Source: an uncultured virus (IMG/VR IMGVR_UViG_3300009618_000004)
Lineage: Duplodnaviria; Heunggongvirae; Uroviricota; Caudoviricetes
Virus record (IMG/VR): IMGVR_UViG_3300009618_000004
Direction: 5' to 3' (one strand)
Length of the DNA stretch: 64,000 bases
Part shown: positions 1-64,000 of the stretch, in pieces
Position numbering within the stretch: the first letter of the stretch is position 1
Layout: each line of letters starts with the position of its first letter
Made by a program: the position numbers and the translations under genes
The notes under the pieces: generated by a model
Databases searched by the model: none
What the model was told of the DNA's origin: nothing
The model's input: only the letters and a program-made list of their open reading frames with translations

Positions 1-295
1 CCTCCGCGCTCGTCAGGCCGCTCAGGTTCAGCCCGCCGCCGATGGTCGTGGGCAGCACCAGCCCCTCCGCGCTCGTCAGGCCGCTCAGGTCCAGCCAGCC
101 GGGGATGCTCGTGGGCAGCACCAGCCCCTTCGCGCTCGTCAGGCCGCGCAGGTCCAGCCAGCCGGGGATGGTCGTGGGCAGCACCAGCCCCTTCGCGCTC
201 GTCAGGCCGCTCAGGTTCAGCCAGCCGCCGATGGTCGTGGGCAGCACCAGCCCCTCCGCGCTCGTCAGGCCGCTCAGGTTCAGCCAGCCGGGGAT
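1..295. repeat. 63-bp coding tandem repeat, about 4.7 copies visible
   Basis: Unit starts CC(T)(C/T)CGCGCT at 1, 64, 127, 190 and 253. Confidence 0.95.
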
Positions 296-610
296 AACCC
301 CATTTCGCGTCTCGACATACTCTTTCAGGAAGTCGAGCAGGGCCACACGCGGACCAAGGATAACCTTGTCTGCCTTGGACTTGTTACCTTCCGGGTCTTT
401 GTAAGTTCGGGCATCGTCAGGAATCGTAACCTCGCGCACCCACGCACCTATGCCCAGGAACTCGCAGATGTGATCCTCGTCGGCATAGTAGATGCCGCCG
501 GACTGGCAACCGCCGCTCGGATTCCAGGCAACAGGGTCTATGTTCAAGCCATCTTTGTACTGCAAGCCGTTGTGCTTCTCGGCTGCGTTGGTCACTTTGA
601 AATAGCGCAT
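1..610 (-). CDS. Repeat protein (partial, runs off left edge): conserved N-terminal domain plus 21-aa LRR-like repeats
   Basis: Manual translation from ATG 610: MRYFKVTNAAEKHNGLQYKDGLNIDPVAWNPSGGCQSGGIYY...WVREVTIPDDA...KADKVIL, then (GLTSAEGLVLPTTIGGWLNLS)n. It is missing from the ORF track because its stop lies outside the window. Confidence 0.85.
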   Translation of the reverse strand, partial: MRYFKVTNAAEKHNGLQYKDGLNIDPVAWNPSGGCQSGGIYYADEDHICEFLGIGAWVREVTIPDDARTYKDPEGNKSKADKVILGPRVALLDFLKEYVETRNGVIPGWLNLSGLTSAEGLVLPTTIGGWLNLSGLTSAKGLVLPTTIPGWLDLRGLTSAKGLVLPTSIPGWLDLSGLTSAEGLVLPTTIGGGLNLSGLTSAE

Positions 611-709
611 TGGGTTCTTTTCTTACCTCTTTACCTTGTGTTCGTTCGATAGACAAGGGAGCTTGATTTTTCGGTCAAACTCCCACTTCCAGGAAAGATC
701 GGGGAAGAG

Positions 710-1333
710 TTACTTGGATTGCTTGCCGCGCCGGTAGGCTTCAATCTTCTCCGCGTTAGTCAACCGTACAACCGCTTCGGGCGTTGATGGGAGTTTGGTA
801 TGAATCAAGTCTTTGATCTCCTCCGGCACATCCGGCTCAGGCTGCTCCCCACACTCATGTTTGGCCCAGTGTTCTGGCGTTCTGAGATGCTTCATTAGAA
901 CCGGCCCGTTCCAGTCGTACAGCCGAATCTCGCCCGGCGGAACTCGGTTGTCGATCTCGAAGCGGCCAAAGGCGGTGTCAAAGAATTGCACTGTCGGCTC
1001 CGGGGCGAGGTACATCCGGCGAACCCACTCAACCAACATATTTCTCGCTTGTTCTTTACTAATGCGGGACGGGTAACGCACAAGCGATCTTCCATTTGCT
1101 CCGATCATGTTAATCAGTTCGTCGCACTGCTCATCTGTCGGCACGATCGGGTTCTCCGACTGCCAGCGCAGAGCCGCTTCGAGGGCGATAGACTCTTGTG
1201 CGGTAATCGACGCTTCTGCGGACACACCCATCCAGCTATTGCGATAGCCGTCGTTGGCGTGTTCCCATATCGCCATCCGTGCGTCTACCGCCGCCTTCAA
1301 CATCCCATCCGGCACTACAATCCGCTCGCTCAT
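710..1333 (-). CDS. Hypothetical phage protein
   Basis: 207-aa ORF with start overlapping the upstream stop (ATGA). Confidence 0.75.
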   Translation of the reverse strand: MSERIVVPDGMLKAAVDARMAIWEHANDGYRNSWMGVSAEASITAQESIALEAALRWQSENPIVPTDEQCDELINMIGANGRSLVRYPSRISKEQARNMLVEWVRRMYLAPEPTVQFFDTAFGRFEIDNRVPPGEIRLYDWNGPVLMKHLRTPEHWAKHECGEQPEPDVPEEIKDLIHTKLPSTPEAVVRLTNAEKIEAYRRGKQSK

Positions 1334-1674
1334 CTGTTTCTCCAGTCATAAATTTTGTTGCGCACCCAATTTGACGGCCACTCCCAAAACAGAATAACCG
1401 GCCAATACCACCAGACTGCATCGCAACCAAAAAGAGTGATCCATCCGCGTTTGTCGCTCATGCCTGCCTCCATCACTTCCATAGCTTCCATCGCCGCTGC
1501 CTCGGCTGCCGCTGCCTCGGCTGCCGCTGCCTCGGCTGCCGCTGCCTCGGCTGCCGCTGCCTCGGCTGCCGCTGCCGCCCGCAGCTCCGCCCACCAGCCG
1601 CTCAGCGCTTGCTCTTGCTCTCGCTCTGGCGCTCTCCGAAGCATCTTCGCGCCGCTGCCGATTCCTTTGCTCAT
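1330..1674 (-). CDS. Hypothetical protein with (AAAAE)n repeat; possibly also a separate 43-aa ORF from ATG 1461
   Basis: ATGA-coupled on both sides. An internal GGAGG-like RBS precedes MSDKRG. Confidence 0.55.
   Translation of the reverse strand: MSKGIGSGAKMLRRAPEREQEQALSGWWAELRAAAAAEAAAAEAAAAEAAAAEAAAAEAAAMEAMEVMEAGMSDKRGWITLFGCDAVWWYWPVILFWEWPSNWVRNKIYDWRNR
1493..1576. repeat. 15-bp perfect tandem repeat GCCGCTGCCTCGGCT x5.6
   Basis: Read directly from the sequence. Confidence 0.95.
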
Positions 1675-1859
1675 GCCTCGACCTCCCTGCGCTCACTCTT
1701 CTTTACTGGACACTTGACTCGCTTGGCGTACTCATATTCGAGTCCGCAATTCCAGCAGTTATGTGAGTGAACGTTTCCCATAACTGGCTTACCGCCCGCC
1801 CGCCTTCCTATTCTCTTGCGAACGGTAAAAACATGACTATCTAAATTCTTCTTGCTCAT
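1671..1859 (-). CDS. Small hypothetical protein with HxCxxC...C (possible Zn ribbon)
   Basis: 62-aa ORF, ATGA coupling. Confidence 0.65.
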   Translation of the reverse strand: MSKKNLDSHVFTVRKRIGRRAGGKPVMGNVHSHNCWNCGLEYEYAKRVKCPVKKSERREVEA

Positions 1860-2071
1860 GCCATTGCCCTCCGTGCATTGATGATATCCCTGGCTTCATC
1901 GAACAGGCGAGACGGCTGTAAATCAACTGGGGAGGTTGAAAACGATACCAATCCGGCACGCTTCAGAGCATTTGCCACAATAACTTTTGTCGAGTCCAGC
2001 AACTCAGGGTGATCAACAATATACATGACCTTCTGAGTCCTCGTACTGCGATGCCTTCTGGATGTCTCCAT
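1856..2071 (-). CDS. Hypothetical protein
   Basis: 71-aa ORF starting directly after the integrase stop (TAAATG). Confidence 0.7.
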   Translation of the reverse strand: METSRRHRSTRTQKVMYIVDHPELLDSTKVIVANALKRAGLVSFSTSPVDLQPSRLFDEARDIINARRAMA

Positions 2072-3220
2072 TTAAGCCGTCGCCCTCCGTGGCAGCATCT
2101 CCACAATCTTAGCGTTCTCGGGGCGCAAATGCTCTGCGCTGTCCCGGCCGCCGTAGGTGTTGATTGTCGTTGCGATCTTGGCGTGACGCATCAGGCCGCG
2201 CTGCGTCTCCATGTCGATGCCGAGAGTGCGCATCATGGCGCGGTGCGTGTGGCGGAAACTATGGAAGCCAAGCCCAGGCAAACCGATGCGCTCGCCAGCA
2301 GGTTGCAGGTACTCGCTTCGCAACCAGTCCCGATCCAGCGGCCTCCCCGTGCGCTCCGAGCAGAACACCCAGCGGCTCTTCAGCGCCTCATGCGCCTTCC
2401 AGCCGCGCAGGATCTCGATCAGGTTCTCGTGCAAAGGCAACGTGGCCGCCGAGGTCTTGCTCTTCGTGTCGTTGGCCTTGCCGTGAACCACGCTGCGCTG
2501 AATGTGGATGGTCTTGGCCTCGAAGTCGCAATCTTCCCACTTCAGGCCGAGAATTTCGCTGACCCTGAGACCGAGGCCGGCGGCGAGCTGCACCATCACC
2601 TTGACCGTCTCCGGCAACTGCGGGTCGTCCAGCAGCGCCTGGTACTGCGGCAGCGTGAGGATGACGAGTTCCTTAGCGCGCGTCGAGGAACCTTTCAGCC
2701 GAATCAAGTCCATGGGATTGCGCTCGACCTGGGCGTGGCCCCAGAGCATCGCCTTCTCGATGAGCAGGTGGAGCAGGTTCCGGACCTGGCCGCGGTAGAG
2801 AGATGACACCGGCACGGCCGGGCCGCGCTTCGGATGGCGCCCGATCACCGGCAGGTCTTTCAGCCAAGCCTCGACAGCCAGCACTTCGCGGCAGAACTGG
2901 TCTATGCGTAGACTGCCCCACTGCGCCTCGATCCGCTTGAAGATGCTGCGGTAGGATGCGGCGGTCGTCTCGCGCTCCGGTGGGGATTCTTTCCAGAATT
3001 TCTCGATGAGGTCGGCCATGGTGATGCACTCGACGTTGGAGTTGGCCAGCCTGCGAAAACGCTCGGCGGCCTTCTCGGCCTGGGCGCGCAACGGGAACTG
3101 CTTGACGGTGCCAACCCACTCACTACGCTGGACGCCGTTCTCACGCCACCTAAATCTCCAAGCCGCGCCGCACTTGCGCTCGACTCTGACAATCGATCCT
3201 TGCTGGAAACTGGTACGCAT
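2072..3220 (-). CDS. int: Tyrosine recombinase / phage integrase
   Basis: Catalytic motifs GLRVSE, K(SKTS), HSFRH and MRHAKIATTINTY. RBS AAGGAAAGGA precedes ATG 3220. Confidence 0.97.
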   Translation of the reverse strand: MRTSFQQGSIVRVERKCGAAWRFRWRENGVQRSEWVGTVKQFPLRAQAEKAAERFRRLANSNVECITMADLIEKFWKESPPERETTAASYRSIFKRIEAQWGSLRIDQFCREVLAVEAWLKDLPVIGRHPKRGPAVPVSSLYRGQVRNLLHLLIEKAMLWGHAQVERNPMDLIRLKGSSTRAKELVILTLPQYQALLDDPQLPETVKVMVQLAAGLGLRVSEILGLKWEDCDFEAKTIHIQRSVVHGKANDTKSKTSAATLPLHENLIEILRGWKAHEALKSRWVFCSERTGRPLDRDWLRSEYLQPAGERIGLPGLGFHSFRHTHRAMMRTLGIDMETQRGLMRHAKIATTINTYGGRDSAEHLRPENAKIVEMLPRRATA

Positions 3221-3244
3221 TTGGTTCCTTTCCTTACGGTTCCC

Positions 3245-3274
3245 ATTATAAACACAAGGCGGAAGCAATTGCAA
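3245..3274 (-). promoter_or_regulatory. Putative sigma70 promoter for the integrase
   Basis: TTGCAA-18 bp-TATAAT on the minus strand. Confidence 0.65.
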
Positions 3275-3364
3275 GCTTGAAATTCAAGCAGCGGACAACA
3301 CGTGTCGGATACCGTGCCGCCCGCTGCTGTTCCGGATAATCTGGGGTGAGATCCGGAAACCAGG

Positions 3365-3679
3365 CTACTCCAGGACGATAAATTGGAGGAAATTGTCCTC
3401 GACGCAGGCCTTGATGTGGTCGGCCACACTGCGCCGGCCCTTCTTGGCCGCGGATTCGAGCGCCTTGTGCTGCTCTTCGTTCAACTGAAGCAGGATGCCC
3501 TTCGTGCCGGGCTCGCGGTTGGAACTGCGCGGCTTTCTGGCACCGGCCGGTTCTGCTGGAGGTGGTGCTGCGGGTTGATTCGCCTGTGGAAGATTCGCCA
3601 AACGCTCATTGGCTCTGGCGATCGCCTCGTCGCTGAGTTTTTCCGTGTCAAACGATGTTGCTGATCCGTGTCCTGCCAT
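3365..3679 (-). CDS. Ribbon-helix-helix DNA-binding protein
   Basis: C-terminal KGILLQLNEEQHKALESAAKKGRRSVADHIKACVE pattern. RBS GAGGAG precedes ATG 3679. Confidence 0.75.
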   Translation of the reverse strand: MAGHGSATSFDTEKLSDEAIARANERLANLPQANQPAAPPPAEPAGARKPRSSNREPGTKGILLQLNEEQHKALESAAKKGRRSVADHIKACVEDNFLQFIVLE

Positions 3680-3724
3680 TGTTTCTTTCTCCTCGTCTTT
3701 GGATTTGTGGTGCTGTGAAAGTTT

Positions 3725-3845
3725 TGCGCGGTCCATCCTTGATCCGAACGCGCCTCAGCGAGTTCAACTCCACGATGGCTATGTGTACATGACAGGTTGC
3801 CCTGCCGCGCATTCCCTGCCGCATTACCCGAAGGTTGGGCAGAGA
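3725..3845 (-). ncRNA. Candidate structured intergenic RNA, element A
   Basis: Nested helices GCGCGG/CCGCGC, CCATC/GATGG, CAGG-GCAA-CCTG and ACC-TTCG-GGT, with stable tetraloops on the minus strand. Confidence 0.45.
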
Positions 3846-3847
3846 AG

Positions 3848-4171
3848 TTAAACCTGATCGACGGTGACCGATCCGTCCCGATTGATCGTAACCGGCGTGT
3901 CGTCCTTGGAATTGAGTATCTTGTCCAGTTCGGCAATCGTCGGGCGCGCCATCGCGCCGACATAACAGGCAATCGCAAGATTGGCCTGCATAACCGAGTT
4001 GCGGATCGTGCGCATTGCCGCCGTCTTGTCGGCCCCGTCAGGCGTGTGCTTATTGACCGTCTCGGCGTAAATCTTCGCCGCCTCTCGAATAGCGTTGTAA
4101 TGCTCCACTTGCTCAGGTGTGGGAGCGTGATACACAAACCAGTTGTCAATGTCGTGCTGGCCTATCGCCAT
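3848..4171 (-). CDS. Acb2/Tad1-like helical hairpin protein (putative cyclic-nucleotide signal sponge)
   Basis: IDNWFVYHAPTPEQVEHYNAIREAAK...DKTAAMRTIRNSVMQANLAIA matches the recalled family pattern NxFxYHxP...Y..IR..AK..A...AxxxLEEAVMWANAAIA. Confidence 0.7.
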   Translation of the reverse strand: MAIGQHDIDNWFVYHAPTPEQVEHYNAIREAAKIYAETVNKHTPDGADKTAAMRTIRNSVMQANLAIACYVGAMARPTIAELDKILNSKDDTPVTINRDGSVTVDQV

Positions 4172-4173
4172 AG

Positions 4174-4410
4174 TTACACCCCTTTCAATCGTTTCACTGC
4201 GTCCACAACCTGTCCAACCGTCATCGCCGCAGTAATAGCGTTGTCGGAAATCTCGATGTCAAACTCCTCTTCGAGATCCTGCGCGAACTGGACCAATTCT
4301 ATCGAGTCCAGGCCGAGATCGTTCACAAGAGTATTGTCATCCGTGACGCTTGTAATGTCAATACCGAAGTCGAAGAGAATCGTGCGTACTTGCGTTGCGA
4401 TTGTGTCCAT
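4174..4410 (-). CDS. acpP: Acyl carrier protein
   Basis: 78-aa acidic protein with DLGLDSIELV (phosphopantetheine Ser motif), LEEEFDIEISD and TVGQVVD. Confidence 0.92.
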   Translation of the reverse strand: MDTIATQVRTILFDFGIDITSVTDDNTLVNDLGLDSIELVQFAQDLEEEFDIEISDNAITAAMTVGQVVDAVKRLKGV

Positions 4411-4412
4411 GG

Positions 4413-5879
4413 TTAGCTCCTCGCTAGGTTGTCGAAACGAGTTAGTTGACCTACAAACGCCAGTTTCACGACGCCGGTAGGACCATTCCTGGCTTTGGCG
4501 ATAATCAATTCAGCCAGTCCAGCAAGATCGGGATTGTCGGGATCGTAGTAGCCGGGACGGTGAATAAACGTTACAAGGTCGGAATCTTGTTCTATTTGTC
4601 CTGATTCGCGTAGATCGGATAAGATAGGCCGTTTGTCGTTGCGCTGCTCTGGTTGGCGATTCAGTTGAGCGAGAGCAAGTACCGGAACTTCCAACTCCTT
4701 CGCGCACGCCTTCAGAGAGCGAGAGATGTGGGCAATCTCCTCCTGTCTGCTCCCGGTCTTTACTCCGGCAGACATAAGCTGCAGGTAGTCGACGATTACA
4801 AGGTCTAATCCACCTTGCCGCTGCTTTAGCCGGCGCGCCTTCGCTCTCAACTGAACCGGCGTCAAATTGGCCGAATCGTCAATGAAGATGTTGGCTTCAA
4901 CTAATTCTCCCAGGGCTATCTCCAGCTTATTCCGTTCATCCCGGTTGAGGTAGATGCCCTCCATCGCCTTGCGCACATTAACCCAAGCTCTCGACGCCAT
5001 CATCCGACGTTCTAGGGAAGAGCGGGACATCTCCAAACTGAAGACAGCCACAATTTTCTTTGTGCCGATCGCGACATTCTGGGCAATGTTGATGGCCAGG
5101 GCCGTTTTTCCCATCGAAGGGCGTGCGGCAACGATCGCCAACTCCGACTTCTGCAGCCCGCCGGTCATAGCATCGTAGTCCAGGAACCCCGTTGGCAGTC
5201 CCGGCTTCATCTCAGGATCTGTGTACGCCTTCAAGTAGGGCTCAGCGCCGCCCGCTTCCTTGACCGATTCGTAAATCGTTCGCAGCGCGCCGGCTTGGGC
5301 ATCCTGCGCGATCTCAAGCAACTGCGACTCGGCCGCTTCGAGTATCTCCAGCGCAGTCTCGCTCTGATCGGCGGCGCGCGCGATGCCCGCGGAGAAGATC
5401 AGCATCATCTTGCGCAGGCGGCTCTTATCGAGGACCAGCCGGATATACTCGCCGATCACCGGGCGCCGGGGAAGTCCTTCTGTGAGACTAGCCAAGTACG
5501 CCACGCCGCCGATGGTGTCGCGCTCCTTGTAGCGGTCCAGCTCGGCGGCCAGCGTCACGATGTCAACCGCCTGGTTGGCGTCCACCAGTTCCGCCATGCG
5601 CAGGAAGATGCGGCGATGGCTGTCGAGGCTGAAGTCGTCCGCTGTCAACTGCTCGGCGGCCTCGGAAAATGCCTGAGCATCAAGCAAAATCGCGCCCAGG
5701 ATGGTCTTTTCGGCGTCTATGTTGGCGGGCAGACCGGCGTCCAAGGTAAGATCGGGTATTGCGCGACCGCGGATCGCCTTCCGCTCATAAGAAGGCGGGG
5801 CCGCAGTAACGGGCACATCTTCGCTCGGCGGCGGCTCCGGCACCTTGTCGTCGAGGAAATAGTCGCGGGGATCGGTCAA
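4413..5879 (-). CDS. dnaB: Replicative DNA helicase DnaB
   Basis: AARPSMGKT, FSLEM, VDYLQLM, LAQLNR, LSDLRESGQIEQD and KARNGPTG motifs. Probable TTG start at 5879 with RBS AGGA; the longer ORF to 6050 overlaps the KTSC gene. Confidence 0.97.
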   Translation of the reverse strand: MTDPRDYFLDDKVPEPPPSEDVPVTAAPPSYERKAIRGRAIPDLTLDAGLPANIDAEKTILGAILLDAQAFSEAAEQLTADDFSLDSHRRIFLRMAELVDANQAVDIVTLAAELDRYKERDTIGGVAYLASLTEGLPRRPVIGEYIRLVLDKSRLRKMMLIFSAGIARAADQSETALEILEAAESQLLEIAQDAQAGALRTIYESVKEAGGAEPYLKAYTDPEMKPGLPTGFLDYDAMTGGLQKSELAIVAARPSMGKTALAINIAQNVAIGTKKIVAVFSLEMSRSSLERRMMASRAWVNVRKAMEGIYLNRDERNKLEIALGELVEANIFIDDSANLTPVQLRAKARRLKQRQGGLDLVIVDYLQLMSAGVKTGSRQEEIAHISRSLKACAKELEVPVLALAQLNRQPEQRNDKRPILSDLRESGQIEQDSDLVTFIHRPGYYDPDNPDLAGLAELIIAKARNGPTGVVKLAFVGQLTRFDNLARS

Positions 5880-5883
5880 GGTC

Positions 5884-6111
5884 CTATCCGATCTTGTTGT
5901 ACGCCTTGCCAGCCTTCTTGAAGTAAGTGTCGTAGTGGCTGCCGGGGCTGTCGGCTCGCTCCCATGCAAGAGCTTCGTCCTGCGATGTGCCTGGGTGAAC
6001 CCCGGAGTGTCCCGATTTGAAGACAACACGCAAATCGAGAGTCTCGTCATCCCAAAATGCCGATTGGATATTGGAGCTGGTTTTTTTGAACTGCAATTGA
6101 CGCTCTGCCAT
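5884..6111 (-). CDS. KTSC domain protein
   Basis: SSNIQSAFWD...LRVVFKSG...A.SPGSHY...FK matches the KTSC pattern SS.I...GYD....L.V.F..G...A.S.G.Y. Confidence 0.8.
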   Translation of the reverse strand: MAERQLQFKKTSSNIQSAFWDDETLDLRVVFKSGHSGVHPGTSQDEALAWERADSPGSHYDTYFKKAGKAYNKIG

Positions 6112-6330
6112 TTACGCCACCGCCTTTTTGGTTACAAGAACTCTGACGGCGACTGGCCGCCCTTTCGGCCCATCCTCAACTTCGTACTCAACCTGGTCGC
6201 CCCTGTGAAGTGTCCTGCGGCCTTCCATCAGGATTTCGGTTTGGTAAACGAAGTTGTCGGGACCACCTGCTGTGGGGCGAATAAATCCCCATCCCTTACG
6301 GTCATCAAACGATACTACTGTTCCTGTCAT
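6112..6330 (-). CDS. Cold-shock domain protein (CspA family)
   Basis: GTVVSF...KGWGFI (RNP1), DNFVY (RNP2), GDQVEYEV and GPKGRPVA. Confidence 0.92.
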   Translation of the reverse strand: MTGTVVSFDDRKGWGFIRPTAGGPDNFVYQTEILMEGRRTLHRGDQVEYEVEDGPKGRPVAVRVLVTKKAVA

Positions 6331-6617
6331 GTCGTACTGTTCCTTTCGTGAACAAAGTCGGCGAACCGCAAGAGCATTGCCGCTTCTTTGTCTAGTTTTG
6401 CTGCAATCCGCTCTTCGATCTTATAGCTCTTTTCTTCTTCATCCCTGCTCTGCATCTTGAACTTCCGGCCCATCATTTGCTGTGCCAGCTGATGAGCCGC
6501 TTTACGTTCTGCGTCGGAAGCAGGTGTCCGCGCATAACCCCTGCGAGATTCGGCGTACTTTGTTTTCTCTCGCGCTTGTTCGCGGAGCCATTGCTCCAAT
6601 TCGGTTGCCGTATCCAT
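6327..6617 (-). CDS. Hypothetical helical protein
   Basis: 96-aa ORF with RBS GGAAAGG, ATGA-coupled to the csp gene. Confidence 0.75.
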   Translation of the reverse strand: MDTATELEQWLREQAREKTKYAESRRGYARTPASDAERKAAHQLAQQMMGRKFKMQSRDEEEKSYKIEERIAAKLDKEAAMLLRFADFVHERNSTT

Positions 6618-6629
6618 GCAAGCCCTTTC

Positions 6630-8054
6630 CTACGACTTCTTTCTCCGTCCCCTGCTAACCCGCAACGTCGTCGACGGTGCCGCCGTGAGCCCGGGCACGT
6701 TGAACGCCGCCATGAGCGCGCCGGCGAGTTTATCACAGGCCGCGAAATCCCACGACAGCAGCGGAGCTGCCTGATCGATCGGGTACTTCCCGTCGCGCAC
6801 AGCCTTCAGGAGCGCCGTGATCGAGGAAATATAGGCTTGGCCGGTATCGTCGGATTCCACAGCATCCCGGTCCACCTTCCAGATCGTCGAGGTACTCTGC
6901 CCTTCGATCTTGGGCGCAGCCGGCGGCACATACGTAGGTGGAATATACGGGCGTGGGACTTCGATCACTGGTGCATCGAAAAGGGTCTCAGCGCGCTGCA
7001 CGTCGCCCTCGTCGAGAGCGTCCTGCACGTCAAGAAGTTTGAGCCGTTCAGCCTCAGCCTCCTGCAGACGACGCGCCTCAGCCTCAGCCTCTTCGCGCGC
7101 CTTGCGCAGCGCTTCCTGCCGGATGCGCTCCTGGGTTTGATCCCAGGTCAAGATCTGCGCTTTGACATGCTTGATTCCGGCCTCCAGCGGCTCGACGCCG
7201 GCCTTCACCTTGCCGCCAGTCTCCATGTAGACCTCGTAGAGAACCTTGCGGAGCGGGTCCAGGGCGGCGATGGTCGTATCCTTCTTCGCCACCAGCCGGT
7301 TGAGTGTCTCGCTGGCTTCCACGCGCTTCTCGGCGGTGTCAATGCGCACGGTCAGCGCCTGCTGGCCAGTCTCGACGTTCTGAGCGATGATGGCCTTGAT
7401 CTCGCCTTCACGCTCGGAGAGCAGGTCCAGCGCCTCGGCCGCGGACTCGGGCGCGCGCCATGCGGCAAGAACTTCGCCGACGGGCTGGCGGACGATGGCG
7501 GTCTGCCCAATGTCGATTCCTCCGTCAAGAAGCGTGAATGAGCCGTCTGGGTGCTGGCTGTAAACATCAACCCTGTCCACCTGCGGATCCAACTGCCCTT
7601 CCGGAAACTTCTCCGGATCGCCGGATTGCTTCGACCAGTAGAGATCTCCCATCTCTCCTGTCCCACACTGGAAGGTTTGATCGGCGGGGATCGACGACGG
7701 TGCCGGGTCAATCCCATGCCCGTTCCATCCCGGCTCGCACAGTTTGATGTCCTCATCCATCACGCTCAGAGACTCGACTGGCTTCGTCTTCGGCGGCTCC
7801 GGCGTCTGGCTAGGGTCGGCGCCGAGCACGTCGTACTCCCAACTGGCGTTGCCTTTGATGTGCTGGTTCCACCAGGAACCGATGCTCTTCGCGGTCAGCG
7901 CCTCGTCGGCTACTTCCGGCGCAACGTTTTTGTATCTCCGGATTTCGTGCGTGCTCTTGAACTCGTAGAGCAGTCGCCATGTCGCCTCGTCGTAACCGGC
8001 GCGCGAGAACATCGAACTCTCGACCGGCTTCAATGCTGAAAATTCATTTGGCAT
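6630..8054 (-). CDS. N-terminal KTSC domain fused to a phage coiled-coil protein
   Basis: PVESSMFSRAGYDE...EFKS...RYKNVAPEV....L.AKSIGSWWNQHIK (KTSC), followed by a long charged helix. RBS AAGGAAAGGA precedes ATG 8054. Confidence 0.8.
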   Translation of the reverse strand: MPNEFSALKPVESSMFSRAGYDEATWRLLYEFKSTHEIRRYKNVAPEVADEALTAKSIGSWWNQHIKGNASWEYDVLGADPSQTPEPPKTKPVESLSVMDEDIKLCEPGWNGHGIDPAPSSIPADQTFQCGTGEMGDLYWSKQSGDPEKFPEGQLDPQVDRVDVYSQHPDGSFTLLDGGIDIGQTAIVRQPVGEVLAAWRAPESAAEALDLLSEREGEIKAIIAQNVETGQQALTVRIDTAEKRVEASETLNRLVAKKDTTIAALDPLRKVLYEVYMETGGKVKAGVEPLEAGIKHVKAQILTWDQTQERIRQEALRKAREEAEAEARRLQEAEAERLKLLDVQDALDEGDVQRAETLFDAPVIEVPRPYIPPTYVPPAAPKIEGQSTSTIWKVDRDAVESDDTGQAYISSITALLKAVRDGKYPIDQAAPLLSWDFAACDKLAGALMAAFNVPGLTAAPSTTLRVSRGRRKKS

Positions 8055-8277
8055 CTGGATTCCTTTCCTTGTTAGACTTCGTTGCTTCGTTGACCCGAAC
8101 ATATCCATCAGCAAAGTTCACACTCTTGATAGCTGACTCGATAGCTTGCACGGCAGTATCAAAACACTGCGATGCTTGGATGTTTTCGTGGAGATACTCC
8201 TCGCCGTGGGATTGCGCAGCGCACTTCCTGTGAGCGCGGAGTAGCAAGCCGATAATGCTTTCGTCTGTGTCGCTCAT
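8044..8277 (-). CDS. Hypothetical protein
   Basis: ATGA-coupled ORF with RBS GGAGG. Confidence 0.65.
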   Translation of the reverse strand: MSDTDESIIGLLLRAHRKCAAQSHGEEYLHENIQASQCFDTAVQAIESAIKSVNFADGYVRVNEATKSNKERNPDAK

Positions 8278-8927
8278 GCTGCCACCGCCTCCCATAGTTT
8301 TTGGTTGTGGTTAAGCCTCCACCAAACCAGCCTCAGCGCCGCAATCGCAATCGCCTCATCCTCTTGGCTGTTGGTATACGAATGGAGCTTGTAAGTCCCA
8401 TCTTTCTTCAACTGCAAAGCATGACGACGGACTCGGCCAACGTGGTTCGATTTGTGGACTCCGAGTTCCTGAAAGGCTGTCTGAATAGACCATGAAGGCT
8501 GCACAGAGCTTGCCGCCTTGACCTCAACCACCGCCTTGTCGCGTCCGAACTGACCAAACATATCCAACTTCATCCCGATTTTCATGCCGCATATCGTAGC
8601 AATAATCGGGGCTTCCGTCCAGGCCGGGTCCGGCTTAAAGTGCGTGTCGCCGAGGAACTTCAGGTAACCCATGAAGTATCCTTCAATCTCCGGCAATAGC
8701 CAGTTCGGATCGTAATCTCCTTCACGGTTGTAGCACTCAACAAGTTCATGGAGTTCTGTTCCGCGTTCGGCTGCCGCTTCCATGTCTTCGGGGCGCGCGC
8801 CGTCGAAGTTACTCAGGCCTGCGAGTTTGATAGTTTGCGTACAGCTCGGCACCCAAAGTCCATCGCTATCCCGATACTCATGCGGGTCGTCGTTGAAGGT
8901 GCCGCCGGGGATTTGGAGGATAGCCAT
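8274..8927 (-). CDS. PD-(D/E)XK (RecE/Cas4-like) exonuclease
   Basis: HEY...VPSCTQ, ERGTELH, E...KLD...VEVK...Q.AFQ motifs. Probable partner of RecT. Confidence 0.85.
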   Translation of the reverse strand: MAILQIPGGTFNDDPHEYRDSDGLWVPSCTQTIKLAGLSNFDGARPEDMEAAAERGTELHELVECYNREGDYDPNWLLPEIEGYFMGYLKFLGDTHFKPDPAWTEAPIIATICGMKIGMKLDMFGQFGRDKAVVEVKAASSVQPSWSIQTAFQELGVHKSNHVGRVRRHALQLKKDGTYKLHSYTNSQEDEAIAIAALRLVWWRLNHNQKLWEAVAA

Positions 8928-8928
8928 A

Positions 8929-9093
8929 CTATGCGCACCCCGATAGCGTAACCTGTGTCGCTGTGTCCGTGCGATGGAAAAACAGCCAGAGGATAAAGTC
9001 GCCAAACCAGCGCGGGATGAGCTTGCGCGGCTTGAGTTGGATACCCTGGCAGAGATAATTACCGTTGGCGGTTGTGATGGTGATTTCGCTCAT
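8929..9093 (-). CDS. Small hypothetical protein (54 aa)
   Basis: Manual translation MSEITITTANGNYLCQGIQLKPRKLIPRWFGDFILWLFFHRTDTATQVTLSGCA. ATGA-coupled and fills the gap. Confidence 0.6.
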   Translation of the reverse strand: MSEITITTANGNYLCQGIQLKPRKLIPRWFGDFILWLFFHRTDTATQVTLSGCA

Positions 9094-9269
9094 ACGCCCA
9101 CCTCGACAAACTCCACCGCTTTGTACTTGAAGCGCGACCTTCCCTGCCAGCCGTTCATCTTGTCCGCGGCGGCCGTCGCCTTGTCATGGTCCTTGTAGAG
9201 ATGGTACGGCGCGTGGAGACCCCAGGTTGCGCCGCCGTCGCGGGATTGTTCGATTAGCCAGATACTCAT
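9090..9269 (-). CDS. Small hypothetical protein, paralog of 62432-62629
   Basis: MSIWLIEQSRDGGATW...KAVEF. Confidence 0.7.
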   Translation of the reverse strand: MSIWLIEQSRDGGATWGLHAPYHLYKDHDKATAAADKMNGWQGRSRFKYKAVEFVEVGV

Positions 9270-9679
9270 AAGCGCACCTCGATTTCGTGAGGCACGTCGA
9301 AGAATCCGAGTTGGCCCTTGAGTGGAATTGGAACCGGAAGAATGACAGGGTTGCGCAGAACAAACCCGTACTTGCCGACAAAGAACTTGCTCGGATGCGC
9401 GGTGACGCAATCCACGATCTCGACCGTGCCGACGATGCAGCCGCCCGCCGCTTTCATGGCCGCCGTCGCATCCTTGTCTACCAGCGGAAGCGTAATCCCA
9501 TCACCCTCGGCCATGTGAAGCACGTCAAGCCAATCTTCCCGAAGTTCTTCCCATTTCCACCACTTGCTCGCGTGCAAGGCGATGCGCCCGCGCTGGCTCG
9601 TGTACCAGTCACGATTTTCAACAGGCTTGCCATGCAAGATTGCCCACCACCAGGGCGCTCTGACGCTCAGTGCTTTCAT
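9266..9679 (-). CDS. ASCH domain protein
   Basis: MKALSVRAPW...GKPVENRDW...RGRIALHAS...GCIVGTVEIVD...KGQLGFF. Confidence 0.92.
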   Translation of the reverse strand: MKALSVRAPWWWAILHGKPVENRDWYTSQRGRIALHASKWWKWEELREDWLDVLHMAEGDGITLPLVDKDATAAMKAAGGCIVGTVEIVDCVTAHPSKFFVGKYGFVLRNPVILPVPIPLKGQLGFFDVPHEIEVRL

Positions 9680-9780
9680 CTATCTTTCCTTTCCTTCCTC
9701 GCCACCCGGCCAGAATCCTGCTGCCCCATGAAGGCGAACAAGACTCTGACCCGCAGCGCACTCCGCCGTTGCCGGCAAAG

Positions 9781-10197
9781 CTAGTTGTCGACTTCGATCT
9801 CGTACCGCTCCAGGTCGCTCTCCAGTTCCTCGGCCCGCAGGCTGTGGTACTGGTACTCGCGCTCCAGAATGGCCTTGAGGTCGTCAACCGCGTTCTCCGC
9901 CTTGTCGAGCGCGGTATCGAGGTTGTCGATGCGCTTCTTGGCCTCGTCGAGCTGCGCGGCCAGGGTGACACTCTCCTGAACGCCGTTGAGAGCGTTATAG
10001 GCTGTCGGAATGTCCAGCGTGACCGTGCGCTTCACTCGCTTGGCCACCCTCGCCTTTTTCTTCGCGGCCTTCTTCGCCGGCTTCGCACTCGTCTTCTTGC
10101 CGGCCTTGACTGCCGCCCAGCGCTTCTTCTGCGCGTCTGCAATGCGCTGCCTGGCCTCGGGGCTCAGGACGCGCTTCGGTTTTGTCTCGTCTGCCAT
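9781..10197 (-). CDS. Basic histone-H1-like protein with C-terminal coiled coil
   Basis: KRVLSPEARQRIADAQKKRWA motif and AKKAAKKK tract. Confidence 0.75.
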   Translation of the reverse strand: MADETKPKRVLSPEARQRIADAQKKRWAAVKAGKKTSAKPAKKAAKKKARVAKRVKRTVTLDIPTAYNALNGVQESVTLAAQLDEAKKRIDNLDTALDKAENAVDDLKAILEREYQYHSLRAEELESDLERYEIEVDN

Positions 10198-10224
10198 TGT
10201 TTGATTGTCCTTTCTGGGTTGATG

Positions 10225-11148
10225 TTACGTTGTTGGAAACTGCTTGATGTTGAGGTCGTCCGGCAGGTCGTGGCCCTTGCTTGGCCCGAATACGCTGCCC
10301 ATTTGTTTCATAAAGAACGGCACGCCGGCTGACATACACTGATCGCGCAGGCTCCGCGCCCAGTCCGGATGCATCGGCCGCGCGCCGGGTCCACTCTCGC
10401 CGCCGCAGATTGTCCAGTCGAGGTATCTTCCTAGTTGCGCTCCAGGAACTTTGTCGTTCCTGATGTAGCAATTTCCACGAAGCTCCACCGGTCCCAGCAG
10501 CGGCTCAGCCGAGACAAACCGCACCGCCGCCGACGTTTGCAACAGCAGAGGAATCCGCACATCCGCCGCCGCCTGGTTCTCCACGCTTACTCCCAACCAG
10601 ACGTTGGGTAATGGCTGAGTTAGCCGATGATCCTTACGCGGTATGTCGGCGATACCTTCGTCGTGCCATCGAACCAAAATCTCTGCCTCGCGCAAGCCCC
10701 AACAAGTACTCAAATACTTCAGCATCCGCTCCGGCCTCTTCGTCAACACCTGAAACACGTGCTGAGGACACAACGCCATCACCGCGAAAATCTGGTCAAT
10801 CCACTCATCCGGCACATTCTCATGGAAGAGGTCACTGACTGAGTTGACGAAGATGCGGCGTGAGCGATAATTCTGCCATCTACCAATACCGCGACCGCTG
10901 CCCGTCGTAAACAGTGACCCCCATTTCAGTGGGTCCAGCAGATGCTTTTCGACCAACTCAACTTTGCCGGTCCAGTGAGCGCCGTCGCTCTTGATGACCG
11001 CCAAGCCATTGCCCCATTGACCAGGATCGCTGAAGCGAGCTGCCATCGTTTCCGCATAGCAGTGACGGCAGCCCTCGCTTACGCGCGAGCAGCCGCGAAT
11101 AGGGTTCCAGGTTGAGTCCGTCCATTCGATACCTGTCTTCGTTCCCAT
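10225..11148 (-). CDS. Phage Gp37/Gp68 (DUF5131) radical-SAM-like protein
   Basis: IEWTDSTWNPIRGCSRVSEGCRHCYA, FVNSVSDLFH, LTKRP, EPLLG, GGESG and FFMKQ. Confidence 0.95.
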   Translation of the reverse strand: MGTKTGIEWTDSTWNPIRGCSRVSEGCRHCYAETMAARFSDPGQWGNGLAVIKSDGAHWTGKVELVEKHLLDPLKWGSLFTTGSGRGIGRWQNYRSRRIFVNSVSDLFHENVPDEWIDQIFAVMALCPQHVFQVLTKRPERMLKYLSTCWGLREAEILVRWHDEGIADIPRKDHRLTQPLPNVWLGVSVENQAAADVRIPLLLQTSAAVRFVSAEPLLGPVELRGNCYIRNDKVPGAQLGRYLDWTICGGESGPGARPMHPDWARSLRDQCMSAGVPFFMKQMGSVFGPSKGHDLPDDLNIKQFPTT

Positions 11149-11171
11149 GCTTTCCTTTCCTTGAACTTCAA

Positions 11172-11281
11172 TGCGCGGTCCTTTGACGCCCATTGCTCTC
11201 CAACGTGTAAACACGCTCCGAGGGGCGGGCCACCAAGCCGCTGTTCTTCACAGTCTCCCGCGCATCTCCCCTTGCGGGAAG
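11172..11281 (-). ncRNA. Candidate structured intergenic RNA, element B (related to element A)
   Basis: Same closing helix ATGCGCGG...GGACCGCGCA, internal hairpins, and an upstream TTCCC-GCAA-GGGGA hairpin. Confidence 0.45.
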
Positions 11282-11282
11282 G

Positions 11283-11633
11283 TCAAAATGGAATGTCGTC
11301 GTCGCTGACAGGCTTCGCCGGTACAAGTACAACCTCTGCTGGAATCTCCTCGTTTTGAGAGGCTGCTTCAACCGCTGGTTCTGGCTCCGGAATTGGAGGT
11401 CCGTCAACTTCTTCGATCAGCATCACATTGTTGTATGACGCAAACCGTACAAACTCCATACTCTCGCTCTGACGGAACAAATCAGCCGTTCCGTCGCTGC
11501 TCGCGTGGTAGTAGTGGCACTGTCGGACAACCACTACGGCTTCAAGTTGACTCTTCATCACCACCCGCACCCACTTGGGTTTCAGGTATGCGGTAGTCAA
11601 TGTGGATGGCCCGATTCTGGGAACGTTTAGCAT
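11283..11633 (-). CDS. Hypothetical protein with SSB-like acidic C-terminal tail (DDDIPF)
   Basis: C-terminus ...PVSDDDIPF, directly downstream of recT. Confidence 0.75.
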   Translation of the reverse strand: MLNVPRIGPSTLTTAYLKPKWVRVVMKSQLEAVVVVRQCHYYHASSDGTADLFRQSESMEFVRFASYNNVMLIEEVDGPPIPEPEPAVEAASQNEEIPAEVVLVPAKPVSDDDIPF

Positions 11634-11733
11634 AGCATCCTTTCTCAGCGGTCTGGTTTGCCGGACGCCGCCGGCTGGCTCATGCCCACGAGCCAAGATT
11701 AAACCCGCACCAGTCTATGCGTGGATTGCTCGC

Positions 11734-12696
11734 CTACTCTCCACGCTGTTCCTTGTCGCGCCGCTCGATCTCGGCGGCAAGCTCCTTGTCGACCGTGGCA
11801 AAGTCCTTGTGTGCTGTGAAGAACGCGACGCGCTCGTCGTGGGTAAAGCCCAAAACATCGAACTTCTCGTTCACCGCCTTCTTGATCGGCGACAGCGAAT
11901 CCGCCCAGGCGAAAGCCAAATCCTTCTTGCTGACCGGAATGTCTTTGGAGTTCTTGTCGTTGTGCGGCTGGCCGATCTGAAGGTTGTCGCGGAGCCACGC
12001 CTTCGCTTCATCCGGCGTCCACCCCGAGGCCTTGTACCGCTTGTAGAAGTCACTGCCCCCGCTCTGCCCGATCGTTTCCTCAGCCTTCTCGACGACCGGC
12101 GCCGGAGCACTGGACTGCGGCTGCCCTTCGATGGTCTCGCCGGGGTAATCGCGGAGTTCTTCGACAGTCTTGAGACCTTTGAGCGCGTCGGGGAATTGGT
12201 CGCGCATGGCAAAGGCGCGGGCGCGCATCTGCATCATGCGGAACGGGGCGGTTGTCCAAGGTCCAGCTTTCTTCCAGAGTCCGGCGGTAAGGGCGTCATC
12301 TTGCCCGAAGGTTGCCTTCACGTCTGGCTGGCCACGACGCTTGATGATACAAGTCGCCTTGTTGTTTTTTTTGATCGTATCCGGGTCGTCCTCGTGGATA
12401 CTTACGAAGTCCGGATGAGTCTTGATGATGGCAAGCGCACCGTCGCCCCACAATGCCGGACGATTGTTTACCGTGTAGATGGATTGAAGTGCCTGGATAG
12501 GAGGCAAGCCGACCTCATAACCTAGCTGGATCGCTACCACGATCGCTCCCGGTTTCCCTGCGTAATCACGCGGAATCATTCCTGAATCCGCGATAAGTGT
12601 CGCAAACTCGATGGCCTCTTTGAGTGTCCGAGGAGCGAAGGTATTCGTCTGCTCAAGTTGCGCCGACGATTGAACTACAAGAGCGTTATCTGCCAT
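11734..12696 (-). CDS. recT: RecT-family single-strand annealing protein
   Basis: SGMIP...GKP...AIQLGYEVGLPPIQALQSI...GLW...PW...P.RM...RARAFAMRDQFPDALKG. Confidence 0.9.
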   Translation of the reverse strand: MADNALVVQSSAQLEQTNTFAPRTLKEAIEFATLIADSGMIPRDYAGKPGAIVVAIQLGYEVGLPPIQALQSIYTVNNRPALWGDGALAIIKTHPDFVSIHEDDPDTIKKNNKATCIIKRRGQPDVKATFGQDDALTAGLWKKAGPWTTAPFRMMQMRARAFAMRDQFPDALKGLKTVEELRDYPGETIEGQPQSSAPAPVVEKAEETIGQSGGSDFYKRYKASGWTPDEAKAWLRDNLQIGQPHNDKNSKDIPVSKKDLAFAWADSLSPIKKAVNEKFDVLGFTHDERVAFFTAHKDFATVDKELAAEIERRDKEQRGE

Positions 12697-12735
12697 GCTG
12701 CTTTCCTTTCTCGGTTATTAGTTCTAACAATTGTA

Positions 12736-12764
12736 AGCGTAGTCTACCGGACTGCCGTTGTCAA
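12736..12764 (-). promoter_or_regulatory. Leftward early promoter (recT operon)
   Basis: TTGACA-17 bp-TACGCT on the minus strand. Confidence 0.7.
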
Positions 12765-12771
12765 CCCCCGC

Positions 12772-12800
12772 TTGCAATTATTTTTGAGATTCCCTATAAT
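12772..12800 (+). promoter_or_regulatory. Rightward promoter, leaderless to ATG 12808
   Basis: TTGCAA-17 bp-TATAAT, then 7 nt to the ATG. Confidence 0.75.
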
Positions 12801-12807
12801 CGGCCTC

Positions 12808-13038
12808 ATGGCGAAGAAACCCATCACGTCGAGAAGGCATCTCAAGGCTGGCCGGAAGGCGAAGTTGACGAAGGATATGCCCGATTTTTACGCCAAACTG
12901 GGCAGCCGCGGCGGCGAGAACACGCTCAAAAATAACGGCACGCTCTTCTTCCGCCGAATTGCCTCTCTTAGCCACCAGAAGCGCCGCGAGAATGCCGCCG
13001 CCCGCGAACTGGAGAACGATGCCCGAGCCGCCCGTTGA
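12808..13038 (+). CDS. Small basic protein with KGG/stress-protein-like motif
   Basis: DFYAKLGSRGGENT...GTLFFRRI resembles the EFYxEIGRKGG repeat. Confidence 0.65.
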   Translation: MAKKPITSRRHLKAGRKAKLTKDMPDFYAKLGSRGGENTLKNNGTLFFRRIASLSHQKRRENAAARELENDARAAR

Positions 13039-13816
13039 GTCCATCTCCCTCGCCGATCTGGCAAAGGAACTCGGCGTCAAGCCTGACCGGCTCCCCCTGC
13101 TCGTCCTCGAAGGCTACCTCCGCCTAGTCAAGTCCGGCTGCTACGCGGAGGATACCTTTGTCGAGAGGCCGGGAGCCGGCGCGCGTGAATGGCTCCGCGC
13201 CATGTTCGCGCCGCTCAAACAACGCCCCATGCTGCCCATTAAGGACGTGGCCAAGTTTCTCCAGATGAGTCTGCTGGAACTGCGGCGCTGGTGCCTCCAC
13301 TTCAACATCCCGATCTATATGGACGCCGCCTTCGGGGAACTGCTCACCCTCAAGAACTTCTACAGCCTGCAAAATGGGTTCTTTGAGATCCAGAGTCCGC
13401 TGCGCACTGACCGCCAGGCGCTGTTTGTCTTCTTTACCCGCGTCAAGCAGCTTGGCCGACATGAACTTGTCAAGCTAAAACGATACGATCTTCGTCTCGA
13501 AAAGGAGATCAGGCGCATTGTCGCCCTGCCGGAACCGCAGAGAACTGTCCAGGCTACATCGTTTTGGTCAAGTTATCGGGACGCGAAGACATTAGCCGAG
13601 TGCATCTTCCACACGAATAAGAAACCATCGGTGTATGCAAAAAGTGTTGATAATAAGATGAGGATCGTCGAAGTTTCTCTAAGTAAAAAGATGAGGAGTC
13701 GTTGGAATCTCAGGGCGCGCTCACTTGAATCCCTGCGAAGAAATCGTCTACTATCACCTACTGCCGCGACAGAGAACGGCGAACAGGCGCACGACGCTTC
13801 GGCTTCCGCGTCTTGA
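13019..13816 (+). CDS. Putative DNA-binding protein with two HTH-like segments
   Basis: ISLADLAKELGV and LPIKDVAKFLQMSLLELRRWC. RBS GGAG precedes ATG 13019. Confidence 0.65.
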   Translation: MPEPPVESISLADLAKELGVKPDRLPLLVLEGYLRLVKSGCYAEDTFVERPGAGAREWLRAMFAPLKQRPMLPIKDVAKFLQMSLLELRRWCLHFNIPIYMDAAFGELLTLKNFYSLQNGFFEIQSPLRTDRQALFVFFTRVKQLGRHELVKLKRYDLRLEKEIRRIVALPEPQRTVQATSFWSSYRDAKTLAECIFHTNKKPSVYAKSVDNKMRIVEVSLSKKMRSRWNLRARSLESLRRNRLLSPTAATENGEQAHDASASAS

Positions 13817-13874
13817 CCGTGCGCCCATTCTTCTTGTTGTAGGACCAGCGTCCTTTGCTGCGCGCCATGCTGCC

Positions 13875-14483
13875 TCAGTTCTTCCCGGTCTTCGCCTTGA
13901 AGTCGTTCACCGCCGCTTCCAGGCCGGCCACGTGCGCCACGAGCTTCTCGATGACGTTGGCAACGATTGTGCCGGGGTATCCCGCCGCTGAACTCGTCTG
14001 CAGGATGGACAGCACCTCTCGCGCATGGTCAAGCTCGTCTTTGGCTGCGGTGAACAGCGTCTCGCCGTGGACCAGGAGCGTACTGATGGCGGCCTTGGCT
14101 TCGGCGACGGCCGTTTCTGTCGCTTCGCTGACCTGCTCGACTACCGCCGTGGTACTGGTGCTGGCCGCAATGGATTGCTCGGCGGCCACGGCGTCGAGGT
14201 CGGCGGCAGACGGGGTTCCTGTCTCAGAAGGCTCCTCGGCGGCTGCAGGAGTGGGTTCGGGGACCGTGGCCGGGATTGCGCTTGGATAGGGGGCTGCTTC
14301 GGATGGGGATGGGAGGTTCTGTTCGTTCGATGCCGCCGTAGTCTCCTCCGCCGCGCAGCTCGTGTCCGGGAATGAAGAAGATTCCGCTGACCAGATCGTA
14401 GAGCTGATCGTAGGGTCCGCCGCTACCGGCTCGCTCTCTGTGGTGAGTGTTGCCGGGGTCTCCAGCGTTGTCTCGTCTGGCAT
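13875..14483 (-). CDS. Acidic low-complexity hypothetical protein with its own promoter
   Basis: RBS AGAGGA. Upstream TTGCAA-17-TAGGAT at 14523-14551. Confidence 0.75.
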   Translation of the reverse strand: MPDETTLETPATLTTESEPVAADPTISSTIWSAESSSFPDTSCAAEETTAASNEQNLPSPSEAAPYPSAIPATVPEPTPAAAEEPSETGTPSAADLDAVAAEQSIAASTSTTAVVEQVSEATETAVAEAKAAISTLLVHGETLFTAAKDELDHAREVLSILQTSSAAGYPGTIVANVIEKLVAHVAGLEAAVNDFKAKTGKN

Positions 14484-14568
14484 AATGGTGTCCTCTTTTG
14501 GCTTGGGATACTGCTTGCACTTATCCTATTCCAAGCCAGACATTATTGCAAGCGGAATCAGAACCGGA

Positions 14569-14937
14569 TCATCCTACTTTTTCCAACATGAGAATTTCCT
14601 GATGATATTCGGGTGATCCACCCAGCCAAAATTGTTGTTCTTTGAAAACTTCTTCTTTGAAGTCCTCAAAACTGTAAAGTCTTGGTTTTTGACTTCTCGG
14701 TAACCTTATGGTAAGAAAATGATTTTCACACGCACTGTACATTTCGTGGTTATAATCTTTACACAGTGGAATGCACGCCCGAAGCCCATCGTTACGACCA
14801 AACCAAACGCACTGAAAACCGGCGGTCTTTTCGATGTATCTACCAATTATTCGACGCTGCTCCGATAACACTTCCGGCGCAGAAACCGCCACAACCGCTA
14901 CCGCTAGTGCTGCTTTCCCAAAATCTCGTCTGTTCAT
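14569..14937 (-). CDS. Hypothetical protein with twin-arginine-like signal
   Basis: N-terminus MNRRDFGKAALAVAVVAVSA. Confidence 0.7.
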   Translation of the reverse strand: MNRRDFGKAALAVAVVAVSAPEVLSEQRRIIGRYIEKTAGFQCVWFGRNDGLRACIPLCKDYNHEMYSACENHFLTIRLPRSQKPRLYSFEDFKEEVFKEQQFWLGGSPEYHQEILMLEKVG

Positions 14938-14964
14938 GGATTTCTCCCTGCTTGCAATTGTACA

Positions 14965-17900
14965 TCAGAACCGGCTGGTTGCCTTGTGTCGCCGCGCATG
15001 GTGCGATGGCTCCACTTTCTTCGGCTTGACAACGTACCGGCTCAATGGAACTTCCTCATTCATCCATTGCCTTTTGATCTTCTCCCGACGCTCGGCAGGG
15101 GATTCCTTGTGCGGACCGGTGTCCTTAAACGTGGACAGATAATCGAACAGACCTTTTCCCGTATTATAGGCGTCTCTGGGCGCAACGCCTACGATAAGAT
15201 CAGACGTGGAGGAAAGCGCGCGACGCTGCTGAACCAATTTCCCTGCATCCTTCGCGTTATGAGTTGCAACTATCTGAAGCATCTGGTTTATTTCTTCGTT
15301 GCCTGACGCTAGGGCGAGGTAGGACAGATCCAAGGCGATAGCATTCGAGGATGCCGGATTCTCCTCGCACCATTTATCGCGGCGTTGTTCGATTCCTGCC
15401 TCTGAAGAGTGCGCCCATTCGTGCATCTTCTCGCGCAACTTGTTCAATCCATACCCAGCCATTCCGAAAGCAATACCAAATCTGGCTATCAGTTTGTACG
15501 GCTCTGCACTCTTCCAGTAATCAGAATCCGCTCTCATGAGTTCATGCCAGACAGTCCTATTGATAAAACTATTTGTCTTAAACATGAATCCATGCAAAGA
15601 CTGCGAAATACGAAGAATTGTCGTCAAGCGGTCATAGAGTGGATCACCCGTGGTTCCGCGCAACACCGGCGCAAGCTCTGACGGCCTTCCACTCCCTGTT
15701 GTCCAATTTGCCGATCCAACCTCGATACGTCTCACATCCGCTGCGCTGATGTTATTCTTGGAAATGTTGTCTATGTGCTCATCTGACATACCATAAAGAT
15801 TCCCAAGTTTGCGGCGGATTGCTTGATACTTCTGGCTTGTTACGTGAGTAGTAGGATCTATAACTCCGGCGTTTAACTTCTCGTTTTCCAGATACACTCT
15901 CCTTAATTCAGGGTAAGCGTACTTTTCAAACCAAATGCGTCCCGCAGCCGACGAAATCGCCCTGCTGAAATACAGTATCGCGGTGAAACCGTTCCACTTG
16001 AGGAGCTTTTGGTCAACTGTTTCCGTTTTCAATCCGTACTCTCTCATGAAAGACTGTTTTACGTATTGCGCCATCACTCCGCTATCTACTGCATTTGCCT
16101 TTAGTTCTTTTGGGTTTGTCACCCCTTCGACTATAGCCAAGGCGAGGCTTCGCGTGTTTGTCGCCAACGGAACCTTAGCTAAATGGAAAGGTAGTTTTAG
16201 CGCGCTTGATCCCATCTTACTTAGAATCAGCCATTGGTTTACTCTCCTTAACGCCCAGCGGTCGCTATCGTGCAATCTGGCGGGATCAAGGTCTGATGTG
16301 ATGATATGATTTACCATATCCCGGTCACGCTGAGTTGGCAATTTATCTATAAGCGCATCCGTCTTCTCGCGGAACTGTCCATGAACCTCGGCGGCAGCCA
16401 GGGTTTGCGCGACTTCTTGGACGTATCTTTCGAGCGTTCCTCGATTTCGTCCGTAAAGAGGAATATCAAACTCACGCGTCCTCTCTATGTTCCCAGCCAG
16501 ACGAATTCCGCGATTGTTCCTGTCAAAGAATGCTTGCGCCTGAATCTTTGAGATGCCGCGTTGCTTGGCCACCATGTCTATCAGTTTTTCGCGGCGCTCA
16601 CTTCCGTTGGGCATATTCAAGATTTCCGATAGAGTGGTGACCTCTGTTTTCCCGTCCGCCCCTTTTATTTTGATCGGCTCGTTCCATTCATAGATGCGCG
16701 GCCAATAGTGCGGATCGGATTCAAACGAGTCGAATGGCCTGTCGATCTTGAGTCCATCATCATAGGAACGCACCACTATACCAGCATCTGCGCATCTTTG
16801 ATGGACTGTGGCAAAAAATTTAGCGAGCTCATCCGCCGCTTTCTTGATGCGCGGATTGTTGGTTGTTGCCGATCCCTCAACAATTTTTGATACTAATTCT
16901 AACTCCGGCGCTGTGATTTTGTTTCTTGAGAGCGCCCTCTCAACCATACCACCAAATTCGCCGATGTGATTTCCCATCAGTTGATCGTACTCAATCATTC
17001 GGCGGCTTGCTTCCTTACCCTCTTCCGGCATTCCGGCGTTCCGGAAGATCTTCTCAACTGCAACATCTCCAGCCGTGCCAAACATCCATACAGTTGATTT
17101 GACAAGATGGGCGGCTGAACTAGCACTCTTCTTGGCTTTGTACTTCGGAATAGCCAACTTGTCCTCAATCGCATCAATCCACAACTGAGTTTCATTTGCT
17201 CTGCTGCGCATTGTCCGCGCAACGGCATTCTCGACTGACTCCCCGGTCCCCATCGCGGCCCGGCCAGCCTCTTCCGCCTCCAGGCGAATGACTCCCTCGT
17301 TGGCGGTGACGGCGCGCGCCTTTGGTGCCGGCAGTTTTTTGAGTTCGCCAAAGAGTCCATCCCACGCGGCGCTGCCCAGGCGCTCGAAGGGGTCTTCGTC
17401 CTTCGGGCCTTGGTAGAGCTTCTCGCCTTTCCCTTTGTACTTCATGCCCTTGTTCTTGGCTTTGGCTGCGTCCGGAATCTCCACATCATCAATATGTGTG
17501 TAGCTGACTCCCTTACCGTCCTGCTCGAAGTCCGCAGCATCCGGCTTCTCTTCGTCCTGCATAAAATCTCTCACTTCGGCAGGGATTCCAGCGGCGTCAC
17601 GAAACGCCTTAGACACATCCGATTCATACTTCTCGCCATAGACCGCCGCCTTCAAAGAGCGCATCCTGGGAAGAGTTTTTGTCGCCAGCGTCTTCATCTC
17701 GGGAAGCGAGTCTGATGTGAAGAAATACATGGCCACATTCGACTTCGATCCGTAGCGCCACGGTCTAGCTGTGCCTTGCTCTAGCATCACTGGAGACCAC
17801 GGTACGTCGATAAATAACGCCGCGCGAGGTTTTGTGCCTATTTTGTCTTGAGCATTAGCCCCAATGGAACCAGCGGCAAAGCTCATATACATCGCATCTT

Positions 17901-20900
17901 TTTCACCAGCCTGAAAAGCCTTCAGTTCACCTGCGCGAACCGCGTTATGCGGCCCAGCAAAGATAGCGATCTTGTCCCCAAAAGCCTCTCTCATCTTCTC
18001 TACCACATTCGGCAGGGGCGGCAGCATCTTGTTAATCTCCGCGCCCAGACCGGCCGGCAATTCGTTAAAGAATTCCATTCCCTCCTCGGCCGGCGAGCGA
18101 TACTCGGTGAACATGATCGGCGACCATCCTTTTGCGGACAAATCTTTTGCCAGTTTGATGACATTCGGGAGCCTCGCCGCCGTCAGGTATCGCTTTAGAT
18201 AAATAACCTCATGTCCCTTGACCGGGGTAATGTATTTGCTCATTCCCGCCTTCTGGAATGCGGCGCCTGCTTTGGCGAACGCGGCACGAATGCTGCGCAC
18301 CCCGGCGCGAACTTCTTCCGTCTGAGGAACGAGCGCTACGCGCGCCTCGACTCCAGTCATATCTTTATATAGCGTCTGCCACTGGCCACGCTCGATGAGT
18401 TGCTGACGCAATTTGGCGAGTTGCTCTGGCGTGGATCGGCTGCTGTATTCGTTTGGTCCGCTCTCGACCAATCCGAATTGTTTCGCCCATTGAGTGAATC
18501 CCCCTTTTGGCCACAAACCGAGCTTGTGCATATAGCCGATCTGCATGATCTTGGAGTATGGCGTTGCACTTGAGTAGACCACCTTCTTCGCCACATGGCC
18601 AAGGAGTGTCACAGCTTTCCCTTGCTCGGCTTCTTCCCAATTACTCGCCTCTGCGCTCTCGTCAAACAAGACAAAATCCCACGGCACGGATAGAACATCT
18701 TTGTCGCCCCTTATCGACGTATATGTTGTGGCGTACATCCCCGTCTGCAGTTGCGACATATCGGATGGGAGATTATCCACATCAATTCCAAACTTGCGGG
18801 CTACGTCCATGAAACCGTCATCATCCTCAATCAAGTTACGACTTTTGGTTACAAGCAAACCAACCTTTTCACCGCCATCTCCGAGAAGATGATGAGCTAT
18901 GGCTGACAGAAGCCACGTCTTTCCTGATCCGGCAGGAGCTGCGAGAATCGTCGCATCCTGATGTTGAAGAGCCGAGAGAACACCTTCAGCGGCTTCCGCC
19001 TGCCCTAGATAGATCATCATCTCGCGCACGTCAGGGTCCAGCCGAACTGTAGGTGGCGGTGTGCCCTCCGGCAAGCCGAGAGCTTCTACGTATCCGCGCC
19101 ATACGTCAGGGTCTACCACAGGGGTTCCGCGCGGCTTCTTGGGAGCCTGCAGACTTGCCGCCGGCACATCTGCCAAGGGATTTTTGCTCGGCTCCGCTAT
19201 CTTCCCTGTTCTTGTCTTTCTTGGAGAACTCTCCCCAAGCGAAACCGCCGTCGGGTCTCCGTGTACTTGTTGCACGGTCACTGCTTGCGCCGGCGTCGTC
19301 GGCTCGTCCATCCGCGGCATCTCGCTGACGCCGTGAACAAGTTGAATAATACTGGTATCCTTCAGCTCCGGTTTTCCGGCACCAATAATACTGGTGGAGC
19401 CGCGCAGTTTATCTTCGATGTTATTCAACTGGCCGCGCAGTAATGCTCGACGTTCGGGATTATTTTCCCGCTTCAAATCATCTTCAATAGACTTGGCCTT
19501 GCGTGCCAACTCGATTACTTCATTTAGCCCAGGTTGACGCAATTTCATTGATAAGCTACCAACCCTTATGTATATAGTCTCCTCTCCTTTAACTTTTAAC
19601 ATCTCATAAAATCCAATCTTCTTGGCATTTCTCTTGACAAACGCCTTGGCGAGTTTTTCGTCCGTAAAAACCACATCCTGCGTCTTGCCAAACACGGGTC
19701 TGGCTGACTTCTCGATCACCTTCGCTTCTTTAGGAATTTCTACCTTGTCGGCGAACTCAGCAATAGCATCAATGTCCACTCTCTTTATGAATGGTTTGCG
19801 CTCAGCCGTACTCCAATCATGCCACTCATCAAACATGGCATCAAGTTCTTTGTTTCCCGGACCATTCGCAAACGTGCGAACTGAATTATAGATGGACTGC
19901 ATCGCCCGGCTTATGTGGGCAAACACACCCTCCATTTTCTTCGTACCCTCCGCGTTGCCGCGCTTAATTCCTCCATCGTGATAGTAGTGAACAAAAGCAT
20001 CCGCGAATCTCTCCTCTTGCTCCCGCGACCACGGTTTACCGGGTTCCGCTCCAACAAATTTGTTGGCGATCTTCTGGTATTCAGGCTTCATAAACCTGCG
20101 AATGTGGTGCGCCATCTCGTGAAGATAAGTTGAAGAGTCTGCGGTGTCGCACAGGTGAATCATCGCTTGCGCCTCGTTGAGCATTTGGAAATACCCGCCG
20201 CTCTTCGGAGCACTAGGATCTTCGCCGCCAAAAATATAGGTCAACCTGCGATTGCCGAGGATGCTTTCCATGGATTCGCCCAACGCGGTCGGGAGAATGT
20301 GCTCAAACATCTGCGTGATCTTCTCGGTAGTCTCAATATCCTTGCTGATTTCCGGGTGTGCGGCCAGCGCCTTGCGCAACTCCCGCACTGTGCGCGGTCC
20401 TTCCGGCAGCGCATCGACCACGCTCGACGAGTCCGGCTGTACATCCGCAATCACCGTCTCCTGGTGCTCTTCCGGCTCAACCGGAAGCGGGCCGCGTCCA
20501 TCCTCGATCGCCGCCTTGACCGAATCGGGAATAGGGGCAACTGATCCCCATTCTTCGGGAATGACGTGCAGTGTATTGCCTTCGCCATTCTTGAACTTGC
20601 TGGCAATCTCAGCGTTAAACACATCCGCCGGATGTTCTGCGCCAAACATGTTCGGCTTGGACCTGTCAGCATACTTCGCCATCATCAGAGCGTATTCGCG
20701 AGGAGTCTTCTCAAGCGCCATTGCCAAGGCAACAACCGCATCGGTTTCTGGATGCCCTAACGATTGACCCTCAACAAAGGAAAAAGTATCTAAGCCAAGA
20801 TCACCTTGCTCCGCTCCGAACCCTCTCTCGTCCTGATAGTTTCCAGTGTAGAGATACTTCTCTATAAGCGAAGAGCTTCCCGCTCCCTTTACTACAACAT

Positions 20901-23900
20901 CCGGCTTCCCTATAAGGCGAGACAGCCTATAGGAAATATCTTGAGCTTTTGTGATAAGACGCACGGCATCTGAGTTATAGGAAGCGAGATTCCAACTATC
21001 CCCGGCACTCTTTGCCTTGACAAAGAATATCCCGGCGCGTGCCAATTTGTTCCTCACATTGTCCGATATGCCGTCAAGCGCCTTGGGGTCGCTCACAGTC
21101 AAACCGACCAGCATATTCTCTATGAGGTTCTTGGCTTTCGGAGTGAGGTCGCCCGCCTTGTCGCCATCCTGAACAATAAACTCAGACCTCTTGTTTGGCG
21201 CGATAATCCCCGCATCTGCCAGAAGGTTCGCAATATCGGCTGACCGCGCACGCATTGCCGTGCTCAGGGAAATAGAGCTTTCTTTCCCTTGCTTATCTAT
21301 TTCGACCTGGGGCAGTGAAGAGAATATATCGTCGAGACGGTCGAGGTATTCCGGCGTCAATAGCCGCGCCATCGCCACGCCTTCCTCTTCTGCGCTCGAT
21401 CCTTTCATTAGATCGCGATTTGACTCTTCACCAAGTCTCGTCCATTCGATTTCGTCGGTAACAGGTTCATCCAGGAGCCTGTACACATCGTATGGTTCCG
21501 TCCCAAACTCTACCTGCCCGGCAGCGTCGGAAAGTCCAAACCGGTCAATGCGCGTTGATCTGAAATTCAATAACTTCTGGTAAGCGTCAGGATGGAGGAG
21601 CCGCGCTCTTTGCCGGATCATCTCCCGGCCATTGCCGCCAAAGACTTCAAGAACTGTTACATTTCCATCCGCATCCATGCGCCATGCGAGAAGCGGCGGA
21701 CCTTCCATCGTTCCCGGTGTATCCGAATACAAAATCCTACCGTCTGGGTTGGCCCCCTTTACGGTAATATCTGTCTGATCTCCCTTGTTATTTTCGTAGC
21801 GCCGTTTCTGAACTTTCTGGTCGTATCCCTCAGTGGGCTCGAAAGTTATAGGGTGGTGAGACGTGCGCACAGCCTTTGATGGAAGCAGAACATAGTGGGC
21901 CTTTAATCCATCCGGGTGATTCGGCGTGACGATTTCCGTCGCAGCGCCGAGAACCAACTTCGGACGGGGACGACCAGGGGGCGGGGGCGGAGCCGGATTT
22001 ACTACCGACTCCGCTCCTGCTACGACAGCTTCCGCCTGTTGCCGGGCGTTGTCTGCCGCCTGCTGTGCGGCCTCGGCCGCAGCCGTCTGACCTTGCGTGT
22101 GAAGGTCGTCGGCGGCTTGTTGCAGGTCACTGGACTGAATTGATAACCGTGCTACCCTCTCAACTGCATCGGCGCGCGCTTCTTCAGGATTGTCTCTGAA
22201 ACTGGCCGCCGTCTTTTCCGCCAACTCCCTCGCAATATAATTCTCCCCCGCCGCGCGCACCTGGCGCATCCGGGTCAGAAACTCACTCATCGCTGGGGTA
22301 CGCTTGGATTCGGAAACCTTCTTGACGACCTCTTCGAGTTTGAACGGATCGTCTGTATGCTCCAGCATGACCGCGCTGAGGTTCTTCGTCTGCTCCGATA
22401 GCCCCCGTCTAACCCGGTTCACTTCATCGAGAGACGGCGATCGCCCGGTCTCCGAAGCAGTGATTGCCGCCGCGAGTTCTTTGTGATGGCTATCACGCTC
22501 CTCTGTGACCATGCGCGCGGCAAGGTCTTCATCCATCGCCCGGCGAATCGAGTCGCGCTGGTCCATGCGTAGACTGGCACGCTGCCGCATCATGCCCTGG
22601 GCGTCCATGTTGGCAATGTCGATATGCTGACCGGTGCGCATTCGCTCGATGAGGTCCACCGTCATAAACGAGCGAACCTTTTCCGGCTTCGTGCGCAGGT
22701 AGTCGGCCAGCGCCGGCGCGCGCATCTCGGCGGGAAGTGAGTCGAAGGATTTTCCGAGGAGGCGCTCCGTGTGCGCGTTGAGGTCGTGGGCGGTCGCCGG
22801 GTCCGCCTTGAGAACGGAGTCGATGTTGCTGCGGTTGAGGATGAGCTTGGCGGTTCCGGCGGCAAGGTCCGCGCCCGGCGCCAGCGGCTGCTCGTCGCCC
22901 GTGGCGTTACGCTCCAAATACTGCTTGACCGCGGCATCGATCATGTCCGCGTGCTTCACGTCGGAGAGGTGGCACACGTATGCCGGAGTCTTCTTGAAGG
23001 CTTCCCACTGTTCGGGATGGTTCTTCTCCAGCCAGGCCGCGGCGAACTTCTGGCGATCGACAGGCAGCGAGGTGAACAACTGGCCAAACTGCGCTTCGGT
23101 GCGCTCTTGCACGGCGCGCTCGGCGGCCGTGACCTGGGCGTGCTCTTCGGGTGTTGGCTCCCCGGAGGCTCTCGCTATCAAAGTCTTTCCGTACTTGTTC
23201 CATTCCCTATGACGTTCCTGCCAATCCGTGGGCATGAAATCTACAACTTCTTGATGTATTCTAGCTGTGCTCCAGTCAGGGTTACGACGGGCCACATTGC
23301 CATAAATTCTCTGATACCGAGCATCATCTTTGGGATCAGTTAGTTCTTCAGGTGTGGACTCTGCGGCAGCGGCGCGGCGGTCGACGACCGGGATGACTGG
23401 CTCTGCTGGTACAGGTTCGTCTCTCTGCTCCGGTCCCGCCTCGCGCTCTGAGGTTTTTACGGTGGTTCGGCGTTCGAGGAGTTCCGGGTCTTCGCGATTT
23501 TCGGTGACAGAAAATCCACGCTGCTCCTCGGCGGAGACGATCATATCAGCACGCTCGGCGGCGTGGCGAGCGTCCTGCTGCTCGTCGATTGCTTTACGGG
23601 CGGCGGCTTCGCGCTGGGTCGCTTCGTGCTTGTAGGCCTCGGCGCGCGCCTTGCGCTCAACGATCTGGCGAATAAGTTTCTTGGCGGCCTCCAGGCGCTG
23701 CTGGCGAACCTCTTCCGTGGTCAGCTCGGCGGCCTCCGCTCCAGCTTTGGCCGCACGCGGGTCGATGCCAACCTTTTTGAGTAGCGGACGCCCCTCTGCG
23801 TCTTTCCCTACACCGTGGAAGAATCGCGGAGTCACTCGCTTTTGATTAAGCTTCGCTACTTCCTGGTCCACGCGCTTTTTGAATCGCGGGTTGGCATCCT

Positions 23901-25176
23901 CAACCGCCTCATAAAGAACGGATGCTTTCTCGTTTGGAGTCAGGTCACCAAACTTTTTCTTGTAGGCTTCCTGTGCCTTGTCGTTGAGAATGGCGGTAGT
24001 GTCGCGATTTTGGAAGACATCTACCCCGGAACGAATTGCGCGCTCTCCAGTACCCATCGCGACAATGACGGCGATGTTTCCGAGCATCCCGCCCCAGGCT
24101 TCCGAACTGGCACCTGTATCGCCCTTTGCGGCAGCCTCTGATGCTCCCGCAATTCCTTCGACGCCGCTCTTCGCAATGTCGGCTTGGAACACCAATCCCA
24201 TCGGCTTCGAGATAGACTCCGGAGCCATGTAAATCGCGGCCAGGGAATAAATGTTCTCAATGCTGGTCATGCCCTCGACAGACTTGGTGAAGCCGGTCAC
24301 GCCGCGAGAGAATATGTTCTTACTCTTCGGATCAAAGACTTTCTGGAAGGCCGCACTTTCAGCAACTGGTGTCAGTGTAGATCCAAAGTTTTCCTGAATG
24401 CTCTTCTGGAGACCAAGGGTTTGTTGAGCTTGCGCATTTCCCTGCGCTGCCCACTTCTGTAAGAACACCTGTGGGTCTACATCGGTCCCGCTGATAAGCG
24501 CAGGCGGTATGTTGGGCATCCCCCCAGGTCCACTGCCACCAAGAAACAAATCGTACATGGCGGAAGAACCCTTTTTAGTCCAACGCCACCATGTAGGCTC
24601 ATAGCTGGGTTTTGGCTGCTCTGTCGCGGTTGGTTGAGCAGTCTGCGCTTGGGCCTGCATATCCCAACGATCTGCGCTGTATACCTCCTTATCTATCCTC
24701 TCATCTACGCCACGAACTTGCCGCAACTCATCGTCAGTAAAAACCGGCTGCAAATTAAATCCATGATTAGGCTTGGGCAGTGCGCTACGAAGATTTTCCT
24801 CGTAAGCACTCAAGTCTTTGAGATAGCGCAGTTCATCCGCCTCATTCGCAAAGTTCGTCGATCCAACGGCCATCATCGGGGCTATCGCGGCGACGTGCGG
24901 AACTTTAGAGAACGGAACCTGCTTCACTTGGCCATTAACCTTAACGGCGTAGGTTCCCTCGCGGTCTGGATTCTCTTCGATCTTAGCGAGATTGTCGGCG
25001 GCTTTTGGCACACTCTGCGGCTGATGCACGGACACGGAGAACTGCTTCCCGCGGACAGGAATCTTGAACGTCCTGCCCTGGTGCTCGTGTTCTTCCGGGG
25101 CAGCGTTCCTTACGGGAATCTTGAACGTCTGAAGGGAAGGCGCTTCGGTCGTCGTAGTCGCGGTTTCGTCTGCCAT
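14965..25176 (-). CDS. Giant (3403 aa) polyvalent internal virion/ejection protein: ddrB-like ParB domain, zincin metallopeptidase, strawberry-notch-like SF2 helicase
   Basis: ParB-like (V.TSHHP.TF...Q.R.Y...GPP...GGNGR, about 21300-21920), TYLHEMAH (about 20110), APAGSGKT, LFDES, YSSATP and PWSP...Q..AR..R (about 17700-19000). Last gene of the virion operon. Confidence 0.85.
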   Translation of the reverse strand: MADETATTTTEAPSLQTFKIPVRNAAPEEHEHQGRTFKIPVRGKQFSVSVHQPQSVPKAADNLAKIEENPDREGTYAVKVNGQVKQVPFSKVPHVAAIAPMMAVGSTNFANEADELRYLKDLSAYEENLRSALPKPNHGFNLQPVFTDDELRQVRGVDERIDKEVYSADRWDMQAQAQTAQPTATEQPKPSYEPTWWRWTKKGSSAMYDLFLGGSGPGGMPNIPPALISGTDVDPQVFLQKWAAQGNAQAQQTLGLQKSIQENFGSTLTPVAESAAFQKVFDPKSKNIFSRGVTGFTKSVEGMTSIENIYSLAAIYMAPESISKPMGLVFQADIAKSGVEGIAGASEAAAKGDTGASSEAWGGMLGNIAVIVAMGTGERAIRSGVDVFQNRDTTAILNDKAQEAYKKKFGDLTPNEKASVLYEAVEDANPRFKKRVDQEVAKLNQKRVTPRFFHGVGKDAEGRPLLKKVGIDPRAAKAGAEAAELTTEEVRQQRLEAAKKLIRQIVERKARAEAYKHEATQREAAARKAIDEQQDARHAAERADMIVSAEEQRGFSVTENREDPELLERRTTVKTSEREAGPEQRDEPVPAEPVIPVVDRRAAAAESTPEELTDPKDDARYQRIYGNVARRNPDWSTARIHQEVVDFMPTDWQERHREWNKYGKTLIARASGEPTPEEHAQVTAAERAVQERTEAQFGQLFTSLPVDRQKFAAAWLEKNHPEQWEAFKKTPAYVCHLSDVKHADMIDAAVKQYLERNATGDEQPLAPGADLAAGTAKLILNRSNIDSVLKADPATAHDLNAHTERLLGKSFDSLPAEMRAPALADYLRTKPEKVRSFMTVDLIERMRTGQHIDIANMDAQGMMRQRASLRMDQRDSIRRAMDEDLAARMVTEERDSHHKELAAAITASETGRSPSLDEVNRVRRGLSEQTKNLSAVMLEHTDDPFKLEEVVKKVSESKRTPAMSEFLTRMRQVRAAGENYIARELAEKTAASFRDNPEEARADAVERVARLSIQSSDLQQAADDLHTQGQTAAAEAAQQAADNARQQAEAVVAGAESVVNPAPPPPPGRPRPKLVLGAATEIVTPNHPDGLKAHYVLLPSKAVRTSHHPITFEPTEGYDQKVQKRRYENNKGDQTDITVKGANPDGRILYSDTPGTMEGPPLLAWRMDADGNVTVLEVFGGNGREMIRQRARLLHPDAYQKLLNFRSTRIDRFGLSDAAGQVEFGTEPYDVYRLLDEPVTDEIEWTRLGEESNRDLMKGSSAEEEGVAMARLLTPEYLDRLDDIFSSLPQVEIDKQGKESSISLSTAMRARSADIANLLADAGIIAPNKRSEFIVQDGDKAGDLTPKAKNLIENMLVGLTVSDPKALDGISDNVRNKLARAGIFFVKAKSAGDSWNLASYNSDAVRLITKAQDISYRLSRLIGKPDVVVKGAGSSSLIEKYLYTGNYQDERGFGAEQGDLGLDTFSFVEGQSLGHPETDAVVALAMALEKTPREYALMMAKYADRSKPNMFGAEHPADVFNAEIASKFKNGEGNTLHVIPEEWGSVAPIPDSVKAAIEDGRGPLPVEPEEHQETVIADVQPDSSSVVDALPEGPRTVRELRKALAAHPEISKDIETTEKITQMFEHILPTALGESMESILGNRRLTYIFGGEDPSAPKSGGYFQMLNEAQAMIHLCDTADSSTYLHEMAHHIRRFMKPEYQKIANKFVGAEPGKPWSREQEERFADAFVHYYHDGGIKRGNAEGTKKMEGVFAHISRAMQSIYNSVRTFANGPGNKELDAMFDEWHDWSTAERKPFIKRVDIDAIAEFADKVEIPKEAKVIEKSARPVFGKTQDVVFTDEKLAKAFVKRNAKKIGFYEMLKVKGEETIYIRVGSLSMKLRQPGLNEVIELARKAKSIEDDLKRENNPERRALLRGQLNNIEDKLRGSTSIIGAGKPELKDTSIIQLVHGVSEMPRMDEPTTPAQAVTVQQVHGDPTAVSLGESSPRKTRTGKIAEPSKNPLADVPAASLQAPKKPRGTPVVDPDVWRGYVEALGLPEGTPPPTVRLDPDVREMMIYLGQAEAAEGVLSALQHQDATILAAPAGSGKTWLLSAIAHHLLGDGGEKVGLLVTKSRNLIEDDDGFMDVARKFGIDVDNLPSDMSQLQTGMYATTYTSIRGDKDVLSVPWDFVLFDESAEASNWEEAEQGKAVTLLGHVAKKVVYSSATPYSKIMQIGYMHKLGLWPKGGFTQWAKQFGLVESGPNEYSSRSTPEQLAKLRQQLIERGQWQTLYKDMTGVEARVALVPQTEEVRAGVRSIRAAFAKAGAAFQKAGMSKYITPVKGHEVIYLKRYLTAARLPNVIKLAKDLSAKGWSPIMFTEYRSPAEEGMEFFNELPAGLGAEINKMLPPLPNVVEKMREAFGDKIAIFAGPHNAVRAGELKAFQAGEKDAMYMSFAAGSIGANAQDKIGTKPRAALFIDVPWSPVMLEQGTARPWRYGSKSNVAMYFFTSDSLPEMKTLATKTLPRMRSLKAAVYGEKYESDVSKAFRDAAGIPAEVRDFMQDEEKPDAADFEQDGKGVSYTHIDDVEIPDAAKAKNKGMKYKGKGEKLYQGPKDEDPFERLGSAAWDGLFGELKKLPAPKARAVTANEGVIRLEAEEAGRAAMGTGESVENAVARTMRSRANETQLWIDAIEDKLAIPKYKAKKSASSAAHLVKSTVWMFGTAGDVAVEKIFRNAGMPEEGKEASRRMIEYDQLMGNHIGEFGGMVERALSRNKITAPELELVSKIVEGSATTNNPRIKKAADELAKFFATVHQRCADAGIVVRSYDDGLKIDRPFDSFESDPHYWPRIYEWNEPIKIKGADGKTEVTTLSEILNMPNGSERREKLIDMVAKQRGISKIQAQAFFDRNNRGIRLAGNIERTREFDIPLYGRNRGTLERYVQEVAQTLAAAEVHGQFREKTDALIDKLPTQRDRDMVNHIITSDLDPARLHDSDRWALRRVNQWLILSKMGSSALKLPFHLAKVPLATNTRSLALAIVEGVTNPKELKANAVDSGVMAQYVKQSFMREYGLKTETVDQKLLKWNGFTAILYFSRAISSAAGRIWFEKYAYPELRRVYLENEKLNAGVIDPTTHVTSQKYQAIRRKLGNLYGMSDEHIDNISKNNISAADVRRIEVGSANWTTGSGRPSELAPVLRGTTGDPLYDRLTTILRISQSLHGFMFKTNSFINRTVWHELMRADSDYWKSAEPYKLIARFGIAFGMAGYGLNKLREKMHEWAHSSEAGIEQRRDKWCEENPASSNAIALDLSYLALASGNEEINQMLQIVATHNAKDAGKLVQQRRALSSTSDLIVGVAPRDAYNTGKGLFDYLSTFKDTGPHKESPAERREKIKRQWMNEEVPLSRYVVKPKKVEPSHHARRHKATSRF

Positions 25177-25181
25177 CTCGC

Positions 25182-26885
25182 CTACTTGTCTACCGGCTCA
25201 TAGCCTTGTTCTTTCAGTTGCTTCTTCATGGTATCCCAATGGGCATCAGTTGCGCCCTTGTTTTCCTTTATGAAGTCGGATTTCCAAACCTCTCCCTTGG
25301 ATTGCTTCTTACCGCCCGTCGCCGACGGAGACGAGGCCGCCGGCGCGGACGCAGCACCCGCCTGTGGCGATCCAGGCGTCGTGGTGCTTCTCTTCTCCCT
25401 CACATTCACGGGCTCCGGCGCTGAGCTATCGCCAATAAACGGATGGAATCTGCCTTGTTGAATCTCGTCTGCCAGCGTGCTAGGAAGCGCGAACTGTTTG
25501 CTCTTCATCGTCTCCTCTATTGCATCTTGAAGAGCATTCTCCATATCTTTCACTTGACCCTGACCCGCATTTCCAAAAAGTTTCTTCGGAGCATACCTTG
25601 GAGACCCGTATTGGAGATATTTTCCATTGTGACCAACAATGTTTGATAGAGCCTTGTCAATATCAACCTGGTCACCGTCTTGATTCACTGCATCCTTAGA
25701 GTTGCTTCTAACAACACTCATCGCGTGTTCAAGAACGGCGCTCTCGTACTCCATGGCTTTTTCTTCGCTGCTCAAATAGGAACTGGCTCTCGCGGCACTA
25801 TCTTCCGCATCCTTTGGACTTTTCGCCGCCACGTCCGCTAAATCTTTCAGATCGCCTTGAGAGAGGTTTGTGTATCTCTTCGACAAGTCTCTGTACACTT
25901 GGAGGGAATGTTTTCCTTCAGGGGTGTTGGAAAACATCGGCGCTCCGCCACCAGACTCACTACCGCCGCCGCCAGACCTATGTCCGCGAGTCGATTCCTC
26001 GGCTATCCACTCTTCATAAGATCCCTTGTATCCTTTCTTGAGGGCATCATCGTAATCCTTCCGCTTCAACTCGGATGCAGTTGGAGGCTTGGTCGGAGGC
26101 TGGAAACCTTCAGGAACTTCAACAGGTACATATCTTCCATCTTGCAATTCAAAAGGCTTCTTCTTTCCGTCCTCCCCGGCAAGCCATTCGACTTTTCCTG
26201 TGCTTTCCGAAGGCTTCGGCGGGTTCACCACGGCATACGCTTGGTTGTACTGCTCGCGCTGCGCCTGCCCTGCCGGTGACTCATACCATTTGGTCATAGA
26301 ACTCATCGGCGAGCCAACCAGTTTACGAATTTGCAGCAAGGCTGACGCTTTCTCTTGCGGGTTGCCTGTCTGCATAATCTGTTTGAGTTTTTCTATCTGC
26401 TGCTGTGGAGTTTGAGGTTGGTCTGTCGGTTGCTGGCTTTGTGCGCCCTTCTTCGACGACTTTTTAGGCTTGCTGCCACCGTCTGGACCGTTTACCATTT
26501 TTTCCTGCCAGTCCAGCATTGCCCCATAAGAAGTCTGCTCTGCCAACTTGGCTGTCTTGTAATCATCGCTGTTGGGGTCAACACCAGCCTTTATCAATTC
26601 GTTAAGTTTTTGCTCATCGTTTTTATGAGACGCAACCAGACCGTCGCTCTTCGCCTTGAACTGCCCGGCCACCTTCTGCGCGGCCGCCGCCTTGCCGTTC
26701 ATGTAGCCCTTGAAGATGTTGTCGAGGAGTCCGGCTGCGGCTCCCGCCTTTGAGATCGGCAAGCCGGCGAACTGAAATGGCTGACTTTGCGGAACTGGGG
26801 GCGGGGGTGGAGCTGGCTCGGGCGGCTGGTACGCCTGGTAGGTTGGCTGCGAAATGGTTGGATCGTATTCGTTCTTCGTCGGCAT
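25182..26885 (-). CDS. Putative internal virion (ejection) protein
   Basis: Q/P/S-rich helical protein between the pilot-like and giant proteins. RBS AGGAG precedes ATG 26885. Confidence 0.7.
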   Translation of the reverse strand: MPTKNEYDPTISQPTYQAYQPPEPAPPPPPVPQSQPFQFAGLPISKAGAAAGLLDNIFKGYMNGKAAAAQKVAGQFKAKSDGLVASHKNDEQKLNELIKAGVDPNSDDYKTAKLAEQTSYGAMLDWQEKMVNGPDGGSKPKKSSKKGAQSQQPTDQPQTPQQQIEKLKQIMQTGNPQEKASALLQIRKLVGSPMSSMTKWYESPAGQAQREQYNQAYAVVNPPKPSESTGKVEWLAGEDGKKKPFELQDGRYVPVEVPEGFQPPTKPPTASELKRKDYDDALKKGYKGSYEEWIAEESTRGHRSGGGGSESGGGAPMFSNTPEGKHSLQVYRDLSKRYTNLSQGDLKDLADVAAKSPKDAEDSAARASSYLSSEEKAMEYESAVLEHAMSVVRSNSKDAVNQDGDQVDIDKALSNIVGHNGKYLQYGSPRYAPKKLFGNAGQGQVKDMENALQDAIEETMKSKQFALPSTLADEIQQGRFHPFIGDSSAPEPVNVREKRSTTTPGSPQAGAASAPAASSPSATGGKKQSKGEVWKSDFIKENKGATDAHWDTMKKQLKEQGYEPVDK

Positions 26886-26893
26886 CTCGTCTC

Positions 26894-27517
26894 CTATGTA
26901 AATAGAGCAGCCAGTCCCGTCGCTCCGCCAGCGGTTGTGGTATCGCCGATCATCCCAGCTATGTCGCCGCCTAAAGAGCCGAACGCGCCTAGACTCTGCC
27001 CTTTCTGCTGGGCGGCCAACTGCTGTCCCTCGATCTGTTGCTGGCCGACTTGACCCCATCCCTGATTTGCCGTTCCGAGTCCGGAGATGGCCGCTCCAGC
27101 GGACGAGATTCCCTCGGCGGTTCCTTGGCCGGCGAGCTGCGAGAGAGCTGAAAAGCTATTGAGGTACGACCCGGTTGCCGCACTTCCCACCTGCGCGCCT
27201 TGCGCCACATCGGCGCTTTCCAGAGCCAGCGCCGTCGCGCCGCTGGCCGGCGCATTGTTCATGATGTTCTGTTTGGCTCCGGCTGTGGCCTTGGCGATCT
27301 GTTGGGTTGCAGGAGATATTGCGCGAGAAATGGCGTAGGGATCTCCCGACGCCAAAGTTTGATTGTAATTTTCACTTTGCTGAAAGCCGGGATTTGACTC
27401 GTTGAAGAGCTGAGAACTTTGCTGTTGTTGCTGCATCGCAATTTGGGTCAGAGCATCGTTGTTCTGGATCCCAGAGTTCTGAACTTGAGGGCTAACGCCT
27501 GTGGCTGATTTTCCCGT
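26894..27517 (-). CDS. Putative DNA pilot / internal virion protein (probable ACG start)
   Basis: Gly/Ala/Gln-rich protein. The frame is open to ACG 27517 with GGAGGG 7 nt upstream, giving (M)GKSATGVSPQ. Confidence 0.7.
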   Translation of the reverse strand, partial: TGKSATGVSPQVQNSGIQNNDALTQIAMQQQQQSSQLFNESNPGFQQSENYNQTLASGDPYAISRAISPATQQIAKATAGAKQNIMNNAPASGATALALESADVAQGAQVGSAATGSYLNSFSALSQLAGQGTAEGISSAGAAISGLGTANQGWGQVGQQQIEGQQLAAQQKGQSLGAFGSLGGDIAGMIGDTTTAGGATGLAALFT

Positions 27518-27644
27518 AAAAATACCCTCCCTCTACTCTGCTTGCGCCAGTTGATGTTTCTGAATTTTCCATCATCGCCACACTCCTACGGCGAAATGAT
27601 AGCAGGAGAGACGGGTCGGGGAACTGGCTTGCGGGAAATGATTT

Positions 27645-27926
27645 TCAGGATTTTGCGCGCGGGATTCCGCTGTATGCGGGGGTGCTGGCGCACTGCGGTC
27701 CATCCGCGAGCAGGCCGTCGAGAGAAATCGAACCTGTCGCCGCCCCGCAAATGTCGCACGGCCCAGCCCAATCTTCTGGTAGGGAGTTGTGGCATCGGAC
27801 GCACCAGCGCCCCATCAGGTAGTCCGGCTGGCGGCCTGGACGCGGCGTACCGAACCTGTCATGGATGGTGTCGATGGCGTTCTTGAGGCGATCGGCGATG
27901 AAGAGATCTACAGAGAAATCGGTCAT
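27645..27926 (-). CDS. Zn-ribbon hypothetical protein
   Basis: CVRC...CDIC; ATGA-coupled. Confidence 0.65.
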   Translation of the reverse strand: MTDFSVDLFIADRLKNAIDTIHDRFGTPRPGRQPDYLMGRWCVRCHNSLPEDWAGPCDICGAATGSISLDGLLADGPQCASTPAYSGIPRAKS

Positions 27927-28384
27927 GGCTTTTCTTGATGGCACTCGCACTCGCAGGGGGCGTAGAGGTTGTTGGGGAGCCGGCGCATACCAGAACACTT
28001 TTCATGGCTCTTTAGACCAAGCTGGCAGAGAGTAGAAGCCAGAGGGTTTCTCGCCTTTTTGGGCCACTTTTTAATCTCTATTCCCTTTCCGATGTGACAC
28101 TGACATGAGCACAATATCCCGTTTACCACATCTCCCTCATGTCGTCTTCCCGTGCATGAGCCGTGACAAAAGCGCTTGCATAAAGAAGAAGGGTGACTTC
28201 CGAGTTTATACACAGGGTAGAGTCTTTGTTTTATCTGAATAGGTATTAAGGAAAACCTTACTCCATGGCATAAACTATATCTTTGTTTAGGCCAACATCC
28301 ATCCCCTATTGCTGCATGGCACTTTGGGCACTCGAACTGCAGCCAGGGTTGAGTAGTCAGCCGCTTTTTTTGCTCTTTATTCAT
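27923..28384 (-). CDS. Cys/His-rich (multi Zn-binding) hypothetical protein
   Basis: CPKC...C...H, then two C...H..C...CxCxCH modules. Confidence 0.65.
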   Translation of the reverse strand: MNKEQKKRLTTQPWLQFECPKCHAAIGDGCWPKQRYSLCHGVRFSLIPIQIKQRLYPVYKLGSHPSSLCKRFCHGSCTGRRHEGDVVNGILCSCQCHIGKGIEIKKWPKKARNPLASTLCQLGLKSHEKCSGMRRLPNNLYAPCECECHQEKP

Positions 28385-28430
28385 TTTTCTTCGGTAATCT
28401 CGCAAGGTTTCATTCTTATTCTCCTTTGTT

Positions 28431-29612
28431 TCAAAACGGCAACTCCGGCTGTATATCGTCCTCGATCGCCGCCACAACTTCGCACCTGCAGCCGGGGAAT
28501 TGGCGCTCGAAGACCTCGAATTGCACGGCAACCGCCTCGGCCGTCCGCTCCACGAGCTTGTCGTGTAGCAGCGCGCCGTTGGCGTCAAATGCCTGGACGA
28601 CGACCCAATCCTCAACGGCAAATGGCGCGGCGCGTTCCGCCTCGGGAATGACTTCATCGACCTCTGGCCACTGCACATCGATCACTGGCGCGGCAACGGG
28701 CGGCGCGGTGCGCGGCTGTGGAACAATCTTGAGCGGCCCGACCTGCGCCTCTTCGACCATTCTCGGATTGAAGAAGTAGATCCCGGCGCCGTTCTCCCCT
28801 TGCGCGATCACCTTCAAGTCCATACCATCGGGGATCCCCGGCACGTAGGTCGAGGTGTACGGGAAGTAGACCACCGCAATCTCTCCGGCGGCCAGGCGTT
28901 GCACCTGAGCATCTATCGCTTCGCGTGGAGTGTCGGTCAGCAGGGGGAGAATCAGCGGTTCTTCAACCTCTTCCGCCCGGTACTGCTTGACCAGGAAGTC
29001 GGCCACATACTGCTCGAAGTCCTCGCGCATCAGCGCCGAGACCACCAGCGGAACGAGTTTGGTCTCGCGCAACTGGAAGCAGGGAATCTCGCCGCAGTCC
29101 TTGAAGCCGAAGCGGCCCATGAACTTCGCGGTGAGCGTGTTGTCGGTATATCGGTTGCCTATGATGGCGCGCAGGTCAAATTCCTTGAAGATGTAGGCAA
29201 GGCCCAGCATGGTCACAATCTGCTGGTCTTCGGTTCCCCAGGCTTCACGAAAGAAACCATACCCGGCGATCATCGACCTTTCCGTGCTGTTCGTCCCGAT
29301 CATGACGGTCGGGAAAGCAAAACCGAGCTCGTGAAACTTGTCGCCTTCCCACCGGCCAAGGATAAGCAGGAAGGCGCGGCTGGAAAAATAGGTGACGATG
29401 GAATTGAAGTCGGACGCGGGGTTGCCGCCAAAAAGAGCGTCGAGTATTCCGTTCCCAGACCGGCGCTTGGACTCGCGACAGCGATTGTACAGATGGCCAA
29501 GATAGTCGTCGGGGAAGAGATCGGCGTTCTTCTTGTCGTAGCGGATGGCGGCCAGATCGCCGAGGCGATAGCCGTCTTCTTTCAATGCCGCCAGAACGTC
29601 AACCTCACTCAC
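28431..29612 (-). CDS. GNAT (RimJ/RimL-like) acyltransferase domain protein
   Basis: GYGFFREAWG...LAYIFKEFDLRAIIG....N.LTAKF..RFGFK.CG.IP. Position upstream of the ejection proteins is typical of podoviruses. Confidence 0.75.
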   Translation of the reverse strand: MSEVDVLAALKEDGYRLGDLAAIRYDKKNADLFPDDYLGHLYNRCRESKRRSGNGILDALFGGNPASDFNSIVTYFSSRAFLLILGRWEGDKFHELGFAFPTVMIGTNSTERSMIAGYGFFREAWGTEDQQIVTMLGLAYIFKEFDLRAIIGNRYTDNTLTAKFMGRFGFKDCGEIPCFQLRETKLVPLVVSALMREDFEQYVADFLVKQYRAEEVEEPLILPLLTDTPREAIDAQVQRLAAGEIAVVYFPYTSTYVPGIPDGMDLKVIAQGENGAGIYFFNPRMVEEAQVGPLKIVPQPRTAPPVAAPVIDVQWPEVDEVIPEAERAAPFAVEDWVVVQAFDANGALLHDKLVERTAEAVAVQFEVFERQFPGCRCEVVAAIEDDIQPELPF

Positions 29613-30079
29613 CGTCCAACCTCCATCGCCAGCAACACCGTGCCGGTAATCAGCAGCGCCACCGAGGAGAAGCCAAGCGAGAGAATCAGCGCGTATTTGT
29701 TGAGGGTGTAGTTGGACGGGCCGATCTTCTCGTACACACCCCGCGCTTCACTGAACTCCTTGCCGGGGTACTTCACTGTCATGTACCCTTCGTAGAAGAA
29801 CACCAGCAACCCGTTGAATAACAGCGAGCAGAGCGCAGCAATTAGAAACACTCCGCAGACCCACAGATTGCCGGTGTACCTGAAAGTCCACGACGCGCCG
29901 TAGAAGCCTAGACCGGCGACGACATAGAAGAAGACCGAGTAGAGAATCAGCAACGGAAAGAAGGTTCCCGGCTTAGTGCCGTTGCCGTGGTCCATCTCGT
30001 AAGGGCCAGCACGCAGGGCGAGGCGAAAGAAGATCCACAAGATCAGTGGCAGAGCGACGGGAAGCAGGGTGTACATCAT
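29609..30079 (-). CDS. Membrane protein (about 4 TM helices)
   Basis: Four hydrophobic stretches. Confidence 0.75.
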   Translation of the reverse strand: MMYTLLPVALPLILWIFFRLALRAGPYEMDHGNGTKPGTFFPLLILYSVFFYVVAGLGFYGASWTFRYTGNLWVCGVFLIAALCSLLFNGLLVFFYEGYMTVKYPGKEFSEARGVYEKIGPSNYTLNKYALILSLGFSSVALLITGTVLLAMEVGR

Positions 30080-31065
30080 TTGGTCCTTTCTTCTTGCAAC
30101 GGATACTCGTAGTATCCATTCAATTTTGGGTTATCAGGCCAGGATTCATTCAGCAAGACAACTGTTTTTGTTCCTTCGAGCCGGTCGTCTTGTAACCAGA
30201 CCGCGTTATTGAAGAAGAACCCATCCTTCGTATTGTAGGTCACGGGCTTGATCTGCGAAGGAATCATGCGGAATAATACATCATCCATTACCGCCTTCGA
30301 CGAGTAGATAAGAGATGGTTTTGTATTACCGAGCACCAGGCTTCCGAATGCTCTTTGAAGCCCGTTGAATGGTGGACACCCGTGAGTAATCTCGCTCAAA
30401 TCAGATAAGACATAACCTTCTATAACGGGCGCAGTGGATATCGCCTGAATCTTTTTCCTCTTTTCTTCGATGTGGTCGAGTGCCGCGGCTGCGCGCCCCG
30501 CTCGTCCCGTTCCGCCATCCTTGTTCGCTTCGTCTGCCTTCTTCATGGCATTTACTATCTGATCGAAGCCGTCCTCAACTTCCGCTCCTCTTGGGTTTAT
30601 TTTTTCAAGCGTCGCTGCCGCGCGTTTCTGGCCCGAATGGTCACTCCAGGCGTCCGGCATACCTGCCGACTTCCATTTGGTGAACTCACCCCAGAACGGC
30701 GAATTGAGATTGACGGGTCTCTCAACCCTGCCAGCATCCATCTTCTTCTGCTGGTCTATCATCTCTTGCGTAATAATCTTCAGCTGTGGAGTAGCCTGCC
30801 GAAACTTCTTACGCAATAAAACGAAGCGGTGTTCGCCAACGACGACGGCAATGCTCGACTCTAACCACACCGCCGACCAGGGATACTTCCACCGCACCTC
30901 GAAGCAAAGAGCCTTCAGAATAAAACCTTGAAAGGGTTCCTTGTCTGGATGCCTGATGGGAATATCAAAATGATATCCTTTTCCATCAAAGGAATCGGCT
31001 TGTATATCTGTTCCACAGATCATGCTCTTGTGGACAAGACCTCGCCTAAATTGAAAGATAGACAT
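30076..31065 (-). CDS. Chimeric protein containing a scaffold-tail motif and a major-capsid-like fragment
   Basis: AGRAAAALD is shared with the scaffold. LQRAFG...GNTKPSLI...IPSQ...FNN aligns to the capsid protein. Confidence 0.7.
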   Translation of the reverse strand: MSIFQFRRGLVHKSMICGTDIQADSFDGKGYHFDIPIRHPDKEPFQGFILKALCFEVRWKYPWSAVWLESSIAVVVGEHRFVLLRKKFRQATPQLKIITQEMIDQQKKMDAGRVERPVNLNSPFWGEFTKWKSAGMPDAWSDHSGQKRAAATLEKINPRGAEVEDGFDQIVNAMKKADEANKDGGTGRAGRAAAALDHIEEKRKKIQAISTAPVIEGYVLSDLSEITHGCPPFNGLQRAFGSLVLGNTKPSLIYSSKAVMDDVLFRMIPSQIKPVTYNTKDGFFFNNAVWLQDDRLEGTKTVVLLNESWPDNPKLNGYYEYPLQEERTK

Positions 31066-31247
31066 TTCCGTTTCCTTTCCGCGATGACATCCAGGTCATC
31101 CCCGGTCGCCAGCATAAGTTGCATATCAATGGCTCGATGGGCATTAAGATTCCTTTCTCCTCGGGGCCAGACGTGTTGTTTCAGGAGACCCATAGGGCTG
31201 CGTCGCAGGATTTCCCTGCGCACCATAGCACCCGGCCCCAAGCTCAT
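31020..31247 (-). CDS. Hypothetical protein
   Basis: 75-aa ORF filling the gap; no recognisable motif. Confidence 0.4.
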   Translation of the reverse strand: MSLGPGAMVRREILRRSPMGLLKQHVWPRGERNLNAHRAIDMQLMLATGDDLDVIAERKRKCLSFNLGEVLSTRA

Positions 31248-31251
31248 AAAA

Positions 31252-31530
31252 TTACCGAACCCGTTGCGGCCCAGGAGCCGGCTGCGGAAGAGCTAGTCCG
31301 GAGGCATTCGGCCCGGCGTCAAAGGCGTCCGCCGAGGCCTTGAGTTGGATGGATGCGTTCAGCATCTGGCCCAGGGGCGGGTCGGCGACGGAGTACGAGC
31401 CATCCAGAATGAGTGCGCCACCAATGCGGCCCAGGAAGTTGCTCACATCCCGCAAGGTATTCACAAGTTGGCTTTTGGTGGGGGCTTGGTTGAAGGAAAT
31501 TGCGTCGAGTTCCAGATCTTTCACGTCCAT
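31252..31530 (-). CDS. Hypothetical protein with its own promoter
   Basis: RBS GAGGA. Upstream TTGCAA-17-TACATT at 31573-31601. Confidence 0.75.
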   Translation of the reverse strand: MDVKDLELDAISFNQAPTKSQLVNTLRDVSNFLGRIGGALILDGSYSVADPPLGQMLNASIQLKASADAFDAGPNASGLALPQPAPGPQRVR

Positions 31531-31609
31531 GAATTGTCCTCGTCTCTAAGCGTTGGTTACGCTTGCAATTCAAATGTACACCCGGCATCCGATTCTTGCA
31601 AGCGGAAAA

Positions 31610-31852
31610 TCATACCCTCACTTCACGAGCCGTAAACTGCTTCATTGTCTCGGGAAAATCGCGTTCATCATCAGAGAGGCGGTAGATTCTGTGCTCGTCA
31701 ACATAGTTCGTCTCCATAAACCTCTCGTAGCAGGCAAAGCATTTGACGTGCCCATCCACCATAAACACCCCTTTAGGGTGTCTCGACCTGCATTTTTTGT
31801 CTTCGCATTGTTTTGGCACTGGAGATCGTCCTCTGTTACGTTTGAAGTTCAT
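31610..31852 (-). CDS. Small Zn-binding hypothetical protein
   Basis: CEDKKC...CFAC. Confidence 0.55.
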   Translation of the reverse strand: MNFKRNRGRSPVPKQCEDKKCRSRHPKGVFMVDGHVKCFACYERFMETNYVDEHRIYRLSDDERDFPETMKQFTAREVRV

Positions 31853-34800
31853 ACGGCTTGAATGTATTACCCGCCCCTACCGGCTTCCATTCGATCTTGA
31901 TTGGCGCCCACATCTGGAAGTGTTCCGGCGGGACCGCTCCAGTTGACAGCGCAACCAGCCTCCATGTCCTGAAGGTGAACGCCGTCGTCCCTGGGTTGTT
32001 GTTTCCAAACCTCTGCCGGATCACCGTGCGCGTCGCGGCGGCCGGCAGTGTGAACGTAAAGTACGGAATTGCGTTGTTGTCGGCGTAGAGGCTCACATCA
32101 ATTGCCACCGGGGAACTGTAATCGAAGTAGGCTTGCTTGGCAAACTTCGACTCGTCCGTCCCGAACTTGATCCAGTAAGAGTCGATGGTCGCCGTCAGCT
32201 CCGCCAAGACCGCCGCGTAGATGTCCTCCTGGTAGAGAATCGGCGCAACCGTCACCGGGATGGTGTGAACGATCGACGCGCGGTATGCTTCCTGGCCGAG
32301 CCCGCTGTTGACGAAGAGTTCTACCTTCTGCCTGGTCGCCGTCGAGGCGTTCGCCAGTGGAACTGAGATCGCTCCGTCCTCGAAGAGCAACGTCGAGGTC
32401 ATCACCTGGCCCTGCGTATTCACGTCCGTCTCGTAGGCATTCCATGATTTCGTATTATGCGGCTTGCCAAGGTCGCGGTACGGATGCTGGACGGTTATGG
32501 TGATCGGAGTCTGGACTAGAGCTGGGGGTGTGGCTGTGTTCCAGCCGCCGTCGTCGTAGTCGCCCACCTGGTCCTGTACCACGGCGTACTTCCCGGTCCC
32601 GATCTGCTTGCCGACGAGGAAGACGTTCGTGTCTTTCTCCCAGAACATTGCGGTTGCCGCCACGTCGTCGTAGCGGAAGCGCTGGTAATTCGTGTCGTAC
32701 ACCATGCGATACCGCGGGCTGCCGACGTTGAGGCTGATGTACGACCCGAAGACCATGTTGTTGTAGTAGGCGAAAACGTCCTGGCCGGCTTGGGTTGGAT
32801 CCGCTTGCGGCGGGATGCACTGCGGGTTGCCGCGGAAGATCCATTCGATCGGCAGCGTTTTGTACACACCGTCGGCGCCGGTAAATTCGCGCCAGCCGTC
32901 GGCAGCACGATACCAGACAGCGCCTTCAACCTCGACCCAGCCATTGCGCGCCACGATGCCATGCACAGAGCCTGTCGGCTGAGGATAGGGATTTGCCCCG
33001 CCCACGATGATCTTCCACGTCTTCAGCGTGCCGACAATAAGCGTCCCGCGCCAGTTGATGACCGCATTGATTATGTCGTCCGGAGTTGAGACGGGAATGT
33101 AGTTCTGCGGCCCGAAATTCTCCGGCAATCCCTTCTTTGAGTAGTAAAGGTTGTTGGGATTGTTCGCGTCGCCGGCCAGCCATACCTGACCGTAGGCCTC
33201 GGCACACAAACTGCATGGCTGCCGGGGGATGGCGTAAACGCTGACCGGCTCGCCCTGGTTGTGCTGCAGACGGAGAATTGCTGTGAAGGTTCCCGTTCCG
33301 CCCGTGATGACCGCCACCACCTCTTCGTTCGACGGGTTGCCGATGATGGCAAGTTGGTTCTGTACGAACACCGCGCCGGTTTGCGCCACGGTCACAGTCC
33401 GCGGGCTGAAGGTGCTGTAGATTGAATTCAAACTGGAAAGCGTGGTCGCCGCCGCCAGCGTCGTCTGAATCGGCGTGACAAGGGAACTGGTCACCGGCGG
33501 GTCATTGTCAAGCACCAGAATCTGCGCCTGTTGAATGTAGGAATCCGCGATCACATCCTTGAAGACAAACTGGCCGGTTCCCGTCACATTCGGTATCTGG
33601 CCGACTTGGACCCAATTCGACGAAAGAGTCCCGCCGCGGCGATACTGGCGCACATGAGTCACCTGGGGGTCCGGAGAATACTGCCCCACTACTTGCGCGG
33701 CCTGCCGCAAGAAGATCGGCGCGGCCGTCGAGGCCAGATAGCCGTAGTCTTCATTGAACATCTGCTCCGGGTTCGGCGACGATTCGGTCCCGGTGTTGGC
33801 ATTGTAATATGTCTGCCGGTAATCGTAGCCCACGCCCGCAAACGACGATGGGCCGTATCCCCATTGAAGATAGAGACCGTTGACCGAGAACGACACCCCG
33901 CCATTCGAGTTTGTCGTAACCGTCAACTGCCACCCCGTGACGTTCGACCAGTCGACACCAGCCTGCCCCGCTTGACCAACCGGCAGAAAGTTTCCGCGCG
34001 GAATGTAACACGCTTGCCACGACCCCGAGCCTGTCGAGATATTTGTCGGTTGCAACTGCGCGCTGATTGTTCCTGCGGGCTGCCCCGTAATCAATCCGAG
34101 ATTGTCCGCAAGTATCTGGTTTTCCGTTGCCTGATATGCAGTCGTATTTCCGCTTATGGCTCCTTGATAGTAGGCCGGGGAAATGAACGCAGAATAGTAG
34201 TTGGCTGTTCCTGAATTTGTGAAGAACTGTAACTCTATTTGGCTTATGTTCGCCGGATTCGATACCAGCAATGTCAGAACTATCAAATCCGCATCCGTCA
34301 CTTGATTGTTTTGATTCAAGTCCAGATTTACTATCTTGCTCACCGTCGCAGTTGAGCTTGCCCCCGCAATCGTCCCGCTCCATGCTCCCAGAGGAAACGC
34401 GGTAGTCGATGGGGGAACCCACTCATAGAAACCCCATGCGGACATCTGTGACGGATACGGAGAAGCGTACTGATCTGTAAGAACACATGCGGAAGGCGCA
34501 TCGGCGTCGCCTGAACCCGCGGTTGTATAAGTAACATATCCTCCAATCGCTCCAATTTGCACGGCGGACTGGAAGGCAATCGTAAGAGATGTGGTGGACG
34601 GCGCCGAGATCACTTCATAGAATCCGTCAACTAGATCGCTCGACGACGCATAGATGGCCATCAGGTCGTTCGCAACGAGACCGTGCGCGGTCGTCGTATT
34701 CACAAGCAGTTGAGTATATACGCCTCCAACAAGAGTCTGCGATGTGACGCTGGAGATCGGAACGACAACCTGCGTATTTGTATTCAGCAGGGCTATCATA

Positions 34801-35957
34801 CCGTTCGCGATAGGTCCAAACGCTCCGGGGCTGCTCACTACCGCGTAGGGATTTGTAATCGCTGCGGTCATGGAGCAGGATGGAGATCCCGCTGGAAAGC
34901 ATGTTGCCGTAAGAACTATTCTGAATTGAATCAGGTTAAGGTTCGACGTGTACACAGGAAACGATATTGGGGTGCTGGGGTTTGATCCCGATCCGGAACT
35001 GGCATTTGCGGTATAAAATCCAGTCCAGGTCGTTCCTCCATCCACGCTATACTCATAAATTGCGGAAACATACCCTGCCCCGCTTACAATCCAACTGCTG
35101 CTGACATTGACATAAATAGTGACAATCTGCCCTGTCGATGGAACTACGGATGCAAATCCACTTCCCGCGGTCGTCGTCACCGTATTGGTTCCCGCTCCGG
35201 TTTGAGATACGCTGCCCGATGAGCCGGTAACATATCCGGATGAAGGATACCGGGTTCCCCCTCCGGTTGATAGAGTTATTCCGTAGAACTGGCTGAAGTC
35301 TGTAATGAGCGCCCCGTATGTGGCGTCCAAAGTGTCCAGCGCCCCATAACCCCATGCGCTCATTCCTGAATTAGAATAAACGTTCCCCGATGCAAAATTA
35401 TCGATCATAATAAGCAGCGGAGCATAGGGAAGAACATTGAGCGTGTATGGCGACGGGTCGATTCCGGTCAGTTGCGGACTGCCTGTTCCCTGATCTTTGA
35501 TCGATGCGCTCTGGTCGTAGATAAATAGATAGGCTTGGCTCGTCTCGAAACAACTTTGGACAATAGACTCAAATGGCTGGCCGGAGAGAACGATCTGCGT
35601 CCCGGTGACGGTCGCCGGCAATGTGAGTTCCGTGTATGTTCCTTGAGTGTTGCCCGCGCGCCGCCAGAGTGAGCCGTCAGATAGACCTGCATACCGCCAT
35701 GCGCTGCCTTGAAAGGTGAGGCGTGAAAGAGATGTGACGGGCTGAGTAAAGTAGTAATTACTGGTTCCTGTTCCGGCGGGATCGCGGTTGATAATCTGAG
35801 TGCCAAAGCGTGAAGACATCGCGTTCTCCTCGCGCTCCAGGCAGTTTAATAATTGAAGATAGGTGTACTCTGGGGCTTGGTCCTCGATATTGCGCGCGAC
35901 AAGGCCGCGGCTTTTGTAGATGAATGGTACGGGTTTGTACTCAGTGTCCTGCGCCAT
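31836..35957 (-). CDS. Tail nozzle / tail tubular protein B-like (DNA stabilization) protein with inserted beta-rich domains
   Basis: 1373 aa with beta-propeller-type NPNNLYYSKKGLPENF and YRQTYYN...ESSPNP motifs. Lies after the adaptors. Confidence 0.75.
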   Translation of the reverse strand: MAQDTEYKPVPFIYKSRGLVARNIEDQAPEYTYLQLLNCLEREENAMSSRFGTQIINRDPAGTGTSNYYFTQPVTSLSRLTFQGSAWRYAGLSDGSLWRRAGNTQGTYTELTLPATVTGTQIVLSGQPFESIVQSCFETSQAYLFIYDQSASIKDQGTGSPQLTGIDPSPYTLNVLPYAPLLIMIDNFASGNVYSNSGMSAWGYGALDTLDATYGALITDFSQFYGITLSTGGGTRYPSSGYVTGSSGSVSQTGAGTNTVTTTAGSGFASVVPSTGQIVTIYVNVSSSWIVSGAGYVSAIYEYSVDGGTTWTGFYTANASSGSGSNPSTPISFPVYTSNLNLIQFRIVLTATCFPAGSPSCSMTAAITNPYAVVSSPGAFGPIANGMIALLNTNTQVVVPISSVTSQTLVGGVYTQLLVNTTTAHGLVANDLMAIYASSSDLVDGFYEVISAPSTTSLTIAFQSAVQIGAIGGYVTYTTAGSGDADAPSACVLTDQYASPYPSQMSAWGFYEWVPPSTTAFPLGAWSGTIAGASSTATVSKIVNLDLNQNNQVTDADLIVLTLLVSNPANISQIELQFFTNSGTANYYSAFISPAYYQGAISGNTTAYQATENQILADNLGLITGQPAGTISAQLQPTNISTGSGSWQACYIPRGNFLPVGQAGQAGVDWSNVTGWQLTVTTNSNGGVSFSVNGLYLQWGYGPSSFAGVGYDYRQTYYNANTGTESSPNPEQMFNEDYGYLASTAAPIFLRQAAQVVGQYSPDPQVTHVRQYRRGGTLSSNWVQVGQIPNVTGTGQFVFKDVIADSYIQQAQILVLDNDPPVTSSLVTPIQTTLAAATTLSSLNSIYSTFSPRTVTVAQTGAVFVQNQLAIIGNPSNEEVVAVITGGTGTFTAILRLQHNQGEPVSVYAIPRQPCSLCAEAYGQVWLAGDANNPNNLYYSKKGLPENFGPQNYIPVSTPDDIINAVINWRGTLIVGTLKTWKIIVGGANPYPQPTGSVHGIVARNGWVEVEGAVWYRAADGWREFTGADGVYKTLPIEWIFRGNPQCIPPQADPTQAGQDVFAYYNNMVFGSYISLNVGSPRYRMVYDTNYQRFRYDDVAATAMFWEKDTNVFLVGKQIGTGKYAVVQDQVGDYDDGGWNTATPPALVQTPITITVQHPYRDLGKPHNTKSWNAYETDVNTQGQVMTSTLLFEDGAISVPLANASTATRQKVELFVNSGLGQEAYRASIVHTIPVTVAPILYQEDIYAAVLAELTATIDSYWIKFGTDESKFAKQAYFDYSSPVAIDVSLYADNNAIPYFTFTLPAAATRTVIRQRFGNNNPGTTAFTFRTWRLVALSTGAVPPEHFQMWAPIKIEWKPVGAGNTFKPYELQT

Positions 35958-35967
35958 GTCGTTCTCT

Positions 35968-36477
35968 CTACGTCGGTGCCGTGAAGGCAGTTATCAGTCC
36001 TTTGGTAAAAGTCAAACTTCCATTTGACCCACCGACAGTTAACTTGACCAGAGTCACCGTGCCGCTCACTCCAGTCGCCAGTGCCGCTTGAATCGCGGCA
36101 ATCGATGTTGCCTGGGAGTTCGAGGTCATCTGCAGGCCGGTCAGACCTTTCAGGGCATTAGATCCGCCAATGTCGAGTTGCGGCCCGAGCGACGCGGCGC
36201 TGTATTGGCTGGCCGCATGGCCCGCGGAGATTGCGTCTGCCGGGGAAGTGGGAGCGGCCAGGCCTGTGACCGTGCTGCCGGCCACGTCGATACCCGAAGG
36301 GAGTACGCTCGGCCCACTCGATCCTTGCAGGGCTTGAATAGCTCCGATGATCTGGTTGAGCGTTACGTTGACGCTCGCCGTGTTCTCCGAGAAGTCTTTG
36401 GAGGTGAACTGGACGCGCTGGATCGGCAGCGGCGTGGCAGCCGGAGGCGTTGGGCGAGATGTGGGATTGTTGGCCAT
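35968..36477 (-). CDS. Putative tail needle/short fibre protein
   Basis: VTGLAAPTSPADA motif, a coiled segment, and C-terminal GSLTFTKGLIT. Confidence 0.6.
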   Translation of the reverse strand: MANNPTSRPTPPAATPLPIQRVQFTSKDFSENTASVNVTLNQIIGAIQALQGSSGPSVLPSGIDVAGSTVTGLAAPTSPADAISAGHAASQYSAASLGPQLDIGGSNALKGLTGLQMTSNSQATSIAAIQAALATGVSGTVTLVKLTVGGSNGSLTFTKGLITAFTAPT

Positions 36478-37575
36478 CTACTTCGTTCCCATCTTCATTG
36501 CCTGAATGTAGCGCCCGGTCGCCATGACCACCTGGGCGTACCGCTTGAGCGCAAACTCGGCCATCTGCGGCTGTTGAGCTACAGAATCCTTGGACCACGC
36601 AAAATTTAACGCTAAATACTTGATTCCATGAAGACAGCAATCTGGCACTAGGAAACCGTCCAAAAGGCCCAGCGTGTCCGTATCTCGCACCGCGCAGAGC
36701 AACTCGACCGGGAAGTTCGACGACGGCCGCCCGCCAACGCCCCAGCGGTAGAGCCCAGCCCGGTCCTCGAACCAGCTTTGCAGCGGCCCGACGTAATTAG
36801 ACTGCCAACTACGATCTTGCTGGACCAGCTCCTCTTGCGTCAACTCGTACAATCTACGCATAGACTGGATTGTGCCGCCTGTCGTCGAACCATCGGCGCC
36901 GACCTGCCGGTAGGTGATGACGTTGGGCGATGGCGCGCTGATGACCGCGAAGACGCCGGCGAAGGATGAGTCGGTCGGACTGACCACGGCAAAGGTGTTG
37001 TACTGCGACAGGTTTGTCGGCCCGCCCGCGGTAAGCGTCACAACCCCGCCCGAGCGCACCATGCTGGTGATGCCGATAGCGATGGCTGAAGACGCGATAC
37101 GGTCAATCAGGATGGCTGTCGGCGGCGTGGCCTGGTAGATCAGGCCCATGCTCACGTTTTGGAAGAATCGTTCGTAGAAGCACGGCACGGCCGTCAGGAA
37201 CTCGTTCTGCGCGCGTGACAGGTACTGCAGCATCTCCGCCTGAGTGAAGATCGGGTCCGTGGCCTCCTGTGTCGGAAAGGTGGCTCCCCAGACCGGAGCC
37301 GCGGCAAGATGATTGTTGGCGAAGTTGGCGGTGAAAGTGGTAGGGGTTGGAACGGTCAGGACGGTGACGACCTCTTGCGCGGCGTTGCCGGGCACCTCTA
37401 CTACGAGTTGCGCGCCGGGATAGACGTAGGTGGTCGAGGCGATAGTGGCGGTTTGCGCCGCTCCCGCAGTGACAGGGTTGACGAGGGGCTGGTAGACGGC
37501 GGGCTGTGCGAGGTGAGCTGCCACCTCCATAAGTACGTCACCTGCCGTCCTGTATCCCACACCTGGAATGCTCAA
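36478..37575 (-). CDS. Head-tail adaptor / tail ring-like protein with accessory domains
   Basis: FTQAEMLQYLSRAQNEF and GIKYLALNFAWSKD...Y helical adaptor motifs. Confidence 0.65.
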   Translation of the reverse strand: MSIPGVGYRTAGDVLMEVAAHLAQPAVYQPLVNPVTAGAAQTATIASTTYVYPGAQLVVEVPGNAAQEVVTVLTVPTPTTFTANFANNHLAAAPVWGATFPTQEATDPIFTQAEMLQYLSRAQNEFLTAVPCFYERFFQNVSMGLIYQATPPTAILIDRIASSAIAIGITSMVRSGGVVTLTAGGPTNLSQYNTFAVVSPTDSSFAGVFAVISAPSPNVITYRQVGADGSTTGGTIQSMRRLYELTQEELVQQDRSWQSNYVGPLQSWFEDRAGLYRWGVGGRPSSNFPVELLCAVRDTDTLGLLDGFLVPDCCLHGIKYLALNFAWSKDSVAQQPQMAEFALKRYAQVVMATGRYIQAMKMGTK

Positions 37576-37623
37576 CCTTCACCCCTCAATGTTCCACGAT
37601 TCACCTTTTCCCTGTTTGTTCCC

Positions 37624-37926
37624 CTAAGCCGTGACGAGCGCTTCTTCCGGCGCGGCAACCAAGTGCGTCTCGTCCCAATCCGCCGGCTTGTTGACGCCGA
37701 ACATTCCGTTGCCTCCGCACGCGATACAGGTTGCCGACATGAAGCCCGGCCCGCCCGCCATCTTCTGTGTGGTCTGTCCCTTGCCATCACATGCGGTGCA
37801 TTCAGCCACAAAACCTCTGCCAAAGCAAGATCGGCAGGCGCGCTCGCCCGTGCCTTCGGGATGGTCTGCGAGACCGCAAGAGCATTTGCTGACTACGCCG
37901 TGGAACCGCTGAATTCCGTTCGCCAT
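37624..37926 (-). CDS. DnaJ-type CxxCxGxG zinc-finger protein
   Basis: CRSCFGRG, CTACDGKG and CIACGGNG. Confidence 0.75.
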   Translation of the reverse strand: MANGIQRFHGVVSKCSCGLADHPEGTGERACRSCFGRGFVAECTACDGKGQTTQKMAGGPGFMSATCIACGGNGMFGVNKPADWDETHLVAAPEEALVTA

Positions 37927-37935
37927 GGAAATCTC

Positions 37936-38625
37936 CTATCTCTTGGTTGTTGGGTTGACGTTTTGAGCCGCGCCATAGCCGCCCGTGAAGAGCAGCGGGT
38001 CGCGCAGATCCTGTATGGCCGTCATGCGCTTCGCGCCCTGCATGTACTGGTCGAAGAGTTTCATGCCCTCCTGGAACTCTCCCCCGAGTTCCTTGATCCG
38101 GCAGTAGAACGCTGCGTACTCCTCGATCAGTTGGAAGAAATTGTCCTCGAAAACCACGCTCTCGCTTCCAGTGTACGGCCAAACATCCGTCGTTGGATAC
38201 TGAATTGCGGTCACGTTGACGCTTTGCGGTGTGGACGGCGCCGGATGGACCACAAAGAGGTTGAATCCGATCGGCGCCCAGCGCACAGCAACGTCGTCCA
38301 CGTCCTGAGTCCAATCCGGTCCCCACGAGGTCATCAAAAAGTCGAGATCCCACAAGTTGACTTTGTAGAGAGGTGAGCTCGCGCCCTGGATGTCCGTGAT
38401 CGCAAAGTAGCCCTTTGGCACGGCCTGCCATACCGAGTTGGCGGTCAGCGTCAGTGGAATGTTGACGATCTGCGTAGGCCGGCCAATAAGCAGAAGTAGA
38501 TCGTTTTGGGCTTCCATGATCGCCGAGTAGATCTCGTATTGCAAACTCCACCATACGCCAGAGCCGCTCGGTTCTTCCAAGCGGCTCTGGACATTCGCGG
38601 CGAGCGTGGAGATCGGTGTCGTCAT
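37936..38625 (-). CDS. Head-tail adaptor / tail ring-like protein
   Basis: LAANVQSRLEE...WW...EIYSAIMEAQ...LIEEYAAFYCRIKE. Confidence 0.7.
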   Translation of the reverse strand: MTTPISTLAANVQSRLEEPSGSGVWWSLQYEIYSAIMEAQNDLLLLIGRPTQIVNIPLTLTANSVWQAVPKGYFAITDIQGASSPLYKVNLWDLDFLMTSWGPDWTQDVDDVAVRWAPIGFNLFVVHPAPSTPQSVNVTAIQYPTTDVWPYTGSESVVFEDNFFQLIEEYAAFYCRIKELGGEFQEGMKLFDQYMQGAKRMTAIQDLRDPLLFTGGYGAAQNVNPTTKR

Positions 38626-38632
38626 TCATCCC

Positions 38633-38764
38633 CTATGCGGTTCCGCAGGGTAGCGCACTACTTTGGACCGCATACCAGCAATAGCCAAGACTGGCGGGTG
38701 GAACCTGCCCAATCAGCGGCAAACTGAAAATCGTAAATGCTAAAAGCAAGATGAGTTTCTTCAT
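38633..38764 (-). CDS. 43-aa peptide with signal peptide
   Basis: Manual translation MKKLILLLAFTIFSLPLIGQVPPASLGYCWYAVQSSALPCGTA; RBS AAGGGAG. Confidence 0.6.
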   Translation of the reverse strand: MKKLILLLAFTIFSLPLIGQVPPASLGYCWYAVQSSALPCGTA

Positions 38765-38776
38765 GCCAATGCTCCC

Positions 38777-39349
38777 TTAAATCTGGCCGAGCGCCGCAAC
38801 GAAAGTGTCGCTCGATGTTCCGTAGGCCCAAAACGTTGAGGTGTTCCAGGATTGGCTGGTGCCGATCGCGCCCGAATCGAACAAAGTGCTCGGCGCCAGC
38901 ACATCAATAACCGAGAGATCGGTTGAGTTGACGGTGGACGCATTGGCAATATAGAGCACGTTGGACCCAAGAAAGCGGATGCGGATGCGGCCGGCGGTCT
39001 CGGCCAGCACACACCACTCGCCGCTGGCGGCATGGGACTTCTTCAAACCCTGCACTACCATCGCAGTTCCGGAGGTGATCGATTTCACCATCCCCTGATC
39101 GGGAATGGAGCCGGCGGCCACGATACCCGGCTTGAACGCCGCGGTCAGCCCGACAGCCACGCGGTCGCCCGGCAGAAAGCCGTTGGTCGAGGTGACGGTC
39201 AGCGTACACTGCGTCTCGTTGGAGCCCGGCGTAAGGTTGCCGCTGAATTGATCCGGCGGCGGCGTGACAGCGGCGGTGACGGCCGTGCCGAAGACGGGCT
39301 GCGCGCTGCCTGAAACGGTTTGAACTCCATAAAACGGTCTGAGCGACAT
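38777..39349 (-). CDS. Beta-rich virion structural protein
   Basis: T/S/G/V-rich, in the structural operon. RBS AAGGGGG precedes ATG 39349. Confidence 0.65.
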   Translation of the reverse strand: MSLRPFYGVQTVSGSAQPVFGTAVTAAVTPPPDQFSGNLTPGSNETQCTLTVTSTNGFLPGDRVAVGLTAAFKPGIVAAGSIPDQGMVKSITSGTAMVVQGLKKSHAASGEWCVLAETAGRIRIRFLGSNVLYIANASTVNSTDLSVIDVLAPSTLFDSGAIGTSQSWNTSTFWAYGTSSDTFVAALGQI

Positions 39350-39351
39350 AA

Positions 39352-39714
39352 TCAATCCCCCTTGAGTCTGGTCAGTGGATTCTCGGCATCGCGGCCATAC
39401 GGCGACGGCGGACAGCATGGCCCTTCCGTGTTGGTCGGCTTGGCCGGCGCGTGAACGCTTCGGTAACTGGACTTGTAGCCGATTCCGCCCATGGCGCCCC
39501 GGCAATTGTCCATGATCGAGTTGGGCCGCTCGACGGACTTGCCCTTGCCGCCCCAGTCGTTCGGCTCGTTCTCGTCCCACTCGGGATGCGTGCCCAGGCG
39601 CGCGCGGTCGATATGGAAGTCGTCGGTGGCGGGATGGGAATTGGTGGAGATTTCCACTTTTCCACCGTTCTTGCTCCGGAAAACTCCGCCGGTCTGTTCT
39701 GATGGTTCGCTCAT
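39352..39714 (-). CDS. Hypothetical protein
   Basis: RBS GGAGG; ATGA-coupled. Confidence 0.7.
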   Translation of the reverse strand: MSEPSEQTGGVFRSKNGGKVEISTNSHPATDDFHIDRARLGTHPEWDENEPNDWGGKGKSVERPNSIMDNCRGAMGGIGYKSSYRSVHAPAKPTNTEGPCCPPSPYGRDAENPLTRLKGD

Positions 39715-40061
39715 GCGTACCTCCGTCTCAACTGAGAGAACTTCCTCTTGACAAGATCGCTCACAGTCACCTCGCGCTGTTGCGGCGGGTCGTCCCAATT
39801 CTGCCGGTCTTGGTTCAAAACAACGTGCTGAAATCCAAGCCGCGTCTCGGCTGCCGATAGTTCACGGATGCTGGACACATGGAGCCTCTGGCCAAATTCG
39901 TCATAGACGTGATCCAGGGTCAAATCGAACGGATTGGCACAACTCTTCGGTATCCAATCCGCCGCCAAGCATCCGCAATCATAACCCAGCCATCTCTTCT
40001 GCTCGGCCATGTACCGCCGCCGAAAAACCACCGTGCCGCAAGCATCACAAGTCTGACTCAT
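39711..40061 (-). CDS. Zn-ribbon hypothetical protein
   Basis: CDAC...CGC. Confidence 0.7.
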   Translation of the reverse strand: MSQTCDACGTVVFRRRYMAEQKRWLGYDCGCLAADWIPKSCANPFDLTLDHVYDEFGQRLHVSSIRELSAAETRLGFQHVVLNQDRQNWDDPPQQREVTVSDLVKRKFSQLRRRYA

Positions 40062-40079
40062 CTCGTCTCCATCTTACCA

Positions 40080-41105
40080 CTACCAATCGTTCGCCGCGCC
40101 GCCGGACATAACGGCATGTTGTGCGTCCCAAAGCGATCCCCCCGGCGTGTAATACGGCAGATCCTCGCCCTGAATCGTCGCACTCGTCCGGTACAGGTTC
40201 TCATCCTCGTTCATCATCTCGACCAACAGGCCTTCGTACTCCTGGTGAAAGGTGTTCGCCAACTGCAACGCCGTCTGCGGATCGTAGCCGGGGTTTTCCT
40301 TCGGCTTGTAGCGCAGCGCCCAGCACATCGCTTCTTTGATGACCACATCGCAGCGAATGTACGGCGGAAGAGAATCGGTGTCGTTGACGAGGTTGGCCGG
40401 CTGCGTGTAGGCCATGAAGGGCAGCGCCTGTTGGGTGAAGGGGGATGGCCATAGTTCCACCAGATAGTTTCCGTTCGGATCTGCCGGCATCGGAGCCAGC
40501 CCCCAAGGGAAGTTCACGGTGATGCGCCACGGGTCGCGGTTGTCCAGATAGTCCTGTGTGAGATTCGTCCACAACTTGAATCCCATCTGCATATTGACGC
40601 ACGTCTTAATGTATTTGATGTTTGGCCCGAAACTGTAGTACATCTGCACGATGTAGTAGCCGGTCGTCTGCGTCGTCTGCCCCGGCGGGAACGGGCCACC
40701 CCAAGGAAGCTCCAGCGTCAGCACCTGCGCGAAGGGATCGACTCCGGTGATCGTGTAGATGGGCGTGTTGAGGCCGGCGCGAAACTGGCGGCCGATGAGC
40801 GTCTGGTCCCAGGTCGTGTTGTTGCCCTGCACGGTATTGGAGTTGTAGGTGACCGTCGCCGTGCCGCCGCTGACTGAGGCTGGGCAGATGATCTGGCCTT
40901 TAGTGAAGAGGCCATACCAAGTGCGACGAGAATACAAACCTCGAACAATGTTATTGATCCATCCAGGTATCTGAGCTATGCAGTTAGGATTCCAAGAGCT
41001 AACTTGCCCAATCATTCCTCCGAAGTTCATTTGCTGGACAAACGGCAGCACGCCAGCGTTCGGCTGGACCTGCTGGGGAATCACGATAGGTGGAATGATC
41101 GGAAT
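40080..41105 (-). CDS. Head-tail adaptor / tail tubular A-like protein (probable ATT start)
   Basis: WINNIVRGLYSRRTW, VELWPSP and LVNDTDSLP motifs. GGAGGG lies 7 nt before ATT 41105. Confidence 0.7.
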   Translation of the reverse strand: MPIIPPIVIPQQVQPNAGVLPFVQQMNFGGMIGQVSSWNPNCIAQIPGWINNIVRGLYSRRTWYGLFTKGQIICPASVSGGTATVTYNSNTVQGNNTTWDQTLIGRQFRAGLNTPIYTITGVDPFAQVLTLELPWGGPFPPGQTTQTTGYYIVQMYYSFGPNIKYIKTCVNMQMGFKLWTNLTQDYLDNRDPWRITVNFPWGLAPMPADPNGNYLVELWPSPFTQQALPFMAYTQPANLVNDTDSLPPYIRCDVVIKEAMCWALRYKPKENPGYDPQTALQLANTFHQEYEGLLVEMMNEDENLYRTSATIQGEDLPYYTPGGSLWDAQHAVMSGGAANDW

Positions 41106-41132
41106 GTAACTACCCTCCGTTCTTCAGGAGGG

Positions 41133-41167
41133 GAGGGGCGCGGTAACCGTCTGTGACCCCGCCCCTC
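41133..41167 (-). terminator. GC-rich hairpin after the head genes (possible terminator or processing site)
   Basis: GAGGGGCG...CGCCCCTC inverted repeat; no clear U-tract. Confidence 0.4.
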
Positions 41168-41179
41168 TGTGATCGATCC

Positions 41180-42427
41180 TTACTCTCCGCTGGTCAGGAA
41201 CTCGGCGAACCAGGTGCATCCGCTGAGATCGGTGCCTGGAGAAACTTGCGGCGCGCTGGTTGGCGTTCCGGTGACAAGAAGCGTTGCCGTGCCGGTGTCA
41301 GCCCCAGAGGAAATAGCCGCCATCTTTCCATTGAACTCGAAGGCAGAGCCAGTCAGTCCGGTCGAGATCACGCCGAAGATGCCGCCATCCAAAACAGATC
41401 CGAGAACCATGCTTTGAATGAGAACGATGTTTCCAGGGACAAAGGCGTTGGTGGCTGTGATGGTGGCCACTCCTGCCGTGCCGGCCGAAGATGCTGTTGC
41501 CGAGGAATTGCTCGCGGTTGCGACAGCTCCGAGCGTAACCGGAGCGCCGCCGGCGGTGACCAGCAATGTTGCTGTTCCGGTGTCGGCAGCGGTGCCGATC
41601 GTTGAGCCTCTCCAAACAGCGGTGAACTGTGAAGTGGAAGCCGTCACAATCTTGAGGATGTAGCCATTCAACGTAGTGGCTGTGGTCACGCCTTGGATCA
41701 CCACAAACTGCCCGGCGGAGAACGAGTTGGCGCAGGTCACAGTAACAGTAGACCCAGAAGTTCCGGGATTGGCTGCTGTCGCGACAAGATGCGTGATGGT
41801 TGCCGAAGCTCCCGTGGTGAGCAGGTTGCCTGTGGCGGCCTGGACGAGCTGGAAGGTTCCCGTAATGTCTGCCGTGGCTGCGGTGATATTGGCTTGGAGT
41901 CCCTGATACGCCGTGAACTGCGTGGCGCTCGCGGTAACCACTTGAACGATTTCGCCGTTGAGTGCGCCACCCGCGGTGAACGACTGCAGGTAGACAAAAT
42001 TCCCCGCCGCAAGAGTGTTGGCGACCGTAACGGTAATGAGCCCCCCGGTCGTAACGCCAATCTTGGTCGAGGTCGCTGAAAGAGGTCCAAGGCCCAGCGG
42101 GATACCTGCGGCGGCTTGCGCCGGCCCCAAGGTAACGAGCATGGTCATGGTAGTCGACGGGCTGGGAGTCGTCGCGAATGAACTGGTTGCGGGAACAAAA
42201 CTGAGTCCATACAGAGACCCGGCGGAATTTGCTGCTGTTTCCCATGCTCCATAGGCGAACTCGCCCTCGAAAGAGCCGGTAACACTGGATCCTGTCGCCA
42301 GCGAGCCGGGAATCACATACCCGCCTGAAGGATAGTCCGCAGATCCTGGCTGCAATTGATAGCCGCGCAAATACTGTGACTGCCCCAAAACAGCCTTGCA
42401 ATCCGCAATCGGTGTAATCGTCAACAT
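41180..42427 (-). CDS. Head decoration/fibre protein with three internal beta-module repeats
   Basis: Three copies of V..AN.F..G.FV.IQ......LNG.I..(V)..AS...F. Confidence 0.7.
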   Translation of the reverse strand: MLTITPIADCKAVLGQSQYLRGYQLQPGSADYPSGGYVIPGSLATGSSVTGSFEGEFAYGAWETAANSAGSLYGLSFVPATSSFATTPSPSTTMTMLVTLGPAQAAAGIPLGLGPLSATSTKIGVTTGGLITVTVANTLAAGNFVYLQSFTAGGALNGEIVQVVTASATQFTAYQGLQANITAATADITGTFQLVQAATGNLLTTGASATITHLVATAANPGTSGSTVTVTCANSFSAGQFVVIQGVTTATTLNGYILKIVTASTSQFTAVWRGSTIGTAADTGTATLLVTAGGAPVTLGAVATASNSSATASSAGTAGVATITATNAFVPGNIVLIQSMVLGSVLDGGIFGVISTGLTGSAFEFNGKMAAISSGADTGTATLLVTGTPTSAPQVSPGTDLSGCTWFAEFLTSGE

Positions 42428-42482
42428 GGTTGCTGCTCCTTGAGTCTACGCCTGCGCACTATTTCAGCACGCGGGCGTCCGG

Positions 42483-43163
42483 TTAGAACGTGGGATCGCA
42501 GTTGACCCAGATATCCGAAGTTCCGTTGGTGGCGATGGCTGTCAAAGTTATCGCGTTACGCTGCGAGATCATCGAACCGCCGGAACTGACCTTCTGGCAG
42601 GCAAAGTTGCCGCTTACGCCGTACTGCTGGTCGCCAACAGCCGATCCTGCCGTCACAATCGCCGCCGGCACAAATCCCTTGGTGGCGATGAAACAGAAGT
42701 TCCCGTTCAGAAGAGTGGTGGCCGCGGCTCCGGCGGTTTGGCCGAGAGAAGTATAGTTCGGCAACAGCCAGCCGGCCAGGGAGTTCAGGTTGCCGGTGCC
42801 TGCCGGAAGCCCTTCGGAGAACGTTCCGGTAACTGTCGTGAACGTCTCGTCCGTCCAGTAGACCGGAGCGGGATACGCCAGCAACGCAGAGGCGGTCGTC
42901 GACTTGTAGCGGACGTAGCGCACGATCAGCGGCGCGCCCCAGCCGTTCGAGTTCAGCGACCCGCTGGCGCTCGGATAATACTGAGCCGGCGAATACAGCG
43001 AAGACCCAGGAGCGATCAAAAACGCGGCTCCAATTGGGTTCAGCGCGCCATTCGGCCAGCTTGGCGTATTCGTTGGCGGCTGCGTTGAAACTGTGCTCGC
43101 GTAAGTGTCGATGGCGGTGTACAGGTTGCCGGTCGAGACTACCGGAAATTCATATTGAATCAT
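42483..43163 (-). CDS. Capsid cement / decoration protein
   Basis: Follows the capsid gene; RYVRY...G.FCFI.TKG pattern. Confidence 0.65.
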   Translation of the reverse strand: MIQYEFPVVSTGNLYTAIDTYASTVSTQPPTNTPSWPNGALNPIGAAFLIAPGSSLYSPAQYYPSASGSLNSNGWGAPLIVRYVRYKSTTASALLAYPAPVYWTDETFTTVTGTFSEGLPAGTGNLNSLAGWLLPNYTSLGQTAGAAATTLLNGNFCFIATKGFVPAAIVTAGSAVGDQQYGVSGNFACQKVSSGGSMISQRNAITLTAIATNGTSDIWVNCDPTF

Positions 43164-43195
43164 TGTTAAGTCCTCCGGCGCCGATGCGCCCGAAA

Positions 43196-43339
43196 CTACT
43201 TTGCTTCCAACATCAGTTCCAGCGCGGCTACTTCATCTTCGCGCCTTCGATCGCCGCTCAATAAATCGAGCGGTTTCACATTCAAAAAATCCCAGCGGTC
43301 TTCGCAGTTGCGCACGGCGCTCGTAATTGCGTTTAACAT
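43196..43339 (-). CDS. Small hypothetical protein
   Basis: RBS AAGGA precedes ATG 43339. Confidence 0.55.
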   Translation of the reverse strand: MLNAITSAVRNCEDRWDFLNVKPLDLLSGDRRREDEVAALELMLEAK

Positions 43340-43361
43340 AAATCCTTTGCTTACAAAAAGA

Positions 43362-44336
43362 TCACCCAGTAATTCCTGACAAAATGAAGCCCAGGCGCGA
43401 CGCGCTGACCACGATGTTGCCGCCGAAGCAGAGCTGGCCGGCGGAGTCAACCGAGTTCGGCAGTTCCTTGAAGCCGGTGAACCCGAAGCCAAACAGTTCG
43501 TGATCCGAGATGTGGACATTCACGAAGTCGGTGTTCATGCCGAAGACGTATCCGGTCGGGCAATACTGGTCAACGACGAGCCGCTGGTTGTTGAACCGGA
43601 TGGCCGTGAAGCCGATGTTCTGCGCCTGGTCAACCATGATGTTGTCGTTGACGCGCTGCGCCGGAATCAGCTTGTTGTAGAGCTGGTTGTAGATCGACTG
43701 CGTGGTTGCGATCAGGTTCGGTTGGCGGTTGCCAAAGGTTCCCTGGCCATAGGCCTTCTGCAGCGCGGTGATCGACAGCGGCCCGGCGATGTTGGCGTAG
43801 TAGCCATTGATGCCGGTCGAGGCACCCGAGCCGATCGCGGCGCGGGGGAGGCCGCCATAGGTCGGATAGTTGGTGCCATCATCATACCCAGCGAGCAGGC
43901 CGTCCAACGCAATCTGCGAGGACACGGTTCCCTGGCCGTCGTTGTAGATGTCGGTCGCCAACGCCTGAGCCAGCGCCTGCGAACCGTTGATCATCTTCTC
44001 TTCGACGAAGCTCATTACCGCGTTGTTGCCCATGTTGATCGGCAACTGCGTGCCCTGAATGGTCACGTTCGCGTAGTAGAACTTCACCGCGAAGGTCATC
44101 GCCGTGTCCGTCTGGACATAGGAGATGTCGAAGGTGGAGCCTGGAGCGAACGGGCCAGCCTTCAGCGGCGCGTACTGAATCGGCTGCTGGATGTAGAGGC
44201 CACCCGGAAAAGGCTTGACCGTCTCACCTTTGAAGATCTGAACGAAAACCGGAGATACCTTGTAATACTCGTCCACGATCTCGGGGACAATCTCCTGCTT
44301 CGTTACTGCGCTGATGTCATTGATGTTAAGCGCCAT
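43362..44336 (-). CDS. Major capsid protein (HK97 fold)
   Basis: About 325 aa, directly after the scaffold. Motifs IVDEYYK.SP, GG..I..PIQY, IYNDG.G...LDGL, YGGL.R and VDQYCP. Confidence 0.9.
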   Translation of the reverse strand: MALNINDISAVTKQEIVPEIVDEYYKVSPVFVQIFKGETVKPFPGGLYIQQPIQYAPLKAGPFAPGSTFDISYVQTDTAMTFAVKFYYANVTIQGTQLPINMGNNAVMSFVEEKMINGSQALAQALATDIYNDGQGTVSSQIALDGLLAGYDDGTNYPTYGGLPRAAIGSGASTGINGYYANIAGPLSITALQKAYGQGTFGNRQPNLIATTQSIYNQLYNKLIPAQRVNDNIMVDQAQNIGFTAIRFNNQRLVVDQYCPTGYVFGMNTDFVNVHISDHELFGFGFTGFKELPNSVDSAGQLCFGGNIVVSASRLGFILSGITG

Positions 44337-44368
44337 CACTGGCCTCCGTTGTTAAAGTTTGTTGAGTC

Positions 44369-45088
44369 CTAGCTCGCCAATTCAACTTGGCGGGCCTGAA
44401 GCCTGTCGAGTGCCGCGGCCGCACGCCCCGCGCCGGTCGTTGGAGTTCCGTCCGCGCTGGTCTTGCCGCGGTTGATGAACATCCGAATGTTGCTGTTGGT
44501 TGCCGGCGGCGGAGTGGTTCCTGGAACCGCAGAGGATCCAGACCGCGCCTTGATGCCGTCCGCAATTCCTTTTTCAATGGTCTTCTGCTGAACAACCGGC
44601 GCCACGTAATCGTTGTAGGCATCGGTGATCGAGCGATAGCCGCGCGCCTTAACTTCCGGCTTCTCCAGGAACGCAGTGAAATCGGCAGAGTCAAATGGCG
44701 TACCAACCTCGCGCTCGTGGCGTCCGTAGATGCGGTTCAACTCGTCGGCCCGCGTGATCGAAATCTTCACAGCATTGTTGACCAGTTCGTCGCCGCGCGT
44801 CTTCACCACATCGGCAATTCGGGCGTCAACCGTCTCGTTGATCTTGCCGAGCTTCGCGTCGAGCATCCGGTCGATCGCACTCAAGTCAAACTGTCCAGTG
44901 ACGGGTGGAGGTGTGCTGCGCGCCGGAGGTGGTTCGGTTACCGTGGCCGGAGGTGTCGTCGAATCTCCGTCCCAATACTCAATCAATTCCTGACCGCGGG
45001 CAAGGCGGGTCGCCACCGCGCTGTTGCCCTCAATCTTCGCGAATTCTGCCGGGCTCAGTATGCCCTTCAAATCGTCAAGCAATGCCAT
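44369..45088 (-). CDS. Capsid scaffolding protein
   Basis: Helical protein with Pro-rich linkers immediately upstream of the capsid gene. Confidence 0.7.
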   Translation of the reverse strand: MALLDDLKGILSPAEFAKIEGNSAVATRLARGQELIEYWDGDSTTPPATVTEPPPARSTPPPVTGQFDLSAIDRMLDAKLGKINETVDARIADVVKTRGDELVNNAVKISITRADELNRIYGRHEREVGTPFDSADFTAFLEKPEVKARGYRSITDAYNDYVAPVVQQKTIEKGIADGIKARSGSSAVPGTTPPPATNSNIRMFINRGKTSADGTPTTGAGRAAAALDRLQARQVELAS

Positions 45089-45106
45089 ACACTACTCCCC
45101 TTCGCA

Positions 45107-45478
45107 CTAAGCTGCGTGCGACTCGTCTGTTTGGGATGGTGGAGGTGATGGAGGCCCGCCAGCCGGCGGCTCCGGTGGTGCTTCTGCCGGCTTGTCCTCG
45201 CCGGAATCCAAATCTTTCGGGTCTTTCTTCAGACCCTGGACGACCATGGCTTTGATGTCTTCCTTCATTTTGTCAAAGCCAGGCTTTAATTCCTTCTTGA
45301 GCTTCGCCATCTTGCTCAGGACACGGTACACGCCCGTCAACCCCTTCATCAACTCTTCATCCGCGTCCGGTTCGCCGCCGGGCTTTTTCGGTGGAGGCCC
45401 GCCCGCTGCGGCATCTCCGCCCGCAGGCAGGGCGTCGTAGAAATTCGGAGGGGCGGCGGTGGGGGCTGGCATCGGCAT
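45107..45478 (-). CDS. Pro-rich hypothetical head-region protein
   Basis: 123-aa ORF. Confidence 0.7.
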   Translation of the reverse strand: MPMPAPTAAPPNFYDALPAGGDAAAGGPPPKKPGGEPDADEELMKGLTGVYRVLSKMAKLKKELKPGFDKMKEDIKAMVVQGLKKDPKDLDSGEDKPAEAPPEPPAGGPPSPPPSQTDESHAA

Positions 45479-45481
45479 GGG

Positions 45482-45667
45482 TTACTTGCTCTTTCCTATC
45501 CCGACCGCGGGGTGCCCGGTTTTCTGGTTGACGCTGTAGCCGCGCGACGGAATCGGTTCGCCGTCGTGGATCGTATGGCCGAAGAGCGCAATCTTGCCGC
45601 CGGTCATTTTGGGGGCCGTAACGGTTGGGCCAAAAGTCTCTTCGCTGACGCGATCATTCTTTGCCAT
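45482..45667 (-). CDS. Small hypothetical protein
   Basis: RBS AGGAG precedes ATG 45667. Confidence 0.65.
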   Translation of the reverse strand: MAKNDRVSEETFGPTVTAPKMTGGKIALFGHTIHDGEPIPSRGYSVNQKTGHPAVGIGKSK

Positions 45668-45745
45668 GGAATTGCTCCTGGGTGTTGGGGGCCGGCGCAC
45701 CGGCCCCGGTTTCATCGTGGTGGTTGGTGCTTGACTGCACGAGAA

Positions 45746-45817
45746 CTACTTCTCGCGCTTGGAGCCGCGGTGGGACTTCCGCGACTTGTGTACGCGCTTG
45801 TGACCTTTGCGAGCCAT
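45746..45817 (-). CDS. 23-aa highly basic (protamine-like) peptide
   Basis: AAGGAGGA RBS, then MARKGHKRVHKSRKSHRGSKREK*. Confidence 0.65.
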   Translation of the reverse strand: MARKGHKRVHKSRKSHRGSKREK

Positions 45818-45964
45818 AGCGTCCTCCTTCTTTGGAGCGGTTTTTTTACGTGGCCTTCACCACGGTCAAGCAAGATGTTTCCATCAAGCCTCGAAGACAA
45901 TATCAATCACGTTGTCGGCGTTTTGCTCGCCTTGCGGCTAGTTTTTTTGAGGAAAATTAAAGAT

Positions 45965-45994
45965 TTGCAACTTTGCGCAACTTTGCGCTACTAT
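45965..45994 (+). promoter_or_regulatory. Promoter with tandem 10-bp direct repeats (candidate operator)
   Basis: TTGCAA-18-TACTAT, with GCAACTTTGC x2 at 45967-45986. Confidence 0.6.
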
Positions 45995-46000
45995 TCGTGC

Positions 46001-46174
46001 ATGGGAAACTTTTACCTCTCGCCCACAGAAGTTGCATCTCGTCTCGGTCTTGGAGTTGAAGCGGTTCGCCGCTTATTGAGGTCGGGGAAATTGCCTGGGG
46101 TTCATATCAGCCGAAAATGCTGGCGCATCTCCGATGACGACCTGAATGATTTTTTGAAAAAACGGAAAAGGTAG
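46001..46174 (+). CDS. Excisionase-family (MerR-like HTH) DNA-binding protein
   Basis: YLSPTEVASRLGLGVEAVRRLLRSGKLPG...WRISDDDLNDFL. Confidence 0.88.
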   Translation: MGNFYLSPTEVASRLGLGVEAVRRLLRSGKLPGVHISRKCWRISDDDLNDFLKKRKR

Positions 46175-46176
46175 AG

Positions 46177-47967
46177 CTACTTCTTTCCATGCGGATGCTG
46201 CAGCGCTCCAGCCGCGCCGGCCATCGCAATCTTCTCCGCGGCCTCTTCCTTGAGTTCGGCCTCAATCTTGTCCACATCCGCTTTTGGCACTCCCAGTTTG
46301 CGGTAGAGGCCTTTGCGCGATAGATCGCCAAGTTTGCGCATGACGAACGCCACCTGCACTTCGTCCTGCTTCTCGATGGCCAACAAGCTGCCTTTGCGAA
46401 TCGAGAAAATTGCCTGGCGCACAAACTCTTCCGGTTCCATTCCCTTTTCCAGCCATTGCCCGTAGAGCGGCTCGAAGTCCGCGTCCGTCAAGCCCTTGAC
46501 GCCAAACTTCTTAATGCGACTCTTGGAGGTTTCAAACTGCATTTTGTTGGCTGTAACCATCGTGCCGACATCGGTAAGAAAACTGTGCAGGCCGCGGCCC
46601 ATGAACCGAATGGGGATGGACCTGGAGTTCATAATCAACTCCAGCGAGTCGCCACCCGGAACCTGCTTTTTCTGCGCCGCCTGATTGATGGCCGCCGCGC
46701 CCGAGGTCATGTCCTGTTCTTTTTCCACATCCTGCTTCATTGTGAGAACGTAGGACGGCAGCTCGGGCGGCTTCGGAAACTCAGGAGATTTTGGCGCATT
46801 GTTGTTGTACATGATCTTGCCGCCGGGTGCGCCGGGATCCATCGAATCCCACACGCTCTGCGCAAACGCCGCCTTCGGCGCCACCATGCGCGGCTCGATC
46901 GCCGCCCGGATCATATCCATGATTCCGCCGTTGATCCGGTTCACAATGTCGCTCATCATGGCGATCGGCTCAAGCGGACTGCAGCCGTTCGGCGACCAAG
47001 GAACTCGAATCAGCCGGAGTTTGGCGAAGGGGTACATCGCGTGCCAGTAGGGATTCGGTCCATCTTGCAGGAGTTTACCGCCGGCCACAACAATGAACCT
47101 GCCGCGGGGATACCAGAGGCAACCGGGTTCGACCATGTACGACCAGTTGTAACGGGCATTGCCAACCAGCTTCGTCTCGCTGGTTTCATTCTTCGACCCG
47201 TCGCGGAACCAAAACTGCTTGAGCATGGCTTTGGGATAGCGTGACCGCTTTCCGTCCACCTGCTTTTTGCCAAGCAGTTTTTTGAGCGCGGGGTTCAAAC
47301 GGACCCAGGTGGCCTCCGACATCTTGCCGGGTCTGGACATATTCCCAGTCGGTTCGTTTCCCTCCAGGTCGGGAACAACGTCGTCGGCCAGGTCTCCATA
47401 GGTGCGCTTCAAGGTTTCTATGGTCACAGGCCAGCGCGCGGCGACGAGCTCGTCGTCCTGAATCCGGCTGCCCGCGCCAATCGTCATCACGTTGAGCGGC
47501 CCGAGCGGCATAAACTCGCAATCGCCCATGCCATTGTTGAGCGCGGAGTTCCACTGGATCTTGGCGTAGCCCGTGTGAAGCAGAGCCCACATCACCGATT
47601 GAGTCAGTTCCGCCTCGAAGTCCGTCATCCGCGCCCACATCCCGATCATCTCGTTGAGCAGTTCCGAGAGTTTGGCGAACTCCTCATCCTCGTTGTGAAA
47701 CTTGACCTGGAAGTCGGGTTCGATGTCGGTGAGCAGGCCGGCCATCTCGACGAACTGCCGGAAAAGGCGGTTGACCGTGGGGCGGGAGCGGCCAAACCGG
47801 GACTTCGCGTTCCACTGCTGGCCAGAGATGTAGTCGATGAGCCGGGAAGTCAGACGGATCTCGCGGGAGTCCGCAAGTTCGCGCTCGCACTCTTCATAAA
47901 CGGCATCCGCCCAGGCGAGGACTTCCCTCTCCAGCGCCTTTTCCGGTCTCTCTTTGAAGTCGCCCAT
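46177..47967 (-). CDS. Portal protein
   Basis: About 600 aa between terminase and head genes. Motifs G.QW, P.VNR, G.AKI.W, YPF...P, INGG...I and D.TSG. Confidence 0.85.
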   Translation of the reverse strand: MGDFKERPEKALEREVLAWADAVYEECERELADSREIRLTSRLIDYISGQQWNAKSRFGRSRPTVNRLFRQFVEMAGLLTDIEPDFQVKFHNEDEEFAKLSELLNEMIGMWARMTDFEAELTQSVMWALLHTGYAKIQWNSALNNGMGDCEFMPLGPLNVMTIGAGSRIQDDELVAARWPVTIETLKRTYGDLADDVVPDLEGNEPTGNMSRPGKMSEATWVRLNPALKKLLGKKQVDGKRSRYPKAMLKQFWFRDGSKNETSETKLVGNARYNWSYMVEPGCLWYPRGRFIVVAGGKLLQDGPNPYWHAMYPFAKLRLIRVPWSPNGCSPLEPIAMMSDIVNRINGGIMDMIRAAIEPRMVAPKAAFAQSVWDSMDPGAPGGKIMYNNNAPKSPEFPKPPELPSYVLTMKQDVEKEQDMTSGAAAINQAAQKKQVPGGDSLELIMNSRSIPIRFMGRGLHSFLTDVGTMVTANKMQFETSKSRIKKFGVKGLTDADFEPLYGQWLEKGMEPEEFVRQAIFSIRKGSLLAIEKQDEVQVAFVMRKLGDLSRKGLYRKLGVPKADVDKIEAELKEEAAEKIAMAGAAGALQHPHGKK

Positions 47968-48032
47968 CGCGGAAAGTTTACCTGATGCCAAAGGTTTCGG
48001 CGAGAACTTGCGGGGATATTTTCCTGAGCCGC

Positions 48033-48521
48033 CTACTCAACCTGTGACATTGCCCCGCGTATGATGTCTCTGTACTCGTTGTTTTTCTCGATCAGTGACT
48101 CATTCTGCCCGGTCAGCTCGTTGACCAACTTGGCCGTAGTCACCATTTCGGCGCCGTTCTTGATGCCCAACTTTCGCAGCTCGGCCGCCTGTGCGCCGTC
48201 GATCAACACCGGCTCGCCGGCCATGCAGCACCGAATGAGCGAGGCAATCGTCGGATGGAAGCGCTCGCCCAACACCTCTCTCGACCTCATCAGCACTTCC
48301 TGGTTGACCCAGATCTCAGCCTTCACGTCGCCGGCCCCCGGCGTGAATCGGACTTCGGTCTTCATCATGTCGGGCTTCATCGCCCAGAACTGAGCGTGGC
48401 TGAGGCGGTGGCCCATGAGGCAAAAGCAGTTCACATTGTCCCGCATTGCCTGCACGGATGGACTTCCATTATTGCGGCACATGGGGCAATACGCCCCGGT
48501 CACGTTGTTGCCAGTTAGCAT
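48033..48521 (-). CDS. Hypothetical protein with N-terminal CxxC
   Basis: RBS GGAGG precedes ATG 48521. Confidence 0.7.
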   Translation of the reverse strand: MLTGNNVTGAYCPMCRNNGSPSVQAMRDNVNCFCLMGHRLSHAQFWAMKPDMMKTEVRFTPGAGDVKAEIWVNQEVLMRSREVLGERFHPTIASLIRCCMAGEPVLIDGAQAAELRKLGIKNGAEMVTTAKLVNELTGQNESLIEKNNEYRDIIRGAMSQVE

Positions 48522-48817
48522 TGAGTAGCCTCCATTGCCATCAGTTTTTCCCATCGAGGTAGCCATACATCCCAACTTTCGCTGCAAGTAATTCCTTGCG
48601 CGTATTCAGGAGAATCTGAAGGAAATCCGTGAATTGGACAGCGCGGATTCCATGCGATAAACATTGAAGGGTGTGGAATGTCTGAGTTCTTCTTCCACCG
48701 CTCCACATATTCTGCGGTTTGAATTTTCTCAAAAGAAAGTTGCCGATGACACATACAACTCTCATCTGGTGCCGTCAAACAAGCCCACATCCACGCTGCA
48801 TGTTGCCTTTCATCCAT
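48515..48817 (-). CDS. Hypothetical protein (CxC...CPxH)
   Basis: 100-aa ORF with RBS AGGAG. Confidence 0.65.
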   Translation of the reverse strand: MDERQHAAWMWACLTAPDESCMCHRQLSFEKIQTAEYVERWKKNSDIPHPSMFIAWNPRCPIHGFPSDSPEYAQGITCSESWDVWLPRWEKLMAMEATQC

Positions 48818-48826
48818 TCTCGTCTC

Positions 48827-50986
48827 CTACCATTCGTCGCCGAAGTCTTCCAGTCCCCGCCCTGGCCCGGCGTTAGATAGAGCGGTCTTGTATGCCCATA
48901 CCAAGTCTGGAGTGATCTCCGTCGTGGCAAGGCCGTGCTTCGAGTGTAAATCAAATTCAGCGCCCATTGTATCGAAGATTGGCGAAAAAAGCGTATTTGC
49001 GTTGCAGACAAGGATGGGCTTCACCTGCCAGCCCGCCTTGCCTTCGATCATCTTGTCAGCTTCCGCCTGGGTGTTATACTGCCCGCGCTGGCGCATGATG
49101 TTGTCGTAGACGCCGTAGATGTGGAGTTCGCCGCTCTGCCGGACGTGCTCGGTTGACGCGCTCGTCTTGAGGTGCTTAGAGGTCTCTCTCAAACAATACA
49201 GACAAATCATTGAGGCCATCACGGAATCGTCATGGTTTCCTTGGCCCTCTATTCGACCGCCTCTCTCTATCTCCGCAAAATCATACATCTCATCCAAGAG
49301 ACCGGCGCTACGAATCATCACACTTATAAGAGTCTTTCCTTGGATTATACGACGCTCTAACAACGCTTCATTCATTGTTCCAATAATCTCAGTTCGCGTT
49401 TTGTGGTTGGTAACGAAATGGAGCCAGTTGGTATTCTGGTTTACGATTTTATCGCGCCATTGTGGGCGATATAAGTTTGGATAATCTAGATCGCGGATTT
49501 CGTTTCCGGTTGTTATTCCATCCGCCTCGTACTCAATCGCAACTTCGGCGCTATTATAAAACAATCCAATCGCGGCTATTACGTGGGCAAACGCTTTTGG
49601 GGGGATCCATCCCCACCATTCAGCGACCTGAGTATCTGGTTCAACTCCATGTCCAACGCGAAACACTTCACAGACACTAAAATCTCCCCCGTTTCCTAAA
49701 GCTACATCGGCAGCCACATAGTATGTGGCTCCGATTTCCGGCATCTCCCATACATGAAATCTTTTCCCCCCTACTCCTGATTTTCTATCTGGCAACTTTT
49801 CGCCTTGCTCGACCGGCAATATGTCTACCGTGTTAACCCTTGGCGGCTCCATTGAAATAAGATTTATCTCACCTGCATAACTTGGAATACATACGCTGTT
49901 TATATCCTGCCATTCCAGAGAGTCGCGGTCGAACGCGCAGAGACCCGATGATTGGAAGGCTTCATTCGGAGTCAAGGGATACGATTCAAGAAACCCCTGC
50001 TTTTTCCTCGCCATCTTTAATCGCTTGCGGCGGAATATCCAGAAATTGTCTGGTATCTCAAAATTCTCTTCTTTTTTTATTTTATCTCGGAAAGCTATCT
50101 CGCTTTCATTTAGTTCATAGATTGGTGGCATATCCTTGGGAAGCGTATAGTATTTGCGAACCTTGTACACTGGAATCCACACGGGACGAAGATCGCTATC
50201 GCCCTTCATCGCCGAACACCACTCTCCATAAAACAATCCTTCGCGGCCATATCCTGTGGACTCAAACACTTGGTAAGTATCCCGCGCATTCATTGACGGT
50301 TTCATGTCGGCCTCGTACACTTCGTCGTTAGGCCACCTTGAAACCTCCGAGCCGTGCAAGTTACGAATTGACCTGCCAATTGCAACTCCTGTCGTCTTAG
50401 TAGCTGCCGATACTCGAAGTCCAGACCCTAGACCTGGATCAACCATGCGCTCTTTCTCGTCGGCGCGCTGAAACTCAATTCCTCCATTTTTTGTTTTATA
50501 CATCCACTCTGGCTTTAGCCACCACGGAAGGTTTGTGTAGGCGTTGAGACTCATTTGGTAAATATATTCAGAGGTGTCGTCGTCCTGCGCCACAATCATT
50601 GTGAATGAAAGCGGAGTAAACATGGTTCGGTGAAGCATGGACGCGGCAGTCCACACACTAATTCCTGTTTGCCTTGGTTTTAGAACGATAATCTTACAGC
50701 ATCCCTTATTTTCCCATTCTTCTTGTACGGCCTCGTAAAGAATTTCTTGGTGATCCCAAAATGGAAACAGGGTTTTATATTGTCCATGCTCTGTTTTGAT
50801 TACATGGTAGTTTTCCAAGTAATAGCGAGTATCTAAAGCTTTTCCAATCTCATTATCAATAAATTGTAATCCTCCGTTTGGAAGTTCTGCCCAGGCACGG
50901 TCTATATCTTGATTGCAGTTGATAAAATGGTCTTGTAAGACCTCAATTGAGTCATTGAGTGTGGGGTCTTTACGGGGTATTCGCAT
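48827..50986 (-). CDS. terL: Terminase large subunit
   Basis: LKPRQTGIS (Walker A), LHGSEV (Walker B), FESTG, AADVALG.GGDFS and HDDSVMA (nuclease). Confidence 0.95.
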   Translation of the reverse strand: MRIPRKDPTLNDSIEVLQDHFINCNQDIDRAWAELPNGGLQFIDNEIGKALDTRYYLENYHVIKTEHGQYKTLFPFWDHQEILYEAVQEEWENKGCCKIIVLKPRQTGISVWTAASMLHRTMFTPLSFTMIVAQDDDTSEYIYQMSLNAYTNLPWWLKPEWMYKTKNGGIEFQRADEKERMVDPGLGSGLRVSAATKTTGVAIGRSIRNLHGSEVSRWPNDEVYEADMKPSMNARDTYQVFESTGYGREGLFYGEWCSAMKGDSDLRPVWIPVYKVRKYYTLPKDMPPIYELNESEIAFRDKIKKEENFEIPDNFWIFRRKRLKMARKKQGFLESYPLTPNEAFQSSGLCAFDRDSLEWQDINSVCIPSYAGEINLISMEPPRVNTVDILPVEQGEKLPDRKSGVGGKRFHVWEMPEIGATYYVAADVALGNGGDFSVCEVFRVGHGVEPDTQVAEWWGWIPPKAFAHVIAAIGLFYNSAEVAIEYEADGITTGNEIRDLDYPNLYRPQWRDKIVNQNTNWLHFVTNHKTRTEIIGTMNEALLERRIIQGKTLISVMIRSAGLLDEMYDFAEIERGGRIEGQGNHDDSVMASMICLYCLRETSKHLKTSASTEHVRQSGELHIYGVYDNIMRQRGQYNTQAEADKMIEGKAGWQVKPILVCNANTLFSPIFDTMGAEFDLHSKHGLATTEITPDLVWAYKTALSNAGPGRGLEDFGDEW

Positions 50987-51686
50987 TCCCTACCTCGCCT
51001 TCATCGTCATCTTCCTCTCCACCAAATTCCTTAAACTCGTTATAAATCTCATCTTCTGTCGTGATTACCTCATCCTCCTCAATATCTTGGCCATTCGTCA
51101 AACCTGCCTGCTCGCGCTTCTTGCGGAGAATCGCCTCGAAGCTCATACCGGGACCGAGTCCGCTGCCGCCCATTACTCCGGCGTTGAATTGCTGATTCAA
51201 CTGCAAGGCTGGCGTTTTGGGCTGGACTGTCTCCATCATGCCGCGGACTTGCTCGACGGTTTTCAGGCGCATCGCGGTGTCGGGATGCGTTTTCACTGTC
51301 CCAGTTTCCTTGTCCACAAAAATAACCTTCTCCGCTTTCATGCCGTCCTTGAAGACGGTACTCACACCGTCGAGTTGGTCCATCAGCACCTGGACGGCTT
51401 TGACGTTGAGCACGGAGAGTTGGTTGCGGAAGGTCCATTCTTTGATGCGGTCGATCGACGCCTTGACGGTGAGAGGGTTGACGCCCTCCTCGGCTGCTAT
51501 TTGCGCCTCGGTCTTCTGGAGGCCTTCGACCTGGAACCAGCGGCGGAGATCCGCCTCGGTGGGACTCGCCAAGTTTCGATAACGGTTCACCCGGCTCTTG
51601 CTGCGCACGGCCAGTGCTGAACCCGGCGGCGGTACGGGAGCTTTAGGCGGCCTGCCCACTCGCTTTTTGCTTGCCGCTACGGGCAT
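50970..51686 (-). CDS. terS: Probable terminase small subunit
   Basis: Directly upstream of terL; N-terminal HTH (AQIAAEEGVNPLTVKASI) and PD..MRLK. Confidence 0.65.
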   Translation of the reverse strand: MPVAASKKRVGRPPKAPVPPPGSALAVRSKSRVNRYRNLASPTEADLRRWFQVEGLQKTEAQIAAEEGVNPLTVKASIDRIKEWTFRNQLSVLNVKAVQVLMDQLDGVSTVFKDGMKAEKVIFVDKETGTVKTHPDTAMRLKTVEQVRGMMETVQPKTPALQLNQQFNAGVMGGSGLGPGMSFEAILRKKREQAGLTNGQDIEEDEVITTEDEIYNEFKEFGGEEDDDEGEVGNANTP

Positions 51687-51690
51687 GGAC

Positions 51691-52284
51691 TTAAACCTCG
51701 ACTGGAGACTCTGTGAGGATTGCCTGCTCCTCGGCCTGGGCTTGCTGGTCGAGAATCGCGGTGGGGCTCAGTCCGAACCCGGAAGGCGGCGCTCCGAAGG
51801 TGGACTCCTCGGGCGCAAACTCGTTGGCGCCGTACTCGTGCATCGACCGGGATTCAGTTTCGAGAAAGAGTTGCTGGAGGACACCAATCGCCTTCTCCAG
51901 CCGGAGGCAGGCTTGGATGCTGCGCGCGGCCGCACTCTGTAGAGCCTCAGCGTTGATTTTGTCGATTCCAGCCTGCATGGCGGCGCGGTGCGCTTCCAGA
52001 ATGGCAGCCAGTTCGCGGCGGTGATCTTCAAGCAACCCGCGGACCTCGGTGCGAATCGCGGCAAACGCCGACTTCGCCGACTCGATGGCGGCCTTGCTCT
52101 CCGCCTGGTGCGCGGCCAGTAGCCGGCTAGTCTCTGCATAGACTGAGGCTGATTCCGCCTTCGCCGCGGCTTGTTGCCGCTTCAGGCTCCACGCCAGCCA
52201 GATCAGGACGGCAACCCCGCCCAGCAGCAAAAAAAGGAACAGGGCGGCAAGGATGGAGAGGGAGACGATTCCTACGATGCTCAT
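51691..52284 (-). CDS. Membrane-anchored coiled-coil protein, first gene of the late operon
   Basis: N-terminal hydrophobic stretch of about 30 aa, then a coiled coil. Confidence 0.7.
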   Translation of the reverse strand: MSIVGIVSLSILAALFLFLLLGGVAVLIWLAWSLKRQQAAAKAESASVYAETSRLLAAHQAESKAAIESAKSAFAAIRTEVRGLLEDHRRELAAILEAHRAAMQAGIDKINAEALQSAAARSIQACLRLEKAIGVLQQLFLETESRSMHEYGANEFAPEESTFGAPPSGFGLSPTAILDQQAQAEEQAILTESPVEV

Positions 52285-52291
52285 GGTTGGC

Positions 52292-52377
52292 AGTTTACGC
52301 CTTCGTTTTTCCGCTTGCAAGATTTTTCTTATAAACCTCTTTTGTCACATTGACTCGCCGTGACATTGTGATATATT
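52292..52377. promoter_or_regulatory. Divergent promoter region (late operon leftward, replication gene rightward)
   Basis: Minus strand: TTGCAA(52315-20)-17-TAAACT(52292-97). Plus strand: TTGACT(52350-55) with extended -10 TGnTATATT(52372-77). Inverted repeat TGTCAC/GTGACA. Confidence 0.65.
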
Positions 52378-52384
52378 ACCTCTC

Positions 52385-52855
52385 ATGGCCTTCGTAAAAC
52401 TTGACACCGGAATCCTTGATTCAACCCTGTGGATCGAACGCGATCTGCGGGAAGTCTTTATCACAGCCCTGCTTATGGCGGAGCCAAAAGAGTTTGATGA
52501 ACCAATTCGGCAAATCGAAGTCAGCCGCATGGAGTTCACGAATTTTACCGCGCCGCCCGGCTGGTATGGGTTTGTTCCGGCTGCCAGTTTTGGGATTATC
52601 AACCGGGCTGGAGTTGAAAGGGATGCCGGCATCGAAGCTCTTCGTCGCCTGGGAGAACCGGAGATTGAGAGCCGATCGAAGGACTTCGAGGGGCGCCGAA
52701 TGATCCGTATGGATGGTGGGTATTTGATACTTAACTATATGAAATATCGAGACAAAGACCACACAGCGGCAGAACGGCAACGACGACTTCGTGAGCGAAG
52801 AAAAGCTGAAAAAGAGGGCGGTGTCACTCGTGACGTACATAAAGTTACTGCGTGA
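52385..52855 (+). CDS. Phage replication initiator / replisome organiser N-terminal domain (short or truncated)
   Basis: FVKLD.GILDSTLW, SRSKDFEGRR, GYLILNYMKYR and AERQRRLRER, followed by an iteron-like VTRDV region. Confidence 0.75.
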   Translation: MAFVKLDTGILDSTLWIERDLREVFITALLMAEPKEFDEPIRQIEVSRMEFTNFTAPPGWYGFVPAASFGIINRAGVERDAGIEALRRLGEPEIESRSKDFEGRRMIRMDGGYLILNYMKYRDKDHTAAERQRRLRERRKAEKEGGVTRDVHKVTA

Positions 52856-52896
52856 CGTAACGTAACATCACATAAGCAGATGCAGATGCAGATGCA
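52822..52896. repeat. Iteron-like GTGACGTA/CGTAAC and GCAGAT repeats (candidate origin)
   Basis: gtcactcgtgacgtac...cgtgacgtaacgtaacatcac, then (gcagat)x3, then an AT-rich tract. Confidence 0.5.
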
Positions 52897-52999
52897 CTTC
52901 TTAAAGGCATAGGCTTTTATTGAGTGTATTCTCTCTATGTACTTTTGGTGGCAAAATAGCGAAACGCAACGATTTTGAACGGTTACGAAAGGAACCTCA

Positions 53000-53686
53000 A
53001 TGCCAGCAAACCTTGAACTTCTAGCCGCCAGCCGCGTGATGGTCGACCAGGTGATCGCTCGCGGCCAAGTACCCGTCATGTTCTTGATGAACCGCGCGAC
53101 CTCCCAGGCGCTTGCCGAGACATTGGCTGCCGCCTACAGGGAGCGCCAATCAACTTTCTGGCGGCTGTGGCTCAGAATCCGGCATGGGAAGGTTGCGCCG
53201 CGGCTGGAGTCGCTACACGGCATCCCTGTGGCACAGGCCGACTACCTGCCCGACGGCGGCTTATTCCTGCAGGTGGCTGACCGAGCCCAAGTGGGACTGC
53301 CGGCGGCGCCGGGCGTGCCAACCAGTATGGGACCGCCTGCCGGTATGGAGCAGGCCGCCCAGGATGCTCGGCAGCAGCTCGCGGCTCGGGGTGAGGAGTT
53401 TTGGAAGAAGGATCGCATCCAGGCGCTGAACGATGCGATGGACGGCGTGGCGGGGCCGGGCGAGATCCGGCCAACACTGAACGACCTGTCAAGCGGGGGC
53501 GGCGCGCGGCCGTCGGCGAGCGATGTGTTGATGAAGGCGATGGAGGACGTGGACGACCTGAACGGCATTGTTGTAGTGCGCGTGCATCGCAACGGCAACG
53601 TAGATCTCTGCCTTAACGTAGATCAGTTCGCCGCCCAAGGGGTTCTCCAGAAGGCGCAGCAGTATTTGTTTATGAAGGGGTATTGA
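53000..53686 (+). CDS. Hypothetical two-domain protein; N-terminal part resembles a capsid A-domain
   Basis: RBS AAAGGA; PVMFLMNRAT...LHGIPV....LPDG.LFL. Confidence 0.7.
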   Translation: MPANLELLAASRVMVDQVIARGQVPVMFLMNRATSQALAETLAAAYRERQSTFWRLWLRIRHGKVAPRLESLHGIPVAQADYLPDGGLFLQVADRAQVGLPAAPGVPTSMGPPAGMEQAAQDARQQLAARGEEFWKKDRIQALNDAMDGVAGPGEIRPTLNDLSSGGGARPSASDVLMKAMEDVDDLNGIVVVRVHRNGNVDLCLNVDQFAAQGVLQKAQQYLFMKGY

Positions 53687-56064
53687 TGACGCCCTACTAC
53701 GAATCCAACGGAGTGACGATCTATCACGGCGATTGCCGGGAGATATTACCACTACTTGAGTTAGTCCACGCGATAATCTGCGATCCACCTTATGAACTAG
53801 GTTTTATGGGAAAAGCATGGGATAAGTCTGGTATTGCCTATGATGTGAAGATGTGGCAAGAGTGCTTGCGTGTACTCAAGCCCGGTGGCCACCTGCTTTC
53901 GTTTGGCGGGAGCCGTACCTATCACCGCATGGCCTGCGCGATCGAGGATGCAGGATTCGAGATCCGCGACCAAATCATGTGGCTGTACGGATGCCTGGAT
54001 GAGCAAACAGAACTTGTGTCTGAGAGTGGAGTCAAGCCGTACCATAAAGCAAAAATAGGTGAGCGCGTATTGTGCTACAATCCAGAGAACGGCGAGTATT
54101 CTTACCAGCCAATCATGGAGATTGTCGAGTATGACTATAGCGATACCGCCTATCGTCTTATCGGAGATTTTGGAGAGCAAGTCGTCTCCAGAAACCATCG
54201 CTGCATTGTTGAACGAGGCGGAAGCGAAGTATTCCAATTTGCCGAAACGATCAGGTCCGAGGCGCGTGTACCCGTTTTGGAAGGTTTGTCAGAATTGCGG
54301 CAAGCCCTTTCCAACCTTCAATCGGACTCAGGCGGCTCGGAACAAATCGTGCAGCCGAGAGTGCACCAATACACTGATTGGGAAAGGGAACAGCGGTTCG
54401 ACTTCGCTAAAGAAGAGGAAGGGCAAGATAGTTCCCTGTGTGGTGTGTGGGAAAGAGAAATGGGTTCCCTTGGCGTGGTTGAAGAAAATCAAGCAAACAG
54501 TGTGCAACTACGAGTGCAATGGAGTTCTGAGAGGCACAGCGTGGAAACAACACGCATACAAGGGGAGGAAACACTGGAAACCGGAATCGGAGGCTGCGTT
54601 GAAGATTCGCATGACGGGTCCGACCAATCCAGCATGGAAGGGGGGTCTGACTTATCGGAAGCGCAAGGGAGCGTATGCCGACCAGCCAATAAAGTATGTT
54701 CGTTGCCCATCCGAGTTCCTGAGCATGGCGCGGAAGGATGGCTATGTGATGGAACATCGTCTCCTGGTCGCTCAGGTAATTGGCAGACCTCTCCAGAGAG
54801 CCGAAGCTGTTCATCACAGGAATCACAAAGCGAAGGAGAATCAACTAACCAACCTAATGCTGTTTGCGACGAACGCGGAACACAAGGCATACGAGCATGG
54901 CGCGGCCATAAAACCTCTTTGGTGCGGGTTGTGCCATTCCAATACACCGGAAAGATGTGGTGTCTGCGTGTATCGACAGGAGCCTTCGTCGCAGTCCGTG
55001 GCGGCGCAGCTTTCCCGACCGGCAATAGCGGATTTCCGAAGTCGCTGGACGTGAGCAAGGCGATTGACAAGGCGGCAGGCGCGACGCGGCCTGTCGTGGG
55101 CGTCAATACGAATGGCAGCGGTCCCAACCTCACCAAACTCGACAATCATGAGGCTGGCGATACTGGCATCGGCTACATGGATGGGAGCGGCAAGGTATTC
55201 GATGTGACCGCGCCTGCCACTGTGGAAGCCAGGCAGTGGCAGGGTTGGGGCACGGCCCTGAAACCCGCTCACGAGCCTATCTGTGTAGCCCGCAAGCCCG
55301 TCGAGGGCACGGTCGCGGCCAACGTGCTCAAGAATGGCACTGGGGCTTTGAACATCGACGGATGCCGTATAGATGCGACCGACGATCTTGTTGAAGATGA
55401 TGGTCGCAGAGTAGATATGGCGCGTGAGTCAATTGCGGAAGGATACGATAGACCAAACGCAACAATGTTTCGTACAGGTAAACCAGCGGTTCGTGGTGGT
55501 CCATCAAACCAACTTGGCCGCTGGCCTGCCAATGTCATCCACGACGGCAGCGATGAAGTTCTATCTTGCTTTCCTGAAAGCAAGGGTCAGCAAGGGGATG
55601 TTCGTGGTGATGAACCTTCAGGCGTAACCGACGAGATATATGGAAAATTCAATGGACGAGTTTCTTCTCCTGCAAGACTTGACTCCAGCTCAGCCGCCCG
55701 TTTCTTTTACACCGCCAAGGCTGACAAAGAAGAGCGCGAGCGCAACTGCTGCGAACTTACCCCCCCCAAAAGGGATGGTTCTCGAAAGGATGGAAACCCT
55801 GGTGGTGACAATCCACGAAACCGAGGCGTTCACGAGCGCATTAACAATCACCCTACCGTCAAGCCTCTGGATTTGATGCGCTATCTCTGCAAGTTGCTTT
55901 GTCCGCCGAGCGGGGGAATCCTTCTGGACCCATTTATGGGAAGTGGAAGCACGCTGATCGCCGGGCGTGGATTCTATCAACGTTGCATCGGTATCGAACT
56001 CGAAGAGAGGTACTGCGAGATTGCGGCGAAGAGACTGAGCCAACAGGTACTTGGTTTTGAATAG
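53686..56064 (+). CDS. DNA amino-methyltransferase (N6-A/N4-C, beta class) interrupted by an intein
   Basis: HGDC, CDPPY, LKPGG, W.YG|SGFPKS, HPTVKP, LDPFMGSGST and GIELE. Confidence 0.95.
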   Translation: MTPYYESNGVTIYHGDCREILPLLELVHAIICDPPYELGFMGKAWDKSGIAYDVKMWQECLRVLKPGGHLLSFGGSRTYHRMACAIEDAGFEIRDQIMWLYGCLDEQTELVSESGVKPYHKAKIGERVLCYNPENGEYSYQPIMEIVEYDYSDTAYRLIGDFGEQVVSRNHRCIVERGGSEVFQFAETIRSEARVPVLEGLSELRQALSNLQSDSGGSEQIVQPRVHQYTDWEREQRFDFAKEEEGQDSSLCGVWEREMGSLGVVEENQANSVQLRVQWSSERHSVETTRIQGEETLETGIGGCVEDSHDGSDQSSMEGGSDLSEAQGSVCRPANKVCSLPIRVPEHGAEGWLCDGTSSPGRSGNWQTSPESRSCSSQESQSEGESTNQPNAVCDERGTQGIRAWRGHKTSLVRVVPFQYTGKMWCLRVSTGAFVAVRGGAAFPTGNSGFPKSLDVSKAIDKAAGATRPVVGVNTNGSGPNLTKLDNHEAGDTGIGYMDGSGKVFDVTAPATVEARQWQGWGTALKPAHEPICVARKPVEGTVAANVLKNGTGALNIDGCRIDATDDLVEDDGRRVDMARESIAEGYDRPNATMFRTGKPAVRGGPSNQLGRWPANVIHDGSDEVLSCFPESKGQQGDVRGDEPSGVTDEIYGKFNGRVSSPARLDSSSAARFFYTAKADKEERERNCCELTPPKRDGSRKDGNPGGDNPRNRGVHERINNHPTVKPLDLMRYLCKLLCPPSGGILLDPFMGSGSTLIAGRGFYQRCIGIELEERYCEIAAKRLSQQVLGFE
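53992..55026 (+). mobile_element. Intein (345 aa) in the methyltransferase
   Basis: Starts CLDEQTELV, block B SRNH, ends YTGKMWCLRVSTGAFVAVRGGAAFPTGN, with +1 Ser. Removal restores the conserved WLYG-SGFPKS. Confidence 0.93.
54239..55054 (+). CDS. HNH homing endonuclease encoded in the +1 frame inside the intein (start uncertain)
   Basis: CQNC/CSREC and CVVC/CNYEC Zn modules, NPAWKGG, GYVMEHRL...IGRPL...EAVHHRN....NQLTNL. The frame is open from 54059 to 55054. Confidence 0.88.
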   Translation: MPKRSGPRRVYPFWKVCQNCGKPFPTFNRTQAARNKSCSRECTNTLIGKGNSGSTSLKKRKGKIVPCVVCGKEKWVPLAWLKKIKQTVCNYECNGVLRGTAWKQHAYKGRKHWKPESEAALKIRMTGPTNPAWKGGLTYRKRKGAYADQPIKYVRCPSEFLSMARKDGYVMEHRLLVAQVIGRPLQRAEAVHHRNHKAKENQLTNLMLFATNAEHKAYEHGAAIKPLWCGLCHSNTPERCGVCVYRQEPSSQSVAAQLSRPAIADFRSRWT

Positions 56065-56068
56065 TAGC

Positions 56069-56308
56069 CTACTCGTCAATAAGGTGCCAGCAATCCGAAT
56101 GAACAAACCGCTTCCCGCGCGGTGCCAGATATTTGAGAACCAGATCGTTGCCCACACTTCGATCCCCTTTGAAGATTTGGGAAAGTAATTGCATTGATAT
56201 TCCGATCTCGTTCGCAAACTGGACCTGGGTCATTCCACCTTGACGGTCCTTGAGCATCTGGCGTAACTCGCCGGCGGTGTAGGGGGCTGGTGTGGGCTTA
56301 TTGCTCAT
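56069..56308 (-). CDS. XRE/Cro-family HTH protein
   Basis: MTQVQFANEIGISMQLLSQIFKGDR. Confidence 0.85.
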   Translation of the reverse strand: MSNKPTPAPYTAGELRQMLKDRQGGMTQVQFANEIGISMQLLSQIFKGDRSVGNDLVLKYLAPRGKRFVHSDCWHLIDE

Positions 56309-57158
56309 CGTCATCTTCCTTCTGCGGTATGCCGTCGAACGCCGCCTGCAGAACTTCGACCTGTTTTTGGAGAGTTTCCCTGATACGCTCAGCGTGTCCC
56401 ACTCCATACCTCGCCTGGTCGAGAACGGTTTTTATGTTGGCTTTCCCGTCCATCAACATCCTCACCACCTTGCCGATCTTCTCTGGTTGAGTCCATCCAT
56501 ACGAAATTAATAGTCCAGACTCTTTCTCATAAGCGTCAACTTTCTCTTTTAATTCTTTGTAGTATTTCTCATATTCGTCCGTTCTTGTGCGAGACACCCC
56601 CTGTTTGTATCCCTCATCTCGCGCTGCGGTTAAAGCCGCAGCATCGGCTTTTGATTGGCGATTACTCACTGCATAAATGAGAGCGGTGAGCATGGTTATG
56701 CTCATAGGGAGTGGATCCAACCTAGGACACGGCACAACACACTTGAGCCGGTTCTTTTGCGCCACAAACATTCCCCATGATTCTGGCAGTTCGCCGGGTT
56801 TAACAATGTCTTTATGGGGAACTACTAATCCCCAATGGTGGCAATAGCGAAGGATGGACTCCGCCTTCTCCGGCTGTTTCAATTCCTTGAGCCAGTCGTT
56901 GCGTGAGACTTTCATCTCGAATCCCCAGATTGCCTTGCCCCGGCTCCGGTAAAGACTGATCGCCATAGCGTCCGCTGTTCGCACTCCGTCAAACCCGGTA
57001 GCATCCCTCACTTCTTCGAGGGTGATATACGCTGGTGCCGTGAAACTTGCCTGAAGGCGAAGGAATAGATCATGAGCCGCGAGCTTGGCTCCCTCTTCCA
57101 ACTCTTCGTCTGCCACAACTTCCGGTCCGATCAATTCTTCGTATGCGGGATCGCTCAT
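56298..57158 (-). CDS. MmcB-like PD-(D/E)XK endonuclease
   Basis: EV...TG...RTADAMA...GFEMKVSRNDWLKELKQPEK...ELPESWG. Confidence 0.8.
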   Translation of the reverse strand: MSDPAYEELIGPEVVADEELEEGAKLAAHDLFLRLQASFTAPAYITLEEVRDATGFDGVRTADAMAISLYRSRGKAIWGFEMKVSRNDWLKELKQPEKAESILRYCHHWGLVVPHKDIVKPGELPESWGMFVAQKNRLKCVVPCPRLDPLPMSITMLTALIYAVSNRQSKADAAALTAARDEGYKQGVSRTRTDEYEKYYKELKEKVDAYEKESGLLISYGWTQPEKIGKVVRMLMDGKANIKTVLDQARYGVGHAERIRETLQKQVEVLQAAFDGIPQKEDDDEQ

Positions 57159-57571
57159 GCTTTCTTCCCCCACGCGCCAACCTTATCTAACCCAAACGGC
57201 AACTCCCAGGTGGACGGCAAGACCCAGAGCACGCGCAGGTGCAACTTAGTCACCCACTCATCCTGCAGCGCCGGATATACCTCGACAGCGACAACTTCCG
57301 GACCAAATATCTCGTGGAGGGCTCGCTGAATTTCTTCCCACGTCAACTGCTCGATGTCACCGTGACGAATGAAAGTGACCTGCATGACGCCGCCGATCGC
57401 AGAATCAACCGCGAACATCTGGACTTCCATCCGGCTGTTGGCGTAGATAGCCATGCAGTTGATGAGCAGAGGATAGTCCTGTTGCATCTCAGGCGTGATA
57501 GTAACTTGCTCGAACGGCGTCCACTGCCGGCCAAACGCTTTGAGCAATGCGGTCTTGCGAACCTTCGTCAT
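57155..57571 (-). CDS. Conserved phage hypothetical protein
   Basis: TWEEIQ...EIFG...AVEVYP...LW pattern. Confidence 0.7.
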   Translation of the reverse strand: MTKVRKTALLKAFGRQWTPFEQVTITPEMQQDYPLLINCMAIYANSRMEVQMFAVDSAIGGVMQVTFIRHGDIEQLTWEEIQRALHEIFGPEVVAVEVYPALQDEWVTKLHLRVLWVLPSTWELPFGLDKVGAWGKKA

Positions 57572-57897
57572 CTTAACACCTCCAGAACCATGTCGATCGC
57601 CTCGGCGCTCCTGACCATTGCGGTTGTGAAGCGCAGCAACTTGAAGCCGGCCAGCGATGCCGCATTGTACTTCCGGCAATCGTTCTCGAATCCTTCTCCG
57701 CGCGAGTGCCGGCTCTTACCGTACTTCGTCGCTCCCTCTATCTCGACCGCCAGGTTACGCTCTCTGAAGTAAAAATCGAATCTCCACTTACGGCCAGGGA
57801 TCAATTCCACTTCATGCTCAGGATTTAAGTTGTGAGCCTTACAGTGAAGAGCAAAGGTTTCTTCCCCCTCACTGAGTTCTTGCGGTATCTCACTCAT
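57568..57897 (-). CDS. Vsr/DUF559-like endonuclease
   Basis: RKWRFDF...LAVEIEG...RH.RG.GF.NDCRKYNAA...G..LLRFT. Confidence 0.9.
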   Translation of the reverse strand: MSEIPQELSEGEETFALHCKAHNLNPEHEVELIPGRKWRFDFYFRERNLAVEIEGATKYGKSRHSRGEGFENDCRKYNAASLAGFKLLRFTTAMVRSAEAIDMVLEVLR

Positions 57898-58162
57898 GCC
57901 CCGGCCCGTCCTTCCGCTGTAGTTTGCTCACGATTGGCCAGTAGAGTTTAGGCTTTCGCTTGCGCTTTTCTTCAACCACGTAGCTTTCATGGTCCCTGCA
58001 ACGCGGCGAATAAGAGTCGTTCGTAAAGAATGTTCCGGCAGGTAAAACGCGTACAACAATTCCTCTGTGATAATAACCAGCCCATCCAACCTTGGCTCGT
58101 TCTATCGTTAAGCCGTTGCTGGCCCACTCAACCTCATCTCCTACTATAAATTGTCCGCTCAT
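57890..58162 (-). CDS. Small SH3-like hypothetical protein inside a repeat-flanked cassette
   Basis: FIVGDEVEW...GIVVRV...RDHESYVV...LYWP. Confidence 0.7.
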   Translation of the reverse strand: MSGQFIVGDEVEWASNGLTIERAKVGWAGYYHRGIVVRVLPAGTFFTNDSYSPRCRDHESYVVEEKRKRKPKLYWPIVSKLQRKDGPGHE

Positions 58163-58199
58163 CGTCTCCCCCTCCATGCCCCGGCCCGTCCTTCCGCTG
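57895..58199. repeat. Perfect 25-bp direct repeats (57895-57919, 58175-58199) flanking one gene
   Basis: CATGCCCCGGCCCGTCCTTCCGCTG occurs twice, 280 bp apart. Confidence 0.92.
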
Positions 58200-58914
58200 G
58201 CAGCACCTTGAACGTCAGCGCCCATACCCACGGATTGCTGGCCCATGAGTGCTTCTTCGCGTTGATCGAATCCCAAAGGTAGCGATACCGCTTCTTGTAG
58301 GTATCACATTCCGTACAATCAGTATCCGGACATGCACCCGCCATAGACTGATATTCATAAAGGCGTGTTCCGCCACATCGGGGGCAAATCTTCCAATCAT
58401 ATTCCTCGCGCTCAGACTCAAGGCTCTCGCATCCTTCCGCAGCCGCATCCTCTTCGCTGATGTCCTGCACGCGCTCTACGCGGACCTCGGTAAGCTCAAG
58501 CCATATCCGAGCTGCCCATTTCGGCATGAAGCGCGATGAACGGTAACGTCCCCACTCCCCAAAATCAAGCAGGTCGGCCTCTCCCCATTTGATTATGGTG
58601 CCGTCCGATCTGTACCGCAGTGGGCACCCTGGGGTTTTATATCCAGCATCGAGGCACATCTTTGCAATCTCGGTGCCGTTCTTGTCATCGAGGTTCTTGC
58701 CAGTCTGCCAGCCCTCTTTGATGTAGAGCCGGTCGCCGGGAACGCCATAGGAATTCCATGCAGAATTTCCCGGATCAACGATGTACTTTGGCGTGAATCC
58801 ATTGTTGAGTATCTCTAACGCGACTCCTTTCACAACTCGCCGCGTTTGAGTCTTGCGCCCTTCGCGGATCGCCCTTATGTTGTCCGGCGTAAACAGTATG
58901 CCCGTCTCTTTCAT
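58159..58914 (-). CDS. ASCH/PUA-like phage protein with Zn-finger insert
   Basis: ILF...RAIREGRKTQTRR, GDRLYIKE, FMPKWAARIWL, ISEEDA.AEG and WASNPWVW. Confidence 0.85.
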   Translation of the reverse strand: MKETGILFTPDNIRAIREGRKTQTRRVVKGVALEILNNGFTPKYIVDPGNSAWNSYGVPGDRLYIKEGWQTGKNLDDKNGTEIAKMCLDAGYKTPGCPLRYRSDGTIIKWGEADLLDFGEWGRYRSSRFMPKWAARIWLELTEVRVERVQDISEEDAAAEGCESLESEREEYDWKICPRCGGTRLYEYQSMAGACPDTDCTECDTYKKRYRYLWDSINAKKHSWASNPWVWALTFKVLPAEGRAGAWRGRR

Positions 58915-59341
58915 CGTCTCCCCCCTCCATGCCCGCCTCTCGCAGCGCAGATGCAAGCGCAGATACTATATTCGCGTCTGAAACAATCTCGCCGTCGATC
59001 TTGTACACCGAGAAATAGCCTCTTCCCGCCGTCACTGTAATGCGCTCCTCCGGCGTCTTCGGCGCGGACGGGTGAAGACGGAATATCAAATCGTCAAGGA
59101 ACGCAGGTGGCATAGGAATCTGGCAGTAATCAAATTCGTCTGCAACCGCTTTGCGTATCTCCTGCGCCGTCCAGCTTTTTTGAGCGCGACGGGCGAGTAC
59201 GTCGTCGATGTCCCTCTTTGCCGCGAACGCATCGTATTCAACTAGAGATGTGTTGTAGTAACGTTCCCATATTCCAGCAATCTGATAAAATTGATCGAAA
59301 CTCAGCGCCCCATTCGCTAGCGTGCTTCCCTTAGTTGCCAT
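58775..59341 (-). CDS. Hypothetical protein (3' end overlaps the next gene)
   Basis: RBS GGAGGGG precedes ATG 59341. Confidence 0.6.
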   Translation of the reverse strand: MATKGSTLANGALSFDQFYQIAGIWERYYNTSLVEYDAFAAKRDIDDVLARRAQKSWTAQEIRKAVADEFDYCQIPMPPAFLDDLIFRLHPSAPKTPEERITVTAGRGYFSVYKIDGEIVSDANIVSALASALREAGMEGGDDERDGHTVYAGQHKGDPRRAQDSNAASCERSRVRDTQQWIHAKVHR

Positions 59342-59624
59342 TGTTGCCCCTCCAACTCTTCTCAAGGTTCGTGAACAGTTCCGAGTTAACACCGAACGCA
59401 GCCGCAAACTCTTCCGCCATCGGACCAAGCACGATGTTCTTGTCTAAAGGCCCACATACCATGTACTTCTCTACAGCGAGACATTGTGTGGCCCAATCTG
59501 ATTCGCTTTCGTATCGGCGCATACGGAACACAACATCCTTGAGTGAATATCCACGTTCGTTCATCTCTTCTCTGATGAAAACGGATGGATGGAAAACCTC
59601 AGCGGGAATACGATCAGCGTCCAT
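59331..59624 (-). CDS. HigA-antitoxin-like HTH protein
   Basis: FHPSVFIREEMNERG.S...MAEEFAAAFGVNSELFTNLEKSW matches the HPG..L.E...A..L...FG.S.EFW.NLQ pattern. Confidence 0.75.
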   Translation of the reverse strand: MDADRIPAEVFHPSVFIREEMNERGYSLKDVVFRMRRYESESDWATQCLAVEKYMVCGPLDKNIVLGPMAEEFAAAFGVNSELFTNLEKSWRGNNGN

Positions 59625-60042
59625 TGATAGCCTCTTGTTTCATACCCTCGGTTAGCTCGGCCAATGCGGATTGCAACCTGTTCCGCGTGCGTTGATCTCG
59701 GCACCAGATACGAACCCACTTGACCACCGTATCGTGGTCGGCAGGCTCTTGCTCCTCTGTCGGCAACTCAGTTCCGAGGTAAGCGCCTTCCCTGAGCCAA
59801 TCCGCGAAGTCTGCATCATCGGTGTAAAACTCGTCTTTCGCGCCTTCAATCTCTATTCTCAGTTGCCGAATTTCCTCTAGGCGCTCGCGGGTGAATGCGG
59901 CGGCAGGACCATAACCGCTAAAACGACGCATATCATCTCCGCACACAATATAAACGCCGCCATACACAGAATCGCTGCCAGTGTCTACCCACGCGTCTCC
60001 TACCAGTTTCGCATCTCTTACCAGTTTCTCATAAGCGTCCAT
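59614..60042 (-). CDS. Hypothetical protein
   Basis: Coupled ORF with RBS. Confidence 0.7.
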   Translation of the reverse strand: MDAYEKLVRDAKLVGDAWVDTGSDSVYGGVYIVCGDDMRRFSGYGPAAAFTRERLEEIRQLRIEIEGAKDEFYTDDADFADWLREGAYLGTELPTEEQEPADHDTVVKWVRIWCRDQRTRNRLQSALAELTEGMKQEAINGR

Positions 60043-60337
60043 CCTTGGCTCCCTTCTGCGCGGCCTGGATGCGCCATGGATATAGCAACTGAATATCTGG
60101 CTGCCCATATCGCTCCCGACGCTCATTTGGTCTATATAAGATATTAGCTTTATCCATTTCTCGCAAAGCACGGCCAAACGCCATTGCTACTCCCGGCGGA
60201 CCACCATTGCAACTCCGGCGATATGCTCTCGGATATTTGTCTGGAGGCCATACCTTTAGTATCAGATGTCCATAATAGGCACGACAATCAGGAAATCTTT
60301 GCAATTCTTCAACAATGCGCTGTTGTAGTTTTGTCAT
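60029..60337 (-). CDS. Hypothetical winged-helix-like protein
   Basis: MTKLQQRIVEEL...; ATGA-coupled. Confidence 0.65.
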   Translation of the reverse strand: MTKLQQRIVEELQRFPDCRAYYGHLILKVWPPDKYPRAYRRSCNGGPPGVAMAFGRALREMDKANILYRPNERRERYGQPDIQLLYPWRIQAAQKGAKDGRL

Positions 60338-60582
60338 GCTTCCTCCTCTGCCAGAATCGCGCGGGCCGCCAGCAGCGCGTTGGCCTGTCTCTTTGTACGT
60401 GGCGGCGGGAAACGAAACGCAAGCTCTCGCAGCACGCCCTTGACCCGCTTCATCTCGCGGACGACTTCGGCGTATTCGCAATACTTCCCATCATCAGTCA
60501 CTTCGCAGAGGATGGAACTCATCATGTTTACGTCCAACTCTGCGGACCTGATATGCAATCGCTGAATCATTCTGAGCCTCAA
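60334..60582 (-). CDS. Hypothetical protein
   Basis: Coupled ORF. Confidence 0.6.
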   Translation of the reverse strand: MRLRMIQRLHIRSAELDVNMMSSILCEVTDDGKYCEYAEVVREMKRVKGVLRELAFRFPPPRTKRQANALLAARAILAEEEA

Positions 60583-60779
60583 TTCTTTCCTCGCGGCATG
60601 GTGATTTCAATGGTCGCGTCGCCGCTGCTCCAAATATGAAGCTCACGCTTTCCAGAGTACGCCATCCGCAGAACAGCGCGTTCCAATTCATTCTCAGGAG
60701 TCAACTCGATGTTGACATACGGCGATCTGCCATAGCCCCGCATCTCCCGATTGCCGCTTGATTTAATTTCTGCCTTCAT
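60579..60779 (-). CDS. Hypothetical protein
   Basis: Coupled ORF. Confidence 0.65.
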   Translation of the reverse strand: MKAEIKSSGNREMRGYGRSPYVNIELTPENELERAVLRMAYSGKRELHIWSSGDATIEITMPRGKN

Positions 60780-61234
60780 TTGCTCTCTCCCTCGGCCCGT
60801 GGCTCCGCCTCATTGTGAACGAAAAAATAACTATCGTCGTCCCGATACTCCTTCTTTGGATTGCACCAGCATTCAGGAACCAGGCAGTGATTTTTACCGT
60901 AAGTTGGAATCAAGTGATCGACTGATCCGTGTTCATCGCGCCACCTGACCAGAATCCAACCGTGCGCCGCGGCCTCTTCCGGCGTCGGAACATACTCGTC
61001 GTCAACCTGGTGCCCGTCAGAGAAACAAAGCGGCGCCTTCGCTTTGTAGCACTCATTGTCGGCGATGAAGAACTTGATGTACTGGCCGTTCTCAAACATG
61101 AGCTGGATGAAGGAGTCGGCATCCGGATCGGCGAGTTCACCAACCTCGTTCTGTGTGATCTCCAGCAGACGCTGGCCGATGAAGAATCCGAGGATCTCGC
61201 GGATGTTGACTTCGACATCAGGTTTGTCGGTCAT
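60776..61234 (-). CDS. Hypothetical protein (H...CWCxP...VH motif)
   Basis: Coupled ORF with RBS GAGGA. Confidence 0.7.
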   Translation of the reverse strand: MTDKPDVEVNIREILGFFIGQRLLEITQNEVGELADPDADSFIQLMFENGQYIKFFIADNECYKAKAPLCFSDGHQVDDEYVPTPEEAAAHGWILVRWRDEHGSVDHLIPTYGKNHCLVPECWCNPKKEYRDDDSYFFVHNEAEPRAEGESK

Positions 61235-61464
61235 TCGACTATCCTCTTGAGAAGTCCCATTGCGCCGGCGTGAAGCCAGAACAGGAATCCGTTCACCATC
61301 CATGAACTCTGCTCCAACGTGAGACCGTTGTCGAGCGAGAACTGGCTCTCATCATCCTTCTCCGGCTTGAGGGTGTAGATGATAAGAATCTTGTCGATCT
61401 CTTCCGCGCGCGCCGCAATAGTCGCGGCCAGGTCCACGATACTTTCGATGTGCTCGGAGTTCAT
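61231..61464 (-). CDS. Hypothetical protein
   Basis: Coupled ORF. Confidence 0.65.
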   Translation of the reverse strand: MNSEHIESIVDLAATIAARAEEIDKILIIYTLKPEKDDESQFSLDNGLTLEQSSWMVNGFLFWLHAGAMGLLKRIVE

Positions 61465-61853
61465 GCGACCCCTTTCCTGCGATGCGAACCTGGCTTTGGT
61501 CCCCGCTTGCGCGCGCACATTACCTTGATGCGCTCCAGCAATTCGACCATCGACGGCCGGAAAAGGCAAACGTCAGGCGCCTGGGTCAATGGCAATCCGC
61601 CGGCTTTCTCTGAGAGTACGATCGACGGCGTGCGCGGACAGATTTGCTTGGCGCTGGCCAGCATATCGTCCAGGTTCTCTACGGGGCACTGGCAGAGCAA
61701 AAGGTCAAAGCCCAGGTCGGGGAGAACTTTGATCGCGCTTTGCGCTGTCTCCTCGGCAATGACTCTGTATCTGTTAGTGGTAAGCGCATACTTTAATACA
61801 CCAAGATTCTCGGTGTTATTGCCTACCAGCAGGATGAGTTTCTTCGGCCTCAC
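61461..61853 (-). CDS. Degenerate response-regulator receiver domain protein
   Basis: ILLVGNN...L...L....YRV...A..A......FDLLLCQ.P...TPSIVLS...ELLERIK; the acidic pocket is missing. Confidence 0.8.
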   Translation of the reverse strand: MRPKKLILLVGNNTENLGVLKYALTTNRYRVIAEETAQSAIKVLPDLGFDLLLCQCPVENLDDMLASAKQICPRTPSIVLSEKAGGLPLTQAPDVCLFRPSMVELLERIKVMCARKRGPKPGSHRRKGVA

Positions 61854-62020
61854 GCGGCCTTCTTGTGCAGCGGGTAGTCTTGCGGAAATCCGCACTGGGC
61901 GCAGCCATTGTGACAAGGCTTTCCCATCGTCACAAACTGATGAGCATCCGCGGGTTCGACAACCGGAGGCGGAAAGCGCCAGCCGCTGAAAGTGAATATC
62001 GGCTTCGTGTTGGTTTGCAT
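61850..62020 (-). CDS. Small His/Cys-containing protein with its own promoter
   Basis: RBS AGGAGG. Upstream TTGCTA-17-TAGTAT at 62038-62066. Confidence 0.65.
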   Translation of the reverse strand: MQTNTKPIFTFSGWRFPPPVVEPADAHQFVTMGKPCHNGCAQCGFPQDYPLHKKAA

Positions 62021-62069
62021 GGCAACCTCCTGAATGCATACTACGCATATTTGCGGAAAATAGCAAGCG

Positions 62070-62435
62070 TTATTTTTCAACATACACGCGGCTGGTCCAG
62101 ATGGCGTGGAGGTTACCGTTCTTCTCCGGCCGTATGCTTCGCGCGAATCGATCTGTCCTCGCCAGTATCCCCATCTGGGCTCCGCGTTTCATTGCCGGGC
62201 CGATCGCGGCCAGGTTATGCGTCTCGGGCGGATTGGGCAGCGTCTCTATCTCGGCGAGCACGTCGTCGCTGGTGATCTCCGCTTTTTTGCGCGCCGCGGC
62301 CAATACGCAGCCGTCGAACACGTGGCGCCAGCGCTGGTTCGCGTTTTCGTCCGCCTGCTTCATGCCGTCATAGATCCGCGCCTGGGCTGCCGGCGGAAGA
62401 CGCTGGGTGAAATCCAGAGCGTATTGCTGCATCAT
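62070..62435 (-). CDS. Conserved phage hypothetical (winged-helix-like) protein
   Basis: ITSDDV...AIG.AM.R.A..G...S.R...N.....W.S. Confidence 0.7.
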   Translation of the reverse strand: MMQQYALDFTQRLPPAAQARIYDGMKQADENANQRWRHVFDGCVLAAARKKAEITSDDVLAEIETLPNPPETHNLAAIGPAMKRGAQMGILARTDRFARSIRPEKNGNLHAIWTSRVYVEK

Positions 62436-62629
62436 TGAGCCCTCCGTGGCTCATACTCCACCGCCCGCTCACGCCAGTCTGCGCAATGCGCAATCCGAGC
62501 ATGTTCCTCGTTGTCTTTCGCTACAAGTTTCTCCGCCGTCGCCTGTTTCAACTTAAAGCCGACCACCTGCAACGGCCGCCAAGTCCGCCCCGCGTCTTCG
62601 CTCCGCTCGATAATCCAGATGGAAGTCAT
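62432..62629 (-). CDS. Small hypothetical protein, paralog of 9090-9269
   Basis: SIWIIERSEDAGRTW...RAVEY. Confidence 0.7.
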   Translation of the reverse strand: MTSIWIIERSEDAGRTWRPLQVVGFKLKQATAEKLVAKDNEEHARIAHCADWRERAVEYEPRRAQ

Positions 62630-64000
62630 TAGATCACCTCAATCTCATTCAGCAGTGGCGCAGCCTCGCGGATGCGTTTCTCGGCCATTGCTGCATAGAC
62701 CGGGTTCAACTCGATTCCAATGAACTCGCGGCCATACCGCAGCGCCACCACGCCGGTTGTACCACTGCCGCTGAAAGGGTCGAGCACCGTGCCCGCCGGT
62801 TCAATCGGGCAGTGACAGGACTTTTCGGCTGGCTTGATGTGCCCATATCCCAACAAGAGGTCCAGCAAATCCGATGGAAGGGGCCGTGCGCCGGAAAGGT
62901 CAGTGCGAATGTAATGGGCGAACGCCGGGCCGCAAAGTGCTGCAATCTTTTCCCGGTTAGGGTGAGTGCGCAGTTGCTCGGCATATTGCCGCTGCTCATA
63001 CCGTGTGATCGGGCGCGTTCCTTCGTCGGAACGGCGAGGCCGTGACATGCCAGCGCGTCCGATTTCCAGCGTAGGGTCATCTATCGGCCCTGACCCGGTG
63101 GGAGTTTCAATGACCTCGCAACAGTTGCAACGCTTGCCGGCAGGCGGGCAGCCTGCCAGAATGCACGGCACGATCAACTCTTCAGGGAAGGTGGCGAAGT
63201 GGGCTTCCTTGTACGGCTGTGTGGCGACGGTCCAGACATCACGCTTGTTGCGGGTCTCCCAAGGCACATCGGCAATCTTCATCAACCCCGCAGCAGTGCG
63301 ATGCTCCTCGCTGTCGCTGCCCTCATATTCAGTCACCAATTTATGCGACTTGTTGCCTGCGGTTCGAGGCTTATTGGACGACCGGCCAAGCTGATGCTCC
63401 GCCGTCTTCCCATTGTTGAACTTGTTGCCTTTGAAACTGCGTGGCTCGCCCCCATGCTGCTGATCTTCTGGCCGTCCGTCTAATTCCCATGCGCCCTTGC
63501 TGGTGTATGGACGCCGCGGATCGCAAGTTGCTGAAGGCTCTTTGATGGCATCGAAATCAAAGTAGTAACGTGGCGACTTGGTTAATAGAAACAGGTACTC
63601 GTGGCTCTTGGTGCAGCGATCGGTGACGCTCTCCGGCATCGGGTTCGGTTTGGCCCAGATAATGTCCTGGCGCAGATACCAGCCGTCGGCGCGCAGAGCA
63701 AAGGCCAGCATCCATGGGATGCCTACTAGGTCTTTAGGTTTAATTGTTTCATGCCGTCCATCTGAGGGGCGTTTGCTCATTTGAACAGTTCCACCAGATT
63801 GAACATAACCTCTTGCTTCAGCGGTTGCTCGTGCCTTACTGCTTCCGTTTTCTCCTTTTCCTCCCCAATAGGAATCTCCGATATTAAGCCATAAAGTTCC
63901 GTCACTCCGCAGAACTCGTCGCACCTCACGAAAGACCGCAACCATGCGACAGACGTAGCACTCTCCACACTCCGCCGGCTCAAAAAACTGCTTCAAATCG
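62629..64000 (-). CDS. DNA amino-methyltransferase (N4-C/N6-A, beta class), 5'-partial
   Basis: [38 protein letters not shown] and [12 protein letters not shown]; the N-terminus lies beyond the window. Confidence 0.95.

Follow-up and report, generated by a model that had tools for sequence, protein, structure and literature searches.

Can one insert in a phage methylase gene encode an intein in the host reading frame and a homing endonuclease in another frame of the same strand? The question is raised by a stretch of 64,000 nucleotides from an uncultured virus of the Caudoviricetes (IMG/VR record IMGVR_UViG_3300009618_000004), here called the window, in which the gene of an N6/N4 DNA methyltransferase is interrupted by about 1 kb that is open in two frames (Table 1). 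An earlier reading, made from the letters of the window alone, had interpreted the insert as a complete intein and its +1 frame as a clean HNH endonuclease, the whole forming a two-frame selfish element. It left undecided whether such an architecture had already been described.

Table 1. Features of the interrupted methylase locus (window coordinates; offsets are counted from the start of the intein)
Feature	Position	Strand	Description	Basis
N6/N4 DNA methyltransferase precursor ORF	53683..56064	+	793 aa, TTG start	ORF listing, PF01555, phrog_67
N-extein	53683..53991	+	103 aa, last residues IMWLYG	Junction same as in intein-free relatives
Intein	53992..55026	+	345 aa, Cys1 to Thr-Gly-Asn345, then +1 Ser	Invariant residues, profile match, Hint fold
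N-terminal splicing region	53992..54327	+	Intein residues 1-112, blocks A and B, SRNH = residues 66-69	pLDDT 89-97; frame-0 wobble at offsets 0-30
Maximal +1 ORF	54059..55054	+	331 aa from GTG	ORF listing
GGAG, Shine-Dalgarno-like	54117..54120	+	10 nt upstream of ATG 54131	
HNH endonuclease ORF, +1 frame	54131..55054	+	307 aa, conserved ATG to TGA	PHROG, HNH_3, AlphaFold, invariant residues
Doubly constrained overlap	54142..54291	+	150 nt; frame 0, block B; +1 frame, N-terminal HNH helices	Diversity 0.12-0.55, mostly <=0.37
Two zinc-ribbon modules	54287..54520	+	CxxC...CxxxC twice	C53, C56, C125, C129 invariant in alignment A4
Frame-0 'shadow' linker	54337..54873	+	Intein residues 116-294, S/E/G/Q-rich	pLDDT <50; frame-0 position 1 most variable
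HNH catalytic core	54755..54895	+	EHRL...VHHRN...NLMLF...EHKAYE	Invariant H/N residues; HNH_3 covers residues 209-250
C-terminal splicing region	54889..55026	+	Intein residues 300-345, blocks F and G, WCLRV...FPTGN	pLDDT 88-98; frame-0 wobble
C-extein	55027..56064	+	345 aa and stop, first residues SGFPKSLDVSKAIDK	Comparison with extein relatives

The methylase gene and its insertion point

The precursor matches the Pfam family N6_N4_Mtase (E 1.7e-26) in two stretches that flank the insert, and phrog_67 in PHROG (E 2.3e-66). The methylase motif DPPY lies in the N-extein and FMGSGST close to the C-terminus. The boundaries of the intein are exact, since close extein relatives without the insert read IMWLYG followed gaplessly by SGFPKSLDVSKAIDK; the insert measures exactly 1035 nt. 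One intein-free relative (L066) is 88% identical over the N-extein, with a gap of 0 at the junction. The empty site W[LVI]YG/SGFPKS (the slash marking the junction), with nothing between its halves, is present in 13 of 15 close extein relatives. In the second methylase, which lies at the end of the window (62629-63999, minus strand), a hidden insert of this kind was looked for and not seen.

The intein in the host frame

Read in frame 0, that of the methylase, the insert bears out the interpretation as a complete intein: Cys1 at 53992, SRNH, WCLRVSTGAFV...FPTGN up to 55026 and the +1 Ser are all there, and the catalytic set of inteins (Cys1, block B His, C-terminal Asn and +1 Ser) is present in the family. 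C1, H69, C324, T343, G344 and N345 are invariant in 54 intein sequences, S66 of block B is conserved in at least 90% of them, and the junction reads GN/SGF in 58 of 58 loci, which places a Ser at +1 throughout. Against PDB sequences, the frame-0 family profile matches the AceL NrdHF intein 6zgq (E 3.2e-7). AlphaFold predicts a confident Hint fold, with pLDDT of 89-97 for residues 1-112 and of 88-98 for residues 300-345 or thereabouts. The top 12 Foldseek matches of this model (E<=0.001) are all inteins, hedgehog Hint domains or bacterial intein-like domains; matches of the model include 6zgq (E 6.9e-6), hedgehog 6tyy and 1at0, and the gp41-1 intein. A Pfam search with the frame-0 insert alone returned no family at E<=0.1, intein models included. 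In NCBIfam, the model of an intein-containing radical SAM protein is matched by 17 of the 54 members (best E 3.4e-6) and intein_Nterm, weakly, by 3; the window intein matches none.

Residues 116-294, between the two folded parts, are predicted to be disordered (pLDDT <50, no secondary structure). The description of this S/E/G/Q-rich centre as devoid of a domain pattern thus agrees with both the Pfam and the AlphaFold results. A folded functional domain in the frame-0 centre was rejected on the codon-position diversity pattern given below and on the predicted disorder. We infer that the insert is an intein with a complete Hint domain; selection on its blocks and the open precursor frame suggest that it splices.

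The endonuclease in the +1 frame

Both frames are stop-free across the insert, as had been stated, in ORFs of 793 and 331 aa. The +1 frame contains the two CxxC...CxxxC modules, NPAWKGG and EHRL...VHHRN...NL on which its assignment as an HNH endonuclease had been based, and the assignment is corroborated by matches to 8 HNH PHROGs in total, among them phrog_20891 (E 7.1e-15) and phrog_10730 (E 3e-14). H209, H228, N241, N248 and H251 are invariant in 42 HNH sequences, 40 of which match Pfam HNH_3 at E<=0.01 (best E 1.6e-11). The window copy stands at the weak end of the family, with about 16.6-16.8 bits against a gathering threshold of 24.8 bits. AlphaFold models the protein confidently (mean pLDDT 83.8), residues 7-34 being helical with pLDDT >90; from residue 280 on (about 54968), the tail is modelled with low confidence and is not conserved. 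With VIA-align, the top match of the HNH core is I-HmuI (1u3e), a weak one (Z 4.7, rmsd 4.8, 78 residues aligned, residues 162-259), and I-PpoI, McrA and the IscB HNH all rank below it. Foldseek with the whole HNH model found nothing at E<=0.001, and the HNH family profile gave weak zinc-finger matches to PDB sequences and nothing stronger. The expectation that such a nuclease would be hidden from standard annotation holds in part: 557 relatives of the +1 ORF have already been called as proteins, one of them under the NCBI name 'HNH endonuclease [Azotobacter vinelandii]'.

Conservation of the arrangement and selection on the two frames

The locus set comprised 58 related loci with matches to the intein N-block, the C-block and the HNH protein (55 unique sequences, GC 0.32-0.62). 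Their sources are environmental phages and MAGs that span several phyla, and HNH identity to the window goes down to 37-38%. In 58 of 58 loci the N and C blocks lie in a common frame, to which the HNH is +1. Stops are absent from frame 0 in every locus, over lengths of 199-352 codons; in the third frame there are 9-44 per locus. An HNH in frame with the intein is found in none of the 58, so that a one-off double frameshift in the window copy is not borne out. Since the 58 loci share one ancestor, these counts reflect long maintenance and not 58 independent events. By this comparison, the out-of-frame arrangement is real and widespread.

Nucleotide diversity by codon position changes along the element. 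At intein offsets 0-30 and 930-1035 the third position of frame 0 is the most variable (0.61-0.67); in the C-terminal splicing region, where it has these same values, the second position lies at 0.05-0.29. From about 270 to 930 it is the third position of the +1 frame that varies most (0.42-0.68), positions 1 and 2 of that frame falling to 0.12 and 0.09. At offsets 150-300 diversity is depressed at all three positions, and a 43-nt part of this stretch (54182-54224) is found again on other contigs. Variation is thus greatest at the third position of the intein frame towards the two ends and of the HNH frame in between, which is the pattern of constraint that the sequence-only reading had suggested looking for. 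Purifying selection accordingly bears on the host frame within the splicing blocks and, between them, on the frame of the nuclease.

The way in which the host frame stays open was addressed by permuting synonymous HNH codons of the central region and counting frame-0 stops. Over 55 loci, 500.3 stops were expected and 0 observed, as compared with 633 observed and 576.5 expected in the control frame. For the window alone the shuffles averaged 11.5 stops against 0 observed, and none of 2000 shuffles was stop-free. A frame-0 stop can arise only where an HNH codon with a final T is followed by one that begins with AA, AG or GA, so that an open host frame costs the nuclease protein nothing. The host frame is thus held open entirely through the choice among synonymous HNH codons.

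Integrity and probable expression of the nuclease

The homing-cycle model predicts that a nuclease decays following fixation, and the window HNH might be such a decaying passenger, unexpressed or inactive, in an element that now survives as a long-linker mini-intein. In one relative (L053) the HNH ORF is shortened to 143 aa and frame 0 is still open; the weak HNH_3 score of the window copy and the 43-residue non-conserved tail by which its ORF runs past the intein end would also fit this course. We nevertheless consider decay improbable: the +1 ORF of the window is intact, keeps all invariant residues of the family alignment as well as the ATG and the GGAG, and encodes a protein that AlphaFold folds confidently, while intein-free target alleles occur in the same habitats.

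The start codon first favoured for the nuclease, ATG 54131 with an upstream GGAG, proved to be the family-conserved one, with the GGAG now placed as in Table 1. At the corresponding intein offset, 139, ATG is found in 33 of the 55 unique loci and GTG in 4 more, a conservation that may partly come from the intein frame, since the ATG overlaps the codon of the invariant frame-0 Tyr47. A Shine-Dalgarno core of at least 4 nt (GGAG, GAGG or AGGA) precedes the start in 19 of these 37 loci. The remaining 18 loci lack a start codon at this offset, so that other starts are needed there.

These 18 loci might instead point to programmed +1 ribosomal frameshifting from the methylase frame, which would yield a fusion of N-extein, N-intein and HNH; it would also fit the inefficiency of internal initiation within a translated ORF and a +1 frame that is already open from 54059, upstream of the ATG. 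Yet the region in which ribosomes would have to shift (offsets 60-149) has no conserved nucleotide motif, with diversity of 0.40-0.67 at all three positions, and in most loci the +1 frame is interrupted by stops as far as offsets 90-136, a short way ahead of the ATG. Given in addition that a conserved ATG with a Shine-Dalgarno-like motif exists, and that a free-standing relative (L048) has its own ATG and the same N-terminal segment, frameshifting is quite improbable.

Splicing, mobility and assembly

Alternatively, the insert may not splice at all but be a tolerated loop of the methylase, as proposed for the ShiLan domain discussed below, its intein-like ends being relics. Mantra-type methylases and a Cupriavidus methylase do indeed contain a related out-of-frame HNH with an open host frame and no intein blocks (see also PMC11855218). 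Moreover, the penultimate His of block G is absent, its place within Thr-Gly-Asn being taken by Gly344 across the family. A penultimate His is common in inteins, though not universal. The loop reading is very improbable in view of the strong frame-0 purifying selection on the Hint blocks, the invariance of C1, H69, N345 and the +1 Ser, and a Hint fold predicted with pLDDT >90; furthermore, the insertion site is a conserved methylase motif, WLYG/SGFPKS, where a loop of 345 residues would hardly be tolerated.

Judging from pairwise identities and empty sites, the intein appears to be mobile. Contigs that bridge the empty site are present in two independent peat metagenomes that also contain the intein. 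In one pair of loci (L010 and L012) the inteins are 88% alike and the exteins 54%, and over 1176 pairs intein and extein identities have a Spearman correlation of 0.30.

An assembly or sequencing artefact, by which two compensating indels moved an in-frame HNH out of frame in this copy only, had been a concern for a metagenome-derived phage contig but can be dismissed as next to impossible, since the +1 arrangement recurs in all 58 loci from many samples with no in-frame HNH among them, since independent metagenome assemblies among the Logan contigs carry the same sequence (X3, X4 and X5, from independent studies, have 0 gaps against the window and no insertions or deletions listed, and a 934-nt contig of a different study is identical over 54065-54998), and since the frames meet not at points but in overlaps some 150 nt and 100 nt long.

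Discussion

The sequence evidence makes it likely that this locus is a mobile phage-methylase intein with splicing and nuclease functions in two frames of the same strand, the HNH being made by internal initiation and the element spreading by homing. The idea of a two-frame selfish element thus finds support in comparative evidence, namely the 58/58 arrangement, the frame switch of selection, the open host frame and the conserved start. According to this model, frame 0 would encode a Hint splicing domain whose halves (53992-54327 and 54889-55026) are joined by some 180 meaningless, disordered residues. The full-length precursor would be translated and the intein would excise itself, joining ...WLYG to SGFPKS... 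to give the active methylase. The 307-residue zinc-ribbon HNH_3 endonuclease would be made separately, by initiation at ATG 54131 behind the GGAG, as the conservation of this start suggests. It presumably cuts intein-less methylase alleles at or near WLYG/SGFPKS and thereby drives homing. One may speculate that nuclease dose is in this way uncoupled from host-gene expression.

As to whether such an architecture has been described, recent reports (2025-2026) indicate that it has, for other nuclease families and host genes. Certain actinobacteriophage inteins are reported to have an endonuclease VII-like homing endonuclease 'in reading frame 3 relative to the intein' (Gosselin, Arsenault & Gogarten, bioRxiv 10.1101/2025.01.02.630785). 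As in the methylase intein, a same-strand, out-of-frame nuclease ORF lies between the splicing blocks and the host frame is open; the origin proposed is that a free-standing nuclease invaded an intein. The methylase intein differs in having an HNH_3 nuclease with two zinc ribbons, in the +1 frame. The non-canonical hosts named in that report are DNA polymerase, minor capsid, terminase and thymidylate synthase, not a methylase, and all belong to actinobacteriophages, whereas the methylase-intein family is found in environmental phages and in MAGs of several phyla. A cyanobacterial dnaX intein with a LAGLIDADG endonuclease in a +2 ORF has been presented by Phillips, DeSimone & Gogarten (bioRxiv 10.64898/2026.09.14.751524), who propose a mini-intein that was secondarily invaded. 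As described there, it shares with the methylase intein a disordered in-frame centre, a confidently folded overlapping ORF, a Shine-Dalgarno-like motif before the internal start and frame-dependent selection; it differs in its nuclease (LAGLIDADG, not HNH), frame (+2, not +1) and host (a cellular replication gene, not a phage methylase).

Two further systems concern methylases. The ShiLan domain is a hidden out-of-frame HNH endonuclease of mycobacteriophage DNA methylases (Arsenault, Gosselin & Gogarten, Genes 2025, PMC11855218). By that account, it has in common with the window the methylase family, a homologous zinc-ribbon HNH (window HNH versus hidden HNH of Mantra: E 8e-15, 28% identity), an open host frame and an unstructured in-frame product. 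However, ShiLan is described as being without a splicing domain and is thought to remain as a protein loop, whereas the window HNH is sheltered in a complete intein; ShiLan also occupies another site, EP[VI]VVARKP, in the other alternative frame, the window HNH being +1 at WLYG/SGFPKS. Because a complete Hint domain is present, the window element is not classed as ShiLan, despite the homologous HNH. Canonical mycobacteriophage methylase inteins such as that of Lilac gp101 share the insertion point (WLYG/C...GN/SGFPKS), and their Hint blocks are homologous to those of the window (59% identity and E 9e-9 at the C-terminal end, E 7e-5 at the N-terminal end). The Lilac intein, however, contains an in-frame LAGLIDADG-like domain (LLGWVWTEGGF) and no HNH.

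Fractured genes, in which split inteins have a free-standing endonuclease gene between their halves (Dassa et al. 2009, PMC2677866), are similar in that the nuclease, translated on its own, is encoded between the N and C splicing regions. There, as reported, the host gene consists of two ORFs and splicing occurs in trans, whereas all 58 methylase-intein loci have an uninterrupted host frame; such a split arrangement was rejected for the present family because frame 0 is stop-free in every locus. An out-of-frame HNH within a methylase intein was not found in the literature searched, though the supplementary tables of the preprints may list one. Compared with what these reports describe, the methylase intein with a +1 HNH is a new variant of a published architecture of inteins with out-of-frame nucleases, and not a new category.

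The family most likely goes back to a methylase intein, already in place, whose linker was invaded by a free-standing HNH gene; relatives at this site have a LAGLIDADG nuclease, in frame, in place of the HNH. It is tempting to go further, although tentatively, and to regard the zinc-ribbon HNH as an autonomous invader of methylase genes, always out of frame, that links the intein family, ShiLan, the chromosomal methylase of Cupriavidus and free-standing L048-like copies, and positions 54142-54291 as an ancient dual-coding segment. The HNH would then survive wherever synonymous choice can keep the host frame open. If this were true, block B and the N-terminal helical domain of the nuclease would both be functional in 54142-54291, which would place it among the most diverse overprinted segments known from mobile elements, and among the longest-lived.

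These results bear on annotation. Taking the long ORF at face value yields a methylase with an unexplained insert of 345 residues, and the nuclease may be missed; intein surveys that expect an in-frame nuclease would class such elements as mini-inteins with odd linkers. The system also appears suited to the study of nested-gene initiation, since changing TAT to TAC at 54130-54132 would remove the ATG and leave the intein unchanged. It suggests a simple rule for cheap +1 overprinting, namely that host-frame stops are avoidable at synonymous sites of the nuclease (0 versus about 500). Finally, the methylase-intein family ties together two reports that have been treated separately, on non-canonical inteins and on the hidden HNH of ShiLan. 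It shows inteins with out-of-frame nucleases, described only in 2025-2026 and for other systems, to be a stable and widespread design in environmental phages and no mere oddity of actinobacteriophages or cyanobacteria.

Layout of the methyltransferase locus

The locus consists of a DNA methyltransferase ORF whose match to Pfam and PHROGs is interrupted by a large insert (see table). Read in the methylase frame (frame 0), the insert runs CLDEQTELV...SRNH...WCLRVSTGAFVAVRGGAAFPTGN and is followed by SGFPKS. The same DNA read in the +1 frame contains two CxxC...CxxxC modules, NPAWKGG and EHRL...VHHRN...NL; eight PHROG families of HNH endonucleases match this ORF (best E 7e-15), and its match to Pfam HNH_3 is weak. 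The sequence-only reading, which had described an intein with an HNH endonuclease overprinted in the +1 frame, was accurate.

Features of the methyltransferase locus in the window
Feature	Position	Strand	Basis
N6/N4 DNA methyltransferase ORF, 793 aa	53683-56064	+	ORF listing; Pfam and PHROGs
Intein insert, Cys first, Asn last, then Ser	53992-55026	+	Frame-0 translation
HNH ORF, +1 frame, open	54059-55054	+	Translation

The surroundings are phage-like, with genes for a major head protein, portal and large terminase at 43-51 kb. In the structural region, an ORF of 3403 aa (14968-25176, minus strand) has no PHROG match at E<=1e-5, as is the case for most of the large ORFs neighbouring it. A second N6_N4 DNA methyltransferase gene (62629-63999, minus strand) runs past the window end; an alternative-frame HNH was looked for in it and none was seen.

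Recurrence of the two-frame arrangement

A tblastn search of phage records identified the same layout in LR756508.1, an AT-rich uncultured phage, whose methylase ORF is likewise interrupted at this site by an intein. The centre of that intein is K/R-rich and unrecognisable, and an ORF starting with ATG in the +1 frame encodes an HNH 37% identical to that of the window. With an HNH alignment as query, 51 loci were retrieved from IMG/VR viruses and 10 from GTDB genomes, the GTDB loci coming from MAGs labelled Kiritimatiellae, Bacteroidetes, Chloroflexota, Acidobacteriaceae, Verrucomicrobia, Gallionella and others. In a scripted frame check over 65 sequences, 58 had hits to the intein N-block, the C-block and the HNH. 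In all 58, the two blocks share one frame, the HNH lies +1 relative to it, frame 0 has no stop across the whole intein (199-352 codons) and the +1 frame is open over the intein centre, while the third frame contains 9-44 stops; the GC content of these inteins spans 0.32-0.62. The seven rows left out are two truncated contigs (L042 and L060), mycobacteriophage Lilac (L003), in which an HNH is absent, a free-standing HNH (L048) and three rows that have an HNH relative but lack intein blocks (Mantra, L002; a Cupriavidus scaffold, L064; a Curtobacterium plasmid, L063). Removal of three duplicate rows, one being the window's own IMG/VR copy, left 55 unique sequences.

Logan contigs from four metagenome runs were compared with window 53900-55150 and none had an insertion or deletion, a comparison of contigs rather than raw reads in which rare variants are possible. 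Run X3, from a different study, provided a 934-nt contig identical to the window over 54065-54998, and runs X4 and X5 provided further identical pieces. At contig level there are accordingly no compensating indels of the kind that the sequence-only reading had wished to exclude. An artefact or a one-off event was rejected, since the +1 layout is shared by 58/58 loci and independent contigs lack indels. A 43-nt piece of the doubly coded segment (54182-54224) also matches other contigs in X1, X3 and X4 with at most three differences; these contigs have roughly tenfold the word depth (151.5 versus 14.8 in X1, for example) and probably belong to different, more abundant members of the intein family.

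Frame-specific selection

Nucleotide diversity per codon position was calculated from codon alignments of the 55 unique inteins (offset 0 being window 53992). At offsets 0-30 and 930-1035 (53992-54021 and 54922-55026), the third position of frame 0 is the most variable (0.61-0.67, against 0.05-0.29 for the second), indicating selection on the intein frame. Over offsets of about 270-930 (54262-54921) it is the third position of the +1 frame that varies most (0.42-0.68), and +1 positions 1 and 2 are very low in places (0.12 and 0.09 at 54623-54652; 0.21 and 0.04 at 54743-54772), which indicates selection on the HNH frame. The predicted partition, with constraint on the +1 frame in the centre and on the intein frame at the ends, was therefore recovered. 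Diversity at offsets 150-300 (54142-54291) is depressed at all three positions, as expected of a stretch in which constraint acts on intein block B and on the HNH N-terminus alike.

Synonymous codons were then permuted in the central HNH segment of every locus, with 2000 permutations each. Summed over the 55 loci, 500.3 frame-0 stops were expected and none was observed; in most loci none of the 2000 shuffles was free of frame-0 stops, and the probability of zero stops per locus was at most 0.057. The third frame, used as a control, had 633 stops for 576.5 expected. A frame-0 stop arises only where an HNH codon with a terminal T precedes one that begins AA, AG or GA, and is thus always removable at a synonymous site. 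These counts indicate that the open host frame is kept by selection. Such selection would be pointless unless translation yielded the full-length precursor and the precursor had a role, which is indirect support for cis-splicing.

Frame 0 as an intein

Combined into a profile, 54 frame-0 sequences match the AceL NrdHF intein 6zgq at E 3.2e-7, with weak hits to two further inteins; curated intein models match the frame-0 sequences poorly. AlphaFold, run on the frame-0 alignment, gave pLDDT values of 89-97 for residues 1-112 and 88-98 for residues 301-345, whereas residues 116-294 fell below 50 and lacked secondary structure. In Foldseek this model is closest to inteins, to the Hint domains of hedgehog proteins and to intein-like domains of bacteria. 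Residues C1, H69, C324, T343, G344 and N345 are invariant, the residue following the intein is Ser in every row, and an invariant Gly occupies the position of the penultimate His of inteins. The profile match, the predicted fold and the invariant catalytic residues suggest that frame 0 encodes an intein, which would splice. Of the invariant residues, C324 falls in block F (54961-54963) and the terminal Thr-Gly-Asn at 55018-55026. The closest solved relative, 6zgq, is a class 3 intein; the window family also keeps Cys1.

The predicted HNH protein and its probable route of synthesis

Starting at ATG 54131, the +1 product would be 307 aa long. Its AlphaFold model (42-sequence alignment; mean pLDDT 83.8) is confident for the N-terminal helices, two zinc-ribbon modules and the HNH core. 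The DNA of intein block B also codes for the predicted helices (HNH residues 7-34). From about residue 280 onward the protein overlaps the C-terminal splicing blocks; this tail shows little conservation and has low confidence. HNH_3 matches 40 of the 42 family members; in structure comparisons the resemblance to HNH enzymes is weak, I-HmuI scoring highest (Z 4.7).

Of the possible routes to this protein, internal initiation has the strongest support. The candidate start proposed from the sequence, at offset 139 (54131), recurs as ATG in 33 of the 55 unique loci, with GTG in 4 more. In 19 of these 37 loci it is preceded, at a distance of 6-12 nt, by a core of GGAG, GAGG or AGGA; in several AT-rich loci an A-rich leader takes the place of such a Shine-Dalgarno-like core. 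Part of the ATG conservation may stem from the intein, as this codon overlaps that of the invariant frame-0 Tyr47. The other 18 loci have different predicted starts, many at offsets 82-100. Alternatively, the HNH could be made by +1 ribosomal frameshifting, a minor possibility: offsets 60-149 are variable at every codon position, so that there is no conserved shift site, and many loci have a +1-frame stop at offsets 90-136, just 5' of the ATG.

The suggestion that such a nuclease is hidden from annotation holds only in part. Indeed, 557 proteins related to the +1 ORF (E<=1e-10), most of them on contigs of roughly 1 kb, had already been predicted by gene callers, and one of 309 aa (P0031; 61% identical to the window ORF, on a 5.6-Mb contig) is named 'HNH endonuclease [Azotobacter vinelandii]' at NCBI; the nuclease is therefore not invisible.

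Mobility and origin

The exact empty site, W[LVI]YG joined directly to SGFPKS, is present in 13 of 15 close relatives of the window exteins, the remaining two being the window's own record and the contig of locus L008. The 13 include L066, whose N-extein is 88% identical to that of the window. Two peat metagenomes that contain the intein, X3 and X4, also yield contigs that span the empty site; the element is present in peat and wetland samples. Intein and extein similarities correlate weakly (Spearman 0.30; 1176 locus pairs), some inteins being far more alike than their hosts (88% versus 54% for L010/L012). These comparisons favour mobility of the intein. In a shortened intein of 199 codons (L053:2221-2817), frame 0 is open and the +1 ORF ends after 143 aa, without the HNH catalytic core, a state that fits decay of the nuclease.

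In mycobacteriophage Lilac gp101 this insertion site is also occupied by an intein, and its Hint blocks are homologous to those of the window; the nuclease there is an in-frame LAGLIDADG-like domain. The hidden HNH of Mantra gp64 is homologous to that of the window (E 8e-15). It occupies another position in this methylase family, is read in the other alternative frame and has no intein around it. Near the methylase N-terminus, Mantra gp64 (L002:913-3237) also carries about 170 aa inserted in frame, with a LAGLIDADG-like motif (YWLAGLIDGEGCF) and no Hint blocks seen around it. In the Cupriavidus sp. scaffold (L064:1978-3903), an insert leaves the methylase reading frame uninterrupted and has, in its +1 frame (2456-3022), the coding sequence of an HNH 41% identical to that of the window. 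Intein blocks are absent, which makes it a ShiLan-like hidden HNH in a bacterial genome. The free-standing relative L048:2483-3298 (271 aa) has its own ATG, its other two frames are closed, and it keeps the N-terminal segment SRFPNEHIVSVLNELEQ, which in embedded copies overlaps intein block B. On the simplest reading, the family would have arisen when a free-standing HNH entered the linker of a methylase intein that was already in place.

Relation to described elements

Strong comparative evidence supports the two-frame interpretation, under which splicing, internal initiation and homing cleavage would all take place. Three papers, all by one group, describe related arrangements. Actinobacteriophage inteins in DNA polymerase, minor capsid, terminase and thymidylate synthase genes carry an endonuclease VII-like nuclease 'in reading frame 3 relative to the intein', or anti-sense LAGLIDADG and VSR-like nucleases (bioRxiv 10.1101/2025.01.02.630785). 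A cyanobacterial dnaX intein has a LAGLIDADG nuclease in the +2 frame, with an SD-like motif, frame-specific omega values and coexisting alleles (bioRxiv 10.64898/2026.09.14.751524). The ShiLan hidden HNH occurs in mycobacteriophage methylases, where no intein or intron was found (Genes 2025, PMC11855218). In the parts of these papers that were covered, an out-of-frame HNH in a methylase intein was not found, and a full-text literature search for the architecture returned nothing closer. The out-of-frame-nuclease intein of the window is accordingly not a new category, its kind having been recently described; what is new with respect to the described cases is the nuclease family, the frame, the host gene and a much broader distribution.
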